From contig JADGPI010000015.1 of the NCBI GenBank assembly GCA_017882525.1, forward strand, positions 1 to 53,232: a stretch of DNA of 53,232 bases. Direction: 5' to 3'. The stretch comes from Thermoleophilia bacterium (lineage in GTDB: Bacteria > Actinomycetota > Thermoleophilia > RBG-16-64-13). Under the pieces are notes generated by a model. It did not search any database, was not told where the DNA came from, and was given only the letters and a program-made list of their open reading frames with translations. A program made the position numbers and the translations under genes. Each line of letters opens with the position of its first letter. Position 1 is the first letter of the stretch. Positions 1 to 53,232 of the stretch are shown here, piece by piece.

Positions 1-357
1 CAACTCGTGGTGTGTGCGGTCCTTGGCCTCGGGACCTCGTTCATCTTCGAGGGCGGTCCAACATTTCCGGGTTGGGGCGCCACCGGGGCGGTCCTGTGGA
101 CTGGGATCATGGGTGGACTGGTCTGTTACCTCCTCATGGCCGTCGGACAGCGCTACACCCCGGCCACCTTGGCCGGCCTTCTTATGAGCCTGGAGGCGGT
201 CTTCTCTCTGATCGCTTCGATCGTAGTCGGCTATGACCATCTGACCGTGCGCGCCCTCGTGGGCTTCGCGCTTGTCTTTGCGGGCACGACGGTCGCTCGG
301 ATGGGGTCCGAACGGTCCCCTGAGTTCGCTGCCGAGCCTGCCCCGCCCGGACCGTAA
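1..357 (+). CDS. EamA/DMT-family transporter, C-terminal fragment (5' end lies outside the window)
   Basis: Frame 1 is open from base 1. The hydrophobic helices (GLVCYLLMAVGQRYTPATLAGLLMSLEAVFSLIAS, FALVFAGT) are typical of the second EamA repeat. Stop TAA at 355-357. Confidence 0.6.
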   Translation, partial: QLVVCAVLGLGTSFIFEGGPTFPGWGATGAVLWTGIMGGLVCYLLMAVGQRYTPATLAGLLMSLEAVFSLIASIVVGYDHLTVRALVGFALVFAGTTVARMGSERSPEFAAEPAPPGP

Positions 358-468
358 CGGGCACGGGCTCGACGCCTTGCCCTACACCGTCGCGCATTGG
401 TGGCGCTCCCTTCCCGCAAGACGCGGTGACAGCTAGTAATATACAATTCGTCGCTGAAGGAGGAATAC

Positions 469-753
469 TTGGAACGGATCATCGGCAATCTGGACAAGGT
501 CAAGCTCAAGCTCGACGAAGCCTTCTTCTACTTGGACGAGATCGAAGAGCTCATCCAGGAAGACGAGTTGGGCGACGAAGCGGGGACGCGCGTCACTCAG
601 GCGAGCGAGCGGTTGGCGAGCGAGCTCGCGGCCCTCAGCCGCCGGGTCTCCGAGCTTCAGGACATCCTGCAGGCTCTCGAGCAACAGGAGGGCGGCGGAA
701 ACGGGCCCGCCGGCGAGGCCGGTGGCACCTCCGTCGCGGGGTCCACTGAGTAG
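469..753 (+). CDS. Small acidic coiled-coil protein, hypothetical
   Basis: TTG start at 469 preceded by GAAGGAGGAA (456-465). The 94-aa product is rich in heptad-like Leu/Glu stretches. No family recognised, and the opposite strand is also open here. Confidence 0.35.
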   Translation: MERIIGNLDKVKLKLDEAFFYLDEIEELIQEDELGDEAGTRVTQASERLASELAALSRRVSELQDILQALEQQEGGGNGPAGEAGGTSVAGSTE

Positions 754-1327
754 CGAGGAGCGGCTCTCCAAGGCCGGACGGGGGGAGCAGCCACGCGGAG
801 AGGACTCGCGCGAGCCACTGCTGGTGAGTGCCTGCCTCGTGGGCTTGCGGACCCGCCTTGACGGACGCGCCCGCTCAGACCTCGGCGTTCTCGGCCTCGC
901 TGCTGACTACCGTCTCATCCCAGTGTGCCCGGAGCAGCTCGGGGGCTCGCCCACACCTCGGCCTGCCGCCGAGATCCAGGGGGGGAGCGGCCTGGAGGTC
1001 TTGCAGGGCACGGCCAGGGTATTCACCTGCGAAGGCGTGGACGTCACGGCGGTCCACGTCCGCGGAGCGGAAGAGACCCTGGCGACAGCCAGGTTGGTGG
1101 GGGCGACCAAAGCGGTACTCAAGGCCCGCAGTCCCTCCTGTGGGTTCGGCCAGACCTATGACGGCACGTTCAGCCATCGGCTTGCTCCTGGCTCAGGGGT
1201 GGCTGCCGCACTCTTGGCAAGCGAGGGGATCTTGGTGGTGACAGAGGAGGAATGTCTGCCCGTCTTGGGCAAAAAGGCCGCTCTTCCATCCTTGGCGGAA
1301 TCCGAGCGGAGCGGGGCGGGCGGATGA
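722..1327 (+). CDS. DUF523 (TudS-like thio-nucleobase desulfidase family) protein
   Basis: The motifs LLVSACLVG, IPVCPEQLGG and KARSPSCGFG give the three conserved Cys of the DUF523 [4Fe-4S] family. The start is uncertain (GTG 722 or GTG 824). The stop overlaps the ccmE start as ATGA at 1324-1327. Confidence 0.7.
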   Translation: MAPPSRGPLSSEERLSKAGRGEQPRGEDSREPLLVSACLVGLRTRLDGRARSDLGVLGLAADYRLIPVCPEQLGGSPTPRPAAEIQGGSGLEVLQGTARVFTCEGVDVTAVHVRGAEETLATARLVGATKAVLKARSPSCGFGQTYDGTFSHRLAPGSGVAAALLASEGILVVTEEECLPVLGKKAALPSLAESERSGAGG

Positions 1328-1752
1328 GTTCTCGGGGGATCAAGATCCTGATAGGCGCGGTGGTGATCGCGATCGCCTTGGGAGCCCTTCTGTGGGTGGG
1401 CATAAGCAAAAGTACCGTCTATTACTTCAGCGTCGCCGAGCTCAGAGCCAAAGGACCGGCGGTGGACGTGCGCGTCTCCGGCCAACTGGTGGCTGGGAGC
1501 GTGAAAGGTCTGGGCACGACGGACATCAGTTTTAGCATCCACGACCGCGACCACACGGGAGAGATCGTATCCGTTACGTATAGCGGGGCGGTGCCGGACA
1601 GCTTCCGAGACCAGCCCGGCACGGAAGTCGTAGCTCAGGGGGACTATCTCGCTGGGGGCACCTTCCAAGCCTCCACACTCATAGCCAAGTGCCCCAGCAA
1701 GTATCAAGCAGCCACGTCGACTTCCACTTCGCCCTCCTCGACGACTCGTTGA
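1324..1752 (+). CDS. ccmE: Cytochrome c maturation haem chaperone CcmE, cysteine (CxxxY) variant
   Basis: N-terminal membrane anchor (IKILIGAVVIAIALGALLWVGI), an OB-fold-like body (FSVAELR...VRVSGQLV...FSIHD) and a C-terminal LIAKCPSKY motif where the canonical protein has LAKHDENY. Confidence 0.85.
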   Translation: MSSRGIKILIGAVVIAIALGALLWVGISKSTVYYFSVAELRAKGPAVDVRVSGQLVAGSVKGLGTTDISFSIHDRDHTGEIVSVTYSGAVPDSFRDQPGTEVVAQGDYLAGGTFQASTLIAKCPSKYQAATSTSTSPSSTTR

Positions 1753-3824
1753 ACCTTTTCGGCCACATCTCCGTGGTGCTGCTCGTGCCTGTCTGCCTGG
1801 GCGGGTTCGCGCTGGCCGTCTCCGCGGCGATCTCGCGGCGGCAGGCGCTTGTGCGCGCGGCAGTCTGGGCCTGCTACGCGTCTCTCGTACTTGCGGCACT
1901 GGCATCCATCGCCTTGTTGACGGCTCTGCTCACCCGCGATTTCAGCAACCAGTACGTGTACGAGCACACGTCGCGCGCCTTGTCCATCGCTTACACAGTG
2001 TCTGCGTTCTGGGCGGGAAACGCGGGTTCGCTCCTCCTGTGGGCGCTGCTTTTGGCAGTCTTTTCGGTGATCGCGGTGCGCGCCTGTCGGCGCGAGGACC
2101 CGGCCTCGCTGCCTCACGTGACGTCTATCCTTCTGGCGATCTCCTCCTTCTTCTCTCTTATCCTCGTGTTCACCAGCGCCTCGAATCCTTTCGTGACCAC
2201 CGCCGGTGCGCCGCCTGCTGACGGATACGGACTGAACCCCATGCTGCAGAACCTGGGCATGGTGATACACCCGGTGGCACTGTACGTGGGGTACGTGGGG
2301 TTGGCAATACCGTTCGCCCTCGTGATGGGTGGCTTGATGGCCGGACGTGGCAGCCTCGCATGGGGCCGGTCGGCGCGCCGCTGGACTTTGGTGGCGTGGC
2401 TGTTCTTGACCGTCGGCAACATCGTCGGAGCCTGGTGGGCCTACGTCACTCTCGGTTGGGGTGGTTACTGGGCCTGGGACCCGGTTGAGAACGCGTCTCT
2501 CATGCCTTGGCTCACCAGCACCGCCCTGGTCCACTCGCTGGTCATGATCCGCAAGAGGGATATGCTGAAGATCTGGACCGTGTTCTTGGTCGCGTTCAGC
2601 TTCATCCTTACCATATTCGGCACCTTCCTCACCCGCTCGGGGATAGCCACCTCGGTCCACGCCTTCGGAGACAATTCGTTCATCCCCTGGTTCACGGTGT
2701 TCATCGGCTTGATGGTGCTTTTCTCGCTCTATGTGATCTTGACGAGGCTTCCCATCCTGCGTTCCACGAAGCGCCTCGACCACGTCCTGTCAAGAGAGTC
2801 CAGTTTCGTCTACAACAACATCGTGCTCATGGCCTTGACCATCGCTGTCCTCTGGGGGGTGCTTTTCCCCACTATCGCGGGGGCCATCAAGGGACAGAAG
2901 GTGGAATTGGGCACCGGCTACTACCCCTCAGTGACGGTGCCACTGGGGCTCATACTGATGCTGCTTGCCGGACTGTGCACGCTACTGCTTTGGCGCGGGG
3001 TCTCCTGGTCGCGGCTCGCCCGGGCTGTTGGAGGCACCTTCGGCTTCGCGGTGGTCGTCTTGATCGTATTGGTGGTGTTGGGCGTCAGGCGGCCCTATCC
3101 TTTGATCAGTTTCACGCTGGCTGCGTTCACGGTGGCCTCCGTCGCGCTCCAGTACTGGCGTGGCTGGCGCGAGAGGCGGGCCGCCCGGCGAGCGGACCCG
3201 TTCACCACGTTCGGGCAGATGATCTGGTCCAATCGCCCCCGGTACGGAGGTTTCCTGGTCCACTTCGGGATCATTCTTCTGCTGGTAGGGGTGACCGGCT
3301 CTTATGCGTTCAAGGTGAGCGCGGAGGGGGACGTCTCGAAAGGCGGCAGCCTCACTGTGGGCAGCTACGAACTGGTGTATGACGGTCTCACCACCACACA
3401 GGTCCCCGACAAACAGGTCGCGCGGGCGACGTTCACCCTCGAGAGGTCTGGGAAGGTGGTGGGGATCCTCCAGCCGGTGAAGGAGTACTACCCGGCCAGC
3501 GACCAGACGTGGACGAAGGTGGCACGGCGTAGCACCTTGGCCGGCGACGTATACGTCACCCTACTGGGGTACTCGGAGGACGAGTCGAGCGTTAGCATCC
3601 AAGCGCAGATAAACCCACTGGTGAACTGGCTGTGGATCGGTGGCGCGGTCATGGTCTTGGGGGGCATCATCGCTATTTGGCCTAAGCGTTCGCGACGCGG
3701 GGACCCGAAACAGCCCGAAGCCGGACTCACGGGCGCGGAAGGTTCGGGGAAGGCGCGTCAGCCTCAGAACCGGCGGAAGGGCTCCGCGGGACAGGCGCCA
3801 AGACATCGCGCCAATGCTCGCTGA
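1749..3824 (+). CDS. ccmF: Cytochrome c-type biogenesis protein CcmF (haem lyase/haem handling)
   Basis: Polytopic membrane protein with the WWD motif WGGYWAWDPVENASLMPWL. A TTG at 1749 overlapping the ccmE stop gives MNLFGHISVV, matching the CcmF N-terminus. The alternative GTG at 1689 would overlap ccmE by 64 nt. There is a basic C-terminal tail. Confidence 0.9.
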   Translation: MNLFGHISVVLLVPVCLGGFALAVSAAISRRQALVRAAVWACYASLVLAALASIALLTALLTRDFSNQYVYEHTSRALSIAYTVSAFWAGNAGSLLLWALLLAVFSVIAVRACRREDPASLPHVTSILLAISSFFSLILVFTSASNPFVTTAGAPPADGYGLNPMLQNLGMVIHPVALYVGYVGLAIPFALVMGGLMAGRGSLAWGRSARRWTLVAWLFLTVGNIVGAWWAYVTLGWGGYWAWDPVENASLMPWLTSTALVHSLVMIRKRDMLKIWTVFLVAFSFILTIFGTFLTRSGIATSVHAFGDNSFIPWFTVFIGLMVLFSLYVILTRLPILRSTKRLDHVLSRESSFVYNNIVLMALTIAVLWGVLFPTIAGAIKGQKVELGTGYYPSVTVPLGLILMLLAGLCTLLLWRGVSWSRLARAVGGTFGFAVVVLIVLVVLGVRRPYPLISFTLAAFTVASVALQYWRGWRERRAARRADPFTTFGQMIWSNRPRYGGFLVHFGIILLLVGVTGSYAFKVSAEGDVSKGGSLTVGSYELVYDGLTTTQVPDKQVARATFTLERSGKVVGILQPVKEYYPASDQTWTKVARRSTLAGDVYVTLLGYSEDESSVSIQAQINPLVNWLWIGGAVMVLGGIIAIWPKRSRRGDPKQPEAGLTGAEGSGKARQPQNRRKGSAGQAPRHRANAR

Positions 3825-4554
3825 GATGCATCGCGCCGTCGCGGCGGTCGAGGTGAAGAACCTCTGGAAGGTCTACGGGCACGTCGAAGCCCTCAAGGGG
3901 GTCGACCTGACGGTTGCCGAAGGCAGTTTCCTGACGATCTTCGGTCCGAACGGAGCCGGCAAGACCACGCTCATGAAGGTCCTGGCCACGCTTGCTCGGC
4001 CTACCGATGGCTCCGCGCTGGTGGGGGGACACGACGTCACAAGAGAAGCCGGGGCGGTGCGGAAACGGGTGGGGGTCATCTCGCACAATACGTACCTCTA
4101 CCCTCAGCTCACGGCGATGGAGAACCTAGCCTTCTATGGGCGTATGTACGGTTTGAAGCGGGCACGGGAGCGCTCCACCCAGCTGCTCGAGCAGCTGGGT
4201 CTGGCGACCCGCATGCACGACCGGGTGGCGACTTTCTCTCGTGGGATGCAGCAGCGCCTGTCGGTGGCGCGAGCTCTCTTGCACGAGCCGGAGCTTCTGC
4301 TGCTCGACGAGCCGTATACCGGCCTGGACCAACACGCCAGCCGCATCCTCGCCGGGGTGTTGGAGGGTTTGCGCGATGGACAGCGCACGGTGGTGATGAC
4401 CACGCACAACCTTCAAGAAGGACTAGAGAGTTGCGACAGGGTCGCTATCCTCGTGCGCGGGAAGATGGTGTTTGAAGAGGCGGCGGCGGAAGTCGACCGC
4501 TCGGGCTTTCAAGCGACGTATTTCGCGTGCGTCGAGAGGGCATGGGGCCGGTGA
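3814..4554 (+). CDS. ccmA: Haem exporter ATP-binding protein CcmA
   Basis: Walker A GPNGAGKTT, signature FSRGMQQRL, Walker B LLLLDEP. ATG 3814 overlaps the ccmF stop (alternative ATG at 3826). The position in the ccm cluster supports the call. Confidence 0.85.
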   Translation: MLAEMHRAVAAVEVKNLWKVYGHVEALKGVDLTVAEGSFLTIFGPNGAGKTTLMKVLATLARPTDGSALVGGHDVTREAGAVRKRVGVISHNTYLYPQLTAMENLAFYGRMYGLKRARERSTQLLEQLGLATRMHDRVATFSRGMQQRLSVARALLHEPELLLLDEPYTGLDQHASRILAGVLEGLRDGQRTVVMTTHNLQEGLESCDRVAILVRGKMVFEEAAAEVDRSGFQATYFACVERAWGR

Positions 4555-5228
4555 ACGCTCTCGGACAGGCCTGGGCCATCACCAAGAAAGACCTCGTTGC
4601 GGAACTGCGGGGCGCCAGCACCATCGTGTCGATGGTGCTGCTCGGTCTTCTCGTGGTGCTGGTCTTCAATTTCGGCACCGATCCCGGGGCCAAGGACGTC
4701 ACGCTGGCCCGTTCCGGAGTCTTGTGGGCCGCGTTCCTGTTCGCCGGGGTGATCGCGGTGGGGCGTTCCTTCGCCACGGAGAAGGAGGCAGGGTGTCTGG
4801 ACGGCCTTTTGCTCTGTCCGGTCGACCGCGCGGTCATCTACCTTGGCAAGCTTGTCGGGAACCTGATCCTTCTTTTCGTGACGGGCCTCGTGATACTGGG
4901 TTTCTTCACCGTGCTCTACAACGTCGGGTTGGGTGCTGGATCGGCTGGGCTGGTGCTCGTGATGGCCCTGGCCAGCATAGGGTTCAGCGCCATCGGGACA
5001 TTGTTCGCCGCGGTCGGGGCGGGAGTGCGCGCTCGCGATGCCCTCTTAGCAGTGTTCATCTTTCCCTTGCTGGTACCTCTGATCATCGCGGCAGCCCACG
5101 TATCGACAGTGCTGCTGGCCGGGCAGGGATTGGGGGGCGCAGGTCTGTGGCCCTGGTTCCTTGTCGTATACGATGTGGTTTTCCTGGCCATCTCTTTCAT
5201 GACCTTCGATTTCGTGGTGGAGGAATAG
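4542..5228 (+). CDS. ccmB: Haem exporter membrane protein CcmB
   Basis: About 228 aa with six predicted helices. The N-terminus ITKKDLVAELRG is typical of CcmB. ATG 4542 overlaps the ccmA stop (alternative GTG at 4527). Confidence 0.85.
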   Translation: MGPVNALGQAWAITKKDLVAELRGASTIVSMVLLGLLVVLVFNFGTDPGAKDVTLARSGVLWAAFLFAGVIAVGRSFATEKEAGCLDGLLLCPVDRAVIYLGKLVGNLILLFVTGLVILGFFTVLYNVGLGAGSAGLVLVMALASIGFSAIGTLFAAVGAGVRARDALLAVFIFPLLVPLIIAAAHVSTVLLAGQGLGGAGLWPWFLVVYDVVFLAISFMTFDFVVEE

Positions 5229-5231
5229 CCC

Positions 5232-5945
5232 ATGGACAAAGGGCCGGCGCGACGCGATCTCATGGTCACCGTCCTTGGTGCCGTGACCTTTGTCTTCATG
5301 CTCGTCGCCCTTCTTGGTGCCTTGGTGTGGGCGCCCAAGGAGGCGACCATGGGCGACGTGCAGCGGATCTTCTACTTCCACATGCCCAGCGCGTGGATCG
5401 CCCTCGGACCTGGTTTCACTGTGGTGTTCGCACTTAGCATCGCCTATTTGGCCACCGGGCGGCTCAAGTACGACCGGGTGGCGGCGGCTTCTGCAGAGAT
5501 AGGGGTCGTGTTCACCACGATCACGCTTGTCACCGGCCCTCTGTGGGCGAAGCCCGCTTGGGGCGTCTATTGGACATGGGAGCCACGACTGACGACGACG
5601 CTGGTCTTGTGGTTCATCTACGTCGGCTACTTGCTGCTTAGGTCGGTGGCGGGCGATGGACACCGGCGGGCGCGTCTTGCCGCAGTCTACGGGATCGTGG
5701 GGTGGGTGGACGTACCCATCGTGTTCTTCTCAATCTGGTGGTGGAGGACCATCCATCCCCGGGTGCTCACCAGCAGTGGTTTCGCGCTGGATTCCCGCAT
5801 GACGGCAGTGCTCATGGTGTCCTTGGCCGCCTTCACTCTGCTGTATGTGTTCCTGCTCGTCCTGCGCGTCCGTATCGAAAGCATGAGCGCGACAGTTCAG
5901 ACCTTACTATTTCGCGCTCGCGACCGTCGAGGAGGCGGTGTATGA
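5232..5945 (+). CDS. ccmC: Haem exporter / haem-handling protein CcmC
   Basis: W-rich motif WAKPAWGVYWTWEPRLTTTL and FYFHMP with the conserved His. Starts 3 nt after the ccmB stop. Confidence 0.9.
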   Translation: MDKGPARRDLMVTVLGAVTFVFMLVALLGALVWAPKEATMGDVQRIFYFHMPSAWIALGPGFTVVFALSIAYLATGRLKYDRVAAASAEIGVVFTTITLVTGPLWAKPAWGVYWTWEPRLTTTLVLWFIYVGYLLLRSVAGDGHRRARLAAVYGIVGWVDVPIVFFSIWWWRTIHPRVLTSSGFALDSRMTAVLMVSLAAFTLLYVFLLVLRVRIESMSATVQTLLFRARDRRGGGV

Positions 5946-6103
5946 ACGCCACCGGCTATCTTGCCGCGGCCTACAGCATCATCTGGGTGATCATCGCGGC
6001 GTACGTTGTGTATCTGGGCAGGCGGCAAGCCGGGCTTCGCCGGCAGATCGAGGTCCTGCAGATCGAGATGTCAGAGCGTAACGAGCCGGGCGAGCAGGGC
6101 TAG
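5942..6103 (+). CDS. ccmD: Small single-pass membrane protein CcmD
   Basis: ATGA overlap with the ccmC stop. The 53-aa product has one helix (YLAAAYSIIWVIIAAYVVYLG) followed by basic residues, as in CcmD. Confidence 0.6.
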   Translation: MNATGYLAAAYSIIWVIIAAYVVYLGRRQAGLRRQIEVLQIEMSERNEPGEQG

Positions 6104-6186
6104 AGCCGGGAGCCCGACGGGGCTATTTTGGGCCACCGGGGGTTGTGTCCCATCGGGGACGGCCGAGGGACGAGGTCTGGGATCGG

Positions 6187-6957
6187 CTAGAGTTCCGCCC
6201 TGCGGATGGCGGCGTACGCTCCAAGGAGCAGGACCAAGCTGAGCCCCAGGTCGATCAGGGCGCTGGCCACCCCCGTAAACGACAGGCCGACGGGGGCCAT
6301 GTCGGCGCCTCCAATGAGGGAGGAGCCCATGCTGGCGGCGCCGTAAGGGCCCCAACTTCCGAGTGGTTTCCACAGCGCCCCAAGGAACGGCAAGACGAAC
6401 AGAGGGACCAGCGACACGCCTCCGGCGATGGGGCCCTGGCGGAAGAGAGCCGAGAAGAAGAAAGTCCACGAGAAGACCAGAAGCAGATAGCAAAGGTAAA
6501 GGAGCAGGGCGACTGCCATGGCCCCGATGTGGGGCTTTCCCAGCAGCAGGGTCGTGTAGAGGATCGCGACTCCTCCGCCAATGGCGAACGAGACGAGGAC
6601 ATAGAGCGCGTTGACGGCCCAGCGAAGCGATAGGTACCGGAGGCGCGATACAGGCTTGACGAAGAGGACCGAGAGAAGACCCTCTTTTCGTTCGGACGCG
6701 ACGACGCCCATGAAGATGACGACGATCACCAGAAGCCCCAGTTGGCGCGAGAACTGGAGGTATTGGTTCAGACCATCGGCCGGACCGAAGTTTGGCATGG
6801 AGATCTCCACTTGCTGGCCGGCCTGTTTGATGATGGTCGGCAGTAGCCGGATGAGCGCCGGTCCCATGATCCCGAACACCACGAAGACAGCCGGCAGGAA
6901 CACGATCCGGTGCGTGCGGACCAGATCCTTCAGCTCCTTCTGAAGCAAAGCCCTCAC
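6187..6957 (-). CDS. ABC-2 type transporter permease
   Basis: Six-helix membrane protein. The N-terminus MRALLQKELKDLVRTHR is typical of ABC-2 permeases. Its GTG start overlaps the stop of the upstream ATPase gene. Confidence 0.7.
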   Translation of the reverse strand: MRALLQKELKDLVRTHRIVFLPAVFVVFGIMGPALIRLLPTIIKQAGQQVEISMPNFGPADGLNQYLQFSRQLGLLVIVVIFMGVVASERKEGLLSVLFVKPVSRLRYLSLRWAVNALYVLVSFAIGGGVAILYTTLLLGKPHIGAMAVALLLYLCYLLLVFSWTFFFSALFRQGPIAGGVSLVPLFVLPFLGALWKPLGSWGPYGAASMGSSLIGGADMAPVGLSFTGVASALIDLGLSLVLLLGAYAAIRRAEL

Positions 6958-7955
6958 CGGTCCGTCACCAGTTGGATGAAGACGTCTTCCAGTGTCGGTG
7001 TCATCGTGACAAACTCGGTCAGCCGGGCTCCCAGGCCGGCGACCAGAGCCGGCACCATCCGTTGAGCCCGTTCGGGATCGTTCACGAGGATCCGCAGCCC
7101 CCCGCCCTCAGGTGCGATTTCCTTCACCCAGGACTCTCTCTTGAGAGCGGCGGCCAGCTCATTCCTTTCTCCGGCCACTTCCAGGTGGAATACCGGCTTC
7201 GCGTACCTCCCCAGCAGCTCGCCCAGCGGTGCCTCGACCACCAGCCGTCCGTCGCGGACGATGCCGACCCAGCCGCACACTCGCTGCACGTCGTCCAGAA
7301 TATGCGAGGACATCATGATCGTCGCTCGGCCACGCAGGGAGGCAATGAGGTCGAGCACTTCCCGACGGCCGATCGGGTCCAAGGCAGACGCGGGTTCGTC
7401 GAGCAGGAGAACTTCCGGATCGCCCATCAAAGCCTGGGCTATCCCGAGGCGCTGCCGCATCCCTCGGGAAAAGCCTCGGATGCGGTCCTTGGCGCGAGGG
7501 GAGAGGTCGACGGAATCGAGAAGGGCGGCCGCACGTCTTGCGGCCTCGGCCGGGCTCAGGTCGAAAAGCCTTCCTACGAACACAAGGAATTCGTGGGCGG
7601 TCATCCACGGGTAGAACGCTGGTTCCTCGGCCAGGAAGCCCACTCGTCTGCGGAGCTCGAGGCTGAACCGGCCGGGTCTCACCTGCTCTCCGGCCACGAG
7701 TGCCTCACCGGAAGTGGGAGAAAGCAATCCGGCAAGCATCTTGAGGGTTGTAGTCTTGCCTGAACCGTTCGGACCCAGGAAGCCATACACTTCGCCGGTA
7801 GGTACTCGCAGCGAGAGTCCATCCACCGCCCGCACGTGCTTGAAGACGCGAGTGAGGGCTCGCAACTCGATGGTCCACTCGGTGCCCTCCTGGTGGACCG
7901 CGCGGGCCTCTCCCACACTGGCGCCGGTCGCGCCAGTCTCCCCGGCTGCTACCAT
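6954..7955 (-). CDS. ABC transporter ATP-binding protein
   Basis: Walker A GPNGSGKTT, signature FSRGMRQRLGIAQAL, Walker B LLLLDEP, H-loop SSHIL, plus a C-terminal accessory domain. Confidence 0.9.
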   Translation of the reverse strand: MVAAGETGATGASVGEARAVHQEGTEWTIELRALTRVFKHVRAVDGLSLRVPTGEVYGFLGPNGSGKTTTLKMLAGLLSPTSGEALVAGEQVRPGRFSLELRRRVGFLAEEPAFYPWMTAHEFLVFVGRLFDLSPAEAARRAAALLDSVDLSPRAKDRIRGFSRGMRQRLGIAQALMGDPEVLLLDEPASALDPIGRREVLDLIASLRGRATIMMSSHILDDVQRVCGWVGIVRDGRLVVEAPLGELLGRYAKPVFHLEVAGERNELAAALKRESWVKEIAPEGGGLRILVNDPERAQRMVPALVAGLGARLTEFVTMTPTLEDVFIQLVTDR

Positions 7956-8200
7956 CCCCGCCCTCGGGGGTCCCCCGGGTTCTCTCGACCTGGCTCAGCG
8001 GCAGGCTCTGGGTTTCGGCCCCAGGCCAGGTAGAGGATCGATCCCACCAGCTGGAAGAAGACGATCACGACCGCCCAGACGAGCTTGCTTCCCCCGCGGA
8101 CTCGGTCGGTCCGCGCCAAATCGACCAAGGCCCAGATCCATATGCCCAATTCGATGGCGGCTATAGGGAGAACCACCGCGATGCTCACCAATGTGCTCAC
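7949..8200 (-). CDS. Small membrane protein with PLD-nuclease N-terminal (PLDc_N) type domain
   Basis: Two helices with the characteristic IWALVDL...KLVWAVVIVFFQLVGSILYL pattern. GTG start. The stop overlaps the ATPase start by 7 nt. Confidence 0.6.
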   Translation of the reverse strand: MSTLVSIAVVLPIAAIELGIWIWALVDLARTDRVRGGSKLVWAVVIVFFQLVGSILYLAWGRNPEPAAEPGRENPGDPRGRGW

Positions 8201-8847
8201 TAAACGGCCCTCGCTTCCTTCCGCCCTTCGATCCAGCCAACTATACTAGGCGTTCGGAGCAAGAGAAGGGAGCAAAGGTAGAATCGTCGATCACCTACTT
8301 CGATCACCACGGCAGAGCCAATACGCCACAGGTGCTGGAACTGGTTCGAGCGCGGGCCACTGCCCTTGGTATCACCGACGTGGTCGTCCCGTCGGTGGAG
8401 GGCACCAGCGCCCTGCTCGCGTGTGAGCGTTTGGCCGGCCTGCACGTGGTTGTTGTGACGCAATCTTCCGGCTTCGCCCGGCCCGGTCATCAGGAGATGC
8501 CGGAGGACGTGCTGGAGGAACTGAAGGCCCGAGGCGCCTCGGTGTTCAGGGGCACGCATTCGTTCGGGGGAGTGGGCCGTGCCGTACGGCGTAAGTTCGC
8601 CACGTATCAGGTGGAGGAGATCATCGCCCAGACCCTCAAGCGGTTCGGGGAAGGGACCAAGGTAGCCGTGGAAGCCAGTTTGGCCGCGGCGGACGCCGGT
8701 CTGATATCGCCTCCACGAGAAACCATATCGTGTGGGGGCACCGGTCGCGGCTTGGACACCGCACTCGTGTTACGCCCCTCCCACGCCCAGGATTTCTTCG
8801 ATCTCGAGATCCTGGAGATCATCTGCAAGCCGAGGAACCCAAAGTAG
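8191..8847 (+). CDS. Pyruvate kinase alpha/beta (C-terminal) domain-like protein of unknown role
   Basis: ITYFDHHGRANT...VVVPSVEGTSAL...VVVVTQSSGF...GTHSFGGVGRAV...FGEGTKVAVE...GGTGRGLDTALVLRP...DLEILEIICKPRN matches the stand-alone PK_C-like family. The homologous part begins about 30 codons after the only canonical start (ATG 8191), so the start is uncertain. Confidence 0.6.
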   Translation: MCSLNGPRFLPPFDPANYTRRSEQEKGAKVESSITYFDHHGRANTPQVLELVRARATALGITDVVVPSVEGTSALLACERLAGLHVVVVTQSSGFARPGHQEMPEDVLEELKARGASVFRGTHSFGGVGRAVRRKFATYQVEEIIAQTLKRFGEGTKVAVEASLAAADAGLISPPRETISCGGTGRGLDTALVLRPSHAQDFFDLEILEIICKPRNPK

Positions 8848-8885
8848 TCCGGTAGGGCGATCAGTCGACCAAAAAGGAGCGGGGG

Positions 8886-9302
8886 ATGGGCGTGACCAAA
8901 GGCGTGGCGACCTTCAACCTCGTCATACAGGTGATACTGATCGTCGGGGCGCTGACCGGGGCCACTCTGGCCTGGAAGCACAAGTTCAGCCGCCATTGCC
9001 TGCTCATGCGGGTGTTGATGGGTGCTCAGATCCTGGTGATCGGCATCATCATGGCTCCCCAGCTTTCTCGTTACGTCAGTCACTGGCACGGCTTCTCCAC
9101 GTTCAACGTGGAACTCATCATCCATCATGTGTTCGGTCTCATCGCGCTCGCCCTGTGGATCTACATCAATCTGGCGTTCACAGGGGTTGTCAAGGCGCCG
9201 CGCCGCTACAGGTGGTACATGCGAAGCGCACTCGCTTCCTGGTTGATCTCGCTCGGCCTGGGAATCTACCTCTACGGGCACATCTGGCAGGGATGGCGCT
9301 GA
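8886..9302 (+). CDS. Four-helix integral membrane protein, hypothetical
   Basis: ATG preceded by AAAGGAGCGGGGG. The 138-aa product has four hydrophobic segments and several conserved-looking His. No secure family assignment. Confidence 0.5.
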   Translation: MGVTKGVATFNLVIQVILIVGALTGATLAWKHKFSRHCLLMRVLMGAQILVIGIIMAPQLSRYVSHWHGFSTFNVELIIHHVFGLIALALWIYINLAFTGVVKAPRRYRWYMRSALASWLISLGLGIYLYGHIWQGWR

Positions 9303-9324
9303 CCGCGCCGGTGCACGACAAACA

Positions 9325-10809
9325 CTAGCGCCGCTCGTGCTGCTCCGGGATGTACTCTTCGAGAACCGGGAAATCGCGCAACTCCTTGTCGATGGCTGCG
9401 CGCATGAAAGAGTCCACCCACCAGAAGACATCTTGCGACCGGATGTTCTTGCGCAACCGGCGCATCCTGTACCTACGCTCTCCGGCCGACATCCGATAGG
9501 CGTTGAAGATGGCGTCCGCGGTCTGCTCCACGTCGTACGGATTGACCACCAGCGCCGCCCTGCCTAGTTGTGCCGACGCTCCCGCGAACTGGCTGAGGAT
9601 GAGCACCGATTCCTCGTCCAGGCTACACGCGCAGAACTCTTTGCATACGAGGTTCATCCCATCCTTGAGCGGGGTCACCAGGGCGATCTGGGCCGCTCGG
9701 TAGAACGCGAGCAGCTCGTGCGGGGCCAGGCTCCGGAACATGTAGTGCACGGGCACCCAGCCCATTTGGGTGTAGCGGCCGTTTATCTGGCCCACCAGCT
9801 GATCGATCTCCTGTTTTAGGGCGTCATAGCGAGGGATGCCTTCGCGGCTGGGTACTACCACCTGGACGAAGGTTATCCGGCCCCGCGCCTCGGGGAAGCG
9901 CTCCAAGAAGTTGCCGAACGCCCGCAACCGATGAGGGATCCCTTTCGTGTAGTCCAGGCGGTCGATACCCAATACCAACTGTCTATCTCCGAAATGAGCA
10001 AGGATCCGCCGGTATTCACTCTCGACTTCCGGAGAGGCCGCCCGGGTGGCAAAATCGCGGGCGTCGATACCTATGGGGAAAGTACCCACGTGCATCTCGC
10101 GCCCTTCCGTCTGGATCGAATGCAGGTGGCCGTCTGCCTTGACTCGCGCACCCCGCACCATGGTGCGGACACACTGGATGAAGTTCCGCCGGTCCCGGAG
10201 GGTCTGAAACCCAACCAGGTCGTAGGCCAGCAGCGAATCGAGCACGGCCTGGCGTTCTGGCAGATCGAGGAAGATGTCAGGCGGGGGAAAGGGGATATGG
10301 AGGAAAAAGGCCAAGTCTGGGCAGTTCTTGTCCTCGCGCATGTGATGTGCCACGTCGAGGAGCTGGTAGTCGTGTATCCATACGAAGTCGTCAGGGCGGG
10401 CTTCCGCGGCGATCGACTCGGCGAACCGGCGGTTCACCTTCACGTAGGCGGGCCAATACTCAGGGTTGAAGTTGCAGTGAGACGGCAGGTCGTGGAACAG
10501 CGGCCAGACGGTCTCGTTGGAATACCCATTGTAGTAACGATCGTATTCGTCCGGGCTGAGGATGACCGGCTTGAGCGAGTAGCCGGCATCGGTGGCCGCT
10601 TCGTGGAGTATCTGGTTGAGCTGGGGGACGTGCTCGGTGACGCCCGGCCAGCCGATCCACATTCCGCCTCGGTTGCGCAACACGGGGAGCAGGGCCGTCA
10701 CCAGCCCACCGGAACCGGCGGAGAGCTCCCAGCCTTCGTTCTTGCGCTTGAGGACGTACGGCAGCCGATTGGAAACGACGATCAGTCGCTTCATGCCGGC
10801 GCTAGCCAA
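9325..10809 (-). CDS. otsA: Alpha,alpha-trehalose-phosphate synthase (GT20)
   Basis: [41 protein letters not shown] and [13 protein letters not shown] are hallmark GT20/OtsA blocks. Confidence 0.9.
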
Positions 10810-12061
10810 GTTCTATGCGGTCCTCGTTCCCGTGGATGAGCGCTACCATCACGGTGAGGTACTCGCGTAAGTGCCGGGTGATAAGGAAATTCTGGCGAAC
10901 CATCTCTTTCGCGTTCTCCCCGATCTGCTTGATCCGCGGTCGGTTGAACAAGAGGTAGCGGATGCGAAGAGCCGCCCCTTCGGGCGTATCCACGAGAAAG
11001 CCCGTGCGGTGATTGACAAGCTGGAGCCGTATGCCCCCCGTATTGCCGCCGATCACCGGCTTGCTTTTCCACATCGCCTCCGTCACGGTCAGTCCGAAGC
11101 CTTCCCGTAGCGATTTCTGCAGCACGATGTCCGCTCCGGTCTGGAGCGCGTTGATGGTCCGGTCGGTGTAGTGGCCAGAGGCTAGCACATGGATGTCGGG
11201 GTCGCCGGCTGCCGCGTCTCGCACTTCGGAGAGGACGGTCTCGCCCTCAGGGTCGTCGACTGCGCCCCCGCCGGCAAGTACCAGCTGCAGGCTTGGCACG
11301 AAGCGCTTGGCCAGCTGGTAGGCCTCGATTACCCCCAGCGGGTCTTTGAAGCGGTCGAAGCGCGAGACCTGGAGGATCATCGGACGCTGTGGGTCAATAC
11401 CGAACTCCGTCTTCGTTTCCAGGACTCTGCGCGCCGGCAAGGGAAGGTTCTTCTCGCTCAAGGGATCGATGCTGGGGGGGATGAGATACACGGTGTGCGG
11501 CATGGGCTGGGCAAAAGCATCGAGGGAGAAGATGCTCGCGTCGTAAGGATTGATGAACTGGCGAAGGTACTTCCAGATCGGCCGACACGGGTGGCTGACG
11601 TCGATGTGGCACCGCCAGATCCACTTGGCGCCGCATGCCCCGCAGTTTTGCAGTAGAGGTGCGGGTTGCGGATCGTGGACGAAGACGATGTCTGCCGTTT
11701 CGAGTGCCGGGCGGAGCCGCTCCGAGTTGACGCGATTGACCTCCTCGTACACGCGGAGGAGAGAGTCGGGGATGTGCACGGTCTTCCCTTGAAGGCCATT
11801 GTGGAAGGCTTTTGTGCACGCAAAGAAGTCCTCGTTCCCCTCTATCACCTCCCAACTCGCGTCGATCCCCAACTCCTGCATCAAGGGGACCAGCTTCTCC
11901 AGGATCTCGGCCACGCCCCCGCCACGACGGGTGGAGTTGACGTGCACGACTTTCATGCCGTTGAGCAGCCCGGCCAGTTGGCGGAGCTGCTCAACCGCGT
12001 CCAACCCCGCGTGCCTCGCGTACTTATCGAGGAGGTCGGTGCTGGCGATATCCACGGCCAC
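10802..12061 (-). CDS. treT: Trehalose glycosyltransferring synthase TreT-like (GT4)
   Basis: VHVNSTRRGGGVAEIL, WRCHIDVS, PPSIDPLSEKN, QVSRFDRFKDP, DDPEG and LREGFGLTVTEAMWKSKPVIGG closely follow my memory of archaeal/Rubrobacter TreT sequences. Confidence 0.8.
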   Translation of the reverse strand: MAVDIASTDLLDKYARHAGLDAVEQLRQLAGLLNGMKVVHVNSTRRGGGVAEILEKLVPLMQELGIDASWEVIEGNEDFFACTKAFHNGLQGKTVHIPDSLLRVYEEVNRVNSERLRPALETADIVFVHDPQPAPLLQNCGACGAKWIWRCHIDVSHPCRPIWKYLRQFINPYDASIFSLDAFAQPMPHTVYLIPPSIDPLSEKNLPLPARRVLETKTEFGIDPQRPMILQVSRFDRFKDPLGVIEAYQLAKRFVPSLQLVLAGGGAVDDPEGETVLSEVRDAAAGDPDIHVLASGHYTDRTINALQTGADIVLQKSLREGFGLTVTEAMWKSKPVIGGNTGGIRLQLVNHRTGFLVDTPEGAALRIRYLLFNRPRIKQIGENAKEMVRQNFLITRHLREYLTVMVALIHGNEDRIELG

Positions 12062-12063
12062 GA

Positions 12064-12945
12064 TCAGGCCTCACTCTTGCCGTTCGGTGGCGCATCGGCA
12101 GGCGCTTCGCCTGCAACCGTAGCGGCACGGCGCTGCGCCGGCTCTACAGCGCCCGCGCGCTCGGGCGAGTCGACGGAAGCGGGCGCGGCCGTGGCCGGCA
12201 CCACGGTTGTCCGCGATGGCATGCCGAACGGGAGCGACGTCCTCCATGTGTTTCGGCGAGCGTCCGGTGACTGGCCGCCTGGAAATTCCTCGCTTGCTAC
12301 CGCCGGTGCAAAGTAGCTCTCGAAGAGCTGGCTGAGCCGCTCCCGCATGCTATAGAGCGAATCGAAGTAAGGGTCGGACTCCGCCAGAACGCTGCAAAGG
12401 TCCGCGTAGTTCGGCCCGAGCCCGGTGAGCCAGGCCCGAAAATCGTCGACTCCACCTTCTGTGCGCCGGCGGGCGTCGATGAAATGGTAGAAGATGCTCC
12501 CCACCGACATCTTCGGGAGGGCGGCCGCAAGTTCTTCCGGCTGCGCGAGCCGGCGGTGCGTGTCGAATACCACTATGGCGGACCGAACAAAATGGAATTG
12601 CTGATCCGCTCGAGCGAAAAGAACCACTTCTGTTTCGTCAAGCCTCTCATCGATGACCTCGATGATCTCCTGGCGCAGGCCTTCCAGATCAGAAAAGTCC
12701 ATCGGGTCTATAACGGCCAGCCGCTCGGCCATCCGATTGTCGTGCAGACTCGCCGAGGACCAGCTGGCGAAGTCGTTGTTGAACTCGCGGTCCGAGGACT
12801 GGGGGCGCAGCAGGGTGCCCCAGAAGTGGTGGTAGATCGATCCGGGATGGATGTCGCGAAGGATGTTCCGCATCTCGCGCAGCGTTTGCGCACGCCGCCC
12901 GGTGGCGATGTTGGCGAGCGCACAGTCCTTGATCGCGAAATCCAT
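12064..12945 (-). CDS. Conserved hypothetical protein, DUF5752-like, with Ala/Pro-rich C-terminal tail
   Basis: The pattern FAIKDC...SIYHHFW...REFNNDFASW...SIFYHFIDARRR resembles the DUF5752 family that accompanies glycosyltransferase genes. It lies 2 nt upstream of treT. The assignment is from memory, not a search. Confidence 0.55.
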   Translation of the reverse strand: MDFAIKDCALANIATGRRAQTLREMRNILRDIHPGSIYHHFWGTLLRPQSSDREFNNDFASWSSASLHDNRMAERLAVIDPMDFSDLEGLRQEIIEVIDERLDETEVVLFARADQQFHFVRSAIVVFDTHRRLAQPEELAAALPKMSVGSIFYHFIDARRRTEGGVDDFRAWLTGLGPNYADLCSVLAESDPYFDSLYSMRERLSQLFESYFAPAVASEEFPGGQSPDARRNTWRTSLPFGMPSRTTVVPATAAPASVDSPERAGAVEPAQRRAATVAGEAPADAPPNGKSEA

Positions 12946-12999
12946 GCTGATCTCTCCCGCGTCGTCCGGAAATATGCTCTTACCCGCTGTAGAGACCGC

Positions 13000-13836
13000 C
13001 TAACCGCCCGGAGAGCTTTTGCATGCGACAGGCTGGACGAACAGAGCCAGGAAATCCGCGACCTCCCGCGGACCGGGCAGCCAGTAGTTGGCTCGAGTGA
13101 CGGCGCGCGCCTCGCCCACCACGATGGTTGCACCCCATCCATCCACGGCAGCGAACGCGTCCTCGTCTGTGAGATCGTCACCAAGGCAGATCGGGAAAAC
13201 CTCGCCCGGTGCCAAGTCAAGCCTCTCAAGCAGCCACAAAAGCGCTTTCCCCTTGTCCCACTCGGTCGCCGGTCTGAACTCGTACACCAGCTTGCCGGGG
13301 CGGAGACGGATCTCGTCGTAGTGCCCGGCCACCTTCTTCACCGCGGCCTCCACAGTTCCCCGTTGGGAAGGACGTACGAGCCGGTAGTGGACGGCCACCG
13401 AGAAGCCCTTGGACTCGATGATGAGTCCTTCGATACGCGCCAGTTGCTGTTGGAGCTCCTGGGCGGCGGCGGAGAGCGCGGCGCGAAACTCGCACCCGAG
13501 TCTCAAGTGGATCGGTGAGCCCCACGGTCCTTCCACCTCATGGCCGTGATTGGCGGCATAGTAGACGCTGTCGAGGCCCACGAGTCCGCGGAGGTCATCG
13601 AGACCTCGTCCGGATAGGACGCATACGAGGTGACGCTCCGCGAGCGATGCCAGCAGGGCCCGGGCGTCCTCTGGCATCACGGCGAGTTCCGGCCTCATCG
13701 TCAACCCCACGAGAGTGCCGTCGTAGTCCACAAAGAACGTGAGATCGCGGCCCGATCCCTGCTCAACGATGTCTTCAAAGTGCTCGAGTGCCGAAGGAAG
13801 TCCGGGCCTATCCATTTGTCTGCAGTTCCGATTCAC
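13000..13836 (-). CDS. otsB: Trehalose-phosphate phosphatase (HAD-IIB)
   Basis: HAD motifs FFVDYDGTL, LSGRG and GDDLTDEDAF. Size and context match OtsB. The start is GTG 13836 or ATG 13815. Confidence 0.85.
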   Translation of the reverse strand: MNRNCRQMDRPGLPSALEHFEDIVEQGSGRDLTFFVDYDGTLVGLTMRPELAVMPEDARALLASLAERHLVCVLSGRGLDDLRGLVGLDSVYYAANHGHEVEGPWGSPIHLRLGCEFRAALSAAAQELQQQLARIEGLIIESKGFSVAVHYRLVRPSQRGTVEAAVKKVAGHYDEIRLRPGKLVYEFRPATEWDKGKALLWLLERLDLAPGEVFPICLGDDLTDEDAFAAVDGWGATIVVGEARAVTRANYWLPGPREVADFLALFVQPVACKSSPGG

Positions 13837-14206
13837 CTGCGGCGCTCCGCGTGAGCCTTATCGCGCGCTCCGCGGACCGCCGTGCGGATACGCCGCTCAG
13901 GATGCTCGCAAGATCGCAGTACACCGTCCTTCTCCTCCCTGACCGCCGTGCCACGCACTGAGTTCTCGTCGAACTGTACCCGTCGCCACTGGTAATAATG
14001 TCATTGAGGAGACACGGCCCTTCATGGGACCGAAAGGAAAGCACTGGCCTCTCGCAGGCGAATATTCTCCAAAATTATCGGGTATTATGGGCGCGCATCG
14101 ATAGGACAGCTCTCAAGGCGACGTGCAGAGTGCTTCATCAATGTCCGTTCGTCCGCAAGTGCATCCGAACGCATGCGGTCCTGTCCCTTAGTCAGTGGAG
14201 GATTTG

Positions 14207-14614
14207 ATGAGCACGGCAAGACTGTACGTGGGTAATCTGTCCTACGGCACCACCAAAGAGACGCTGGAGAAGGCTTTCGCGGCGCACGGCGAAGTGGTGT
14301 CCGTCAACCTCATCACCGACCGTCAGACCGGGCGTCCCAAGGGTTTCGCATTTGTTGAGATGTCCACCCCCGAAGAGGGAGAGGCGGCGAAGGCCGCACT
14401 CAACGGCACTGACTTGGATGGCCGCGCCATCAATGTGGATAGCGCTCGGGAGCAAGAGCAGCGCAAGCCTGGCGGCTTCGGCGGGAGTCGTGGTGGCGGC
14501 TATGGTGGCGGCGGCGGCTATGGTGGTGGCGGCGGCAGCCGTAGCGGCGGCGGCAGTTACGGCGGCGGTGGCCGCGGCGGCGGTGGCGGCCGGGAGGGTG
14601 GCTCCCGCTGGTAG
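14207..14614 (+). CDS. RRM-type RNA-binding protein with glycine-rich (RGG/YGG) tail
   Basis: GGAGG lies 6 nt before ATG 14207. RNP2 is LYVGNL and RNP1 is KGFAFVEM. The C-terminal ~55 aa are Gly/Arg/Tyr/Ser repeats. Confidence 0.9.
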   Translation: MSTARLYVGNLSYGTTKETLEKAFAAHGEVVSVNLITDRQTGRPKGFAFVEMSTPEEGEAAKAALNGTDLDGRAINVDSAREQEQRKPGGFGGSRGGGYGGGGGYGGGGGSRSGGGSYGGGGRGGGGGREGGSRW

Positions 14615-14669
14615 TTTGCGGTGACGAGGGTCGACCGCTTTGAGCGGGGGAGATACCTGATGATCGTAC

Positions 14670-14700
14670 AAGGCGCCGGCATGTCCGGCGCCTTTTGTTT
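14670..14700 (+). terminator. Intrinsic terminator of the RRM gene
   Basis: AAGGCGCCGG (14670-14679) pairs with CCGGCGCCTT (14685-14694), with loop CATGT and a following U-tract TTTTGTTT. Confidence 0.8.
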
Positions 14701-14789
14701 GGGGCCACTCGACGCCGGGTAGCCCGGAAGTATCGGGTCTGTGGTAAAGGCCGCGCTTAGGCGCACCCAAAAGACGGGAGGGATCGCTG

Positions 14790-15011
14790 GTGGCTGAGAT
14801 CAAACTGGACGTGCGTGGGGAGACCTGCCCCGTGCCGCTCGTGGAGGTGCGGAAAGCTCTCAGGCAGGCGACTCCGGGAGACATCGTCGAAGTGGTGGGC
14901 ACGCACCCCTCGTCCAAGAAAGAGATCCCCCTGGCGATCAAGGCATTGAAGCTCGAGTTGCTCAGCGTCGAGGAGGAGGGTGGCACGTGGAAGATCAGGA
15001 TACAGCGATGA
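14790..15011 (+). CDS. TusA/SirA-like sulfur carrier protein
   Basis: 73 aa with a GTG start after GGGAGGG. The motif LDVRGETCPVPLVEVRKAL carries the CPxP active-site cysteine. Confidence 0.85.
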   Translation: MAEIKLDVRGETCPVPLVEVRKALRQATPGDIVEVVGTHPSSKKEIPLAIKALKLELLSVEEEGGTWKIRIQR

Positions 15012-15442
15012 CCGGATCGATCGACGCCGAGAAGATCACCCTTGTCGTGCACAGCGGTGATTTCGACAAGATCTACAGCGCATTCATCATCGGCAACGGG
15101 GCCCTCGCCATGGGCATGGAAGCATCGATGTACTTCACTTTCTGGGGCCTCCTGCGGCTCAAGAAAGGGCAGTTGGACCGTGGTCAGCTTTCCAAGATGC
15201 ACATGCTTGGCTTGGGCAAATGGATGGTCAAGAAACGCATGAAGAAGAGCCGGGTGGTGTCGCTTGAACGCTTGGCCCAGGACTTCAAGGCTCTCGGTGG
15301 CAAGATCTTCGCGTGTGACATGACCATGGATATCATGGGGGTCGGACCAGACGACCTCCGTCAGGATCTCATTACGGAATATTGCTCGGTAGGCACCTAT
15401 ATCGAGGAAGCTCGCCACTCCACTGTGACATTGTTCATTTAG
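15008..15442 (+). CDS. DsrE/DsrF/DsrH-like (DrsE_2-type) sulfur relay protein
   Basis: ATGA overlap with the tusA-like stop. KITLVVHSGDFDKIYSAFIIGNGALAMGMEASMYFTFWGL and KIFACDMTMDIMG match the PF13686-type family with its conserved Cys. Confidence 0.8.
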   Translation: MTGSIDAEKITLVVHSGDFDKIYSAFIIGNGALAMGMEASMYFTFWGLLRLKKGQLDRGQLSKMHMLGLGKWMVKKRMKKSRVVSLERLAQDFKALGGKIFACDMTMDIMGVGPDDLRQDLITEYCSVGTYIEEARHSTVTLFI

Positions 15443-15450
15443 GGGGTCCC

Positions 15451-16620
15451 ATGTTCGGCGAGACCGTTTATCTCGACAACGCAGCCGCGACCCGGTTGGA
15501 CGAGCGGGTTCTCGAGGCCATGAAGCCATATCTCTTCGATACTTATGCTGTGGCCACGTCGGAGTTTGGCTACTCCATGGGGATCGAGGCACGTGAAGCA
15601 TTGGACAGGGCGCGTGCTTCGCTGGCCGCCAGGCTGGGAGGAGGGGCAGAGGAGTTTATCTTCACATCCGGCAGCACTGAGTCCAGCAACATGGCTCTTA
15701 AAGGCGTCGCCTTGGCCCTGGGGGAGAAGAAGGGCAGGCACCTGATCACGTCGCGCATCGAGGACTTCCCGGTGCTCAACACGGCGGCCACGCTTGGCAA
15801 ACAGGGTTTCAAGGTCACCGTGCTGGACGTGGACGCGGACGGGTTGGTGGATCCGAGCGCCGTGGAGAAGGCCATATCCTCGGATACGGTAGTGGTGTCG
15901 ATCCAGCATGCCAATCAGGAGATCGGGACGGTGCAGGACATCGCAAGCATCGCCGAGATTTGTCGGGCCAAGGGGACCCTGTTCCACACAGATGCCACGC
16001 ACAGCTTTCCCAGGCTGCCTCTTGACGTGAGTAAGATCCCGGCTGACCTCGTGACAGTGGCGGCGCATGCCATCCACGGTCCCAAAGGGATGGGCGGCCT
16101 TTACCTCCGCTCCGGGACTCCGCTCGGCAAATGGATGGACGGAGGATTCCAGGAGTTCAATCGGCGGGCCGGCGTGGAAGACATCGCCGGAGCGGTAGGA
16201 TTCGCCACTGCAGCCGAGCTGATCACCGACGAAGAGACCGCGCGGCTCCGCGCCCTTCGCGACCGGCTCCTCGATCGCGTCCTGGGCGAGATCCCGTACA
16301 CGACGCTGAACGGCCATCGGACCCGCCGGCTGCCGCAAAATGCCAACGTCACTTTTCACTACGTGGAGGGTGAGTCCATCACCTTGCAGTTGGACATGCG
16401 CGGGTTCGCGGTGAGTACCGGATCGGCGTGCTTCAGTAAGTCTCTCGAGGCGAGCCACGTGATCCTGGGAATCGGAGGAGACCACGAGCGGGCACACGGC
16501 TCCGTACGTTTCTCCCTCGGGCGCTACAACACCCAGGAAGACGTCGATGGAGTGGTGGACGCGATTGCCGAAGTGGTGGGTGAGCTGCGAGCCATCAGCC
16601 CGCTTACCCCGGATCACTAA
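15451..16620 (+). CDS. Class V aminotransferase-fold IscS/NifS homologue lacking the PLP-binding lysine
   Basis: YLDNAA, GSTESSN, HANQEIGTV, HTDATH, HGPKGMGGLYLR and the STGSACFS cysteine loop align along the whole length with IscS/NifS. The SxHK lysine position reads AAHA (Ala207). Confidence 0.85.
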   Translation: MFGETVYLDNAAATRLDERVLEAMKPYLFDTYAVATSEFGYSMGIEAREALDRARASLAARLGGGAEEFIFTSGSTESSNMALKGVALALGEKKGRHLITSRIEDFPVLNTAATLGKQGFKVTVLDVDADGLVDPSAVEKAISSDTVVVSIQHANQEIGTVQDIASIAEICRAKGTLFHTDATHSFPRLPLDVSKIPADLVTVAAHAIHGPKGMGGLYLRSGTPLGKWMDGGFQEFNRRAGVEDIAGAVGFATAAELITDEETARLRALRDRLLDRVLGEIPYTTLNGHRTRRLPQNANVTFHYVEGESITLQLDMRGFAVSTGSACFSKSLEASHVILGIGGDHERAHGSVRFSLGRYNTQEDVDGVVDAIAEVVGELRAISPLTPDH

Positions 16621-16634
16621 GGAGGCCGAGGAAT

Positions 16635-17270
16635 ATGGCGTTTCCGTATAACGAGAAGGTGTTGGAGCACTTTCGGCATCCGCAGAACGTGGGCAAGATC
16701 GAAGATGCGGACGGCAAAGCCACCGAGGGGAGCCCGGCCTGCGGCGACATGGTGGCCGTCTACATCAAGGTCGATCCTGAGACGAAGGTGCTGAACGACG
16801 TGAAGTTCGAGTCCTACGGGTGCGCCTCCAACATCGCTACCGGATCGATCATCACCCAACTGGCGAAGGGCAAGACGCTGTCCGATGCCAAGAAGATCAC
16901 CTGGAAGCAAGCGTCCGACGAGCTGGGCGGTTTGCCGGCGATCAAGGCCCACTGCTCGGTGCTGGCCGTGGAAGGCTTGAGGGCCGCGATCCGTGACTAC
17001 GAAGAGAGACACGGACTGGTCACCGAGCGGGAACCCACGACAGAAGCCGTGATCAAACGCCGCCTCCGCCACGTGATGAATCCCCTCCGTGGCTTGGACG
17101 TGGTCCGCACGGATCTCATCAAGGAGATCGAGGTCAAAGACGGCGTAGTGCGGATCGTGGCCGATCTGGCTGCGGATCACCAGTTCGCTCCTGTCATCAA
17201 GGCCGACATCGCCGAGAAGATCGAGTCGCTCTGGGACGTCAAACAGGTGGTCATCGAGTTCGTGGGGTAG
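16635..17270 (+). CDS. iscU: IscU/NifU-N Fe-S scaffold fused to a C-terminal DUF59 (MIP18/SufT-like) domain
   Basis: The N-terminal ~125 aa carry the three scaffold Cys (SPACGD, YGCASNIA, KAHCSVLA). The C-terminal ~80 aa (VMNPLRGLDVVRTDLIKEIEV...VVRIVADL...) look like DUF59. Confidence 0.85.
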   Translation: MAFPYNEKVLEHFRHPQNVGKIEDADGKATEGSPACGDMVAVYIKVDPETKVLNDVKFESYGCASNIATGSIITQLAKGKTLSDAKKITWKQASDELGGLPAIKAHCSVLAVEGLRAAIRDYEERHGLVTEREPTTEAVIKRRLRHVMNPLRGLDVVRTDLIKEIEVKDGVVRIVADLAADHQFAPVIKADIAEKIESLWDVKQVVIEFVG

Positions 17271-17336
17271 ATACGGCCAAGGATTCCCGGACGCGCCCAC
17301 CCGGAGTTCGCGCAGACGTGGCGAGGCGCTAAACGA

Positions 17337-18611
17337 TCAGGGAACCACTTGGCCGGCGGTTGAAGCATCCGCGAACGCCACGCCTGTCAGCCGTGCCACC
17401 AGGGCCGCATCGGCGGGCGAGATGGCGTGCAGAGCGGCGATGAAAGGCGTCGATCCGCCGGCCTCAAGGTCAAAGAGGTGCGCGGTCTGAAATCCCAGCA
17501 AACCCCCCGCCGAGTCGTACAAAGCCACGCCGACGTCGATCAGGCTGACATCGCGGCCGGAGTCGTTCGTAACTTCGCCCGCGGCCGCGTAACCCACGTG
17601 CGCATCCAGGCGTCCGCCAAGTTCCGTCACCGGCAGGCGAAGATCGGGAGAGCCCACGGGTAGCCCATGTACCGTAAGCCGGACGGTGGTCGTGGCGACA
17701 CCGCCTGGCGCGACAGTGTTTTCTAATCCGACGTATGCCGCTTCCCCGGGGGCTAGCACTCGCGGTACGAACTCCAGTACGCCCCTATCCCACAGGACAG
17801 AGCCCTGCGCATTCAGCCCAGAAGCAGTAGCGTAAAGCTCTACCACAGCGTTACCTCTGTTCTCGACCCGGGCTGCGTAATGCTGGGTGGTCACTCCATT
17901 GGCCTGGAGGGGCTGCCAACTCGATAGATGCTCGTCGGTGATCGAGAGTAACTGCAACGAGTCAGACGCGTACCTGAGGGAGATAAGGTTGTAGAGGAGT
18001 GCCGCGACTTCGCCTCGGGTTATGGGATCGGCCGGATGGTCCTTGGTGGCGGACCATTCGAGGCCGTCGAGCAGCCCTGCATATTGTGCCCGGTCTGCCC
18101 ACGGCGCATGGACTGTGTCGAACGCGCCGAAGACAGACGTCACGCCGGGGGGAGGCTGGTCCGTGAGCGCGACCGCGGACCGGGAGACCATGGTTATCGC
18201 TTGGGCTATGGTTATGTTCCGCAAAGGTGCGAACGTCGTGGCATCGACGCCTTGGGTGATCCCGTTATCTGCTGCCGCGGCCACGTAGTGATACGGGTAC
18301 AGACTGTCGGGGTCGTTGGTCACGTCGGTGAAGGCGGAAATGCTTGTGTCGCTCACCGGCAGGGCCAATGTCAGCACGATCATCTTGGCGAATTGCTGGC
18401 GGCTTATGAACTGGTTCGGCCCGAAGCTGCCGTCCTGAAACCCCTCGACGATGTGGGACGCGGCGAGCGCCTCGACCTTGGACTGATAGGGGTAGTCGTC
18501 ACCGACATCGGGAAACGGTCCGGCCAGCGCGGGAGCTGCCCAAGCCGTGAGCAGCAGCGTTATGGCCGCAAGAACAAGCCCGGTCGTCTTGAATATCCGT
18601 CTTGCTTCCAC
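17337..18611 (-). CDS. Secreted S-layer-homology (SLH) domain protein
   Basis: Signal peptide ending APALA. SLH repeats (FPDVGDDYPYQSKVEALAASHIVEGF...; FTDVTN...YHYVAAAADNGITQGV...) are followed by an unassigned beta-rich C-terminal domain. Confidence 0.8.
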   Translation of the reverse strand: MEARRIFKTTGLVLAAITLLLTAWAAPALAGPFPDVGDDYPYQSKVEALAASHIVEGFQDGSFGPNQFISRQQFAKMIVLTLALPVSDTSISAFTDVTNDPDSLYPYHYVAAAADNGITQGVDATTFAPLRNITIAQAITMVSRSAVALTDQPPPGVTSVFGAFDTVHAPWADRAQYAGLLDGLEWSATKDHPADPITRGEVAALLYNLISLRYASDSLQLLSITDEHLSSWQPLQANGVTTQHYAARVENRGNAVVELYATASGLNAQGSVLWDRGVLEFVPRVLAPGEAAYVGLENTVAPGGVATTTVRLTVHGLPVGSPDLRLPVTELGGRLDAHVGYAAAGEVTNDSGRDVSLIDVGVALYDSAGGLLGFQTAHLFDLEAGGSTPFIAALHAISPADAALVARLTGVAFADASTAGQVVP

Positions 18612-18686
18612 AGTGGGGAATGTAGCATGAGGAGGCCGCGGAACGCGACACGGTGTGCGGCGGCCGGCAGCGCGGCCGCCGACCCG

Positions 18687-20771
18687 TCAATGGTGGGGCC
18701 GGCCATTCTCGAGAATGGCGAGCAGCTCCTCGGGTTTGGTAGTAGGGGCGGAACACGAGTGTCCGGCGCACACCCACGCGGTCGCGTCAGCACCGCGGGG
18801 CCCGGTCGCAGGTTCCTTCCCGTCCAACATAGGTACGGATGAAGCTGCTCCCGGGGCCTTGCCGGCCACAACCTTATCCGGCCGGTACTTCGCAAACACA
18901 ACTCGCAGCAACGCCTCCGTGTCGGTGGCATGGGGTGGGCCGACCACTGCAACCTGGCGCACACCCGCGGTTAGCAGCTGGTTCGACTGGAGCCATTGCC
19001 CGAACGCCACCGGCATGCTGTCAAACAGCCGCTGCGCCGTGCGTAGGGCTCCCTCAGCGAGGTCTTGATAGCGCCCTTCTCCCGTGAAAGCGGCCAACCG
19101 AAGCAGCACGATCGCGGCCTTGGAGTTCCCGCTGGGCAAGACGTTGTCTTGGAGCGAGCGAGGCCTCGTGATGAGGGCCTCGTGGTCGTCGCTGGTATCG
19201 AAGAACCCGCCTGCCGGGTGGCGGAAATGAAGGATCATGGAGTCTGCGAGTGTGCGCGCGGCAACGAACCAACGGTCCACGAACGTGGCCTGATACAGGG
19301 CCAGAAGCCCGTCGCAGACATCGGCATAGTCCTCTAGGTAGCCATTGCCACCCCGGACTCCTCCCTTCCACGAGCGAACTAGTCGGTGGTTCTCCGTCAA
19401 CATCTCTCGCAACAAGAACTCGCCACAATTCCGAGCCGCTTCCAGATAGCGCTCCGACTCGAATGCGCGGGCGGCCTCGGCCAGCGAAGTGAGCATCAAG
19501 CCGTTCCACGCGGCGAGCGCCTTCTCGTCTCGATCTGGGTGTACCCGCCGATCCCTGACCGCTAGAAGACGGCCTCGCGCCTGCGTTAGGAGCTCTGTGT
19601 CACGGGGATGGTCCGGCGGCTCCACCAAACTGAGCACGTTCCAGCCTTCGAAGTTGCCCCCCGCGGTTACGCCGTAGGATCGAGAGAAAAGCTCCGCTTC
19701 GGCTCCCAATGCCGCTTCTACCTCATCACGACGCCAGACGAAGAACCTGCCTTCCTCTCCTTCTGAATCGGCGTCCTGTGCGCTGAAAAAGGCCCCGTCG
19801 GCGCTCGTCATCTCGCGGAGCACATAGTCGAGCGTTTCCTCGGCCACCTCGCGATAGCGCCGCTTGCCTGTGAGCTGCCATCCACGCAGATAGCACGTGG
19901 CGAGAAGCGCGTTGTCATACAGCATCTTCTCGAAGTGGGGGACGAGCCAGCGTTCGTCCGTGGAATAGCGGTGGAAACCTCCACCCAGATGGTCGTAGAT
20001 GCCACCCGCGGCCATCGAGTCGAGCGCCAGCTCGAACTGTTGACGGACGTCGGGGTCTCGGTTGAGCGCATAGTCTGCGAGCAAGTACTGGAGGGGGAGC
20101 GGCTGCGGGAACTTGGGCGCGCCGCCCCAACCTCCGTTGCGATCATCGGATCCCTGGCGAAGGCTTTGGATGGTCCGGTCTCTCCAGCCGGTGTCGACCG
20201 TGAACTCCGCCCCGGGCCGGATGCCGACAGCCCGCTCGTCGTGAGCCGAAGTGACTCCTTCTTCAGCTCCGTGCTCTCTTGCGAGACGATCCACCAACGT
20301 CCGAGCGGTGCCCTCGATGTCCTCGCGACGATCCGCCCAGGCTTCCGCTATCGCCTCGAGCACCTGGCGGAAAGAAGGCATGCCGGACCGCGGGAGATCC
20401 GGGAAGTAGGTGCCCCCGTAGAATGGGGCTCCCGTGGGCGTGAGCCAGACGCTGAGTGGCCACCCGCCGCGGCCGGTAAGGTTGGTGACGGCGTCCATGT
20501 AGATGGAGTCGAGATCGGGCCGCTCTTCCCGGTCGACCTTGATGCTCACGAAGCTCCGGTTGAGAACTTCGGCCAACTCGGGGTCGGTGAAAGACTCTCG
20601 TTCCATGACATGGCACCAGTGGCACGCGGAATAACCGATACTGAGAAAGACAGGCTTCTCCTCGCGGGCGGCCTTGTCGAGAGCTTCCTTGCCCCAGGGG
20701 TACCAATCCACGGGGTTGCCGGCGTGCTGGAGCAGGTAGGGACTCGTCTCTCGAGACAGCCGATTGGGCAC
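18687..20771 (-). CDS. Thioredoxin-domain protein of the DUF255/YyaL (SPATA20-like) family
   Basis: The N-terminus [22 protein letters not shown]...[20 protein letters not shown] is diagnostic. The rest is the six-hairpin glycosidase-like domain. GTG start after GAGGAG. Confidence 0.9.
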
Positions 20772-20919
20772 TGCGACTCCTCATCGGAAATGCTTCAGGT
20801 TCGTGCCCTTTCTCTCTTCCCTCCTGAGTCGCTTTTGTACCCGACGACGCGCGCCCATTGAGATGTAATAATGGGAACCATTGTCGGGGAGACGCAGCGC
20901 GGTGCTTCGGGAGGCACGT

Positions 20920-21066
20920 ATGCCCAGGTTCGTTGGTAGGAGAACGCACGGTCTATGGTGGGATGTGGGGGCGGTGATCGTCCTCGCTATCATCATTGTG
21001 GTGGTCCTTCAGGTGACCGGCACGGTTCATGTTTTCGGCGCTCTGCCCGGCCCGGCTCTGGGCTGA
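20920..21066 (+). CDS. Possible 48-aa single-pass membrane peptide
   Basis: GGGAGG lies 5 nt before ATG 20920. It has one strongly hydrophobic helix (VGAVIVLAIIIVVVLQV) and sits just upstream of the PRC-barrel gene. No homology evidence. Confidence 0.3.
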   Translation: MPRFVGRRTHGLWWDVGAVIVLAIIIVVVLQVTGTVHVFGALPGPALG

Positions 21067-21124
21067 CTCCGGCGCTGCGGGTGTCTTTAAGGTCGTACGT
21101 CATCCTCCGAGGAGGTATTGGATC

Positions 21125-21661
21125 ATGAAGGCAAGTGAAGTCGTAGGTCGCACTGTCGTCACACGCGAAGGCGGTCAAGAGCTCGGCAAAGTGAAGGACA
21201 TTGTGGTAGACGAGCCTGGCCAGAAGATCCTTGGGCTCGTGGTGTCGGAGGGCCTGCTCACGGGCGCCAGAGTCGCCCCTTGGTCGGCTCTGCAGGCGAT
21301 CGGCCCGGATTCCGTGATCCTTTCCACCAAGGAAAGCGTGGTGAAGCCCTCTGAGGTGCCGGAGATACAGCGCGTGCTAGACAGCAAGAAAGCCATCCGG
21401 GGTCTTAGGCTCCAGACGACCGAAGGAAAAGACCTGGGCAAGGTAGAGGATCTCGAATTCGACGAGTCGACCGGCGCCGTGGAGGGCTACATACTGTCGG
21501 GCGGACTTCTCTCCGACACTGTTTCTGGGCACTCGTTCCTGCCGTTACCGCTTTCCATCGAGCTGGGGAAGGACGTCGCTTTCGTCTCGCCTGAGGCGGA
21601 GGCAGCGATCCAGCAACTAAGCGGCGGCATAAAGGGGGCATTCAAGCGCTCGGATCAATGA
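21125..21661 (+). CDS. Tandem PRC-barrel domain protein
   Basis: GGAGGT precedes ATG 21125. There are two copies of the PRC-barrel signature (VVGRTVVTREGGQELGKVKDIVVD and IRGLRLQTTEGKDLGKVEDLEFD). Confidence 0.75.
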   Translation: MKASEVVGRTVVTREGGQELGKVKDIVVDEPGQKILGLVVSEGLLTGARVAPWSALQAIGPDSVILSTKESVVKPSEVPEIQRVLDSKKAIRGLRLQTTEGKDLGKVEDLEFDESTGAVEGYILSGGLLSDTVSGHSFLPLPLSIELGKDVAFVSPEAEAAIQQLSGGIKGAFKRSDQ

Positions 21662-21665
21662 ACGT

Positions 21666-22868
21666 CTAGAGCTTGAGAAGGCTGACCGCGATCACGTCGG
21701 GTGAGTCCGATCTGATCGAATCGAGGACCTTCTTCGGGGGAGCCTTGCTCAGCTGGATACGGGCTGCCGCTGCCGCCGCGCCCTGGAAGACAACGTTCTC
21801 CATCTCTTCGATGTTGATGCCCGCGGCCCGGAGTTTGTCGAGGACCCCGGCCAGCGCTCCCACGCGGTCGTAGTGTGTGACGACCAGAAGGTGAGTGGCC
21901 GGCGTCTTCTCGGCCAGGTTCACCGTGTTCGGCGCGTGCCGCTTGCTCATGAACTCGCGGAGGATCCTCACGGTCTCGTCGGCGATGGCCTGCTGCGCCT
22001 GGTCGGTAGAGGCGCCGATGTGGTGGGTGCCGATCACTCCGTCGAGCTCGAAAAGACTGCTGTCGACTTTCCCGATGCCGCCTTCGGGCTCGCCGGCGAA
22101 AACGTCGAGCCCGGCGCGGATGCCGTGCTCTCTGACGGCATCGGCGAGCGCTTCCTCGTCGACGATCTCGGCGCGCGAGGTGTTGATGAAGAACGCTCCC
22201 GCGGGCATGGCTGCGAAGAAGTCCGCGTCGATGATCCGGCGGGTGTCCTCATTGAGCGCCAGGTGTACGCTCGCGATGTCGACCGCCGCCGCCACCTCGC
22301 GTGCGGATCCCGCCATCCGTACCCCCAGTCGTGCGGCCTCGGTATCCGTGAGCGAGCGGCTCCAGGCAACCACCGGCATGCCGAAGGCGTGAGCGCGGAT
22401 CGCCATCTCGCGTCCAACCCTGCCCAGACCGACGATACCGAGCGTTCGCCCAAAGAGGCCGTGGGCTCTGCTGTACTCCTTTTTGTTCCAGACTCCGATC
22501 TTTAGATCGGCGGCATTCTCGGGGATGCGGCGGTCGAGAGCGAGGATAAGGCCGAAAGCAAGCTCGGCCACGGCGATCGAATTCTTCCCCGGGCAATTCG
22601 CCACCAGGATGCCGCGCTCCGAAGCGGCCTCGACGTCGATGGTGTTGAAACCGGCGCCGGCGCGAAGGACAAGACCCAAGTTGCCTCTCTCCAACATGGG
22701 CCGCGTGACCTGGGTCGACCGCACCACCAGGACCTCAGGGCCCTGGACGCAAATGGCATCCACGAGGGCCTCGTCGGCGAGTCCCGGCGCGTAGAGCACG
22801 TCCGCACCTAGGTGCCGCAACTCTTCCAGACCGGCCACGGGGAACGTGTCCGCGATCAAGACCCGCAT
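21666..22868 (-). CDS. serA: D-3-phosphoglycerate dehydrogenase-type 2-hydroxyacid dehydrogenase with C-terminal ACT domain
   Basis: ATG 22868 follows GGAGGGAGG. NAD motif GIVGLGRVGREMA, catalytic region TSRAEIVDEEAL...GTHHIGAST, and an ACT-like tail (LLVVTHYDRVGALAGVLDKL). Confidence 0.8.
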   Translation of the reverse strand: MRVLIADTFPVAGLEELRHLGADVLYAPGLADEALVDAICVQGPEVLVVRSTQVTRPMLERGNLGLVLRAGAGFNTIDVEAASERGILVANCPGKNSIAVAELAFGLILALDRRIPENAADLKIGVWNKKEYSRAHGLFGRTLGIVGLGRVGREMAIRAHAFGMPVVAWSRSLTDTEAARLGVRMAGSAREVAAAVDIASVHLALNEDTRRIIDADFFAAMPAGAFFINTSRAEIVDEEALADAVREHGIRAGLDVFAGEPEGGIGKVDSSLFELDGVIGTHHIGASTDQAQQAIADETVRILREFMSKRHAPNTVNLAEKTPATHLLVVTHYDRVGALAGVLDKLRAAGINIEEMENVVFQGAAAAAARIQLSKAPPKKVLDSIRSDSPDVIAVSLLKL

Positions 22869-22933
22869 GTACTGCCTCCCTCCAGCTTGGCTGGCCCGCG
22901 GCACACCTTCGGTCTGCGACGCCTCGCCAGCAC

Positions 22934-23332
22934 CTAGGCAACTGCGGCGGCGAGGGCTCGTCGCAATCGCGCAGTGACTTCTTCTGCAATGGGGGCGAGC
23001 GCGTCGTTGCCGGTGAACTGCATCGCGGCCGAGGCGTTCATCACCGAAACGGTGGAACCGCCGCCATCGCGCTCGTATACGATCACGTTGCACGGCAGCA
23101 GCAGCCCGATCTCCACCTCGGCGGTAAGAGCGCGCAGGGCGAGTGGCGGGTTGCAGGCGCCCAAAATGACGTACCGACGAAAATCCACATCCAGTTTGGC
23201 CTTGAGCGTCGCCTGTACGTCGATGGTGGTGAGCACACCGAAGCCCTCAGTCTTGAGAGCCGCCGTGACTCGTTCAAGGGCCTGCTCGTAGGGCAGGTCT
23301 ACGTCTGCCGAGAAGCCGTAGGGTGTTTCCAT
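22934..23332 (-). CDS. DUF302 domain protein
   Basis: 132 aa. FGVLTTIDVQATLKAKLDVDFRRYVILGACNP is the DUF302 core. The upstream part of the 304-aa track ORF is an Arg/Pro-rich shadow. Confidence 0.8.
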   Translation of the reverse strand: METPYGFSADVDLPYEQALERVTAALKTEGFGVLTTIDVQATLKAKLDVDFRRYVILGACNPPLALRALTAEVEIGLLLPCNVIVYERDGGGSTVSVMNASAAMQFTGNDALAPIAEEVTARLRRALAAAVA

Positions 23333-24192
23333 ACGCGTTTCCCCTCCATTTCGCGCATTTGGTCGATCGGCCGCAGGATCAACCGCAGTCTCCACACCAG
23401 CAGCCCCACCAGCCCGCCAACGATGGCGAGGTACAACGCCGGGTAGAACCACGCCGGCAACGTGAAGGTCGGGAGCTGCACCCGTACGAAATTGTTGCCC
23501 AGACGGAAGAGAGTGAAACCCAGGGCGAAAGTGAGGAAGGGTATCCCATCGGGGGAATGCCGCCGCGCAAGCCAAACGGCGAGCGCGCCGAACGCGAGCG
23601 CGGCCGTCAGTTCGTACAACTGCGTGGGGTGCACTGGCTGCACGGGCGCTGCCCCTGTGAGAAGGCCGAGGGGACTGGTTTTCCCCCGGAGGAGTTGCGC
23701 GGCCCAAGCGGGGCTTCCTGAAGGATAGGTGACACCCCAGGGAAGCCCGGTCGTCTTGCCGAAACAGCAGCCGTTGAGAAAACATCCTACCCTCATCAGC
23801 ACGATGCCTGCAGCAAGTGCGGGGACAGCGGCGTCGGCGAGACGCCACAAGGGAAGCCGCCAGACTCTAGCAAGCGCCGCAGCCACGACCAAGGCGAGGA
23901 TCAGCCCTCCGTAGAGCGAGAACCCGGTGAACTGGGCGGCGTAGATCCGCGAGTGGTGCTGAGCGTAGTATCCCCAGTTGACCATAAGATCCAGGAGGCG
24001 GCTGCCGACGATCCCCACTCCGAGCGCTACGACGAATATGAGAAGTACTCGCCACCAAGAGAATCCGCGGCGCCAGGCGATCGCCGTCCCCAGAGCCAGC
24101 GCCGCCAACCACGCGAGCACCATGAAGGTGCCGTACGATCGCAATGTGATCTGCTCCCCGCCCATGCTGAAGGTGGCCAAGACCGGATGCAT
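23299..24192 (-). CDS. lgt: Prolipoprotein diacylglyceryl transferase
   Basis: LRSYGTFMVLAW, FSLYGGLI, RVGCFLNGCCFGK, PWGVTYP and HPTQLYE are Lgt signature blocks. Confidence 0.9.
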   Translation of the reverse strand: MHPVLATFSMGGEQITLRSYGTFMVLAWLAALALGTAIAWRRGFSWWRVLLIFVVALGVGIVGSRLLDLMVNWGYYAQHHSRIYAAQFTGFSLYGGLILALVVAAALARVWRLPLWRLADAAVPALAAGIVLMRVGCFLNGCCFGKTTGLPWGVTYPSGSPAWAAQLLRGKTSPLGLLTGAAPVQPVHPTQLYELTAALAFGALAVWLARRHSPDGIPFLTFALGFTLFRLGNNFVRVQLPTFTLPAWFYPALYLAIVGGLVGLLVWRLRLILRPIDQMREMEGKRVWKHPTASRQT

Positions 24193-24251
24193 TTCTCACA
24201 TTCCTCGATGCTCGAAGTTTGGGCCTGAAAACCTCGGCTGTCCCCGAGACC

Positions 24252-24491
24252 TCACTTGCCCACGGTCCACACGCCTTTGTACGAGAAGCCTGGGCCCGAG
24301 CCACTCAACGTGCCCTTGGTGACGTAGTCGCTTCCCTCGCTGGCGACGGTCCCAGTCATCCTGGTGGCGTTGCCACCGGACGAAAGCACGTCGAAGATGA
24401 GGCTGCTGCCAGAATAGGGGCCCGCCTGATGGCCGGCTGCCGCGCCTTGCTTCAGTACGTACCGGCCGACGGCCATCGAAGTCGCGGTCAT
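24252..24491 (-). CDS. Small Gly/Ser/Thr-rich hypothetical protein (79 aa)
   Basis: ATG 24491 is preceded by GGGAGGGAGCGAGG. The beta-rich sequence has no recognised family. An in-frame upstream ATG at 24509 lies inside the heptamer repeat. Confidence 0.4.
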   Translation of the reverse strand: MTATSMAVGRYVLKQGAAAGHQAGPYSGSSLIFDVLSSGGNATRMTGTVASEGSDYVTKGTLSGSGPGFSYKGVWTVGK

Positions 24492-24502
24492 CCTCGCTCC
24501 CT

Positions 24503-24523
24503 CCCTCATCCCTCATCCCTCAT
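24503..24523. repeat. Perfect tandem heptamer (CCCTCAT)x3, read ATGAGGG x3 on the minus strand
   Basis: Read directly at 24503-24509, 24510-24516 and 24517-24523. Confidence 0.95.
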
Positions 24524-24782
24524 CACAAGATGACAGTGGTGCCAAGCACTCAAGGTTTGCGCGGGGAACAGGACCCGTGGTCCCTTCCGTCCGAGCATAT
24601 CCGAACGGGGCCCATAGGCGCAATGGGCACCGAGCGCCCCGCATTTTTCACAGGTTTCAGAAGAAAATGGATTGTGCACTTTATCCGGATATCGGTGGCG
24701 CACGCGGGATGAGCACCCATCCGCCCGGGCACGCCGAATCGGAGATAGGACCAGCCTGGGTCAGGCTGAGGGGGAAAGTCAC

Positions 24783-26180
24783 ATGAGACACTCGGCAGGT
24801 GAGTCGAAAGTGCCTGGAGAGAATGCCGGTCGAGAGCGCGAGATCGTTCAGGGAAGGCGGCTGCGTGTCCGCCTCTCGAGATTTGGCCGACTTGGGTTTG
24901 TCGCAAGCGCCCTGTGTTGTCTAGTTGTGGCGGCGATCGCGCTTGGGTCTGGCCGGCTGGAGCCTCAGTCGGCGTTTGCGGCCGGCGCACGTGCGATCAG
25001 CCCGGGTGGCGAGAAACTGGTCGCCTTCGAAGACGTTGTGGTAGGGCCGGGCGAGACCTGGAACGACGTAGTGGTGATAGGCGGAGATCTGACCGTTCAA
25101 GGCACCGTCGATCGGTCAGTCGTTGTGGTGGGGGGTGACGCCACCATTGGATCCACCGCGAAGGTGGGCGCCGGCCTGACCGGTAGCGACCACTCGGTTG
25201 TCGTTGTGTTCGGCAAGCTCACCGTTGAGAACGGGGCCACCATCTTTGGGCAGACCACGCAGGTGGCCGCGAGAGTGAGAGGTGCCATCAGGGGCGGCAT
25301 CACCGACCCCATCGTGGCGCCCTGGCACCTGGGAGCGGTGGTCGGATGGATAGCCTCGACCATCGCGCTTGCGATCATTGCGCTGATCGCGATTGCGATC
25401 GCACCCCGCCAAGTGGCGTTCGTCCGTGACCGCGTCAGGGGCCACGCATGGTCGTCGCTGGGATGGGGTGCTCTGGGAGCGATCATCGTCGTGCCCCTCG
25501 TGAGCGCTCTGCTCGTGATTACCGTCATAGGAATCATCGTCGCCGTACCTTGGTTGGTGATCGGCGTACCCTGGCTTTTCCTCTTCGGCTTCGTGAGTTT
25601 CGGAGCCTTCATCGGCCGTCTCATCCTCGGGAAGAGGGTGGACGACCGGGGCCATCTCATGGCCGCGGGTGTTCTTGGCGTGGTGATCTTGAATTTGCTC
25701 AGGTGGATACCTTTGGCGGGAGCGGTGATACTGGCCCTGCTCTTCTTGACTGGGTTCGGCGCCACGTACGTGTCGATCTACGTCTGGCTGCGCGATCGAC
25801 GGCGCCGACGTCACGAGATCTCGATGCGTCGGGCGGCAGAAGTCGGCCGGGCGTGGCCGTATCAAGGGCCGAACACGGGTGGCATGGGGACCGGCCCGGG
25901 CTGGGTCGTACCTTCGGGTCCGACCGCGCCACAGCAAGGCGGCGCGCCGGGAGCCGCGGCTCCCGCGGCTACGCCGCCCCCGACCCCGACACCGACTGTG
26001 CCGCCCGAGGCTCCACAGGCGCCGTCTTACGCCCAGACGAACTCGCACTGGAGCACGCCGCCGGCCGCGGATGAACCCATGGCCGCGGAGCCGGCTGGAG
26101 AAAGCTGGGCTGGAGATGGCACACCCCCGATCGGCGGCGAGCCATACGCTCCGGAGCCTCTTGACGACCCGCGAGAGTGA
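24783..26180 (+). CDS. Membrane protein with bactofilin-like beta-helical segment, multi-helix core and Pro-rich tail
   Basis: GAGGGGGA precedes ATG 24783. It has an N-terminal anchor, then repetitive V-x-G/D stretches (VVVIGGDLTVQGTVDRSVVVVGGDATIGSTAKVGAGL...), then 4-5 helices, then a Pro/Ala/Gly-rich C-terminus. Confidence 0.6.
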   Translation: MRHSAGESKVPGENAGREREIVQGRRLRVRLSRFGRLGFVASALCCLVVAAIALGSGRLEPQSAFAAGARAISPGGEKLVAFEDVVVGPGETWNDVVVIGGDLTVQGTVDRSVVVVGGDATIGSTAKVGAGLTGSDHSVVVVFGKLTVENGATIFGQTTQVAARVRGAIRGGITDPIVAPWHLGAVVGWIASTIALAIIALIAIAIAPRQVAFVRDRVRGHAWSSLGWGALGAIIVVPLVSALLVITVIGIIVAVPWLVIGVPWLFLFGFVSFGAFIGRLILGKRVDDRGHLMAAGVLGVVILNLLRWIPLAGAVILALLFLTGFGATYVSIYVWLRDRRRRRHEISMRRAAEVGRAWPYQGPNTGGMGTGPGWVVPSGPTAPQQGGAPGAAAPAATPPPTPTPTVPPEAPQAPSYAQTNSHWSTPPAADEPMAAEPAGESWAGDGTPPIGGEPYAPEPLDDPRE

Positions 26181-26235
26181 CCAGCGCAAGCTCGCCCGAA
26201 GCTGGGGGCCGTTCCGACCAAACCGAACCAGCGGG

Positions 26236-27777
26236 TCACACTAACGCGCGCAAAGTCCGGTAGATCTGGACCATGGCCCAGGTGTCTTGGTCACAGTAGT
26301 CGACCATCTCGTTTCTTAGCCGGTCCTTTTCGGCGCCGTCGGGCATGATCCTCAAGGCTCCGAACGCCAACGCCGCGGCATTGCCATTCTGGATGGCCAG
26401 GTTCTGGTAGCTCTCCCCTGGGACGAGAGCCGGGAAGACCGCCTTCAGCGAGAAGCTGCCGTGGAACTGCGGGTGGTAGACGTTGTCGGCGACGAGTGCC
26501 TCCAGATCCACCAGCCGCGAAGCTATGTCCAGGAGCGGAAGCTCCAATCGCGGGCAGCGTGCGGCCAGGTTGTTGAGGCAGGCGCGCTCGAAAGCAGCGT
26601 GGTGGGCGATGACGGCGCCGTCATCTTGCGCGAATCGAGAGACCAGCGTTTCCGCGACTTGAAAACGTGGGTCTTGATCGCCGTCCGCCAAGTGATACGC
26701 ATGATCGCAAACGTCGTCCACAAGCAGACAATGGTCGGACCACTGGAACGGTAGTTGCTGATACGGCCGGGTGCCCGCGAAGACGGGCAGTGCTGGGTTC
26801 CAGGACTCGAAGTCGAGGAAATGCAGCGGGCGGGCCAGACCATCCAAGATCTCCCCCAACTCCGGTTCGATCCGTAGCTCACCCGAGAGGACCGAGTCGA
26901 CCACGCGCAATACCCGCGGGCCGTACGCGCTCGAACGTACCGCGCCCACGAGTCGCGCATACTCCAGGGTGTCTTTGCGCAGTTCGAGTATGTCGGTTAT
27001 GCCCATCTCCTGAAGCAATGGCCCCGTTTGCCTCGCCCACCCGAACTCGGTGACCGGGAACTCGCAGCATCGCGGCCGGCAGTACCCTTCGTAGTACTCG
27101 CAGTCGTGGCAGGAGTTTCTGACGGTGGCCTCGGGCGGGTCGTCTCGCAGGAGCCAAAGGGCGATGCTTCGAAGCGAGGCGGGCAGCGTCGAGGCAATGT
27201 GCGCCCGCGCCTGCCCGGTCACGTCCTCGGGCACGAACAGGTCGAGGGGGCGATGGCTGCTCCCGCCCGGATGGATGTAGTCCGGATTCAGGTGCATGAG
27301 GTTCGCACGTTCGACTGGCAGGCCGGAAGACTCAAGCACGTAGAGCTGGATGGCCACGTCGGGGATGTGCTTGGCCTCGTCGACCTTGGTGCCCGACTTC
27401 ACCTCGGTGAGCTCATAGGTGCCATTGCCCAGCCGACGAAGAATATCGACACGGACAAGGATCCCCTGGTGCTCGACGGCCGCCTCGTAGATGACCTCGC
27501 GGCGAAGGGCCAGTGCTTCTCGGGTCCGGCGGAGGGCTTCAGGAATCCGCGTGTGGTCGGCCTCGATGAGCAGCCCCCCCGGCCAGTAGTTCCGAGCTAA
27601 CCGGCCGACGCGGTTGCCCGAGTCGAAAAGGGCCTGGCGCTCGGGCGTAAGGGTGCAATAGCTGTCGAAACGGGCAGGAAATGCCCGGAGGTATCCGAGC
27701 CGTGGGCAGGCGAGGAAACTCGTGTATCTCGACTTGGACAGCCTTGGTGGCCGCCTGTGTATGGTGTTGTCGTTCAT
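26236..27777 (-). CDS. DUF2779-type protein: N-terminal PD-(D/E)XK (Cas4/RecB-like) nuclease fold fused to a DnaQ/RNase H-like exonuclease fold
   Basis: ATG 27777 (MNDNTIHRR). The D...ELTEVK motif lies in VRVDILRRLGNGTYELTEVKSGTK. There is a Cys cluster CHDCEYYEGYC...CC. The C-terminal half has HFLDFESWN, VIAHHAAFE and YCDQDTWAM, resembling the DEDD Exo I-III motifs. Confidence 0.7.
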   Translation of the reverse strand: MNDNTIHRRPPRLSKSRYTSFLACPRLGYLRAFPARFDSYCTLTPERQALFDSGNRVGRLARNYWPGGLLIEADHTRIPEALRRTREALALRREVIYEAAVEHQGILVRVDILRRLGNGTYELTEVKSGTKVDEAKHIPDVAIQLYVLESSGLPVERANLMHLNPDYIHPGGSSHRPLDLFVPEDVTGQARAHIASTLPASLRSIALWLLRDDPPEATVRNSCHDCEYYEGYCRPRCCEFPVTEFGWARQTGPLLQEMGITDILELRKDTLEYARLVGAVRSSAYGPRVLRVVDSVLSGELRIEPELGEILDGLARPLHFLDFESWNPALPVFAGTRPYQQLPFQWSDHCLLVDDVCDHAYHLADGDQDPRFQVAETLVSRFAQDDGAVIAHHAAFERACLNNLAARCPRLELPLLDIASRLVDLEALVADNVYHPQFHGSFSLKAVFPALVPGESYQNLAIQNGNAAALAFGALRIMPDGAEKDRLRNEMVDYCDQDTWAMVQIYRTLRALV

Positions 27778-27927
27778 GGGAACAGGATAGCGCGGCATCC
27801 GGACAGGGTTTGTCGGTGTTCGACTCCGCGTGGTAGCATCCGTCGTCTGTCTCGGTCCACGTCGCTCACGACACAACGCCTTGGGGCTCTCGCATCCGGT
27901 TCGCACCGGACGGGAGAGGAGAGTTGG

Positions 27928-28509
27928 ATGCGACCGTTGTTCGCCCGGATCAGTCTGGTGCTTGTCGGCGCAGCGATGCTGGGTGGCTTGCTCGCCGCTC
28001 CCGCCAGTGCGACCACCGCGGCTCAGTTCATGGACCGCTCGCTCTTCATGCCTCACAACAGCCCGATCACCGGGGCCATGGTGGTCAACAACTCCAAGTG
28101 GTATGGCATCGGCGTGCTACCGCAACTGGTGATCCTCACGGCCGAGACTGCCCTGGGCGATCCCAAGCTGGGCGGAGAACTTGCCCGCCAGAATAATTTC
28201 GGGTGTCTCCGCTATCGCAGCGCTCCAACAAGATGGGGAGTGCTGGCAAACGGCAAGGTCACGGTGGCCGGTAGCGACTGGTATACGTTCCCGAGCGCGC
28301 AAGTGGGGATGATCGCCTTTGGCCGCTTTCTCAAGCTCGGCCAAAATGGAGCTCTGAAAGAGGCCCTTGCCGGCCAACCGTACGACTGGGCATCCTTTGC
28401 GAAGGCTTACTACGGTGACTACTCAGGGCTGGCAGCGTACACGGCCAAGCTGCAGAGCCTCGAGACTTCGCTACGGGCCAAAGCCGCGAAGTCGGGGGTC
28501 ACCCTCTAA
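27928..28509 (+). CDS. Secreted protein, possibly glucosaminidase (FlgJ/LytD-type) domain
   Basis: GGGAGAGGAGAG precedes ATG 27928. Signal peptide ends PASA. ILTAETALGDPKLGGELARQNNFGCLRY resembles the glucosaminidase E...NNxFG block. Confidence 0.45.
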   Translation: MRPLFARISLVLVGAAMLGGLLAAPASATTAAQFMDRSLFMPHNSPITGAMVVNNSKWYGIGVLPQLVILTAETALGDPKLGGELARQNNFGCLRYRSAPTRWGVLANGKVTVAGSDWYTFPSAQVGMIAFGRFLKLGQNGALKEALAGQPYDWASFAKAYYGDYSGLAAYTAKLQSLETSLRAKAAKSGVTL

Positions 28510-29183
28510 GCCCGCGTCGCCCCTGGGCCAAGTCCGGCCACCGTCTCGGGGAGAAGCTGGTCAAGAGAAGTGAGAACCAAGTCTGCCACTGCGGGAATGT
28601 CGCCTGCCGGCGGGAACCACGGGTGCGGGATAGCGATCACACCAAGGCCCGCGGCCTTTGCTGAGGTGACTCCCATGGGCGAGTCTTCCACGGCAACCGC
28701 TGATGCAGGTGATATAGCGAGCAACTCGCAAGTGCGGAGATAGACGTCCGGCGCCGGCTTGCCACGGGAAACATCGTCGGAGGAGACCCAAGCTGCGAAG
28801 TGTGACTCCAGCCCGCTCCTGTTGAGGACATAAGCGATGATCTGCCGGGGGGACGAGCTTGCGAGGCCGAGCTTGTACTTCGCTCCGATTCGGGCTACCG
28901 CCTCAACTGCGCCGGGGAGCAGTGGCAACTCGACACGTAACCTATCGAGAAGTCGCTCGGTCACCCAGCGGATGATCTCGTCGGTTGTGAGGGGAAGGTC
29001 GTGCACCCGGCGGAGGTAGGAGGCCCATTGTCTCGAATTGTCCCCGCCTGCGAAGGCTTGCTGGTCCAAGGCGCTCCATGGGCGCTTGCAGACAAGGAAC
29101 AATTCCTGCAGCACTTCGTTCCAAGCTCCCCCGGAGTCGAGTAACACGCCGTCCATGTCGAAGATGACCGCGGTGATGGGCAT
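28506..29183 (-). CDS. HAD-IA family hydrolase (beta-phosphoglucomutase/phosphatase-like)
   Basis: VIFDMDGVLLDS, ASSS, KGKPAPDVYL and VEDSPMGVTSAKAAG are HAD motifs I-IV. The start is ATG 29183. Confidence 0.85.
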   Translation of the reverse strand: MPITAVIFDMDGVLLDSGGAWNEVLQELFLVCKRPWSALDQQAFAGGDNSRQWASYLRRVHDLPLTTDEIIRWVTERLLDRLRVELPLLPGAVEAVARIGAKYKLGLASSSPRQIIAYVLNRSGLESHFAAWVSSDDVSRGKPAPDVYLRTCELLAISPASAVAVEDSPMGVTSAKAAGLGVIAIPHPWFPPAGDIPAVADLVLTSLDQLLPETVAGLGPGATRA

Positions 29184-29248
29184 GCACAGAGTATACGGGG
29201 CCGTGCGGCGCCGATGCCGGTCCGGGCCAAAGAACCAGAGCGGCCGAT

Positions 29249-29704
29249 TCAGTACCGGGGCCTCTCGAGCGATTCCTGGTAGAAGGAGACTACGCCCACT
29301 TCCTTCATCCGGTCGTTCGCCGCGCGCCATCGCCGCTCGAGCATCTCGGGGTATTGGTTGTGCGAGCAGGGATACTCGTCGCATTGGAAGCAATAGTCCA
29401 CACCCTTCTCGCGGAAGCAGATCCGTGCGGCGCAGAATGGCAGGCCCGAGCCGCTGGCGCGACAGCCCGTGCAGCTGCCTTCGGCGAGAAAGTCGAGTAC
29501 TCCCTGGAACTCAGGGTATCCGGCGAGTACCGGATGCTCCCCGGCTACCCGCGCCGCTAGGCTCTCGAAGCCCTTCAAATCCAGTCTGAGCTGCGCGGCT
29601 TCGCGTCGGACACGCCCGTCCGCGTACCAGGTGCAGCGGTCGCATTCTACGCCGCATGGAGCGAGGCATCGCAAGACAGACTGGTAGTCTGGGGACTCAT
29701 CCAT
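29249..29704 (-). CDS. Cys-rich DUF3795-like protein
   Basis: The Cys patterns CLAPCGVECDRC, CTGC and DYCFQCDEYPC are typical of DUF3795. The start is ATG 29704. Confidence 0.6.
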   Translation of the reverse strand: MDESPDYQSVLRCLAPCGVECDRCTWYADGRVRREAAQLRLDLKGFESLAARVAGEHPVLAGYPEFQGVLDFLAEGSCTGCRASGSGLPFCAARICFREKGVDYCFQCDEYPCSHNQYPEMLERRWRAANDRMKEVGVVSFYQESLERPRY

Positions 29705-29855
29705 GGCATCTCCTCTTTTGATCAGGTACAACCGGACGTCGACGGAGTGCATCCCTCGTCGGCCCCCCGGCGACGCGATAGCTCTCCTCCGCCTTTTCCC
29801 ATTGTATACGGGCTAATATGCGTTCACACGAACGTCACGAAGCGGGCGAGGCTCA

Positions 29856-30341
29856 ATGGCGGAAACTCTCATACGGGCTCTGGGGCCGGCGGACCGGGCC
29901 TGGGCTCTGGAAATGGTCCGGGCCTGGGGATCCGACTTCGTGGTGTCTCGGGGTCGTAAGATCTACGCGGCCGAGCTCCAAGGGTTCTGTGCCGTTTCTT
30001 CCATCGGCGAACGTACCGGGCTTGCCACGTATGAGGTCGTCGGCGACCAGTGCCAATTGGTCACCCTGCATGCATTCGTCGAGTTCGCCGGCATCGGCAC
30101 CAGGCTCGTGGAGGCGGTCCGAGACGCGGCTGCTGAAGCGGGTTGCGGTCGCCTTTGGCTTATCACCACAAACGACAATCTCGACGCGCTACGCTTCTAT
30201 CAGCGCCGGGGGTTCTTGTTGGTGGCGGTGCACCGTGGCCTACGCGATGTAGCCCGTACGTTGAAACCGTGTATCCCTATCGTGGGGAACTATGGGATCC
30301 CGATACGGGACGAGGTGGAGCTGGAGATGACTCTGGCCTGA
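29856..30341 (+). CDS. GNAT family N-acetyltransferase
   Basis: The acetyl-CoA-binding block FAGIGTRLVEAVRDAAAEAGCGRLWLITTNDNLDALRFYQRRGF is present. Confidence 0.85.
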   Translation: MAETLIRALGPADRAWALEMVRAWGSDFVVSRGRKIYAAELQGFCAVSSIGERTGLATYEVVGDQCQLVTLHAFVEFAGIGTRLVEAVRDAAAEAGCGRLWLITTNDNLDALRFYQRRGFLLVAVHRGLRDVARTLKPCIPIVGNYGIPIRDEVELEMTLA

Positions 30342-30378
30342 AGGGCCGCGAGCTTGTCTAGTCCCACGGAAAGCCGCA

Positions 30379-31986
30379 TTAGCCGACGGCCTTGAGGATC
30401 TTCTTGATCGGTGCGGCGACCACCCGGTTCCTCCCGGCCTCCTTCGCCGCGTACAGGGCCTGGTCGGCTCTTTCGAGCACCGCGTCAAGGGTGTCCGCGG
30501 CGCCTCCGGCCTCGCCGAACTCGGCGACGCCCACGCTCACGGTCACTCCGACCGTTTTGTCTCCCGGATCGATGCGCACGGCCAACGACTCGACGGCGAC
30601 ACGGAGACGTTCGGCCACCGCCATGGCTTCCGGCAGCGGGGTGTGCGGAAGAAGCACGGCGAACTCCTCGCCGCCGAACCTGCCCATGAGGTCGTTGTCA
30701 CGAAGGGTCAGCTTGCACGCGTCGGCGACTCCCCGGAGCACGGCGTCTCCCATGCGATGGCCATAGGTGTCGTTCACTATCTTGAAATGGTCCACGTCCA
30801 TGAAAACCATCGCCGCCGGCGTGTGGTACCGGCGCGACCGTTCCAGCTCTTTGGCGGTGAGCTCGAAGAAGTGGCGGCGGTTGAAGAGTCCCGTCAGGTC
30901 GTCTTTGCTCGCGAGCTCGCGAGCCTGCTCGAACAGGCTTACCCGTTCAGTGATGTCGTGGAGAACGACCGCCCGGCCCAAGAATCGGCCGCCCCGCTTT
31001 GAGACCGGCGACGACGTGAGGCTGTAGAAGCGATTGGCCGGGCCGGTCTTCACCGTCATCTCGGTGCGGTTCGTGGGCAGAGTGAGTTCCGGCCCGGCCT
31101 CCTCCAAGAGCTGTGCGAGCACCGTGAAACCGGCGAAAAGACTCCCTGCGCGCCCGCCCACTGCATCGCGTCGCGTGACACCCGTGATCCGCTCGGCGGC
31201 CAGGTTCATGTCCACGATCTGGCCCGACCGGTCGGTCACGATCACGCCATCGGCCAGGTTCTCCACCACCAGGTCTCGCGCCAGGGGAACGATATCGAAC
31301 AAGCGCCAGCGGAACAGTCCCAAAGTGAGCACCAGACCGGAGACCCCGAACATGATCGGGGTGGGGTTGTAGTCTTTCCATGGCAGCACGTCCAGCACGT
31401 AGACGACCGTGGTCGAGAGCGGCATGAGCAGCGAGACCAACAGAACCAGAGTGTGCCTCCGGCGCCCGGGGTTGCGGATGATCGAGCGGATGAGCAAAAA
31501 GAGGGCGGACACGTTGACGAGCGTCAGGAAGGGCAGGAAGACCCATAGGATCCACGGGCCATAGTCCGCGTGCAGCACGGGGAACGGTGCGGCCGTGAAC
31601 TCGATGATTGGGTTCACCCGAAAGAGACGCGCTGGGTTGGTGAAGGCCAACGCGATGGTAGCCGCGGGGATGAGCCAGAGCCCGATCGATAGGAACCGGC
31701 TCGTCTTCAGGCTGCCGAGGTAGCGGCGCGTGAGGTACCACCAGCAGACGGAGGAAGTCGCCGCGCCGATGAACTGTGTATTGGCGAAAAGCGTCTTCGC
31801 CTGGAGACCCTGGGCAAGGATCTCGAGAACGTAGCCCACGCACCAGATGAAGAGAGCCGCGATGGTGGCAGCGAACCACGGGCCGACAGGGTCTTTGCGG
31901 TTGTTCCAAGCCACGTAGAACAGGCCGACAAGGATCGCGGCGGCGGCAGCGATCGGAATGATCTGACTGGTGAACTGAAAGCTCAT
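30379..31986 (-). CDS. Diguanylate cyclase with N-terminal 7TM sensor region and PAS domain
   Basis: Seven N-terminal helices and a PAS-like segment (VVENLADGVIVTDRSGQIVDMN). The GGDEF domain has GGEEF and an RxxD I-site (RDND) five residues upstream. Confidence 0.9.
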   Translation of the reverse strand: MSFQFTSQIIPIAAAAAILVGLFYVAWNNRKDPVGPWFAATIAALFIWCVGYVLEILAQGLQAKTLFANTQFIGAATSSVCWWYLTRRYLGSLKTSRFLSIGLWLIPAATIALAFTNPARLFRVNPIIEFTAAPFPVLHADYGPWILWVFLPFLTLVNVSALFLLIRSIIRNPGRRRHTLVLLVSLLMPLSTTVVYVLDVLPWKDYNPTPIMFGVSGLVLTLGLFRWRLFDIVPLARDLVVENLADGVIVTDRSGQIVDMNLAAERITGVTRRDAVGGRAGSLFAGFTVLAQLLEEAGPELTLPTNRTEMTVKTGPANRFYSLTSSPVSKRGGRFLGRAVVLHDITERVSLFEQARELASKDDLTGLFNRRHFFELTAKELERSRRYHTPAAMVFMDVDHFKIVNDTYGHRMGDAVLRGVADACKLTLRDNDLMGRFGGEEFAVLLPHTPLPEAMAVAERLRVAVESLAVRIDPGDKTVGVTVSVGVAEFGEAGGAADTLDAVLERADQALYAAKEAGRNRVVAAPIKKILKAVG

Positions 31987-32179
31987 CCAGTTACCCAGAG
32001 GCGCATGTATTCGTTTCTATCACTAGCCATTCATCGATAGTGTCGGGCGGGGGCGCGAAAAGCTTTATCTTTGTGCTGGGAGGCAAGTAGCTTGGCAGTC
32101 CGCTTCATTTGGCGGAAGGTTTCCCGTAAACTAGTTGTTCTCTAGTGCCTGTCACGACTAGCAGTACAGGGGAGGGCGC

Positions 32180-34474
32180 ATGAGCGGCATCACCGGAAGG
32201 AAGCTCACTTCCAGCGGCCAGGAAGATGGGGCAGGATCTCGCCCCGTGCTCCGGGTGGCGTGGCGGCTGTTGCCTTGCGTGGTCCTCGTCTTGGTTCTCA
32301 TCGCGCTAAGTGCGGGTCCTGCGCTCGCCAGCCAGGGTTTTTGGCAGACCCTCAGCTCGGGGACTGCGGAAGATCTCCGCTCGGTGTTCTTCGTCGACCA
32401 GAACACAGGTTGGGCCGTGGGCAACAACGGCGTCATCCTGAGTACCAGCAATGGGGGCCTCTCCTGGCAGGCGCAGACCTCCGGCTCCACTGCCAGCCTG
32501 CTCTCGGTGGTCTTCGCCGACAGCAGTAACGGGTGGGTGGTCGGTTCCACCTCCGATTCCAAGCCCGTGATCTTGCACACGTCCGACGGCGGCAAGACCT
32601 GGGTCGTCCAGGCATCCCCTGCTCCCGCCGGGCTGGCTTCGATTACAGCGGTCGATGCGAATACGGTCTGGGCATGCGGCGGCTCTACGGGCATCGTGCA
32701 CACCACTGACGGTGGCGCCACCTGGGTCAAACAGGACTCCGGACTGGTCGTCTCCAGCACGATCACATTCAATTCCATCAAGTTCGTCGACAAGAAGATC
32801 GGGTTCGTTGCCGGCACGTACCACAGCGTGAGGGTCACCACTGACGGCGGCCTGACGTGGCTAGACGGTGCCGACGTGAACACCCTCGGCGAGAAGTGGG
32901 GTATCTACGGGGTCGATAGCATGTCTTTTACTGACAAGGACAATGGCTGGCTCATCGGGGACGCCTCCATCATCGGCTCTAACCCCCTCCAGATCGTCCA
33001 TTTCTTGCTTCACACCATCAACGGTGCCCGGAGTTGGCAGAAGGTCCCGGTGGGAAGCACTGGGATACCTTTGGCCGTCCAATTCGTGAATCAGAATGAA
33101 GGGTGGATAATCGGCGCCGCCGGCCTCATCCTGCACACCGGCGATGGCGGCGCGACCTGGGTGGTGCAGAGCTCCGGTACTTCGAGCGGACTGAACGCGG
33201 TCTCCCTGCCGGACACGACCCACGGCTCTGCTGTAGGCCAGGGAGGGACGATTGTGAAATACCGGGTGGGCTCAGGTCCCCCGCCGCCCCCAGGGGGGAA
33301 CCCGATCTTCATCGATGTGCCGGCCACGGCCACATACTTCACGGCGATCCAAGGCTTGGGCCAGGCGGGCGTGATCGACGGATACCCGGTGGGCTCCAAC
33401 AAGGAATTCCGGCCGGCCAACAATCTGACTCGCGCCCAATTCGCCAAGATGATCCTCGGGGTGCTGCAAGTGCCGGTGACCGAGGCCGATTGGTCGGATT
33501 CGAGCAAACCCTTCACCGACTTTGGCCCGGACGTCGCAAACAACCTCTACCCGCACGACTACGTCGCGGTGGCCTTCCATATTGGAATCGTCCAGGGCAA
33601 GACCGCTACGACGTTCGAGCCGACAAGGAACATCACGCGCCTCCAGTTGATCAGCATCGTGGCGCGGGCGGGCAGACTGTTTGCCGGGGACGCGCTTCCC
33701 GATCCTCCCGCCACTTGGACGGGGCAGCTTGCTGCCGCCTTCTACAACGATCCCAATCACGGGGCGAACTTAAGGGTCGCTGAGTACAACGGCCTGCTGG
33801 CCGGGCTGTCCGCGTTCGGCGCCACGTGGGACGCGACGGCCGTTGCGACTCGTGGCGAGGCCGCGCAGATCCTGTGGAACCTTTTCAACGCCGTTGGCAC
33901 GTTGCCCCCCGCACCCGGGAAACGGATACTTTTCGCGGATGACTTCTCCAGCACCGTCGGTCACTGGGCCGTCTTCGGTGACCAGACATCGGCTGTCGGT
34001 TACGACACGACGTTGCAGCACTACGTGATCAGCATCAACCAGGCTCCTCTGTCGGCCTGGGGAGCTCGCAGCCCCAACTACGCGGACTTCACAGTTGAGG
34101 TGGACGCTCAGATCGCCAATCCTCTGGACGGTCTGTACGGCCTGGTGTTCAGGCTCAGCGACAACAGTAACTACTACGAGTTCGCGCTGTCCAAGGACGG
34201 CAAATGCCAGCTTTGGAAGCGGGTGGCGGGAGTGCGCCAGGAATTGACCAGCGCGCTCGATGCCGGCTCCGTTGTCAACCCGACGGGCTTCAACCACCTC
34301 CGGGTCACCTGCCAGGGGAGCACGATCACCATGTACGTGAACGGCACCAAGATGGGTGTCCCGGTCACCGACACCTCGTTCACTTCCGGGAAGATCGGAC
34401 TGATCGGCGAGGCCACCTCCTCCGGCGGGGTGCAGTTCTGGTTCGACAACTTCAAGCTTTGGTCGGCGCCGTAG
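32180..34474 (+). CDS. Large secreted protein: Ycf48/BNR-like beta-propeller + three SLH repeats + concanavalin-like (DUF1080/LamG-type) domain
   Basis: GGGGAGGG precedes ATG 32180 and there is a signal peptide. Six SxDGGxTW-type blades are present (TSNGGLSW, TSDGGKTW, TTDGGATW, TTDGGLTW, TINGARSW, TGDGGATW). SLH repeats start at FIDVPATATYF and FTDFGPDV. The C-terminal jelly-roll-like segment ends FDNFKLW. Confidence 0.85.
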   Translation: MSGITGRKLTSSGQEDGAGSRPVLRVAWRLLPCVVLVLVLIALSAGPALASQGFWQTLSSGTAEDLRSVFFVDQNTGWAVGNNGVILSTSNGGLSWQAQTSGSTASLLSVVFADSSNGWVVGSTSDSKPVILHTSDGGKTWVVQASPAPAGLASITAVDANTVWACGGSTGIVHTTDGGATWVKQDSGLVVSSTITFNSIKFVDKKIGFVAGTYHSVRVTTDGGLTWLDGADVNTLGEKWGIYGVDSMSFTDKDNGWLIGDASIIGSNPLQIVHFLLHTINGARSWQKVPVGSTGIPLAVQFVNQNEGWIIGAAGLILHTGDGGATWVVQSSGTSSGLNAVSLPDTTHGSAVGQGGTIVKYRVGSGPPPPPGGNPIFIDVPATATYFTAIQGLGQAGVIDGYPVGSNKEFRPANNLTRAQFAKMILGVLQVPVTEADWSDSSKPFTDFGPDVANNLYPHDYVAVAFHIGIVQGKTATTFEPTRNITRLQLISIVARAGRLFAGDALPDPPATWTGQLAAAFYNDPNHGANLRVAEYNGLLAGLSAFGATWDATAVATRGEAAQILWNLFNAVGTLPPAPGKRILFADDFSSTVGHWAVFGDQTSAVGYDTTLQHYVISINQAPLSAWGARSPNYADFTVEVDAQIANPLDGLYGLVFRLSDNSNYYEFALSKDGKCQLWKRVAGVRQELTSALDAGSVVNPTGFNHLRVTCQGSTITMYVNGTKMGVPVTDTSFTSGKIGLIGEATSSGGVQFWFDNFKLWSAP

Positions 34475-34513
34475 CGGGTGCCGCGTCCGCCACGAAGTCG
34501 GAAGGAGTCTCCA

Positions 34514-35395
34514 ATGCGGGAAACGAGGCGCATCGTCGGCGTCTTGAAAGCCCGTCCCACGATCGAGGGAGCGGGAGTGCACCTCAAGCGGGCCTTCGGC
34601 TATCGCGAAGCACCGCAATTCGACCCGTTCTTGCTCTTGGACGATTTTCATTCGGACGACCCGGCCGACTACCTTGCTGGGTTTCCCTGGCATCCGCACC
34701 GCGGCATCGAGACCATAACGTACGTGCTGCACGGTGACATCGAGCATGGTGACAGCATGGGCAACAGCGGCATCATCGGTGCAGGTGACGTGCAATGGAT
34801 GACGGCCGGCAGCGGGATCATCCACCAGGAGATGCCGAAGGGGGAGAAGACGCCATCTCCCGGTGGCGGGCGGCCCATGTGGGGCTTCCAACTTTGGGCC
34901 AACTTGCCTGCGTCGCACAAGATGATGGACCCGCGTTACCGGGACGTGAAGGCCAGTCAGATCCCACGTGTGGCGCTGGAAGGCGGGGGGTCGGCCGGCG
35001 TCATCTGTGGCGAAGTAGGCGGCGTCCAGGGTCCGGTGCAGGACATCGTCACCGATCCTGAGTACCTTGATGTCTCGCTCCCTGGCGGCAGCCAGTTTGT
35101 ACATCCGATGAGGCGCGGTCACAGCGCATTCGCCTACATGGTCGACGGCGCAGGATACTTCTCGCCGGACCGAGGGTCGGCACTCATCGCGGCTGAGAGT
35201 GTGGTGGTTTTCGGCGACGGCGACCAGGTGTCCGCGGGTGCGGGTGAAGTGCCCATGCGCTTCTTGCTCGTGTCCGGGAAACCGCTCAAAGAACCGGTTG
35301 CATGGGGCGGGCCGATCGTCATGAACACTCAGGAGGAACTGCGACTGGCCTTCGACGAGTACAACCGGGGGACTTTCGTCAAACACCGCATTTAG
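34514..35395 (+). CDS. Pirin family protein
   Basis: GGAAGGAG precedes ATG 34514. FPWHPHRGIETITYVLHGDIEHGDSMGN is the pirin metal-binding cupin motif. Confidence 0.9.
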   Translation: MRETRRIVGVLKARPTIEGAGVHLKRAFGYREAPQFDPFLLLDDFHSDDPADYLAGFPWHPHRGIETITYVLHGDIEHGDSMGNSGIIGAGDVQWMTAGSGIIHQEMPKGEKTPSPGGGRPMWGFQLWANLPASHKMMDPRYRDVKASQIPRVALEGGGSAGVICGEVGGVQGPVQDIVTDPEYLDVSLPGGSQFVHPMRRGHSAFAYMVDGAGYFSPDRGSALIAAESVVVFGDGDQVSAGAGEVPMRFLLVSGKPLKEPVAWGGPIVMNTQEELRLAFDEYNRGTFVKHRI

Positions 35396-35460
35396 GCGAG
35401 CCGCATGCCTGGCGAGAGCCCGGCACTGCGCGCTTCCGGTCCTGGCAGTCGTCGGGCCGG

Positions 35461-35489
35461 TTGACAAAGGAGCCACCCCTGAGCAAGAT
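35461..35489 (+). promoter_or_regulatory. Candidate sigma70-type promoter for the reductase gene
   Basis: TTGACA (35461-35466), a 17-nt spacer, then CAAGAT (35484-35489), about 75 nt upstream of ATG 35563. The -10 element is imperfect. Confidence 0.3.
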
Positions 35490-35562
35490 TGGGGCGGTGG
35501 TTGGTGATGGTTAACCAACTTGTTGCACTGCTCGCGTTTCGACGGCTATTGGAGGCCTCCCC

Positions 35563-37521
35563 ATGCCAGACTGGGAATCGCTGCTCGAACCGATCAAGAT
35601 CGGGTCGCTCAGTGCCAAGAACCGGGTCGAGGCCGCACCGACGCTCCCCTGCCTCGCCAATACCGACGGATCAGTGTCCACGGAGTTGGTGGATTACTAC
35701 GCCGCGAAAGCAAGGGGTGGAGCGGGCATCGTCACCGTTGGCGAGAGCGCTGTCGACGCGGACTACGCCATCACCCACGGCGGCCAGCTCATCATCGACC
35801 ACGAGCGCAAGATACCCGGCCTTTCCAGACTTGCGGAGACGATAAAGCGGTACGGCGCCCTCGCCTCTCTGGAGTTGTGTCACGGTGGCCGTCAGACCAT
35901 GCCGAACCTGATCGGTGACCGGCCCCCGATCGGTCCTTCCCCGGGATCGAGCAAGCTACATGAGCTGCTCCTCGGTCGCAAGATCGAGACTCAGGAGATG
36001 ACCTCGGAGATGATCGGGCAGGTGATACAGAACTTCGCCTCCGCGGCGTTCCGGCTAAAGCAAGCAGGTTTCGACATGTGCCTGGTCCACGGCGGCCATG
36101 GGTGGCTTCTGGGCCAGTTCCTTTCACCGCTCACGAATCTGCGCACCGACGAGTACGGGGGCAGTCTCGAGAACCGGAGCCGGTTTCCCAGACAGGTGCT
36201 CGAGGCCATCCGGGAGAAGTGCGGGCCAGAATTTGGGATAGAGCTCCGTTTCAGCGGGGAGGAACTGGTTCCCGGTGGCCTACAAGCCGACGAGGCCATG
36301 CAGTTTGCGCGGCTGGTGGAAGACTGTGTGGATTGTTTCCAGGTGAGTTGCGGCATGATGGGTGAGCCCGGCACGATCCCCTACGTCCATCCGGCGTTCT
36401 TCCTTCCCCGGGGCCGGAACGTGCACCTTGCGGCTAGGCTCAAGCAGTCGGTGAGCAAGCCGGTCACCGCGTTGGGCGCGATAATGGACTTCGACCAGGC
36501 CGAAGCGATCGTCGCCGGCGGCGAGGCAGACATGGTGGCGATGGCCCGGCCACTTATGGCGGACCCGGCGTTGCCGTCCAAGAGTATCCATGGCCGCAAA
36601 GACCAGGTCATCCCCTGCATCCGCTGCAACGAATGTCTGGCTCGGGTGGCGCACTTCATCCCCGTGCGCTGCGCGGTCAACCCGCTCACCGGCATGGAGA
36701 CCGAGTATCGGCTCGTCCCTCCGGCGACTCGCAAGAAGAAGGTCGTGGTGGTCGGTGGGGGACCGGGCGGGATGGAGGCGGCGTTGATAGCGGCATCTCG
36801 AGGGCATTCCGTGGTGCTGTTCGAGCGCGACGAAAAGCTGGGCGGCAACTTGTGGGTGGCTTCACAGCCGCCGTTCAAGGACGACATGAAACTCTTTCTC
36901 TCATACTTGGAGCGGCAGATGGACGCCTCCTCGGTGGACGTGCGGCTAGGAGCGGAAGCCGATGCCTCACTCGTGTCAGGAGAGGTGCCCGATGAGTTGG
37001 TCCTGGCGGTGGGCGCGGAACCGTTGCGCCCGGGAATCCCGGGGCTGGATGCTGCCGGCGTGCTTTGGGCGGGCGACGTGTTCGCCGGCGCGGTGATCGC
37101 CGGCAAGACGGTGGTCGTCGCCGGCGGCGGCGGAGTGGGCTGCGAGACCGCGCTCTACCTGAGCCATCAAGGCAAGAAGGTAGTGGTGGTCGAGATGCTT
37201 GACGAGCCGGCGTTGGATTACAACTTCGCGAATCGCAGTCTTCTCCTCGAACTGCTGGCGAGCCACAACGTGGACATCCGGACGGGCTGTAAGTTGGAGG
37301 CTGTGAAGACGGGACGCGTAGTGGTGAGCGGCCCAGGCGGGAAGGAAAGCGAGATCGTTACCGACGCCGTGGTCCATTCTCTGGGGATGGCTCCTCGCAC
37401 GGCGATAGTGGACCAATTGAAGGGCCTGGCCCTCGACGTCCACGTCATCGGGGACTGCCGGTCGCCGCGGCTCATCATCGACGCCGTTCACGAAGGCTTC
37501 CACGCAGCTATAGAGATGTAG
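35563..37521 (+). CDS. NADH:flavin oxidoreductase (OYE TIM barrel) fused to FAD/NAD(P)-binding domain, 2,4-dienoyl-CoA reductase-like
   Basis: The N-terminal OYE blocks are KNRVEAAP, GGAGIVTVGE, HGGHGWLLGQFLSP and RTDEYGGSLENR. The Fe-S Cys motif is CIRCNEC...C. The dinucleotide motifs are VVVVGGGPGGMEAA and VVVAGGGGVGCE. Confidence 0.9.
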   Translation: MPDWESLLEPIKIGSLSAKNRVEAAPTLPCLANTDGSVSTELVDYYAAKARGGAGIVTVGESAVDADYAITHGGQLIIDHERKIPGLSRLAETIKRYGALASLELCHGGRQTMPNLIGDRPPIGPSPGSSKLHELLLGRKIETQEMTSEMIGQVIQNFASAAFRLKQAGFDMCLVHGGHGWLLGQFLSPLTNLRTDEYGGSLENRSRFPRQVLEAIREKCGPEFGIELRFSGEELVPGGLQADEAMQFARLVEDCVDCFQVSCGMMGEPGTIPYVHPAFFLPRGRNVHLAARLKQSVSKPVTALGAIMDFDQAEAIVAGGEADMVAMARPLMADPALPSKSIHGRKDQVIPCIRCNECLARVAHFIPVRCAVNPLTGMETEYRLVPPATRKKKVVVVGGGPGGMEAALIAASRGHSVVLFERDEKLGGNLWVASQPPFKDDMKLFLSYLERQMDASSVDVRLGAEADASLVSGEVPDELVLAVGAEPLRPGIPGLDAAGVLWAGDVFAGAVIAGKTVVVAGGGGVGCETALYLSHQGKKVVVVEMLDEPALDYNFANRSLLLELLASHNVDIRTGCKLEAVKTGRVVVSGPGGKESEIVTDAVVHSLGMAPRTAIVDQLKGLALDVHVIGDCRSPRLIIDAVHEGFHAAIEM

Positions 37522-37684
37522 GGTGCTGGGCGCCGCGTGGCCGGGGCCCGCGGGCTGACGACGCCGAGCCGCCGTCCAGGGCGGGCGCCACTCATCTGTT
37601 CCCAGCCGGTTGCGCGCGGCCTCGCGAGAGCATATCGTGCGGGGGATGACGGAGATTAGAAACAGCAGGGGTGCGGCCGGTGGC

Positions 37685-38497
37685 ATGCAATCACCGCCGC
37701 CGCGGCCGGGGCGGCCTTCCACGGCGGTCTCGGCCCGTACCGGCTCCCCCGGATACCGTGACCGGCACTCCCACGAGCCGGCTTACCTTCACATCGCGAA
37801 TACCATGACCGATCGCATCGGGTCCGGCGTCCATCGGGCCGGCGACCAGGTGCCCACCGAGGCGCAGCTCAGGCTTGAGTTCGGCGTCAGCCCCATGACG
37901 GTACGCCGTGCCATCAGCATCCTTCTCGACCGAGGGTTGGTCACGACGACCCAAGGCAAAGGCACATTCGTGCGGAGCCTTGACCTGGGTGAAGCGGTGT
38001 TCCGACTCCAGGAGCTGACTGACGTGTGGGCGGGGGATGCGTCCGTTGGGGTGCTTCTGCTGGGGGCAAGGATCGTTCCTGCCGGCGAGAAAGTAGCGGC
38101 CATGTTGGAATGCGCAACGGGCGCGCCGACCGTCTACATGCGGCGACTCATTCAGCGGCGTGGGGTTCCCCTGATTTATCAGCTGGAGCACGTGGTCTAT
38201 GACGAGCGCCGGCCGCTTGTGGAAGCTCAGTTGCAGATCACATCCCTCGACGGTTTGCTCCGCTCCGCCGGAGGGGAGGGCATCCCTAGCGGGCAACTCA
38301 CGGTTCAGGCTGTCAGTCTGGACGCTGACGCGGCGGCCCTACTGGGGGTGGCGGAAGGATCGCCGGCCTTCTGTCTGGAGCACCTCTTCCGGGACTTCGA
38401 AGGGTGCCCGGTCAGCTGGGGTTGGTTCCTGTGCCGTGCGGATCAGTTCCGGCTTAGCACGTCAATAGGGGTCACGCCTCGGACATTGGAGAGTTAG
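37685..38497 (+). CDS. GntR-family (HutC/UTRA subfamily) transcriptional regulator
   Basis: The winged-HTH is VPTEAQLRLEFGVSPMTVRRAISILLDRGLVTTTQGKGTFV, followed by a UTRA-like effector domain. The start is uncertain (ATG 37685, or upstream ATG 37646 / start 37610). Confidence 0.75.
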   Translation: MQSPPPRPGRPSTAVSARTGSPGYRDRHSHEPAYLHIANTMTDRIGSGVHRAGDQVPTEAQLRLEFGVSPMTVRRAISILLDRGLVTTTQGKGTFVRSLDLGEAVFRLQELTDVWAGDASVGVLLLGARIVPAGEKVAAMLECATGAPTVYMRRLIQRRGVPLIYQLEHVVYDERRPLVEAQLQITSLDGLLRSAGGEGIPSGQLTVQAVSLDADAAALLGVAEGSPAFCLEHLFRDFEGCPVSWGWFLCRADQFRLSTSIGVTPRTLES

Positions 38498-38574
38498 GCC
38501 ATCCCGGAGGAAACCGACTCAAAGCGACCGCCCCGAAGCCGGGGGAAGTGCCTCCCGGCGGTCGACTGCCGCCT

Positions 38575-38619
38575 CTCAGGCTCGACAACAGCCGCTCAGG
38601 CTTGACAGCAGCCGCTCAG
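38575..38619. repeat. Imperfect 20-bp tandem repeat, 2.25 copies
   Basis: CTCAGGCTCGACAACAGCCG (38575-38594), CTCAGGCTTGACAGCAGCCG (38595-38614), then CTCAG (38615-38619). The copies differ at 2 positions. Confidence 0.9.
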
Positions 38620-38630
38620 TTATCTATATA
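38602..38630 (+). promoter_or_regulatory. Near-consensus sigma70-type promoter in front of the corrinoid protein gene
   Basis: TTGACA (38602-38607), an exactly 17-nt spacer, then TATATA (38625-38630). This is an AT-rich island in otherwise GC-rich DNA, about 50 nt upstream of GTG 38682. Confidence 0.5.
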
Positions 38631-38681
38631 TATGATCCTAAGGGATCGAGGGGCGCAGACCGGCCACCCACGGGGGGTAAT

Positions 38682-39341
38682 GTGCAGTCCATCGCGGCCG
38701 CAGTCGCGGCTCTGAACGAGAAGACAGCTGTCCGTCTGGTCGAAGAAGCCCTAGCGGCCGGCGAGAGTTCGCTCAGCATCGTGCGCGTCGCGGAAGAGGG
38801 CATGCGCAAGGTGGGCGAGCGGTACGAACGCCAGGACATCTTCCTTTCCGGCCTGATCATGGCCGGCGAGATCTTCAGAAGCATCATGGAGCTGGCGCAG
38901 CCAGGCCTGGAGAACGAAATGGTGGGCAATGCCTCCGGCCGGGTGCTGCTCGGCACGGTGTCGGGGGATATCCACGATATAGGGAAGAACATGGCCGCGC
39001 TCGCCTACAGGACCTTTGGCTTCACGGTCGAGGATCTGGGGGTGAACGTCCCCACGCCGCGCTTTCTCGACGCGGCCAAGGCCTTTCGCCCCGACATCGT
39101 CGGACTCTCTGGACTGCTCTTTGTTGCCTTCACCGCCATGCGGGACGTCGTCACCCTCTTCAAAGACCACGCGGGCGAACTCGAGAAGGCGCCGGTGATT
39201 ATCATCGGAGGCGGCACCATCGACCAGAATATAGCGGGCTACGTGGGGGCCGATTATTGGACCACGGACGCCATGGAAGGCGTGCGTATCTGCCAACGCG
39301 TCATGGAAAAAGGGCAACCCGCCTCACTCAGTCAGGGGTGA
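38682..39341 (+). CDS. Stand-alone corrinoid (cobalamin-binding) protein, B12-binding_2 cap + B12-binding Rossmann domain
   Basis: GTG start after ACGGGGGG. DxHxxG is present as GDIHDIGKN, together with SGLL and GGG blocks. Size (219 aa) and layout match methyltransferase-cognate corrinoid proteins. Confidence 0.85.
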   Translation: MQSIAAAVAALNEKTAVRLVEEALAAGESSLSIVRVAEEGMRKVGERYERQDIFLSGLIMAGEIFRSIMELAQPGLENEMVGNASGRVLLGTVSGDIHDIGKNMAALAYRTFGFTVEDLGVNVPTPRFLDAAKAFRPDIVGLSGLLFVAFTAMRDVVTLFKDHAGELEKAPVIIIGGGTIDQNIAGYVGADYWTTDAMEGVRICQRVMEKGQPASLSQG

Positions 39342-39593
39342 TACATTTGACGTCTGTATTGGCCGGCGACATCCAGGACAAGTCGAGGTCCAGCGGCGCG
39401 GTGACGTGCGCCGGCTCCCTCCGCAGAGGTAGGTGATGTCCGGGGGCTATCGCTGCTGACGAAAGCGCACAGCCGGTCGATACTCGCGGAAGGGTCGACC
39501 GTCAGCGGGCGCAACTGAAGGATCTGGCAAATCCGGAGCGTTGGGGCCGAGACAAGGTTCCAGTAAGGGGGAGGGCGATACTACAGCGCCCTC

Positions 39594-39770
39594 ATGATGT
39601 TCGCGGTCGCGATCGGGGGACTTGGCACGATCGTATGTCCCATCTTGGGGGCCGTGATCGTTGGCGCATGGATCTCTCACCGGTGCGCCGGCGCCTATGC
39701 CTGGAAACCGTGTGTTTTCCGGAGGAGCAACCTCCTCCGCCAACGCCTGAGCGGTTCGCTCGTCCGTTAG
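39594..39770 (+). CDS. Possible 58-aa membrane peptide (below the ORF-track length cut-off)
   Basis: My own translation is MMFAVAIGGLGTIVCPILGAVIVGAWISHRCAGAYAWKPCVFRRSNLLRQRLSGSLVR, one helix plus a basic Cys-containing tail. AAGGGGGAGGG lies about 19 nt upstream, which is long spacing. No homology support. Confidence 0.25.
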   Translation: MMFAVAIGGLGTIVCPILGAVIVGAWISHRCAGAYAWKPCVFRRSNLLRQRLSGSLVR

Positions 39771-39880
39771 AACCACACGGCAACGACGACAGCGTTGCAG
39801 CTAGCGGCGCCCCCGCCTCAGACACCGCACCCCACACAGGTGATGGTACGCCGGGCTCTTGAGACCGAGTCCGCCGTCAG

Positions 39881-41455
39881 CTATCGAGCGGCTCGAGCCC
39901 CATCGGCCGACGAGAGCAATGTCTTCGTTTCCGGGGCCTGCTCACTTGTTCGCTCGGCCCAGCCTAGCGCGCGCTCCGCGGCGCGCTGCCACTCTCGGTA
40001 GAGGCGCTCGCGTTCGCTACTGCTCATGCTGGGGAGGAAGGTCCGGTCGGCACCGGCAAGCGCAGAGATGTCGTCACGCGACCAGAAGCCCACGGCGAGG
40101 CCCGCCAGTGCCGCCGCGCCCAGTGCGGTGGTCTCCTTGACCCTCGACCGTTCGACCCGGACCCCGAGGAGGTCGGCCTGAAGCTGGAGTAGGAAGTCGT
40201 CTCCGGTTGCTCCGCCGTCGGCTCGCAAGCTGGAGAGAGCACCGCCCGTATCCTGGGTCATCGCGTCCAGGACCGCGCGGGTCTGGAGACAGATGGACTC
40301 CTCGGTGGCTCTGGCCAGGTGCGCGCGGCCCGTGCCGCGCGTGATGCCGACCAGCAGGCCACGAGCGTAAGGGTCCCAGTAGGGTGCGCCAAGACCGGCC
40401 ATCGCCGGCACGAAATACAGACCACCGTTGTCCGGCACCTGGGTCGCGAGCGGACCGATATCCGCGGCCGCTTCGATGAGGCCCATTTCGTCCCGTAGCC
40501 ATTGCACCGCTGCGCCTGCCACGAACACCGAGCCTTCCAGCGCGTAGGTCACCTGGGCGCCGGCCGCCGCGCCGGCGGCGACGCCGGCGCTCAGGCCCCA
40601 CGCCACCGTTGACAGTAACCCGTGTCTTGAAGTGACCGGCTGCGTGCCCACGTTCATAAGCAGAAAGCAGCCTGTACCGTAGGTGTTCTTGGTGTCACCG
40701 GCCTTGAGACAATCCTGACCGAAGAGAGCCGCCTGCTGGTCCCCTGCCAGCCCCGCGATCGGAACGGCGGCGCCGAACCATTGCGGGTCTGACACCCCTA
40801 GCACCGCGGACGACAAGCAAGGCTGGGGCAGAATCTCCCGCGGCACCCCGAACACTTTGAGGAGCTCGTCGTCCCAGTCCAGGGACCTCAGACCGAAGAG
40901 CATCGTCCGCGAGGCATTGCTGTAGTCGGTGACAAAGCTGCGGCCGCGCGTGAGCCGCCACATGAGGAAGCTGTCGACCGTACCGGCCCTGAGCCGTCCC
41001 TGAGCCATGAGCCACCGGGCGTCCGCACGGGCCGAGAGGAGCCACTCCAGCTTGGTGGCGCTGAAGTACGGGTCGAGACGAAGCCCGGTCTTCTCTCTTA
41101 TGCGCGGATCCCAACCAGACCTCCGGAGCTGATCGCACCGTTCGGCCGTCCGCCGGCATTGCCACACGATCGCGTTGCCGAGAGCGGTGCCTGTCTCGCA
41201 GTCCCAGAGCAGGGAAGTTTCGCGTTGGTTGGCTATTCCGATAGCCGCCAACTGCTCGGCCTCCAAACCCGCGATGGCGAGCGCATCGCGACCGGCTTTC
41301 AGCTGGCCCGTCCAGATCTCTTCTGGGTCGTGCTCCACCCACCCAGGCTGGGGGTAGTGTTGGTGGACCTCGTATTGAGCCTTACCCAGAACGGTGCCGT
41401 CCCGCCCGAACACGACCGCCCGGGAACTCGTCGTTCCCTGGTCGAGCGCCAACAC
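39881..41455 (-). CDS. glpK: Glycerol kinase
   Basis: LALDQGTTSSR, GWVEHDP, ITNQRETS-like IANQRETS, GDQQAALFGQ, KNTYGTGCF, YALEGSVF, GLGAPYWD and DGGATGDDFLLQLQAD are present. GTG start. There is a short Ala/Gly insertion (GLSAGVAAGAAAGAQ) and a C-terminal extension. Confidence 0.9.
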   Translation of the reverse strand: MLALDQGTTSSRAVVFGRDGTVLGKAQYEVHQHYPQPGWVEHDPEEIWTGQLKAGRDALAIAGLEAEQLAAIGIANQRETSLLWDCETGTALGNAIVWQCRRTAERCDQLRRSGWDPRIREKTGLRLDPYFSATKLEWLLSARADARWLMAQGRLRAGTVDSFLMWRLTRGRSFVTDYSNASRTMLFGLRSLDWDDELLKVFGVPREILPQPCLSSAVLGVSDPQWFGAAVPIAGLAGDQQAALFGQDCLKAGDTKNTYGTGCFLLMNVGTQPVTSRHGLLSTVAWGLSAGVAAGAAAGAQVTYALEGSVFVAGAAVQWLRDEMGLIEAAADIGPLATQVPDNGGLYFVPAMAGLGAPYWDPYARGLLVGITRGTGRAHLARATEESICLQTRAVLDAMTQDTGGALSSLRADGGATGDDFLLQLQADLLGVRVERSRVKETTALGAAALAGLAVGFWSRDDISALAGADRTFLPSMSSSERERLYREWQRAAERALGWAERTSEQAPETKTLLSSADGARAAR

Positions 41456-41570
41456 TGCTGCCGGTCTGTCGACCGTTTCATACCCCCCTGCATGGCCCTG
41501 TTCGCGGAGGGCGCAAAGACTACCCGTTAGACCCGGCCTTGGTCCCCCGATGCGGTTACAATAGCAGCCA

Positions 41571-42314
41571 ATGGACTGGAACGAGCCACTTTACGTGGAA
41601 GGTAGACGAGAGAGCCCCCGGGTGGGAGTCCTGGTGCTCCACGGCTTCGGGGGGTCGCCGTACTCCATGCAAGAGTACGCTCTGCGGTTTGTCGACGCGG
41701 GCCACAGTGTCGCCCTGCCATTGCTAACCGGGCACGGTTCCACCCCGCAAGACATGGAGAAAGCCCGGTGGACCGACTGGACGGGCGACGCCGATTCGGC
41801 GTATGGGTGGCTGGAGCAGCGGGCCGATAGGATCTTCGTGACCGGGCTATCCATGGGGGGGACGCTGGCTCTTTGGGCGGCGGAACGGCATCCGGAGGTA
41901 GCGGGGATCGTCACAGTAAATGCGGCTCTGCGTTTCCGCGAGGAGCCCCTCATGCATCTGCTGGGCGTCCTGGGCTTTCCCCGCTGGCTCAAGACCATTG
42001 GTAACGACATCCGCAAACCGGGTCAGGACGAGCGGGCATACTCCAAGATCCCTGTCCGGGCCATGCGCCAGCTCGGCCTCCTCCTGCGTGACGTCCGCAA
42101 GGACTTGCCGCGAATCGATTGTCCGGCCTTACTTTTCTCCTCACCAGACGATCACGTGGTCCCACCAGCCAATCAGCAAGAGACATACGCAAGGATCAGC
42201 TCTCGGGACAAGACACTCTCGCTGCTCACGCGGTCACACCACTGTGCGACTCTCGACAACGACAGGGAACAGATCTTCGAAGGTGCACTCGAGTTCGTGG
42301 AGGCCCACCTGTAG
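41571..42314 (+). CDS. Alpha/beta-hydrolase, carboxylesterase / monoacylglycerol-lipase-like
   Basis: VLVLHGFGGSP, the nucleophile elbow GLSMGG, and Asp/His-containing C-terminal blocks (SPDDHVV, SHHC). At 247 aa it resembles thermostable Est30-type esterases. Confidence 0.8.
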   Translation: MDWNEPLYVEGRRESPRVGVLVLHGFGGSPYSMQEYALRFVDAGHSVALPLLTGHGSTPQDMEKARWTDWTGDADSAYGWLEQRADRIFVTGLSMGGTLALWAAERHPEVAGIVTVNAALRFREEPLMHLLGVLGFPRWLKTIGNDIRKPGQDERAYSKIPVRAMRQLGLLLRDVRKDLPRIDCPALLFSSPDDHVVPPANQQETYARISSRDKTLSLLTRSHHCATLDNDREQIFEGALEFVEAHL

Positions 42315-42372
42315 ACGTCCTCTTATGAAGCTGCACTTGAGCTTTACGGCACGCTAGGCGAAGGAGAAAGCG

Positions 42373-42744
42373 ATGGACTGGGAAAAGGCCTCGCCCGAGT
42401 TGGGGGAGCTATTGGCCGAAGCATCCGCCCCGTTCTCCGGTGTGGAGCGGAGAAAGATGTTTGGCGGAGTCTCCCTGTTCCTCAACGGCCATATGCTCGG
42501 GGGCATCCACGGGCAAAAGATAGTCTTGCGGCTCGCGGAAGAGGACCGCGCTGCCGCGGAGCGAGACGCTGGCATGGTTCCGTTCGAGCCGACGCCGGGA
42601 CGGTCGATGAAGGAATACGTCGTCGTACCGGAGACCATCTTCCGGGATCCGGACGCTCTCGAGGAATGGCTGCACCTCTCTGTCGAGTTCGTGAGCTCAC
42701 TGCCGCCCAAGGAGCCGAAACCCAAGAAAAGCAAGACAATCTGA
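42373..42744 (+). CDS. TfoX N-terminal domain protein
   Basis: GAAGGAGAAAGCG precedes the ATG. RKMFGGVSLFLNGHMLGGI...LRL is the TfoX_N core, followed by a Lys-rich tail. Confidence 0.7.
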   Translation: MDWEKASPELGELLAEASAPFSGVERRKMFGGVSLFLNGHMLGGIHGQKIVLRLAEEDRAAAERDAGMVPFEPTPGRSMKEYVVVPETIFRDPDALEEWLHLSVEFVSSLPPKEPKPKKSKTI

Positions 42745-42830
42745 TCTCATTCCCTGAGGTGGCTCCCGAGCTCGGCCGCCATCCGGCTACGCGGACGGGC
42801 TCGTGGTAGCAGATCATGCGTCCCGGCGGG

Positions 42831-43505
42831 CTACCCCAGCTTCTCTATCCTCCCGGAGCCGCTCACGCGCTGGTTGAAGGTCTGCGGTTCGCCGAAGTAT
42901 GAGACGCGTCCGGCGCCGTTTATCTTCACCGAGAGCTCCTTCTTGGCCTTGACTTTCGTGCTCCCCGACCCGCTGATTGTGATATAGGTGCGATTGGACT
43001 CCAACTCGGCTGCCTCGACATTGCCTGATCCGCTGATGTTGATCTCTTGCTGCTCCACCTTGCCCGCAAGCGAGAAATCGCCCGAACCAGACACCCGCGC
43101 GCTCAACTGGCCGGCTTGGATATCACCGAGTCTGATCTTGCCTGATCCGGTGATCTTGAGCGCCAAGTGATCGGCGGTGAGGCCGTCGGCCGCAACCGTC
43201 CCGGACCCGGCCAGCTTGATCTCGCTGACGCCTGTTGCTTTGAGGGTGTACCTGACCTTCTTGTCGGAGAGAGTCATCCACTTGAACCACCACGTGATCC
43301 ATTCCCACCACATGAGGTCGAAGGTCAGCACTAAGCGGCCGTCTTTGACCTCGTTCCGCAATTTGGGGAGGATCGCCTCGGCCGTCTCCACGGTGAGCGA
43401 GGGCATCGCTCCCGGCTCCGGCGCTTCAATGGTCAGGTCGCCGACCGCCCGCATGTCAACGACCGTGAATGGGCTCAATTCAAAGGTCTGAGAGACGAGT
43501 GCCAT
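42831..43505 (-). CDS. DUF2807 (head GIN domain, adhesin-like beta-helix) protein
   Basis: AGGAGGAA precedes the ATG. The repeated xGSGxV/I units (LAGSGTV, ITGSGKI, VSGSGDF, ISGSGNV, ISGSGST, INGAGRV, VSGSGRI) are typical of DUF2807. Confidence 0.8.
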   Translation of the reverse strand: MALVSQTFELSPFTVVDMRAVGDLTIEAPEPGAMPSLTVETAEAILPKLRNEVKDGRLVLTFDLMWWEWITWWFKWMTLSDKKVRYTLKATGVSEIKLAGSGTVAADGLTADHLALKITGSGKIRLGDIQAGQLSARVSGSGDFSLAGKVEQQEINISGSGNVEAAELESNRTYITISGSGSTKVKAKKELSVKINGAGRVSYFGEPQTFNQRVSGSGRIEKLG

Positions 43506-43604
43506 TGCTTCCTCCTAGGCTCGGGGCCGTTCCCACCGTGCGACGTTGCCGCCGACCTACGTTGGGGTAGTCTGAAAGAATACCGTTCCCAGTTTCGGCC
43601 TCGT

Positions 43605-43895
43605 TCAAGACTCCCGTTCGGCCTCGCGGATACGTTCGCGAGCCTCGCCGTGGTGGCCCGCGGCCGCAGCCTCGAAGTCGGCCATATCGACTCCGGCAGC
43701 TCGGACCAGGGCATGCAGCAGCCCGGTGGCGACGACTGGGTGCTCGGGAATCGTCAGAGTGACGTTGTTCTGCTCGAATGCCCCGGGAGGCCCGATCATG
43801 ATCACGTGGCTGCCGTGCTGCCGAGCGACTTTCCAGCCAAGGTGCTCGAAAGCCCTCACGACTTCACGGCCGCTCATCACCGGCTGGTGCGGCAT
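43605..43895 (-). CDS. hicA: HicA-family (YcfA-like) toxin with C-terminal extension
   Basis: SGREVVRAFEHLGWKVARQHGSHVIM...TIPEH...GLLHALVRAAGV follows the HicA dsRBD-like pattern, including the GSH histidine. About 30 extra acidic/Ala-rich residues follow. Confidence 0.7.
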   Translation of the reverse strand: MPHQPVMSGREVVRAFEHLGWKVARQHGSHVIMIGPPGAFEQNNVTLTIPEHPVVATGLLHALVRAAGVDMADFEAAAAGHHGEARERIREAERES

Positions 43896-43942
43896 GCCTT
43901 ACGGTGCCGACGGACCTGGCGCTGGCTGATCTTCCGCTCGCG

Positions 43943-44191
43943 TCATGAGTCTTCTCCGTCCACCTCGAGGAGCACGACTTCTCGCCCGACCAGTACCACC
44001 GGGTCGATTTCCACAGAGGGCAACATCCCGCACTCCGCTCTGACCGCCAAACAGCCGCTCAGTACGGCCTCCAGGTTCGCCAAGGCGGCTTCACGAGATG
44101 GCCCCTGGCTCATGCAGCCTGGAATGCCTGGGCATTCCGCGACCCATATGCCGCTCTCGTCGAGGTAGACTATGGCAGGAAACGCGCTCAC
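43943..44191 (-). CDS. hicB: HicB-like (UPF0150) antitoxin, N-terminal domain only
   Basis: GTG start after GGAGGGAGAA. IVYLDESGIWVAECPGIPGCMSQGPSREAALANLEAVL matches the HicB/UPF0150 core. No RHH/HTH domain follows. Confidence 0.7.
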   Translation of the reverse strand: MSAFPAIVYLDESGIWVAECPGIPGCMSQGPSREAALANLEAVLSGCLAVRAECGMLPSVEIDPVVLVGREVVLLEVDGEDS

Positions 44192-44455
44192 TTCTCCCTC
44201 CGCACGAATGACGTTCTAAGTACGATGACGGCCACTAGGGCGACCAGCACAGTGACCATCCACCCGGCTCCGACGTACCGGCCGAGTGGTGACTCGGGCG
44301 TGCGACCACGGCGATCCGGGAGACTCCTCGAGTCTACCACCGCGACCGGACACGAGCCGTTCGCCCGAATGCCCGTGCGCGGTAACATAGCGCCAGGAAA
44401 CGGGGAAAGGAGCCCGGCGTGAGCTCGAGAGCGTTTGGCCGCCGAGACCGGCACG

Positions 44456-45349
44456 ATGCCTGAGATCCCCGACCTGGAGGTCTATCTGGGGGCCCTTTGT
44501 TCTCGCATCCTAGGGCAGGAGTTGCGGAGGGTGAGGCTGGGCAATCCCTTCGTGCTGCGCACTGTTGTCCCGCCCCTCGACGCGGCAAATGGGCGGCGTG
44601 TGGAGGGGCTCGAGCGGCTCGGAAAGCGGCTGGTGGTGGCTCTTGAGGGGGATCTCTTCCTTGTGATCCACCTGATGATTGCCGGGCGCTTGCATTGGAA
44701 GCCAAGCGGAGCAGCCATCCCAAGAGGATCCGGACTCGCGGCCTTCGATTTCGGAACCGGCACGCTTCTGCTGACTGAAGCAGGGAAGACACGACGTGCT
44801 TCCCTGCATCTCGTGTGCGGCAGAGACACGCTCGCCACGATGGATCCGGGCGGGCTCGAGATCCTCACGGCCGACCTTGGAAAGTTTCGGGAGGTGCTCG
44901 CCCGTCAGAACCGGACGCTCAAGCGCGCTTTGACAGACCCGCATATCCTTGCCGGGATAGGAAACGCATACTCCGACGAGATACTCCACCGGGCTAGGCT
45001 CTCGCCGTTCAAACTGACCGGCTCTCTTAGCGAGGAAGAATCGGCCCGGCTGTATGATGCCGCCCGGGCGGTTCTCACCGAGTGGACCGAGAGGCTTCGG
45101 GCCGAGGTGGGGGAGGGCTTCCCCGACAAAGTGACCGCGTTCCGGCCTGAAATGGCGGTGCACGGACGTCATCGTCTGCCTTGCCCGATCTGTGGCGCGC
45201 CGATCCAGCGTATCGCTTACGCCCAAAACGAGTGTGACTACTGTCCGGGTTGCCAGACAGGAGGGCGTGTCTTCGCCGACCGTGCGCTGTCGCGGCTGCT
45301 AAAAGAAGACTGGCCCAAAACGTTGCAGGATTTAGAGCGGGAAGAGTAA
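44456..45349 (+). CDS. mutM: Formamidopyrimidine-DNA glycosylase / endonuclease VIII family (Fpg/Nei)
   Basis: The N-terminus MPEIPDLE has catalytic Pro2/Glu3. The H2TH block is GIGNAYSDEILHRARL and the C-terminal zinc finger is CPICGAPIQ...CDYCPGCQ. Confidence 0.85.
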   Translation: MPEIPDLEVYLGALCSRILGQELRRVRLGNPFVLRTVVPPLDAANGRRVEGLERLGKRLVVALEGDLFLVIHLMIAGRLHWKPSGAAIPRGSGLAAFDFGTGTLLLTEAGKTRRASLHLVCGRDTLATMDPGGLEILTADLGKFREVLARQNRTLKRALTDPHILAGIGNAYSDEILHRARLSPFKLTGSLSEEESARLYDAARAVLTEWTERLRAEVGEGFPDKVTAFRPEMAVHGRHRLPCPICGAPIQRIAYAQNECDYCPGCQTGGRVFADRALSRLLKEDWPKTLQDLEREE

Positions 45350-45510
45350 AATTCTAATCAAGCGTTTGAAAGGAGGTGGTCCAAATAGACAATTTGCCCA
45401 GTAAGCGCAGCGGCCATAGGACCGGAGGTGGCGCTCGCCTTTAGTCGTTGGATCCCCGACGCACGCCTTCCCACGGCGCCTTCGGGGTCGCAGCGCTAAC
45501 GTAGAGCTTT

Positions 45511-45547
45511 GGAGGCCGTCTGGAAACAGGCGGCCTCCGGCGTTTTG
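45511..45547 (+). terminator. Strong hairpin with GAAA tetraloop followed by GGCGTTTT (terminator-like)
   Basis: GGAGGCCGTCTG (45511-45522) pairs with CAGGCGGCCTCC (45527-45538), with one G-U pair and loop GAAA, followed by GGCGTTTTG. It lies about 160 nt downstream of the Fpg/Nei stop. Confidence 0.5.
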
Positions 45548-45753
45548 GAGACTTCTCGTTGTCACGGACCCGTTCCCCGACTGCAGGTGACGCCATGGCG
45601 CTTCAGACCTGGCGCTTATCGCCCCCGATGCAACCGCGGGGTGGCAGGCTAATGTATAATGAAACATGGCTGGGTCGTGCTCTCTGTGGGGCCGCGCGCG
45701 ATGCCGAGCCACCTGCCACCCACCCGTTCGCCCCCCGCTAGACAACACGACGG

Positions 45754-47151
45754 ATGGGTTCCATGAATTCCCGTGAGCCACGCCTTTTCTTGATCAATCC
45801 GTCCAATCCCTTCGTCAGCATGGCCAAGACCAGTGGCAGCCGCTGGAACCGCTATCGGGCATGGAAGCCGCTGAGCCTCATGGTGCTTGCCGGACTGACC
45901 CCGGCCGAGTGGCAGATCACCATCATCGACGAGAACCTCGGCGTGCCCGACTATGACACGATGCCGCTGCCGGATCTGGTGGGGGTGACTGCCTTCACCT
46001 CGCAGGCGAACCGAGCCTACGAGGTAGCCGCTCGGTATCGCAACCTTGGCGTGCCGGTTGTCATGGGTGGCATCCACGCCAGCATGTGCGCTGAGGAAGT
46101 CGCCGGGCGTGTCGACTCGATAGTCACCGGAGAGGCGGAGGGCGTGTGGGCTGAGGTCCTCGCGAACGCCCGTGACGGGAGGCTCAAGCCTCTGTACGAA
46201 GGGGGACTCGCGGAGACCAAGGACGTTCCGTTAGCACGCCACGATCTGCTCCCCGACACGTACGCCTTTGGGGCGATCCAGACTACGCGTGGCTGCCAGC
46301 TCAACTGTAGCTTCTGCAGCGTTACGGCCTTCAACGGTTCCCGCTACCGTCAGCGGCCCATCGCCGATGTCGTGCGAGAATTCCGGTCTATCCCCGAGAA
46401 GCGCATCCTCGTGGTGGACGACAATCTGATCGGCACTGGGGCCAAACAGGTTGCTCGTGCCAAGGAGCTTTTCCGTGCCCTCGCCAAGGCCGACCTGGGC
46501 AAGCAGTGGGTCGCGCAGGTCACCATCAACTTCGGCGACGACGAGGAGTTGTTGCAGCTGGCCAGAGCTGCTGGAGCCATAGGAGTCTTCATCGGCTTCG
46601 AATCCCCCACAGCGGAAGGCCTGGCTGAAGTGGGTAAGAAGTTCAACCTGATGAAGAACCGGGACTTCCCGGCTTCCGTTCGCCGGATACAGAAGCACGG
46701 CATCATGGTGGTGGGCTCCTTCATTATCGGGCTAGACGTTGACGGGCCCGGGATCGGTAAGCTCGTCGCGGGCACGGCGGCTCGCTACGGCGTGGATAAC
46801 CTCAATGTCCTGTTCCTGACCCCGCTGCCCGGCACCCGTCTATGGGACCAGATGAAGGCCCAGGACCGCATACCCCTCCAGGCATATCCTCAGGACTGGA
46901 AGTACTACACGCTCACTTACCCGGTTGCCCGCTACCGGGGCCTCTCCTTAGGAGGGGCCATCGACGAGATGAACACCTGCAATGGCACCTACTATTCGGT
47001 GCTGCACATTCTGCGTCGGATGGGAGAGAACATGTCTCGCGGCCGGAACCCGTTCTACAGCCTGGTGATGAATCTCTCCTCTCGCCGGAACTCCCGGCTA
47101 TTCGGCAGGCTGTACACCAACTTCCAGCGGGTGGAGGGTGCCAGGTTCTAG
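45754..47151 (+). CDS. B12-binding domain-containing radical SAM protein (class B type)
   Basis: The N-terminal cobalamin-binding Rossmann block is LVGVTAFTSQANRAYEVAARYRNLGVPVVMGGIHAS, followed by the radical SAM motif TTRGCQLNCSFCSV. The start is ATG 45754 or 45763. Confidence 0.9.
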   Translation: MGSMNSREPRLFLINPSNPFVSMAKTSGSRWNRYRAWKPLSLMVLAGLTPAEWQITIIDENLGVPDYDTMPLPDLVGVTAFTSQANRAYEVAARYRNLGVPVVMGGIHASMCAEEVAGRVDSIVTGEAEGVWAEVLANARDGRLKPLYEGGLAETKDVPLARHDLLPDTYAFGAIQTTRGCQLNCSFCSVTAFNGSRYRQRPIADVVREFRSIPEKRILVVDDNLIGTGAKQVARAKELFRALAKADLGKQWVAQVTINFGDDEELLQLARAAGAIGVFIGFESPTAEGLAEVGKKFNLMKNRDFPASVRRIQKHGIMVVGSFIIGLDVDGPGIGKLVAGTAARYGVDNLNVLFLTPLPGTRLWDQMKAQDRIPLQAYPQDWKYYTLTYPVARYRGLSLGGAIDEMNTCNGTYYSVLHILRRMGENMSRGRNPFYSLVMNLSSRRNSRLFGRLYTNFQRVEGARF

Positions 47152-47219
47152 TCTGGTCGGGCGAGGACCATGCTCGGCTGGCTCAGGGCCGAGACGGACC
47201 GGGGTCCGGGCGCAAAGTC

Positions 47220-48128
47220 TCAGACCGATCGGCTTGGCCGCAACGCCATGAAGTCCGCGATCGCCTGGGCCATGTCTGCCGCCTCGAGCGCATACAATTC
47301 GCCGTTCTCCCGGGTGGCGACCGAGGGATCGCCGATGTAGCCGAGGGGGGACAGGTCTCGCCACCCGTGGTTGGCGGCCGCTCGGTTGAACTCTTCTATC
47401 GGGGGCAGCACCGGCTCCAGTTGTGCTATGTCGACGCTGGGGTCGAGGGTCTCGGGAAACCACCGCATGATGAGACTCGTCTCGCGCTCCTCCGCGTGGA
47501 CGCCCCAGTCGGAGCGCATCAGCCGCTTTCGGGCCGCTTTCGTTTCCGCCGATTCCGGGGCGCGGATCAAGGCGTCGTCGTCGAGAGGGATCGGATGGCG
47601 ATAGACCGATGTGTACGAAGGCTCGATGAAGTGCTGGATAAAGCCGCCCATGACCATCACGGCGTCCACTCCTTGGGCGCGGATGGCCTGGATGGCCTCG
47701 ACTACAGCTTGATTGTGCTCCGGCGCGCCGTGATGACTCAGGATGAACTGCCGCTTGAACCCCCATCCTGCATACTGGAGCAAGATCTCGGTGAGGATGC
47801 GCACCATCGTATCCGGAGCCACAGTCACTGTCCCAGGGAACATCCCGGTGGTTGGGTTCAGGCCGTAATAGTAGGGAGGCGCGACCACCGCTTCGACTCC
47901 CACTTTGGCTAGTTCCTCCCGGATGCGGGTGCACAGAAAGTGCGCTCCGTAGGTGTCAGTAGCCAGAGGTAGGTGCGGACCGTGCTGCTCGATGACAGCA
48001 ACGGGTACCAACATCGCGGTGCCGTTTTGAGCGGCTGCTTCCACGGCAGGCCACGACATGTCTGCGATGGTCCCGGCAAAAATGGAGTAGCCCTCCTTGC
48101 CGCGGTCAGTGCTCAAACAGTCCTCCAT
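47220..48128 (-). CDS. Creatininase-family amidohydrolase
   Basis: LVPVAVIEQHGPHLPLATD, FILSHHGAPEH and the HAEERETS-like metal-ligand blocks of the creatininase / MftE-type family are present. Confidence 0.85.
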   Translation of the reverse strand: MEDCLSTDRGKEGYSIFAGTIADMSWPAVEAAAQNGTAMLVPVAVIEQHGPHLPLATDTYGAHFLCTRIREELAKVGVEAVVAPPYYYGLNPTTGMFPGTVTVAPDTMVRILTEILLQYAGWGFKRQFILSHHGAPEHNQAVVEAIQAIRAQGVDAVMVMGGFIQHFIEPSYTSVYRHPIPLDDDALIRAPESAETKAARKRLMRSDWGVHAEERETSLIMRWFPETLDPSVDIAQLEPVLPPIEEFNRAAANHGWRDLSPLGYIGDPSVATRENGELYALEAADMAQAIADFMALRPSRSV

Positions 48129-48177
48129 GGTGATTCCGCTCTAGCCGGCTGTCTTCGGCGGGTGATCCTGGCCCTGC

Positions 48178-48642
48178 CTACGCCCCGAGCAGCGGGGCCA
48201 GCTGATCACACACCCATGAGACGAAAAGCGAGCACCGCTCAGTGGCTCCGGTCTCCTTGGCTCGCTTGTAGCTCTCTGGCGTGCTGATCTCGCAGCCGAG
48301 GAGGGTCGCACACGGAAGGGCTCCGAACTCATTCTCGAAGCCCCGCATCAGTACCTGCAAACGCTCGATGGTGGCGGGCACCACATCCGGGCCGTGGCCG
48401 GAGATCAGGTGATCGCGAAAACCGAGCGACAAGGCCGCTCCGGAGACCGCCCCGCAGATCTGCCCAGTGCGGGCGATGCCGCCCCCGAAATATCGCGCGA
48501 CTGTAACGAGCCCGGGCTCGGCCTCCATCATGAACAAGCTGAAGCGCAGGACCGCTTGCGCGCAGTTGAGACGACTGGGACCCGAGCCCCGGAATGCTTC
48601 CAAGGCGGCGTCCTTGGCTTGTGCAAGCTTGTCTTCGGTCAT
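48178..48642 (-). CDS. C_GCAxxG_C_C family protein
   Basis: GGAGG precedes ATG 48642. LNCAQAVL, ICGAVSGAAL, LPCATLLGC and ERCSLFVSWVC reproduce the family's eponymous Cys pattern. Confidence 0.8.
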   Translation of the reverse strand: MTEDKLAQAKDAALEAFRGSGPSRLNCAQAVLRFSLFMMEAEPGLVTVARYFGGGIARTGQICGAVSGAALSLGFRDHLISGHGPDVVPATIERLQVLMRGFENEFGALPCATLLGCEISTPESYKRAKETGATERCSLFVSWVCDQLAPLLGA

Positions 48643-48674
48643 TGAAGCCTCCTGGACCAAGTCGTGGGCTCTGT

Positions 48675-49394
48675 TCAGTCTTCTTGGGAGTCGCGGAGGG
48701 GCAGTTCGACGAGTTCGGCCGTACGTAAGACTGATGCTCTCACCGCCTCGCGGGCGGGGGAGCCTGGGTCTTTCAAGGAGATCTCGTTCCAGCTGAGCCC
48801 TATCACCTGGTGCCACACGAGCCAATCGAAGCGCCAGCCGGTCGTATCCTCGAGGGCGGCGCGCCATCCCTGGCCTGCCGCGTAGTCTTTTACGCGCTCG
48901 ACGTGTTGCTCCACCCGCTGGCGAAACATCCGTTCCTGTTCGAGAGACGGGTCCCATCCCTCGAGGACCCGGTCCTCGGCCGGCACCGGCTTGAGTCGAG
49001 CCATCGTCTCGGGGCTCCACTCCGGGGAACCCATGCGCAACGTCTCCGGATGCTTGAGCCAGAAAACGCAGGTCTCCCAACCTGCATCGATCACCCAAGG
49101 CGCGGATAGGTTCCACCGGGCCGTCCAGGCGGAGAGCGCCTCGTCAGCCCCCGAGGAGGTGCGACTGCGGCTGAGCTCGCCTACTTCCCAGAGGGCACGC
49201 ACGCTGTGTCTGGCGGGCGCAGGGCGCAGGCGGTTCGCCTCGGTCGGTGGTTGAAGGGGCCCGCTCCACGAAGGCAGCACCTGCTCCTTCAAGTCCTTGA
49301 GCACCGAGTTTGCTTCGCGCTGGACGGCGCGAAGGAACAGAAGGCGCGCCACGCCCACGCTGAGTTCCGACGATGATCCCTTTCTTTGCCCCAC
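48675..49394 (-). CDS. Trp-rich hypothetical protein with possible C-terminal HTH
   Basis: GTG start after GGGGAAGGAA. The 239-aa product has no family recognised. The C-terminal segment VIGLSWNEISLKD...AVRASVLRTAELV resembles LuxR/sigma-region-4-type HTH helices. Confidence 0.5.
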   Translation of the reverse strand: MGQRKGSSSELSVGVARLLFLRAVQREANSVLKDLKEQVLPSWSGPLQPPTEANRLRPAPARHSVRALWEVGELSRSRTSSGADEALSAWTARWNLSAPWVIDAGWETCVFWLKHPETLRMGSPEWSPETMARLKPVPAEDRVLEGWDPSLEQERMFRQRVEQHVERVKDYAAGQGWRAALEDTTGWRFDWLVWHQVIGLSWNEISLKDPGSPAREAVRASVLRTAELVELPLRDSQED

Positions 49395-49480
49395 GAGTTC
49401 CTTCCCCGACGCACCACGTGGCCACCCCAGTGATTCTAAAGGGTTTTCTGCGCGATGTCGCGCGCGGAACGGCGCGACGC

Positions 49481-49519
49481 CAGAAAACGCCCCGGCCGGG
49501 CCCCTTAGGGCCCGGCCGG
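49481..49519 (-). terminator. Intrinsic terminator after the Spy/CpxP-like gene
   Basis: On the minus strand a perfect 12-bp stem CCGGCCGGGCCC / GGGCCCGGCCGG (49492-49503 and 49508-49519) with a 4-nt loop is followed by GGCGTTTTCTGG. Confidence 0.65.
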
Positions 49520-49575
49520 CACAGAGAAGTGAGGGGTGCGATCGAGAGCGTGGAGGGACGCTCTGTCTGCTGAGA

Positions 49576-50118
49576 TTAGGTGGAGGTGGAGCCCGCCGTC
49601 GTCGTGGGGGTGCCTCCTCCGGTGCTGGGCGTGGTGGTGCCCGAGCCAGGAGTAGTCGATGTGGTTCCCAGGTACTTGTCGACGAGGGAACGGAGTTGAT
49701 CAGTGGTGCTCTTCAGAGTCTGCTCCGCTTGTTGCAGTGCCGCGCGTTGTTGTGTCGCCGCGGCCTGCAATTGGTCGAACGTCGCCTGATCCTGGGTGCT
49801 CATCTTGTCGCGAACGAGCTTCAGCATCGCGTCGCGTTGAGCCTGTTGATTCTGTTGCTGCTGCTGGAGCGCCTGTTTTTGTGCGTCGGTCAGGGGGGCC
49901 CTGTTGCCCAGTCTGTCACCGCGCCCGCGGCATTGCCCGCCCAGCCCTATCGGCTGATCAGTGGCGGAAGCGTTGGTCGAGGGAGTACCGGTGGATGGAA
50001 CAGTCGTGGTGTCGGTGGGATTTGAGCCCGTTGCCGCCCAAGCGACCGCGCCGACCGTGAGAGTCAAGATCACCGCTGCCACCGGGATCAGCCACTTCCG
50101 TCTCAAAACGTCTCTCAT
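49576..50118 (-). CDS. Secreted Gln-rich protein with LTxxQ motif (Spy/CpxP-like), Thr/Pro-rich ends
   Basis: It has a signal anchor, LTDAQKQALQQQQQ (the LTxxQ motif) within helical Gln-rich repeats, and Thr/Gly/Pro/Ser-rich low-complexity N- and C-terminal flanks. Confidence 0.5.
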   Translation of the reverse strand: MRDVLRRKWLIPVAAVILTLTVGAVAWAATGSNPTDTTTVPSTGTPSTNASATDQPIGLGGQCRGRGDRLGNRAPLTDAQKQALQQQQQNQQAQRDAMLKLVRDKMSTQDQATFDQLQAAATQQRAALQQAEQTLKSTTDQLRSLVDKYLGTTSTTPGSGTTTPSTGGGTPTTTAGSTST

Positions 50119-50258
50119 ACGTACCGCTACCTCCGGTTCGTCGCCTTTGCCGATATCCGTGCGCTAAGTGTGCCCCAGTGGGCGTAAGGTCCGCGTAAGT
50201 GGGCGGTTACGGAATGGAAACGAAAAGATGGGGACCGCGTTGGCGAGAGGCCGGCGAG

Positions 50259-51161
50259 CTAGCGGCCGCGTTTGGGTCTTTTTGAGGATGGTCGCGGGAG
50301 CTGTGTCGCTGGACTTGGCTTCCTCCGATGATCACCGTATGCCCGGGTGATCTCCGCGCCCAGTAGCAAGATCTGGCTCGAGTAGTACATCCAGATCATG
50401 ATCAGCACCAAGGAGCTGGCCGCTCCGAACACGGACTGCACGCTGGTTCTCCCTAAGTACAGGCCGATCAGATAGTTGCCGACGGTGAAGAACACAGCAG
50501 AGGTGGCGGCGCCTACGCAGGTCTCCCGCCATCCGATGCGCACGGCGGGGAGGCTGTGATAGACCGCGGCGACAAAGAACGCAGCCCCGAAGAGAGAGAC
50601 CATGACCGCTATGACCTGCACGAACGCCCCGGAAAAGGGGACACGATCCGAGAAGTAGCGCGTGAGCGCACTCGCGGCCGTGTTGGCCAGCAAGGCAACC
50701 AGTAGAAGGGCGCCCAGCCCAATCGCCGAGGCGATGTCGAGGGCTTTGCCGACCAGAAAACTCCTTACCCTCCGGGTGGAACCGGGGTTCACTCCCCAGA
50801 TAGCGTTGAGGGCCCCTCTTACCGACCCTACCAGTCGAGAGGCGCTCCATAGCAGCACGATCACCGCGAACGTTGTGGCAAGGGCCCCGCTATGAGAGTG
50901 ATACACGTTGGCGAGCAGGCTCTGGATGAACTGGGCTGCCTGGGTTCCCATGAGACCTTCAAGCTGATGGACGATCAGCCCGTCCGCGGCGTCCCGTCCA
51001 TAGAACAAACCCAGGATGGCGACCATGATGACCACCAGCGGGGCGAGGCTGAAGACGCTGTAGTAAGCGATGGCGGCCGAAAGACCTGATGCCCCATGCT
51101 CGAGCCAGCCGGTCAGGGCGTTTACCCAAATAGCCGCGAAAGATCTAAGCTTCCCGGCCAC
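50259..51161 (-). CDS. YihY/BrkB (virulence factor BrkB) family membrane protein
   Basis: GLSAAIAYYSVFSLAPLVVI and the six-helix layout with YSSQILLLGAEITRAY are typical of YihY. Confidence 0.85.
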   Translation of the reverse strand: MAGKLRSFAAIWVNALTGWLEHGASGLSAAIAYYSVFSLAPLVVIMVAILGLFYGRDAADGLIVHQLEGLMGTQAAQFIQSLLANVYHSHSGALATTFAVIVLLWSASRLVGSVRGALNAIWGVNPGSTRRVRSFLVGKALDIASAIGLGALLLVALLANTAASALTRYFSDRVPFSGAFVQVIAVMVSLFGAAFFVAAVYHSLPAVRIGWRETCVGAATSAVFFTVGNYLIGLYLGRTSVQSVFGAASSLVLIMIWMYYSSQILLLGAEITRAYGDHRRKPSPATQLPRPSSKRPKRGR

Positions 51162-51180
51162 GCCTACCCCTCTTGCGCGG

Positions 51181-52404
51181 TCAACAGCCCTCTTCCATCT
51201 CTTCGATCAGCTTCAGCAGGAAAGCCGCCCCTGAACCCGCGACGATCACGATGCCCGTGATGACTATCCCCAGTCCGAAGGTATACCGCTGACCTATGTA
51301 GCCCAGACCCGTGGGGAGGAGTCCGCCGCCGAAGATGAACGCCATCGGCGGAGCCAGTGCCGCCGCCATGCTGCGCATGTTGGGTTGGACGATCCTCGAC
51401 AGCGCTGAGAAGGCGGGAGGGAAGAAGCATACGGCAAGCGCTGGAAGGAAGAAGACCATCACTTTGAGCCACGTCCCTGTGAAAGTCCCCAGCAGGATGG
51501 TGACGGTCCCAGTCAAGAGGAGAAAGATGAAGATGGCCCGTTTCTCTCCGATGCGATCCGTTATCCAGCCGGAAACAAAAGCCATCACCAGGGGGGAGAT
51601 GTTGGAGAGACCGACCAAGGTGTTGGCTGTGGTCGCACTCAGTCCGCGCTGCACGGTCAGGTAAAGGGGAAGCATGGTGTAGATGCCCACTTGTGCGCCC
51701 ATTCCGAGAGCGAACAGGAAGACCATGACCCACAGCGACCTCTGCTTCACCACCGGTCTAACGAGAGCAACAGAGGGTGGTTCGCTGGGGAAGGCGGCAA
51801 ACCGACCGAACACCAAGAAGGCCACTCCGCCGAGAGCGGCGAGGACTCCGATCGAGACCAGGGTCCACCGCCACGAGAATACGGTCAGCAGCCCCACCGC
51901 GATCAGGGGCGCCGCCACCAGGCTCAGAGGGGGAGCTATCTGCTGCACGGCGAGAGCTTTGCCCCAGTCTGACCGGCTGACCATCGCCGTGATCGTCGCG
52001 ACGACCGAAGGCTGATTGAGACCGGCGCACGCGCCAAGAATCAACATTACCCCTCGGATGGCCCACACCGAGTTCAGGAAGTACGACGCCATGATGACGG
52101 CGGCAGCCACGAAAACGCCGGTGAGCAACGTTCCGCGGTGGTTGATTCGAGAGGACACGAAACCCGAGCCGAGAGAACCGAGCAACACACCTATTGACCC
52201 CAGGAAGAATGCGGACCCCAACTGCCCCGAACTGATGGCGATGTCTTTCCCGATGCTGGGGGCGAGGGGAGAGAAGATGAAGCGGACGAGGAAGCCGAAG
52301 AAGAACAGCAGAGTGACGAGCATGACACTCCCGGCCACCGAACGGAACGGTTGCGGAGTGGGACAGGCCTTTGCGACCTTGGCTGTGCCTTCTTCGTTGC
52401 TCAT
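51181..52404 (-). CDS. MFS transporter
   Basis: Twelve predicted helices. The MFS-like loop motif is GWITDRIGEKR. ATG start at 52404. Confidence 0.85.
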   Translation of the reverse strand: MSNEEGTAKVAKACPTPQPFRSVAGSVMLVTLLFFFGFLVRFIFSPLAPSIGKDIAISSGQLGSAFFLGSIGVLLGSLGSGFVSSRINHRGTLLTGVFVAAAVIMASYFLNSVWAIRGVMLILGACAGLNQPSVVATITAMVSRSDWGKALAVQQIAPPLSLVAAPLIAVGLLTVFSWRWTLVSIGVLAALGGVAFLVFGRFAAFPSEPPSVALVRPVVKQRSLWVMVFLFALGMGAQVGIYTMLPLYLTVQRGLSATTANTLVGLSNISPLVMAFVSGWITDRIGEKRAIFIFLLLTGTVTILLGTFTGTWLKVMVFFLPALAVCFFPPAFSALSRIVQPNMRSMAAALAPPMAFIFGGGLLPTGLGYIGQRYTFGLGIVITGIVIVAGSGAAFLLKLIEEMEEGC

Positions 52405-52552
52405 TGCACCAATCTAGCATGAGAGTGGGGCGTCCTCTGGTACGTTCGAAAGAGGCCCTTTCCCGCGCCAGCTGTTCCGCGGTAGTCTGACACCTGCAAC
52501 TTGCTTCAGCACGATGGGCCTGTGGGGGGGTCGTCGGCAGACGGGAGGATAC

Positions 52553-53232
52553 ATGCTGCGAATCCCGGTCCGAGACCCTCGCTACAAGTGGGTCATCCTG
52601 GGCATGGCAATGCTGGCTGTGTTTGGCGCTCTCGGTCTCGCCAGGTTCAGCTACACCGCGATCCTTCCCTCCATGCAGAAGGGCCTTGGGTTCGACAACA
52701 CACATGCCGGGGCTCTCGCCACGGTGAATCTGGTGGGCTATCTGCTCCTTGCACTTGTGGGAGGAGCGCTCGCCTCCCGCTTCGGGTCCCGGGTCGTCAT
52801 TGCGATCGGGCTTGTCGCGGCCGGTCTGGGGATGCTTCTGACCGGCTTCGCCGGCAGCTTCGTCTCGGCTGCCGCCGGGCGAGGTATCACCGGTCTCGGC
52901 ACCGCTGCATCCAACGTCCCTGCCACCGCGATGGTGGCGCTGTGGTTCGCTCCTCGCCGGCGGGGCTTGGCGACGGGCGTGGTTGTCGGCGGGGCCTCTT
53001 TGGGGTTGGTGATGGTGGGCTTGGTGGTGCCAAGGATCCTTGCTGCCTACGGCGCGGACGGGTGGCGCGTGTGTTGGTACATCTTCGGCGCCGGGGCCAT
53101 ACTCTTGGGGTTGATCTGTTATCTGGCGCTACGCAGCCGGCCTTACGCGCCTGCCTTGATGGCGGGGCCCACGAAACGCCCGAGCCTCCCATGGAAGAAG
53201 CTGTACCTCTCGCCGTCTGTGTGGCACCTGGG
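52553..53232 (+). CDS. MFS transporter (YbfB/YjiJ-like), 3' end outside the window
   Basis: Not in the ORF track because there is no stop within the window. My translation from ATG 52553 (after GGGAGGA) gives MLRIPVRDPRYKWVILGMAMLAVFGALGLARFSYTAILPSMQKGLGF..., hydrophobic throughout and open to base 53232. Confidence 0.8.
   Translation, partial: MLRIPVRDPRYKWVILGMAMLAVFGALGLARFSYTAILPSMQKGLGFDNTHAGALATVNLVGYLLLALVGGALASRFGSRVVIAIGLVAAGLGMLLTGFAGSFVSAAAGRGITGLGTAASNVPATAMVALWFAPRRRGLATGVVVGGASLGLVMVGLVVPRILAAYGADGWRVCWYIFGAGAILLGLICYLALRSRPYAPALMAGPTKRPSLPWKKLYLSPSVWHL

Follow-up and report, generated by a model that had tools for sequence, protein, structure and literature searches.

A tusA/DsrE2B-like/iscS/iscU-DUF59 cassette with a lysine-less IscS homologue: a candidate Fe-S assembly module linked to sulfur carriers

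The operon and its two carrier genes

The window analyzed here is a 53,232-nt stretch of DNA from a Thermoleophilia bacterium. At positions 14790 to 17270 it contains four forward-strand genes: tusA, a DsrE2B-like gene, iscS*, and iscU-DUF59 (we use IscS* for the lysine-less IscS of this cassette family). A sequence-only reading had described these genes as tightly packed, with gaps of −4, 8, and 14 nt, and as lying between a strong terminator and a convergent gene. We confirmed the four open reading frames with their coordinates and gaps, and both borders held up. Upstream, at 14670 to 14704 on the forward strand, lies the intrinsic terminator of a gene for an RRM protein, which forms the 5′ border of the operon. 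In its hairpin (14670 to 14694), 8 of the 10 stem base pairs are G-C, and TTTTGTTT follows; the hairpin and T-tract are kept in most of six aligned actinobacterial relatives. Downstream, a gene for an SLH-domain protein (17337 to 18611) is convergent to the cassette. Terminator-like sites on the forward strand were not found inside the operon. The gaps, the terminator, and the convergent gene all support the likely single operon of the earlier reading, and, judged by this arrangement, the cassette genes are one operon.

The leader (14705 to 14789, forward strand) is a putative promoter region. It carries a ribosome-binding site, GGGAGGG (14776 to 14782), and a GGGTA motif (14717 to 14721) that is invariant in an alignment of seven actinobacterial upstream regions. 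The leader gave no match to a sigma-70 consensus, and nothing reached the threshold when it was searched against Rfam.

The first gene, tusA (14790 to 15011, forward strand), has a GTG start and encodes a 73-amino-acid protein that matches the TusA domain (PF01206; E = 1.3e-22; 79.9 bits, cut-off 28.6). The CPxP cysteine of the earlier reading is Cys13 in CPVP (codon 14826 to 14828), and 97% of 76 sequences share it. Conservation extends to Arg21 and Arg25, equivalent to Arg27 and Arg31 of E. coli TusA, and dN/dS is 0.07 relative to locus L014. The protein falls short of the E. coli TusA equivalog (39 bits; cut-off, 78). As its best scores are against YedF models (top NCBIfam match, E = 1.4e-12), the possibility arises that selenium, not sulfur, is what the cassette handles. 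We regard this as very unlikely: the YedF equivalog scores only 47 bits against a cut-off of 79 (long form, 29 against 110), neither selD nor other selenium genes are conserved nearby, and we know of no selenium role for an IscU scaffold.

The DsrE2B-like gene (15008 to 15442, forward strand; 144 amino acids) belongs to the DrsE_2 family (PF13686; E = 4.7e-33). The tusA stop codon and the ATG of this gene overlap (ATGA), which accounts for the −4 gap; some gene callers choose another start, a GTG at 14987. The cysteine in FACDMTMD, also pointed out earlier, is Cys103 (codon 15314 to 15316) and is invariant among 77 sequences. The best solved relatives are 3PNX and 2QS7 (E = 1.8e-17 for the latter), and 2QS7 has been named DsrE2B (PMC11094781). 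Against the NCBIfam DsrE2 model (NF047629), the protein reaches 59.8 (cut-off, 210) and is therefore not that equivalog.

The IscS* active site and the IscU-DUF59 scaffold

The third gene, iscS* (15451 to 16620, forward strand), encodes a 389-amino-acid IscS/NifS homologue of the class-V aminotransferase fold (PF00266; E = 1e-67). It is lysine-less, as the sequence-only reading had recognized: the position of the pyridoxal phosphate (PLP) lysine is Ala207 (codon 16069 to 16071; His206-Ala207, 16066 to 16071), in the motif AAHAIHGPKG compared with the canonical SxHKxYGPKG. The cysteine in GSAC was likewise confirmed as Cys327 (codon 16429 to 16431). Two further substitutions had not been mentioned, namely, Asp105 (15763 to 15765) in place of E. 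coli His104 and His184 (16000 to 16002) in place of E. coli Gln183. The combination Asp105/His184/His206-Thr(Ala)207 plus Cys327 is a family signature present in all 84 members, the window included. In E. coli numbering, His104 is Asp, Gln183 is His, and Lys206 is Thr, Ala, or Ser in 84/84 (Ala in the window), and the loop cysteine is 100% conserved. Asp180, Thr76, His205, and Arg354 (a substrate-binding residue) are likewise invariant. The canonical His, Gln, and Lys are all present in five paralogues encoded in the same loci.

Thus, where a PLP-dependent desulfurase has its Schiff-base lysine, its stacking histidine, and the glutamine that contacts O3′, the window protein has Ala, Asp, and His, which supports the earlier view that it is probably unable to use PLP. 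It scores below every NCBIfam desulfurase cut-off (the best being NifS, 427 against 531). Its AF2 model (pLDDT, 71) is placed by Foldseek among the class I desulfurases, and its best PDB match is the Archaeoglobus fulgidus IscS (4eb5; E = 1e-100). The sequence-only reading had further cast the protein as an adaptor only, which fits poorly with this conservation. The fixed Asp, His, and Thr substitutions, together with the retained Asp180, Thr76, His205, and Arg354, suggest that the pocket may still bind something.

The same retained residues bear on a different reading, in which IscS* still mobilizes sulfur through noncovalent PLP or another ligand, TusA and DsrE2B carry that sulfur off to thio-cofactors, tRNA, or the molybdenum cofactor, and IscU is a second acceptor. 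This would agree with the retention of Arg354, which is lost in the second lysine-less family described below (N-D type), and with the E. coli precedent of IscS passing sulfur to TusA and on to a DsrE-family complex. We nevertheless consider it unlikely. The Schiff-base lysine is gone and the PLP-stacking histidine is Asp throughout the family, and in enzymes of the class-V aminotransferase fold the lysine is also required as the catalytic base. Moreover, the naturally lysine-less A. fulgidus IscS is, according to papers that cite the original work, inactive, and no acceptor of the TusE, MnmA, MoaD, or ThiI type is conserved nearby.

The last gene, iscU-DUF59 (16635 to 17270, forward strand; 211 amino acids), joins an IscU scaffold domain (residues 1 to 130; 16635 to 17024; PF01592; E = 1.4e-41) to a C-terminal DUF59 (FeS_assembly_P) domain (17046 to 17270; PF01883; E = 3e-11; residues 138 to 205). 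The scaffold is intact, as had been claimed, with a complete ligand set of Cys36, Asp38, Cys63, His106, and Cys107; Cys36, Cys63, His106, Cys107, and the other ligand residues are 100% conserved among 74 sequences. Its best PDB match is A. fulgidus IscU (4eb5_C; E = 6.5e-39). The cassette thus has the adjacent IscS-fold and IscU-fold genes of an MIS- or ISC-type pair, with three Cys, Asp, and His in the latter. DUF59 is fused to IscU in every locus that reaches that far. The domain contains no cysteine in the window and has no conserved cysteine column among the 74 sequences, and many other PF01883 members have a conserved Cys. SufT of the SUF system is a DUF59 protein; the domain here matches the NCBIfam SufT model weakly (E = 0.0045).

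This scaffold also weighs on the idea of a sulfane-sulfur trafficking or detoxification module with no Fe-S line, where the IscU-like domain would be a SufU-style acceptor and IscS* a docking hub. TusA and DsrE are best known from dissimilatory sulfur relays, the hosts come from sulfidic anoxic habitats (judged by organism names), and SufU itself is an IscU fold turned sulfurtransferase. However, IscU/NifU-type NCBIfam models score 117 to 150 bits, compared with 62 bits for SufU (cut-off, 92.5), and Asp38, all three cysteines, and His106, which in SufU-type proteins gives way to Lys or another residue, are kept, so we rejected a SufU-type zinc sulfurtransferase. With an Fe-S assembly domain fused in every complete locus, ferritin and FeoB neighbors indicating iron, and no Dsr, sHdr, Sox, or SQR genes conserved nearby, we judge a pure trafficking role to be quite improbable.

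Recurrence of the cassette and linkage to lysine-less IscS

An IscS* relative is present in 328 GTDB species genomes. In 70 of the best 81 distinct loci, the order TusA-DsrE2B-IscS*-IscU-DUF59 is the same as in the window, and six more are cut by contig ends; the cassette is therefore conserved and no local oddity. An order shared by 70/81 independent loci of other genomes is far beyond chance. The hosts belong to Actinomycetota, Chloroflexota, Syntrophales, Clostridia, Nitrospirota, and five archaeal lineages and comprise fermenters, syntrophs, and methanogens. Across about 75 loci, the genes are separated by median distances of 0, 12, and 17 nt. When Actinomycetota, Chloroflexota, Syntrophales, and several orders of archaea are compared, cassette identity is 60 to 90%, which is an unusual evolutionary pattern across such lineages. 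Among the 81 loci there is no fifth conserved gene, and the flanking genes vary by lineage. Some loci deviate, which counts against our interpretation: in three from Anaerolineae, no partner gene occurs within 6 kb of IscS*, and DsrE2B is absent from one actinobacterial locus. Where checked (Dehalococcoidales and Methanosarcina acetivorans), a canonical IscS-IscU coexists with the cassette, which is thus accessory and not the sole system.

The neighbors are also informative. In locus L016 a ferritin gene is inserted, and rubrerythrin lies upstream of the cassette in nine loci. Ferritin, rubrerythrin, FeoB, and DtxR-like neighbors hint at iron and Fe-S.

For the M. acetivorans homologue IscS1, Deere et al. 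(2020; PMC7585200) proposed that the protein either acts like A. fulgidus IscS or is nonfunctional. They found IscS1 to be insoluble (inclusion bodies in E. coli), and only IscS2 and IscU2 were consistently detected in proteomes. The missing PLP residues, which they also noted, and this lack of consistent detection would suit a decaying paralogue. The conservation data effectively refute that option, to which we give almost no credence: IscS* identity is 69 to 90% across two domains of life, the whole family forms one 50% cluster, and Cys327 and many pocket residues are invariant. Purifying selection is evident across the cassette (dN/dS, 0.03 to 0.08; about 0.05 for IscS*), and none of the 81 loci contains a frameshift.

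The sequence-only reading had raised the possibility that tusA and dsrE-like genes accompany lysine-less IscS in other genomes, and this was borne out. Of the 74 informative loci of the cassette family, 71 have TusA upstream of IscS*. In a second, independent lysine-less family (N-D type, which includes A. fulgidus IscS2), TusA and/or DsrE lies directly upstream in 6/6 loci. Neither was found at canonical, lysine-containing iscS loci (0/80), where we used a TusA HMM that detects five of five divergent TusA proteins. The linkage has a Fisher P of about 7e-34, a value that ignores phylogeny and is inflated by shared ancestry. The N-D signature keeps His104 but has Gln183 replaced by Ala, His205 by Asn, and Lys206 by Asp, and it has lost Arg354; the window protein (D-H-H-A) therefore differs from the 237 N-D sequences (H-A-N-D), and identity between IscS* and N-D members is 44 to 48%. 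IscS* does share with the inactive A. fulgidus-type IscS the loop cysteine (100%) and an adjacent IscU, so it may have the potential to ligate a cluster. At the A. fulgidus iscS locus, a DsrE-family gene lies 10 nt upstream and FeoB and a DtxR-like gene adjoin, with no TusA within 5 kb. In M. acetivorans, SirA/TusA and DrsE neighbors occur only at the lysine-less iscSU1; iscSU2 and iscSU3 are without them.

Residues at the docking surface follow part of this pattern. In E. coli, a salt bridge joins Glu49 of IscS to Arg27 of TusA (PMC2854127). Glu49 is conserved in 97% of IscS* proteins compared with 25% of canonical IscS, although the N-D family mostly has Lys, Asn, or Gln at position 49 and the docking argument fails there.

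Proposed sulfur flow and comparison with known systems

We lean toward the view that the cassette is an MIS-type module for Fe-S assembly that is independent of PLP and cysteine and draws its sulfur from a persulfide relay of TusA and DsrE, and we infer that sulfur would flow from TusA/DsrE to IscS/IscU. Without the Schiff-base lysine and the PLP-stacking histidine, IscS* would be unable to make persulfide from cysteine. Cys103 of the DsrE2B-like protein and Cys13 of TusA would instead carry sulfane sulfur as cysteine persulfide, the source lying outside the cassette (it may be a rhodanese, a canonical desulfurase encoded at another place in the genome, or sulfide/polysulfide chemistry). TusA would dock on the IscS* dimer, much like E. 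coli TusA on IscS, with the transfer running opposite to that in E. coli (IscS to TusA): the acceptor would be Cys327, part of a long mobile loop. IscS*, which would grip IscU in the manner of the A. fulgidus (IscS-IscU)2 complex, may then deliver sulfur to the nascent [2Fe-2S] cluster, contribute a fourth cysteine ligand, or both, and the cysteine-free DUF59 may aid cluster handover to client or carrier proteins. Further points count against this relay. No gene for a sulfane-sulfur source or reductant is obvious in the cassette; conversion of sulfide to persulfide requires an oxidant; and the pocket role that the IscS* conservation suggests is left unexplained by a simple relay.

A bolder and rather unlikely extension takes up the last point. 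The former PLP pocket would have been rebuilt into a new site (Asp105, His184, and Thr/Ala207, joined by the conserved Asp181, His206, and Arg353 and by Cys327, which is mobile) that holds Fe(II), sulfide/persulfide, or a non-PLP ligand. The cassette would then be a self-contained Fe-S line, independent of free cysteine, that supplies sulfur and possibly iron and is passed horizontally within methanogenic consortia. If so, prokaryotes would have in it a sixth type of front end for Fe-S biogenesis, and the TusA/DsrE linkage of all lysine-less IscS proteins would explain the sulfur supply of the "inactive" A. fulgidus IscS.

It is still being asked where strict anaerobes, methanogens among them, obtain the sulfur for their Fe-S clusters, and several of these organisms are without an active cysteine desulfurase; recent reviews list no known sulfurtransferase for SMS and "no carrier" for MIS. 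Lysine-less IscS homologues are no isolated curiosities: they make up at least two families, both of them large, strongly conserved, and genetically tied to TusA/DsrE carriers, the crystallized A. fulgidus member included. This suggests a testable hypothesis, namely, cysteine-independent sulfur entry into an IscU scaffold by an undescribed route.

Among known systems, A. fulgidus IscS is described, in work cited by PMC7585200 and PMC13066941, as having neither the PLP lysine nor desulfurase activity and as ligating, through its cysteine, a [2Fe-2S] cluster on IscU. The (IscS-IscU)2 complex (PDB 4EB5/4EB7/4HVK), the best solved match to both IscS* and its IscU, has a natural Asp199 in place of the lysine and keeps the loop cysteine, as IscS* does. 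However, A. fulgidus IscS is of another lineage, nearer to canonical IscS, and its IscU has no DUF59. With MIS (MisS-MisU; Garcia et al. 2022), the cassette shares a two-gene IscS-like and IscU-like core without HscAB, Fdx, IscA, or IscR. MIS has an active cysteine desulfurase and "no carrier" (as summarized in PMC13066941 and PMC12192291), whereas the cassette has apparently lost desulfurase chemistry and gained two sulfur carriers and DUF59.

The E. coli IscS-TusA-TusBCD-TusE-MnmA relay (3LVJ) likewise has an IscS fold, the TusA CPxP cysteine, and a DsrE-family protein, and its IscS-TusA contacts (IscS Glu49, Asp52, and Arg55; TusA Arg27 and Arg31) are kept in the cassette pair. There, sulfur comes from cysteine via PLP and flows out to tRNA; the cassette is without the PLP lysine, TusE, and MnmA, has a single DsrE2B-like chain for TusBCD, and carries the IscU scaffold inside its operon. 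Identity with the E. coli relay was rejected, since there is one DsrE-like gene and no TusBCD, TusE, or MnmA is conserved nearby in the 81 loci. Dissimilatory sulfur oxidation relays (Rhd-TusA-DsrEFH-DsrC, sHdr-associated TusA/DsrE3, and DsrE2B 2QS7) share the pairing of TusA with a conserved-cysteine DsrE, but the cassette has no Dsr or sHdr genes, its partner is an Fe-S scaffold, and its hosts have other lifestyles (fermentation, syntrophy, and methanogenesis). SUF with SufT (SufS-SufE/SufU to SufBCD) resembles the cassette in concept, with a dedicated sulfur relay to a scaffold and a DUF59 factor, but the folds differ for all parts save DUF59, and SUF begins with a PLP desulfurase.

The closest known system is M. 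acetivorans isc1, an ortholog with the same four genes: MA0810 (SirA-like), MA0809 (DrsE superfamily), MA0808 (IscS1), and MA0807 (IscU1). IscS1 bears the family signature (IEDF/TATHSF/AHTIHGPRG/STGSACFS), and IscU1 (24.2 kDa) is long enough for the DUF59 extension. The earlier claim that the arrangement lies outside the textbook systems stands in part. The active desulfurase that defines MIS and ISC appears to be lacking, but the orthologous MA0810-MA0807 had already been drawn, as iscSU1 with "genes of unknown function" (Deere et al. 2020, PMC7585200, Fig. S1). The TusA/DsrE link, left uninterpreted in that study, the occurrence in Bacteria as well as Archaea, and the invariant active-site signature go beyond what it reported, and M. 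acetivorans offers a genetically tractable host of the cassette.

Organization of the operon

The cassette comprises four open reading frames (ORFs) arranged head to tail on the + strand: tusA (14790-15011; 73 amino acids [aa], GTG start), a DsrE-like gene of the DrsE_2 family (15008-15442; 144 aa) whose ATG overlaps the tusA stop codon, the IscS/NifS homologue iscS* (15451-16620; 389 aa), and an IscU-DUF59 fusion (16635-17270; 211 aa). The intergenic gaps given by the sequence-only reading (−4, 8, and 14 nucleotides [nt]) are exact, and so are the boundaries that it proposed, a terminator upstream and a convergent gene downstream. The former is a strong + strand hairpin at 14670-14694 (10 bp with eight G-C pairs, followed by TTTTGTTT) that belongs to the gene directly upstream, encoding a glycine-rich RRM_1 RNA-binding protein (14195-14614, +); the latter encodes an SLH-domain protein (17337-18611). 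No terminator-like site was found on the + strand in a scan of the operon interior. Actinobacterial relatives have the RRM_1 gene in synteny, and most of those aligned keep the hairpin as well. A riboswitch or other leader RNA was sought with Rfam and rejected, as the sole match, to sroD on the terminator hairpin, scored below threshold. Antisense ORFs of 469, 392, and 227 aa cover the operon (14192-15601, 15439-16617, and 16617-17300, −); equivalent shadow ORFs turn up repeatedly in other loci, and high G+C content is the most likely cause of all three, which would then be non-coding.

Every residue named in the sequence-only reading was found at its motif: Cys13 of TusA within CPVP, Cys103 of the DsrE-like protein within FACDMT, Cys327 of IscS* within GSAC, and Cys36, Asp38, Cys63, His106, and Cys107 of the IscU domain. 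The loss of the pyridoxal phosphate (PLP) lysine from IscS* was likewise borne out, as alignment to canonical desulfurases, including E. coli IscS, places Ala207 (in AAHAIHGPKG) at the Schiff-base position. The same alignment puts Asp105 at the ring-stacking His104 of E. coli and His184 at Gln183. A selenium pathway, with a YedF-type protein in the cassette, was dropped as very improbable, given scores below the model cut-offs.

Upstream of the operon lies a trehalose synthesis cluster (9325-13836, −; Glyco_transf_20, TreT_GT1, DUF5752, and trehalose phosphatase) that is syntenic in a relative's locus (L001). An anaerobic host lifestyle fits the window, since it encodes a corrinoid-binding protein (38682-39341, +), a B12-binding radical-SAM enzyme (45754-47151, +), and an OYE/pyridine-nucleotide-disulfide flavoprotein (35563-37521, +). 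The scanned parts of the 53-kb window held no further Fe-S biogenesis genes.

Spread and conservation of the cassette

All of the 120 closest database relatives of IscS* (74 to 100% identity) lack the lysine. The family forms one full-length representative (558 bits) among 1.84 billion 50%-identity cluster representatives, and the next full-length matches reach at most 396 bits and 53% identity. Scanning GTDB with one genome per species recovered IscS* relatives in 328 genomes; the best 80 of these, together with two loci found earlier, gave 81 distinct loci. TusA, the DsrE-like protein, IscS*, and the IscU-DUF59 fusion are encoded in unchanged order and orientation in 70 of the 81, and another six end at a contig edge and match the cassette order as far as their sequence extends. 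One Anaerolineae locus (L016) holds all of the cassette genes in a rearranged form, in which a ferritin gene (7215-7700) separates IscS* from IscU-DUF59 and TusA and the DsrE-like gene are shifted downstream. One further locus (L082) has TusA and is missing the DsrE-like gene, and three from Anaerolineae carry IscS* alone. Over about 75 loci the median gaps are 0, 12, and 17 nt, and dN/dS against the nearest relative is 0.03 to 0.08 for all four genes.

The window most resembles the actinobacterial hosts, which are RBG_16_64_13-like and Thermoleophilia-labelled metagenome-assembled genomes (MAGs). Other bacterial hosts belong to Dehalococcoidia, Anaerolineae, Syntrophales, and Clostridia and include a Nitrospiraceae MAG; the archaeal hosts are Methanothrix/Methanocrinis, Methanomassiliicoccaceae, Methanobacteriaceae, Methanofastidiosa, and Methanolobus. 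In a neighbor-joining tree of IscS*, taxa form their own clades and the archaeal groups are not monophyletic, a pattern that fits several inter-phylum and inter-domain transfers. Plasmid carriage was rejected as a route, as PLSDB contains no IscS* member (best match, 42.5% identical).

The flanks of the cassette vary by lineage. All-against-all ORF clustering of the 81 loci yielded no fifth conserved gene except the shadow ORFs of the four, and this candidate was set aside, the next clusters being lineage-specific and covering at most 10 loci each. Six Dehalococcoidales loci (L010 [3335-4000], L015, L017, L022, L038, and L061) have an Asp/Glu/hydantoin-racemase-family gene (∼220 aa, PF01177) between IscS* and IscU, in two copies in L061. 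Directly upstream of tusA, nine Dehalococcoidia loci of one clade carry a same-strand rubrerythrin gene (3879-4382 in L056). The lone IscS* genes (L012, L019, and L035) are flanked by ORFs whose translations, judged by eye, resemble a nitroreductase, a Crp/Fnr regulator, a rubrerythrin, a small ferredoxin, and a fusion of a ferredoxin-thioredoxin-reductase-like part with rubredoxin; L019 also encodes a stand-alone DUF59 protein with a Cys. In another Dehalococcoidales locus (L003), a canonical Rrf2-CysK-CysE-NIL-IscS-IscU set (10712-14888, −) lies within 2 kb of the cassette; FdhD occupies the interval, and HcyBio and Thi4 are upstream.

Lysine-less IscS families and their sulfur carriers

Across 84 IscS* family members, the position of E. 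coli His104 is always Asp and that of Gln183 always His; Lys206 is replaced by Thr in 82, by Ala in the window, and by Ser in one, and the loop Cys is retained in all 84. In E. coli numbering, a further alignment, covering 82 IscS* sequences, shows Asp180, His205, and Arg354 to be 100% conserved and Thr76 98% conserved. Five canonical IscS paralogues encoded within a few kilobases of IscS* in Dehalococcoidales loci retain the His, Gln, and Lys. By its residue pattern, IscS* is remodelled rather than decayed, and its conservation refutes the notion of a dead paralogue, to which we assign next to no probability. That IscS* is still an active enzyme feeding TusA and the DsrE-like protein is unlikely with both the lysine and the stacking His gone. 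The sequence-only reading had cast IscS* as an adaptor only; this would leave the fixed Asp, His, and Thr substitutions and the retained Asp180, His205, and Arg354 without explanation. An AlphaFold2 (AF2) model of IscS* (pLDDT, 71) has a class I desulfurase fold by Foldseek. The Cys-bearing loop has the long, IscS-type length in the alignment; the model gives it low confidence, and it is predicted to be flexible.

Of the 150 nearest cluster representatives of IscS (P0122 to P0270), about 20 also lack the PLP lysine, and they show at least 10 different active-site signatures; lysine loss among IscS homologues is therefore recurrent. Among these, gene context was examined for the largest group, the N-D type, which keeps His104, has Gln183 replaced by Ala, His205 by Asn, and Lys206 by Asp, and has lost Arg354. 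A. fulgidus IscS2, for which a structure with IscU has been solved, belongs to this group. N-D proteins are 51 to 56% identical to canonical IscS versus 44 to 48% to IscS*, which makes them a lineage independent of IscS*. The six N-D loci examined include two with ferredoxin-TusA-IscS, both from Thermoplasmatota, two with TusA-IscS-IscU, and one with TusA-DsrE-IscS. In the A. fulgidus locus (L172, from AE000782.1; L172 positions 2379-6958), a DsrE-family ORF with its active-site Cys stops 10 nt short of IscS2, which is followed by IscU and then by an unannotated 112-aa ORF; the upstream side holds FeoB fragments and a DtxR-like C-terminal domain. The ferredoxin-TusA-IscS genes of Thermoplasmatota (L087, 4450-9241; L088, 4342-9711) stand beside genes for a radical-SAM protein, two GcvH-like proteins, and an LplA-like ligase, and lysine-less IscS may be linked to lipoate metabolism there.

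As a control, we scanned 80 metagenomic canonical iscS loci (HK motif detected in 71) with TusA and DsrE hidden Markov models (HMMs) built from the cassette proteins. Neither carrier was detected in any of the 80, and IscU was present in 32; the same TusA HMM recovers all five divergent TusA proteins of the N-D loci. TusA/DsrE linkage occurs in 76 of 80 informative lysine-less loci versus none of the 56 canonical loci whose upstream sequence is long enough (P ≈ 7 × 10−34 by Fisher's exact test, a value that overstates independence because the loci are related by descent). The pattern holds in two independent families and more than 10 order-level lineages, and E. coli agrees with the canonical control, as do M. 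acetivorans iscSU2 and iscSU3, which have no TusA or DsrE neighbors. The linkage is specific to lysine-less IscS; the co-occurrence anticipated for IscS* was found and extends to the N-D family, so this part of the sequence-only interpretation passes the comparative test. FdhD adjoins lysine-less IscS in three lineages yet also 10 of the 80 control loci and is not specific.

Proposed sulfur route and relation to known systems

We infer all sulfur flow in the cassette, including its direction. The DsrE2B-like protein and TusA would carry persulfide sulfur and hand it to the mobile Cys327 of IscS*. Gripping IscU in the manner of the A. fulgidus complex, IscS* would supply sulfur and/or a fourth Cys ligand, and the DUF59 domain, which has no Cys, may aid the hand-off. 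Genes for a sulfane-sulfur source and for a reductant are absent from the cassette. Pairwise alignment of the DUF59 domain with a Cys-containing stand-alone form proved too weak for the missing Cys to be located, and a poor single-sequence AF2 model of IscU-DUF59 (pLDDT, 62) was left unused. A module for sulfur trafficking, with IscU in a SufU-like role, is a doubtful alternative, improbable in view of a clearly scaffold-type IscU domain with DUF59 fused to it.

The salt bridges at the center of the E. coli IscS-TusA structure join TusA Arg27 to IscS Glu49 and TusA Arg31 to IscS Asp52 (PMC2854127). Glu49 is conserved in 97% of IscS* versus 25% of canonical IscS, Asp/Glu52 is 86% conserved in IscS*, and the matching Arg21 and Arg25 of cassette TusA are conserved. 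As a supporting detail, this suggests direct TusA-IscS* docking, an argument inapplicable to the N-D family. L082, with TusA and no DsrE, hints at TusA as the proximal partner, and the presence of DsrE without TusA in A. fulgidus shows that either carrier can adjoin a lysine-less IscS. An iron or Fe-S role, perhaps with a link to stress, fits the ferritin, rubrerythrin, FeoB and DtxR-like, and small ferredoxin genes that adjoin in some lineages.

The window operon is the orthologue of the M. acetivorans isc1 cluster (MA0810-MA0807), as neighbor identities, the IscS* signature in the printed IscS1 sequence, and the loss of PLP-binding residues agree. The study describing that cluster lists MA0809 as a DrsE-superfamily protein and MA0810 as SirA-like (Fig. 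S1 legend), IscS1 as lacking PLP-binding residues, and IscU1 as 24.2 kDa; IscS1 resisted purification and was considered either non-functional or similar to A. fulgidus IscS (Deere et al. 2020, PMC7585200). The arrangement, which the sequence-only reading placed outside the textbook ISC, SUF, and NIF systems, had already been drawn in M. acetivorans, with its TusA/DsrE link left uninterpreted. Our literature search on TusA, DsrE, IscS, IscU, and methanogens, which covered sources other than Garcia et al. 2022 and subscription TusA reviews, found the linkage interpreted nowhere. Recent reviews and primary papers that treat SMS and the minimal IscS-IscU system (MIS; MisS-MisU) describe the latter as a desulfurase and a scaffold with no carrier, TusA and DsrE going unmentioned (PMC13066941, PMC12192291). 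The best-supported reading, which we hold with slightly more confidence than doubt, is that the cassette is a variant of this system that depends on neither PLP nor cysteine: of the MIS type, and differing from it in having a persulfide relay at its front end and an IscS that is remodelled and lacks PLP.

Follow-up and report, generated by a model that had tools for sequence, protein, structure and literature searches.

The 53,232-nt stretch of DNA analysed here (the window; Thermoleophilia bacterium, GCA_017882525.1 JADGPI010000015.1:1-53232) carries an IscS/NifS homologue, designated iscS*, in which the Schiff-base lysine and several further PLP contacts are replaced and the cysteine loop is retained. 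Within a tightly packed operon of four genes, tusA-dsrE2B-like-iscS*-iscU* (Table 1), iscS* comes third, and this cassette probably feeds sulfur into Fe-S cluster assembly without the breakdown of cysteine. In our preferred reading, to which we give a probability of roughly 0.55, IscS* is non-catalytic, docks both IscU and TusA, and uses Cys327 to relay or ligate sulfur as part of an Fe-S assembly module that does not depend on cysteine.

Table 1. Features of the iscS* cassette, with positions counted from the first letter of the window
Feature	Position	Strand	Description
Intrinsic-terminator-like hairpin	14670..14694	+	10-bp stem, 8 GC pairs, T-run; ends upstream RRM gene
tusA	14790..15011	+	73 aa, TusA/SirA family, GTG start, CPxP with Cys13
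dsrE2B-like	15008..15442	+	PF13686 sulfurtransferase; candidate active-site Cys110
iscS*	15451..16620	+	389-aa type I cysteine-desulfurase homologue without PLP lysine
Asp105 codon GAC	15763..15765	+	At PLP-stacking His104 of E. coli IscS
Gln156 codon CAG	15916..15918	+	At Asn155 position
His184 codon CAC	16000..16002	+	At Gln183, H-bond partner of PLP O3'
Ala207 codon GCC	16069..16071	+	At Schiff-base Lys206
Cys327 codon TGC	16429..16431	+	Mobile loop STGSACFS; putative persulfide-carrying, cluster-ligating cysteine
Arg353 codon CGT	16507..16509	+	Equals Arg354, substrate-carboxylate binder; kept
iscU*	16635..17270	+	211 aa, NifU_N U-type scaffold plus C-terminal Cys-less FeS_assembly_P/DUF59

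The iscS* ORF encodes a full-length homologue of type I. The Aminotran_5 profile (PF00266) spans residues 6-366 (E 1e-67, Pfam), and AlphaFold2 folded the protein with confidence (pLDDT 95.6), giving a model that superposes on NFS1, IscS and AfIscS with TM 0.91-0.95 and rmsd 1.2-1.5 Å (Foldseek). Both results agree with the original assignment to the IscS/NifS family. The two features that define type I desulfurases, a class V aminotransferase fold and a long flexible Cys loop, are present in what is predicted to be a homodimer; within this loop, residues 327-329 have a pLDDT below 50, as expected for a flexible type I loop in a model. The protein scored below the NCBIfam equivalog cutoffs for NifS (TIGR03402, 427 vs 530.75), IscS (TIGR02006, 350 vs 643) and DndA (NF010611, 366 vs 548). 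It belongs to an uncultured Actinomycetota/Thermoleophilia-like lineage and is 86-90% identical to MAG proteins, and public records label genes of this family “cysteine desulfurase (NifS)”. Two long antisense ORFs (15439-16617, 392 aa; 14192-15601, 469 aa) were treated as high-GC artefacts, the sense-strand genes having strong family matches.

The original prediction, made by eye against E. coli IscS, had read the lysine and two further PLP contacts as lost (Ala207, Asp105 and His184) and the loop cysteine as kept (Cys327). With the ATG at 15451 as codon 1, all four codons were found where it placed them, and the column assignment was borne out by HMMER alignments to solved structures. In these, “vaahaihgpkg” faces “saHKmyGPKG” in 9wep, a canonical desulfurase, and “ssNDiyGPKG” in the A. 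fulgidus protein, “riedfpv” faces “eiehhsi”, and “tdathsf” faces “tdavqsl”. Aligning IscS* with E. coli IscS in MAFFT gave identical columns for the Lys, His and Gln replacements.

The replacements characterize a whole family, as seen when 193 non-identical homologues (80 species-level genomes among them) were compared with 114 canonical relatives. Position 105 is Asp in 193/193 family members and His in 114/114 canonical relatives; the corresponding residues are Gln against Asn at position 156 and His against Gln at position 184, again in every sequence of both sets. Lysine never occurs at the Schiff-base column of the family (Thr 179, Ala 8, Val 5, Ser 1; n=193) and is invariant in the canonical set (114/114), while Cys327 and Arg353 are each present in 193/193. 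Further family-wide changes, which the original prediction had not listed, extend beyond Gln156: Asn35 is replaced (Val34 here) next to a Glu38-Phe39 insertion, Thr243' by Val, Leu or Ile (Val242), Met151 by Gln152 and Lys105 by Phe106. Six columns (Lys206, His104, Gln183, Asn155, Asn35 and Thr243') are non-canonical in 193/193 family members; among the canonical relatives five of them are invariant, and the Asn35 column is 96% Asn. The pattern is T-D-Q-D-H-[S/A]-H-[T/A/V/S]-[V/L/I]-C-R for the family and T-D-Q-D-H-A-H-A-V-C-R for IscS* itself. The equivalents of Asp180 (pyridine N1), Thr76 and His205 (phosphate), Arg354 and Cys328 are kept in IscS* and 98-100% conserved in the family, where Asp181, Thr76 and Arg353 reach 100% and His206 98%.

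Desulfuration of cysteine by IscS enzymes needs an internal aldimine on PLP. Judged by its residues, IscS* cannot form this aldimine and should not desulfurate cysteine; the activity is predicted to be absent because these residues are lost and because mutation of His104, Gln183 or Lys206 in E. coli IscS abolishes or nearly abolishes activity (PMC9978102). This is the outcome that had originally been expected. The accompanying claim that PLP would no longer be bound covalently also stands, but a protein that has lost the lysine may still carry a B6 cofactor, as A. fulgidus IscS binds PMP non-covalently without it (PMC8918507). The argument against a cofactor is stronger for IscS*, because the stacking His, Gln183, Asn155 and Thr243' are replaced as well.

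The operon is compact. The stop codon of tusA overlaps the start of the dsrE2B-like gene (ATGA), gaps of 8 nt and 14 nt follow, and Shine-Dalgarno-like sequences are present, including the GGAGG that precedes iscU* in the 14 nt after the iscS* stop. The cassette is flanked by a terminator upstream, whose hairpin forms its 5' boundary and is kept in related Actinomycetota loci, and by a convergent gene downstream. A scan for sigma-70 promoters returned nothing above shuffle expectation, and an Rfam scan of 13800-17600 for regulatory RNA gave only a sub-threshold sroD match coinciding with the terminator hairpin. Genes for HscBA, Fdx and A-type carriers were absent from the operon and the flanking 10 kb, and SufBCD, SufS, canonical IscS, rhodanese and YeeE from the roughly 30 large ORFs scanned in the window.

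Each of the three partner proteins has highly conserved cysteines. TusA matches PF01206 (E 1e-22) with a Cys13-Pro14-Val15-Pro16 motif, and Cys13 is present in 99% of 75 orthologues. By eye, its Arg21 and Arg25 align with Arg27 and Arg31 of E. coli TusA, which form salt bridges to Glu49 and Asp52 of IscS. It falls below the NCBIfam TusA and YedF equivalog cutoffs, with YedF scoring best (47 vs 79 bits). The dsrE2B-like ORF is open from a GTG at 14987, from which Cys110 is counted; its likely start is the ATG at 15008, and orthologues align with the longer ORF from its residues 10-15 onwards. The product matches PF13686 (E 6e-33, Pfam), with Cys110 in 100% of 77 sequences, and has S. solfataricus DsrE2B (2QS7, E 2e-17) as its best PDB match. 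It resembles SSO1126/Mcup_0682, with a DsrE_2 fold and a conserved cysteine, and misses the NCBIfam DsrE2 equivalog cutoff (59.5 vs 210 bits). IscU* combines PF01592 (E 1e-41) with PF01883 (E 3e-11, Pfam), and A. fulgidus IscU (4EB5_C) is its best PDB match. The ACGD and LPxxKxHC motifs are kept, as are all residues for de novo cluster assembly (Cys36, Asp38, Cys63, Lys104, His106 and Cys107), the three cysteines in 100% of 73 sequences.

The four genes occur in the same order in about 75 of the 80 species-level genomes, spanning four bacterial phyla and several archaeal orders. The hosts, overwhelmingly anaerobes of sulfidic habitats, include Actinomycetota, Dehalococcoidia, Syntrophales, Clostridia and methanogens, with identities of 60-90%. 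In loci viewed with 6-kb flanks, tusA lies directly 5' of the dsrE-like gene in 74/80, and the Asp/Gln/His signature is found in 81/81 sequences (the window plus 80 loci). Identity between bacteria and archaea is about 70% for IscS*, a level that points to very strong purifying selection on the family; all four proteins show about 70% cross-domain identity, which implies that the module is under strong selection and has spread laterally as a whole. Dozens of the genomes examined contain the cassette, and several hundred probably do overall, among Dehalococcoidia, Syntrophales, Thermoleophilia-like Actinomycetota and methanogens; GTDB representatives offer about 528 candidate loci.

Variant loci were also identified. 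In four Dehalococcoidia loci a fully canonical IscS-IscU pair lies 2-4 kb from the cassette, and because of this proximity IscS* is better regarded as a specialised paralogue than as a decayed housekeeping gene. One locus (L013) carries a ferritin gene between iscS* and iscU*, in another (L008) iscS* is flanked by stand-alone DUF59, ferredoxin and rubrerythrin-like genes, and three Anaerolineae loci have iscS* with no tusA, dsrE or iscU within 6 kb. Two sister lineages devoid of the lysine are likewise paired with IscU-DUF59, one of them also with TusA, and Lys-less IscS lineages arose several times. The archaeal sister lineage P0199 adjoins a PAPS_reduct/PUA/TGT_C2 protein.

The surfaces through which IscS would meet its partners are conserved. 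The IscU-contact elements known from the E. coli complex (helix alpha8 with Glu306-Gly307-Glu308-Ser309...Leu312, Glu346 and Pro384-Leu385) are invariant in the family. Of the site on which TusA docks in E. coli the core is retained: Ile45 (97%), Glu49 (98%), Asp/Glu52 (93%) and Arg55 (100%). The Glu49 column is Glu in only 21% of canonical relatives. With the Cys loop, the invariant IscU-docking surface and the adjoining IscU gene taken together, a role as IscU partner or persulfide acceptor, as had been proposed at the outset, appears to be the best reading.

A possible mechanism can be outlined on this basis. IscS* retains the fold, the IscU- and TusA-docking surfaces and the mobile Cys327 loop, probably as a dimer, and would no longer make persulfide from cysteine. 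Sulfane sulfur, drawn from polysulfide, S0, thiosulfate-type species or a separate canonical desulfurase, may instead be carried on Cys110 of DsrE2B and Cys13 of TusA. TusA, docked on helix alpha2 of IscS*, would hand its sulfur to Cys327, the reverse of the IscS-to-TusA transfer in E. coli. Cys327 could then swing to IscU bound at the C-terminal face of IscS*, where it would deliver sulfur, complete the ligands of the cluster as a fourth one in the manner of the A. fulgidus (IscS-IscU)2 complex, or both, and the DUF59 domain may help to pass the cluster on. The carrier and ligand cysteines of all four proteins are 99-100% conserved. Several points taken up below weigh against such a relay, namely the invariant residues of the pocket, the inertness of the one DsrE2B tested, the failure of the A. 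fulgidus and Methanothrix iscSU to complement an E. coli mutant, and the reported competition of TusA and IscU on E. coli IscS.

The pocket itself is conserved in a way that the relay does not require. A passive platform should allow its former active site to drift, yet Asp105, Gln156, Asp181, His184, His206 and Arg353 are conserved, which suggests an extra function outside the relay model. An alternative that we consider unlikely, though the best of those weighed, is that the PLP/substrate pocket has been rebuilt as a new ligand site and that IscS* is chemically active. The candidate ligands would be an Fe(II)-type metal on Asp105, Asp181, His184 and His206, or a non-covalent B6-like or carboxylate-bearing sulfur compound on Arg353, and the protein could serve as an iron donor, a sensor or a small-molecule persulfide acceptor. 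Such a site would fit the fixation of the replacing residues at 98-100% against about 70% overall identity: Asp105, Gln152, Gln156, His184 and Val34 are 99-100% conserved across bacteria and archaea, and the positions that drift (75 S/D/G/N, 204 S/A, 207 T/A/V/S, 242 V/L/I/P) are those that formerly bound the phosphate or formed the Schiff base. It would also fit the PMP bound by A. fulgidus IscS, and Arg353 is kept in this family and lost in the Af-type lineages. However, the polar residues may merely form a network of hydrogen bonds and salt bridges that fills an empty pocket, and the new bulky residues Phe106, Phe233 and Phe236 would suit cavity filling. A more specific version is rather improbable, namely that the re-engineered pocket, with Asp105, Gln152, Gln156, Asp181, His184, His206, Arg353 and the new Glu38-Phe39 insertion, binds a different ligand such as Fe(II) or a small-molecule sulfane carrier, and that the cassette is a self-contained, laterally mobile and cysteine-independent Fe-S assembly system of anaerobes. 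If this were true, IscS* would deliver both the relayed sulfur, through Cys327, and a second ingredient for Fe-S assembly.

A purely structural role of the A. fulgidus kind is distinctly doubtful. IscS* would then stabilise IscU and lend Cys327 as a ligand, free sulfide would be the sulfur source, and TusA and DsrE2B would be co-transcribed for another purpose such as buffering or regulation. This idea draws on the A. fulgidus (IscS-IscU)2 structure, for which sulfide was proposed as the sulfur source (PMC7585200, PMC8918507), and agrees with the anaerobic, sulfidic settings of most hosts and with the three Anaerolineae loci in which iscS* stands apart from its partners. DsrE2B is moreover inert in vitro: the M. 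cuprina protein, the only DsrE2B tested, reacted with none of the six sulfur compounds tried, nor did it take up anything from TusA. A structural role would leave unexplained, however, the translational coupling and a gene order that about 75 of 80 genomes from two domains share, the enrichment of the TusA-docking Glu49, and the 99-100% conservation of the TusA and DsrE carrier cysteines.

It is highly improbable that the cassette instead relays sulfur or selenium to an end other than general Fe-S assembly, with IscU-DUF59 as the carrier for tRNA thiolation, molybdopterin or another thio-cofactor, selenium or a special metallocluster. The known roles of TusA in tRNA 2-thiolation and Moco synthesis, the sub-cutoff preference of the window's TusA for the YedF selenium-metabolism model, the neighbour of lineage P0199 and the canonical IscS-IscU pair near the cassette in some genomes would all be compatible with such an end. 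IscU*, however, keeps every residue for de novo assembly, the variant loci show an iron-storage and Fe-S context, and there is no consistent linkage to tRNA-modification, Moco or SelD genes. Finally, errors of sequencing or assembly can be dismissed, and so can a decaying gene (a single sequencing error had been discounted for Ala207 at the outset), given the intact ORF, the high-confidence fold, the 193 homologues under strong purifying selection with identical residues, and the alanine shared by all 8 closest relatives in independent JGI and ENA assemblies.

The non-catalytic relay reading bears on the supply of sulfur for Fe-S assembly in strict anaerobes. The SMS system runs on sulfide, and reviews still give MIS an active desulfurase (PMC13066941, PMC12192291). 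An IscS predicted to make no persulfide, tied to two carriers and an IscU-DUF59, gives the missing link a definite candidate that can be tested. The annotation “cysteine desulfurase (NifS)” would in turn overstate cysteine-dependent sulfur mobilisation in metabolic reconstructions of uncultured lineages.

Among known systems, the closest is that of M. acetivorans, whose IscS1 (MA0808) is an orthologue of IscS*. The published alignment shows IEDFPVL, QHSNQEIGT, ATHSF, SAHTIHGP, STGSACFS and GIGGDHERAHGS (PMC7585200), so that the two proteins share Asp/Gln/His at 104/155/183, the loop STGSACFS and the last of these motifs, and differ at the Lys column (Thr in IscS1, Ala in IscS*). The gene order TusA(SirA)-DsrE-IscS-IscU of MA0810-MA0807 is that of the window (14790-17270). 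IscU1 (MA0807), at 24 kDa, equals the fused IscU* in size, and from size alone we infer that it has a DUF59 domain. A Methanolobus orthologue is 69% identical to IscS*. Deere et al. 2020 described IscS1 as lacking the lysine and PLP residues and suggested that it “may function like A. fulgidus IscS”; the neighbours MA0810 (SirA/TusA) and MA0809 (DsrE superfamily) were called “unknown function”, and IscS1 produced in E. coli on its own proved insoluble (PMC7585200). The original prediction knew of no described bacterial case coupled to TusA/DsrE. This needs correction in so far as the archaeal orthologue and its neighbours were on record from 2020; that M. acetivorans note was the only literature found on the cassette, and no paper was found that describes bacterial members or the four genes as a unit.

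The A. fulgidus precedent invoked in the original prediction is real, but not of the same type. A. fulgidus IscS (AF0564; PDB 4HVK, 4EB5, 4R5F) shares with IscS* the type I fold, the absence of the Schiff-base Lys, the retained loop Cys and an adjoining IscU, and is its best PDB sequence match (E 1e-100, about 44% identity; 4EB5/4HVK). It has no desulfurase activity, and its loop cysteine ligates the [2Fe-2S] cluster of the complex with IscU (PMC7585200, PMC8918507). Its pattern, T-H-N-D-A-S-N-D-S-C-L, differs from that of IscS*: His104, Asn155 and a Thr243-like Ser are kept, Asp takes the place of the Lys and Ala that of Gln183, and Arg354 is lost. At the Arg354 column, Leu, Gln or Val is found in the Af-type lineages and Arg in the IscS* family. 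In similarity clustering A. fulgidus IscS groups with other T-H-N-D-A-S lineages apart from the IscS* family; residue pattern and nearest-neighbour similarity rule out membership of IscS* in that lineage, and the two lysine losses are independent. Complementation of an E. coli mutant failed with the iscSU of A. fulgidus and with that of Methanothrix, even when sulfide was present (bioRxiv 2024.03.20.586028). The A. fulgidus IscU has 153 aa and no DUF59, in contrast to the fused IscU*. We know of no linkage of A. fulgidus IscS to TusA or DsrE.

E. coli IscS (PDB 3LVL, 3LVJ) has the same fold as IscS* (TM 0.92-0.93) and shares with it the IscU-contact helix alpha8, the C-terminal SPL, the core of the TusA site (Glu49, Asp52, Arg55) and the cast of IscS, IscU and TusA. 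The E. coli protein uses PLP and passes persulfide on to TusA and IscU, whereas IscS* is predicted to be unable to generate it; if IscS* makes no persulfide, any flow through TusA would therefore run towards IscS*/IscU or bypass IscS*. To our knowledge, sulfur transfer from TusA to IscS has been demonstrated for no system. TusA and IscU reportedly compete on E. coli IscS, in work by Shi et al. of 2010. Unlike the E. coli system, the cassette contains neither HscBA nor Fdx, IscA or IscR.

In this respect it resembles MIS (MisS-MisU; Garcia et al. 2022, reviewed in PMC13066941 and PMC12192291), which combines an IscS-like protein with a U-type scaffold, has no chaperones or carriers, and is typical of anaerobic archaea and bacteria. 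MIS is described with a functional cysteine desulfurase, whereas IscS* has lost the catalytic residues; the two reviews make no mention of a Lys-less subclass, TusA/DsrE2B partners or a DUF59 fusion. The upstream half of the cassette recalls the dsrE2-tusA pairs of sulfur oxidisers, such as DsrE3A-DsrE2B-TusA of M. cuprina, in that TusA is adjacent to a soluble DsrE2B-type protein and the cysteines are conserved. Those pairs feed dissimilatory oxidation (rDsr, sHdr), and no dsr or shdr genes were found at the cassette, which instead joins such a pair to IscS* and IscU in anaerobes.

The iscS homologue of the window begins at an ATG 8 nt past the stop of the preceding gene, with a G-rich ribosome-binding stretch ahead, and residues were numbered from this codon (15451). 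Its product has a full-length class V aminotransferase fold (PF00266, residues 6–366, E 1e-67) and lacks the PLP Schiff-base lysine, the stacking histidine and the O3'-binding glutamine. HMMER searches against solved structures aligned Ala207 with the Schiff-base lysine of the canonical desulfurase 9wep (saHKmyGPKG) and with Asp199 of Archaeoglobus fulgidus IscS, and placed Asp105 and His184 in the histidine and glutamine columns. Independent MAFFT alignments including E. coli IscS returned the same columns. The original prediction had assigned these changes by eye (Lys206 to Ala, His104 to Asp and Gln183 to His, E. coli numbering), in agreement with both methods, and its coordinates for the codons of Asp105, His184, Ala207 and Cys327 match the sequence exactly. 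The AlphaFold2 model, with 100 homologues as input, reached a mean pLDDT of 95.6, was disordered only in the Cys loop (327–329), and superimposed on human NFS1, E. coli IscS and A. fulgidus IscS with TM 0.91–0.95 and rmsd 1.2–1.5 Å.

None of the 120 best database matches (74–100% identity) carries lysine at the Lys206 column. Ala207 is common to the 8 closest relatives, from separate JGI and ENA assemblies; this independence and the fixed pattern across the family rule out a sequencing or assembly error. Scanning GTDB with one genome per species yielded 528 candidate loci, the best 80 of which were examined. These comprised Actinomycetota (Thermoleophilia and Gaiellales MAGs, 78–90% identity), other bacteria (Dehalococcoidia, Anaerolineae, Syntrophales and other 'Deltaproteobacteria', and one Clostridia MAG) and archaea (69–72% identity) of the Methanothrix, Methanocrinis, Methanolobus, Methanobacteriaceae, Methanomassiliicoccaceae and Methanofastidiosum groups. 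At E. coli IscS positions 76/104/155/180/183/203/205/206/243/328/354, the window and these best 80 loci (81 of 81) share the pattern T-D-Q-D-H-[S/A]-H-[T/A/S]-[L/V/I/M/P]-C-R, compared with T-H-N-D-Q-S-H-K-T-C-R in canonical desulfurases.

When 193 non-identical family members were set against 114 canonical relatives, family-fixed switches emerged at His104 (Asp), Asn155 (Gln), Gln183 (His), Met151 (Gln), Lys105 (Phe) and Asn35 (Val, followed by an inserted Glu-Phe). The former PLP-phosphate and Schiff-base positions 75, 204, 207 and 242 vary within the family, and Asp181, Thr76, His206, Arg353 and Cys327 are 98–100% conserved. The homologue survey suggested with the original prediction therefore shows the lysine loss and the pocket changes to be fixed in the family. 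The window protein also scored below the cutoff of every NCBIfam desulfurase equivalog. Among 50%-identity representatives, the whole family is reduced to one full-length (P0121, 65% identity) and three truncated sequences, followed by a large score gap (558 versus 455 bits for the next match).

The gene belongs to a four-gene operon, here called the cassette, with tusA, a DsrE2B-like gene and an iscU-DUF59 fusion, and a convergent SLH-domain gene lies downstream. The best structure match of the DsrE2B-like protein is S. solfataricus DsrE2B (2QS7). The ~30 large ORFs of the window contained no further Fe-S or sulfur-metabolism genes; they include trehalose synthesis, cytochrome c maturation and ABC transporter genes, among others. 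The cytochrome c maturation genes (1689–5945, +; CcmF-like 1689–3824, a CcmA-like ABC ATPase and CcmC-like 5232–5945) indicate that the host makes c-type cytochromes, although most cassette carriers are strict anaerobes. Directly upstream of the cassette, and separated from tusA by a strong terminator, lies an RRM-domain gene that recurs in five related Actinomycetota loci (L001, L002, L004, L007 and L010) and is absent in other phyla. The motif GGGTAGCC (14717–14724) occurs ~70 nt 5' of the tusA GTG start; its GGGTA core is invariant in eight Actinomycetota loci with otherwise divergent flanks (GGGTAG in 7 of 8), and it may represent a promoter or operator element. A sigma-70 consensus scan of this region found nothing. 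Two long antisense ORFs mirror iscS and tusA/dsrE; they are most likely not genes but artefacts of the scarcity of stop codons at 63% GC.

Features of the window and of numbered loci (L) from other genomes
Feature	Position	Strand	Remarks
OtsA-type GT20 synthase	9325-10809	-	trehalose cluster 9325-13836
TreT-type trehalose synthase	10802-12061	-	trehalose cluster
DUF5752 protein	12064-12945	-	PF19027, E 6e-79; between two trehalose pathways
Trehalose phosphatase	13000-13836	-	trehalose cluster
RRM-domain RNA-binding protein	14195-14614	+	PF00076, E 2e-22; Gly/Arg-rich tail
Terminator-like hairpin, strong	14670-14694		closes RRM gene
tusA	14790-15011	+	PF01206, CPxP cysteine
DsrE2B-like gene	15008 (likely ATG)-15442	+	PF13686; start overlaps tusA stop (ATGA)
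iscS, Lys-less	15451-16620	+	389 aa
Asp105 codon (GAC)	15763-15765	+	iscS
His184 codon (CAC)	16000-16002	+	iscS
Ala207 codon (GCC)	16069-16071	+	iscS
Cys327 codon (TGC)	16429-16431	+	iscS
iscU-DUF59	16635-17270	+	NifU_N scaffold domain fused to Cys-less FeS_assembly_P/DUF59
Antisense ORF	15439-16617	-	392 aa
Antisense ORF	14192-15601	-	469 aa
B12-binding radical SAM protein	45754-47151	+	PF02310 + PF04055; Fe-S client enzyme
Canonical IscS-IscU pairs	L009 8757-10321; L017 9161-10802; L022 8758-10291; L026 8911-10466	-	
Racemase-family gene	L006 3226-4085; also L011, L019, L028, L046, L053, L059		between iscS and iscU
Ferritin	L013 7155-7815		PF00210, E 1e-43
Lys-less IscS, IscU-DUF59, TusA	L081 940-2988		T-A-Q-D-W-T-G-L-V
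Lys-less IscS, IscU-DUF59	L082 4001-5783		T-R-Q-D-H-S-H-L-N

In about 75 of the 80 loci, tblastn searches with the four window proteins recovered the complete cassette with its gene order unchanged, at 55–93% identity per protein. TusA Cys13 is 99% conserved; DsrE Cys110, IscS Cys327 and IscU Cys36, Cys63 and Cys107 are 100% conserved, along with the IscU ACGD and LPxxKxHC motifs. In four Dehalococcoidia loci, a second IscS-IscU pair lies 2–4 kb downstream, and its IscS (46% identical to the Lys-less protein) is fully canonical (T-H-N-D-Q-S-H-K-T-C-R), with all PLP ligands and the lysine. The Lys-less IscS is thus a specialised paralogue co-existing with a real desulfurase. At least seven loci, six from Dehalococcoidia and one from a MAG labelled Chloroflexia (L028), contain an inserted Asp/Glu/hydantoin-racemase-family gene, whose product (~220 aa, PF01177 E 1e-13, Cys motifs QCSSVG and CAQGSM) may be an extra module component in that lineage. 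One Anaerolineae locus has the order iscS-ferritin-iscU-tusA-dsrE, linking the cassette to iron handling. In three other Anaerolineae loci (L008, L016 and L030), tusA, dsrE and iscU are all missing from the 6 kb on either side of iscS. In L008 (3600–8400), the one of the three that was read, translations annotated by eye rather than by HMM place it beside a stand-alone Cys-containing DUF59 protein, small ferredoxin-like and rubrerythrin/ferritin-like ORFs, a Crp/Fnr-type regulator and a Cys-rich 162-aa ORF.

In E. coli, the IscS-IscU interface comprises helix alpha8 (309–316), Glu347 and the C-terminal helix, and TusA contacts Trp45, Arg55 and Arg237 of IscS, whose Glu49 and Asp52 form salt bridges with TusA Arg27 and Arg31 (Shi et al., PMC2854127). 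The IscU-contact elements are invariant in the family (Glu306-Gly307-Glu308-Ser309, Leu312, Glu346 and Pro384-Leu385), and the family also retains the central residues of the TusA site (Ile45 97%, Glu49 98%, Asp/Glu52 93%, Arg55 100%), which supports, without proving, docking of both partners. Among canonical relatives, the majority of which are not TusA-linked, just 21% have Glu49. Window TusA places Arg21 and Arg25 at the Arg27 and Arg31 positions (alignment by eye).

Single mutations at E. coli IscS Lys206, His104 or Gln183 abolish activity or nearly so (PMC9978102). By established IscS chemistry, a protein devoid of all three is predicted to form no internal aldimine and to cleave no C-S bond, and the module would therefore most likely work without cysteine desulfuration. 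We propose that Fe-S clusters would be assembled on IscU-DUF59 with the Lys-less IscS as a dimeric docking platform and with DsrE2B and TusA as suppliers of sulfane sulfur, and that the Cys327 loop would pass on persulfide and/or, as in the A. fulgidus complex, contribute the fourth cluster ligand. We rate this whole mechanism slightly above even odds (about 0.55); its sulfur source, transfer direction and DUF59 role are all putative. Two caveats apply: the only DsrE2B studied is chemically inert in vitro, and the A. fulgidus and Methanothrix iscSU pairs gave no complementation in E. coli.

In a pure scaffold, the old active site would be expected to drift. Instead, the residues that stand in for the PLP-ring and substrate ligands do not vary from bacteria to archaea, and Arg353 is kept, its equivalent being lost in independently derived A. 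fulgidus-type lineages. Asp105, His184, Gln156, Phe106, Phe233 and Phe236 may form either a cavity-filling network or a new ligand or metal site. Retention of B6 is much less likely: A. fulgidus IscS holds PMP non-covalently without the lysine (PMC8918507), so a missing lysine alone does not imply a missing cofactor, but the stacking histidine, Gln183, Asn155 and Thr243' have been lost as well.

M. acetivorans IscS1 (MA0808) and this family form one orthologous group. The published alignment of IscS1 shows the same motifs as the window protein, and the essential lysine is among the PLP-binding residues that IscS1 lacks (Deere et al. 2020, PMC7585200). IscS1 was insoluble, and its neighbours, MA0810 (SirA-like), MA0809 (DsrE superfamily) and MA0807 (IscU1, 24 kDa), were called genes of unknown function (PMC7585200). 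No later work extending this observation was found in the literature searched, and MIS reviews describe the S component as a cysteine desulfurase (PMC13066941, PMC12192291). As far as we found, neither the bacterial members nor the conserved four-gene cassette nor the fixed pocket remodelling has been described. The family gives experiments a concrete entry point into how anaerobes could supply Fe-S assembly with sulfur independently of cysteine. Of the 150 closest representatives at 50% identity, 17 are full-length sequences without the lysine, and their varied residue patterns indicate its repeated loss. An IscU-DUF59 fusion also follows the Lys-less IscS of two more distant sister lineages, L081 (T-A-Q-D-W) and L082 (T-R-Q-D-H). 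In L081, TusA comes next; the L082 locus is archaeal (TFIIB nearby) and adjoins a PAPS_reduct/PUA/TGT_C2 protein. The original interpretation holds for the most part, but the case is not unique, given the IscS1 orthology, and differs from A. fulgidus in detail. Inactive IscS scaffold partners are an already known kind, for which A. fulgidus IscS provides the functional precedent from a different lineage.
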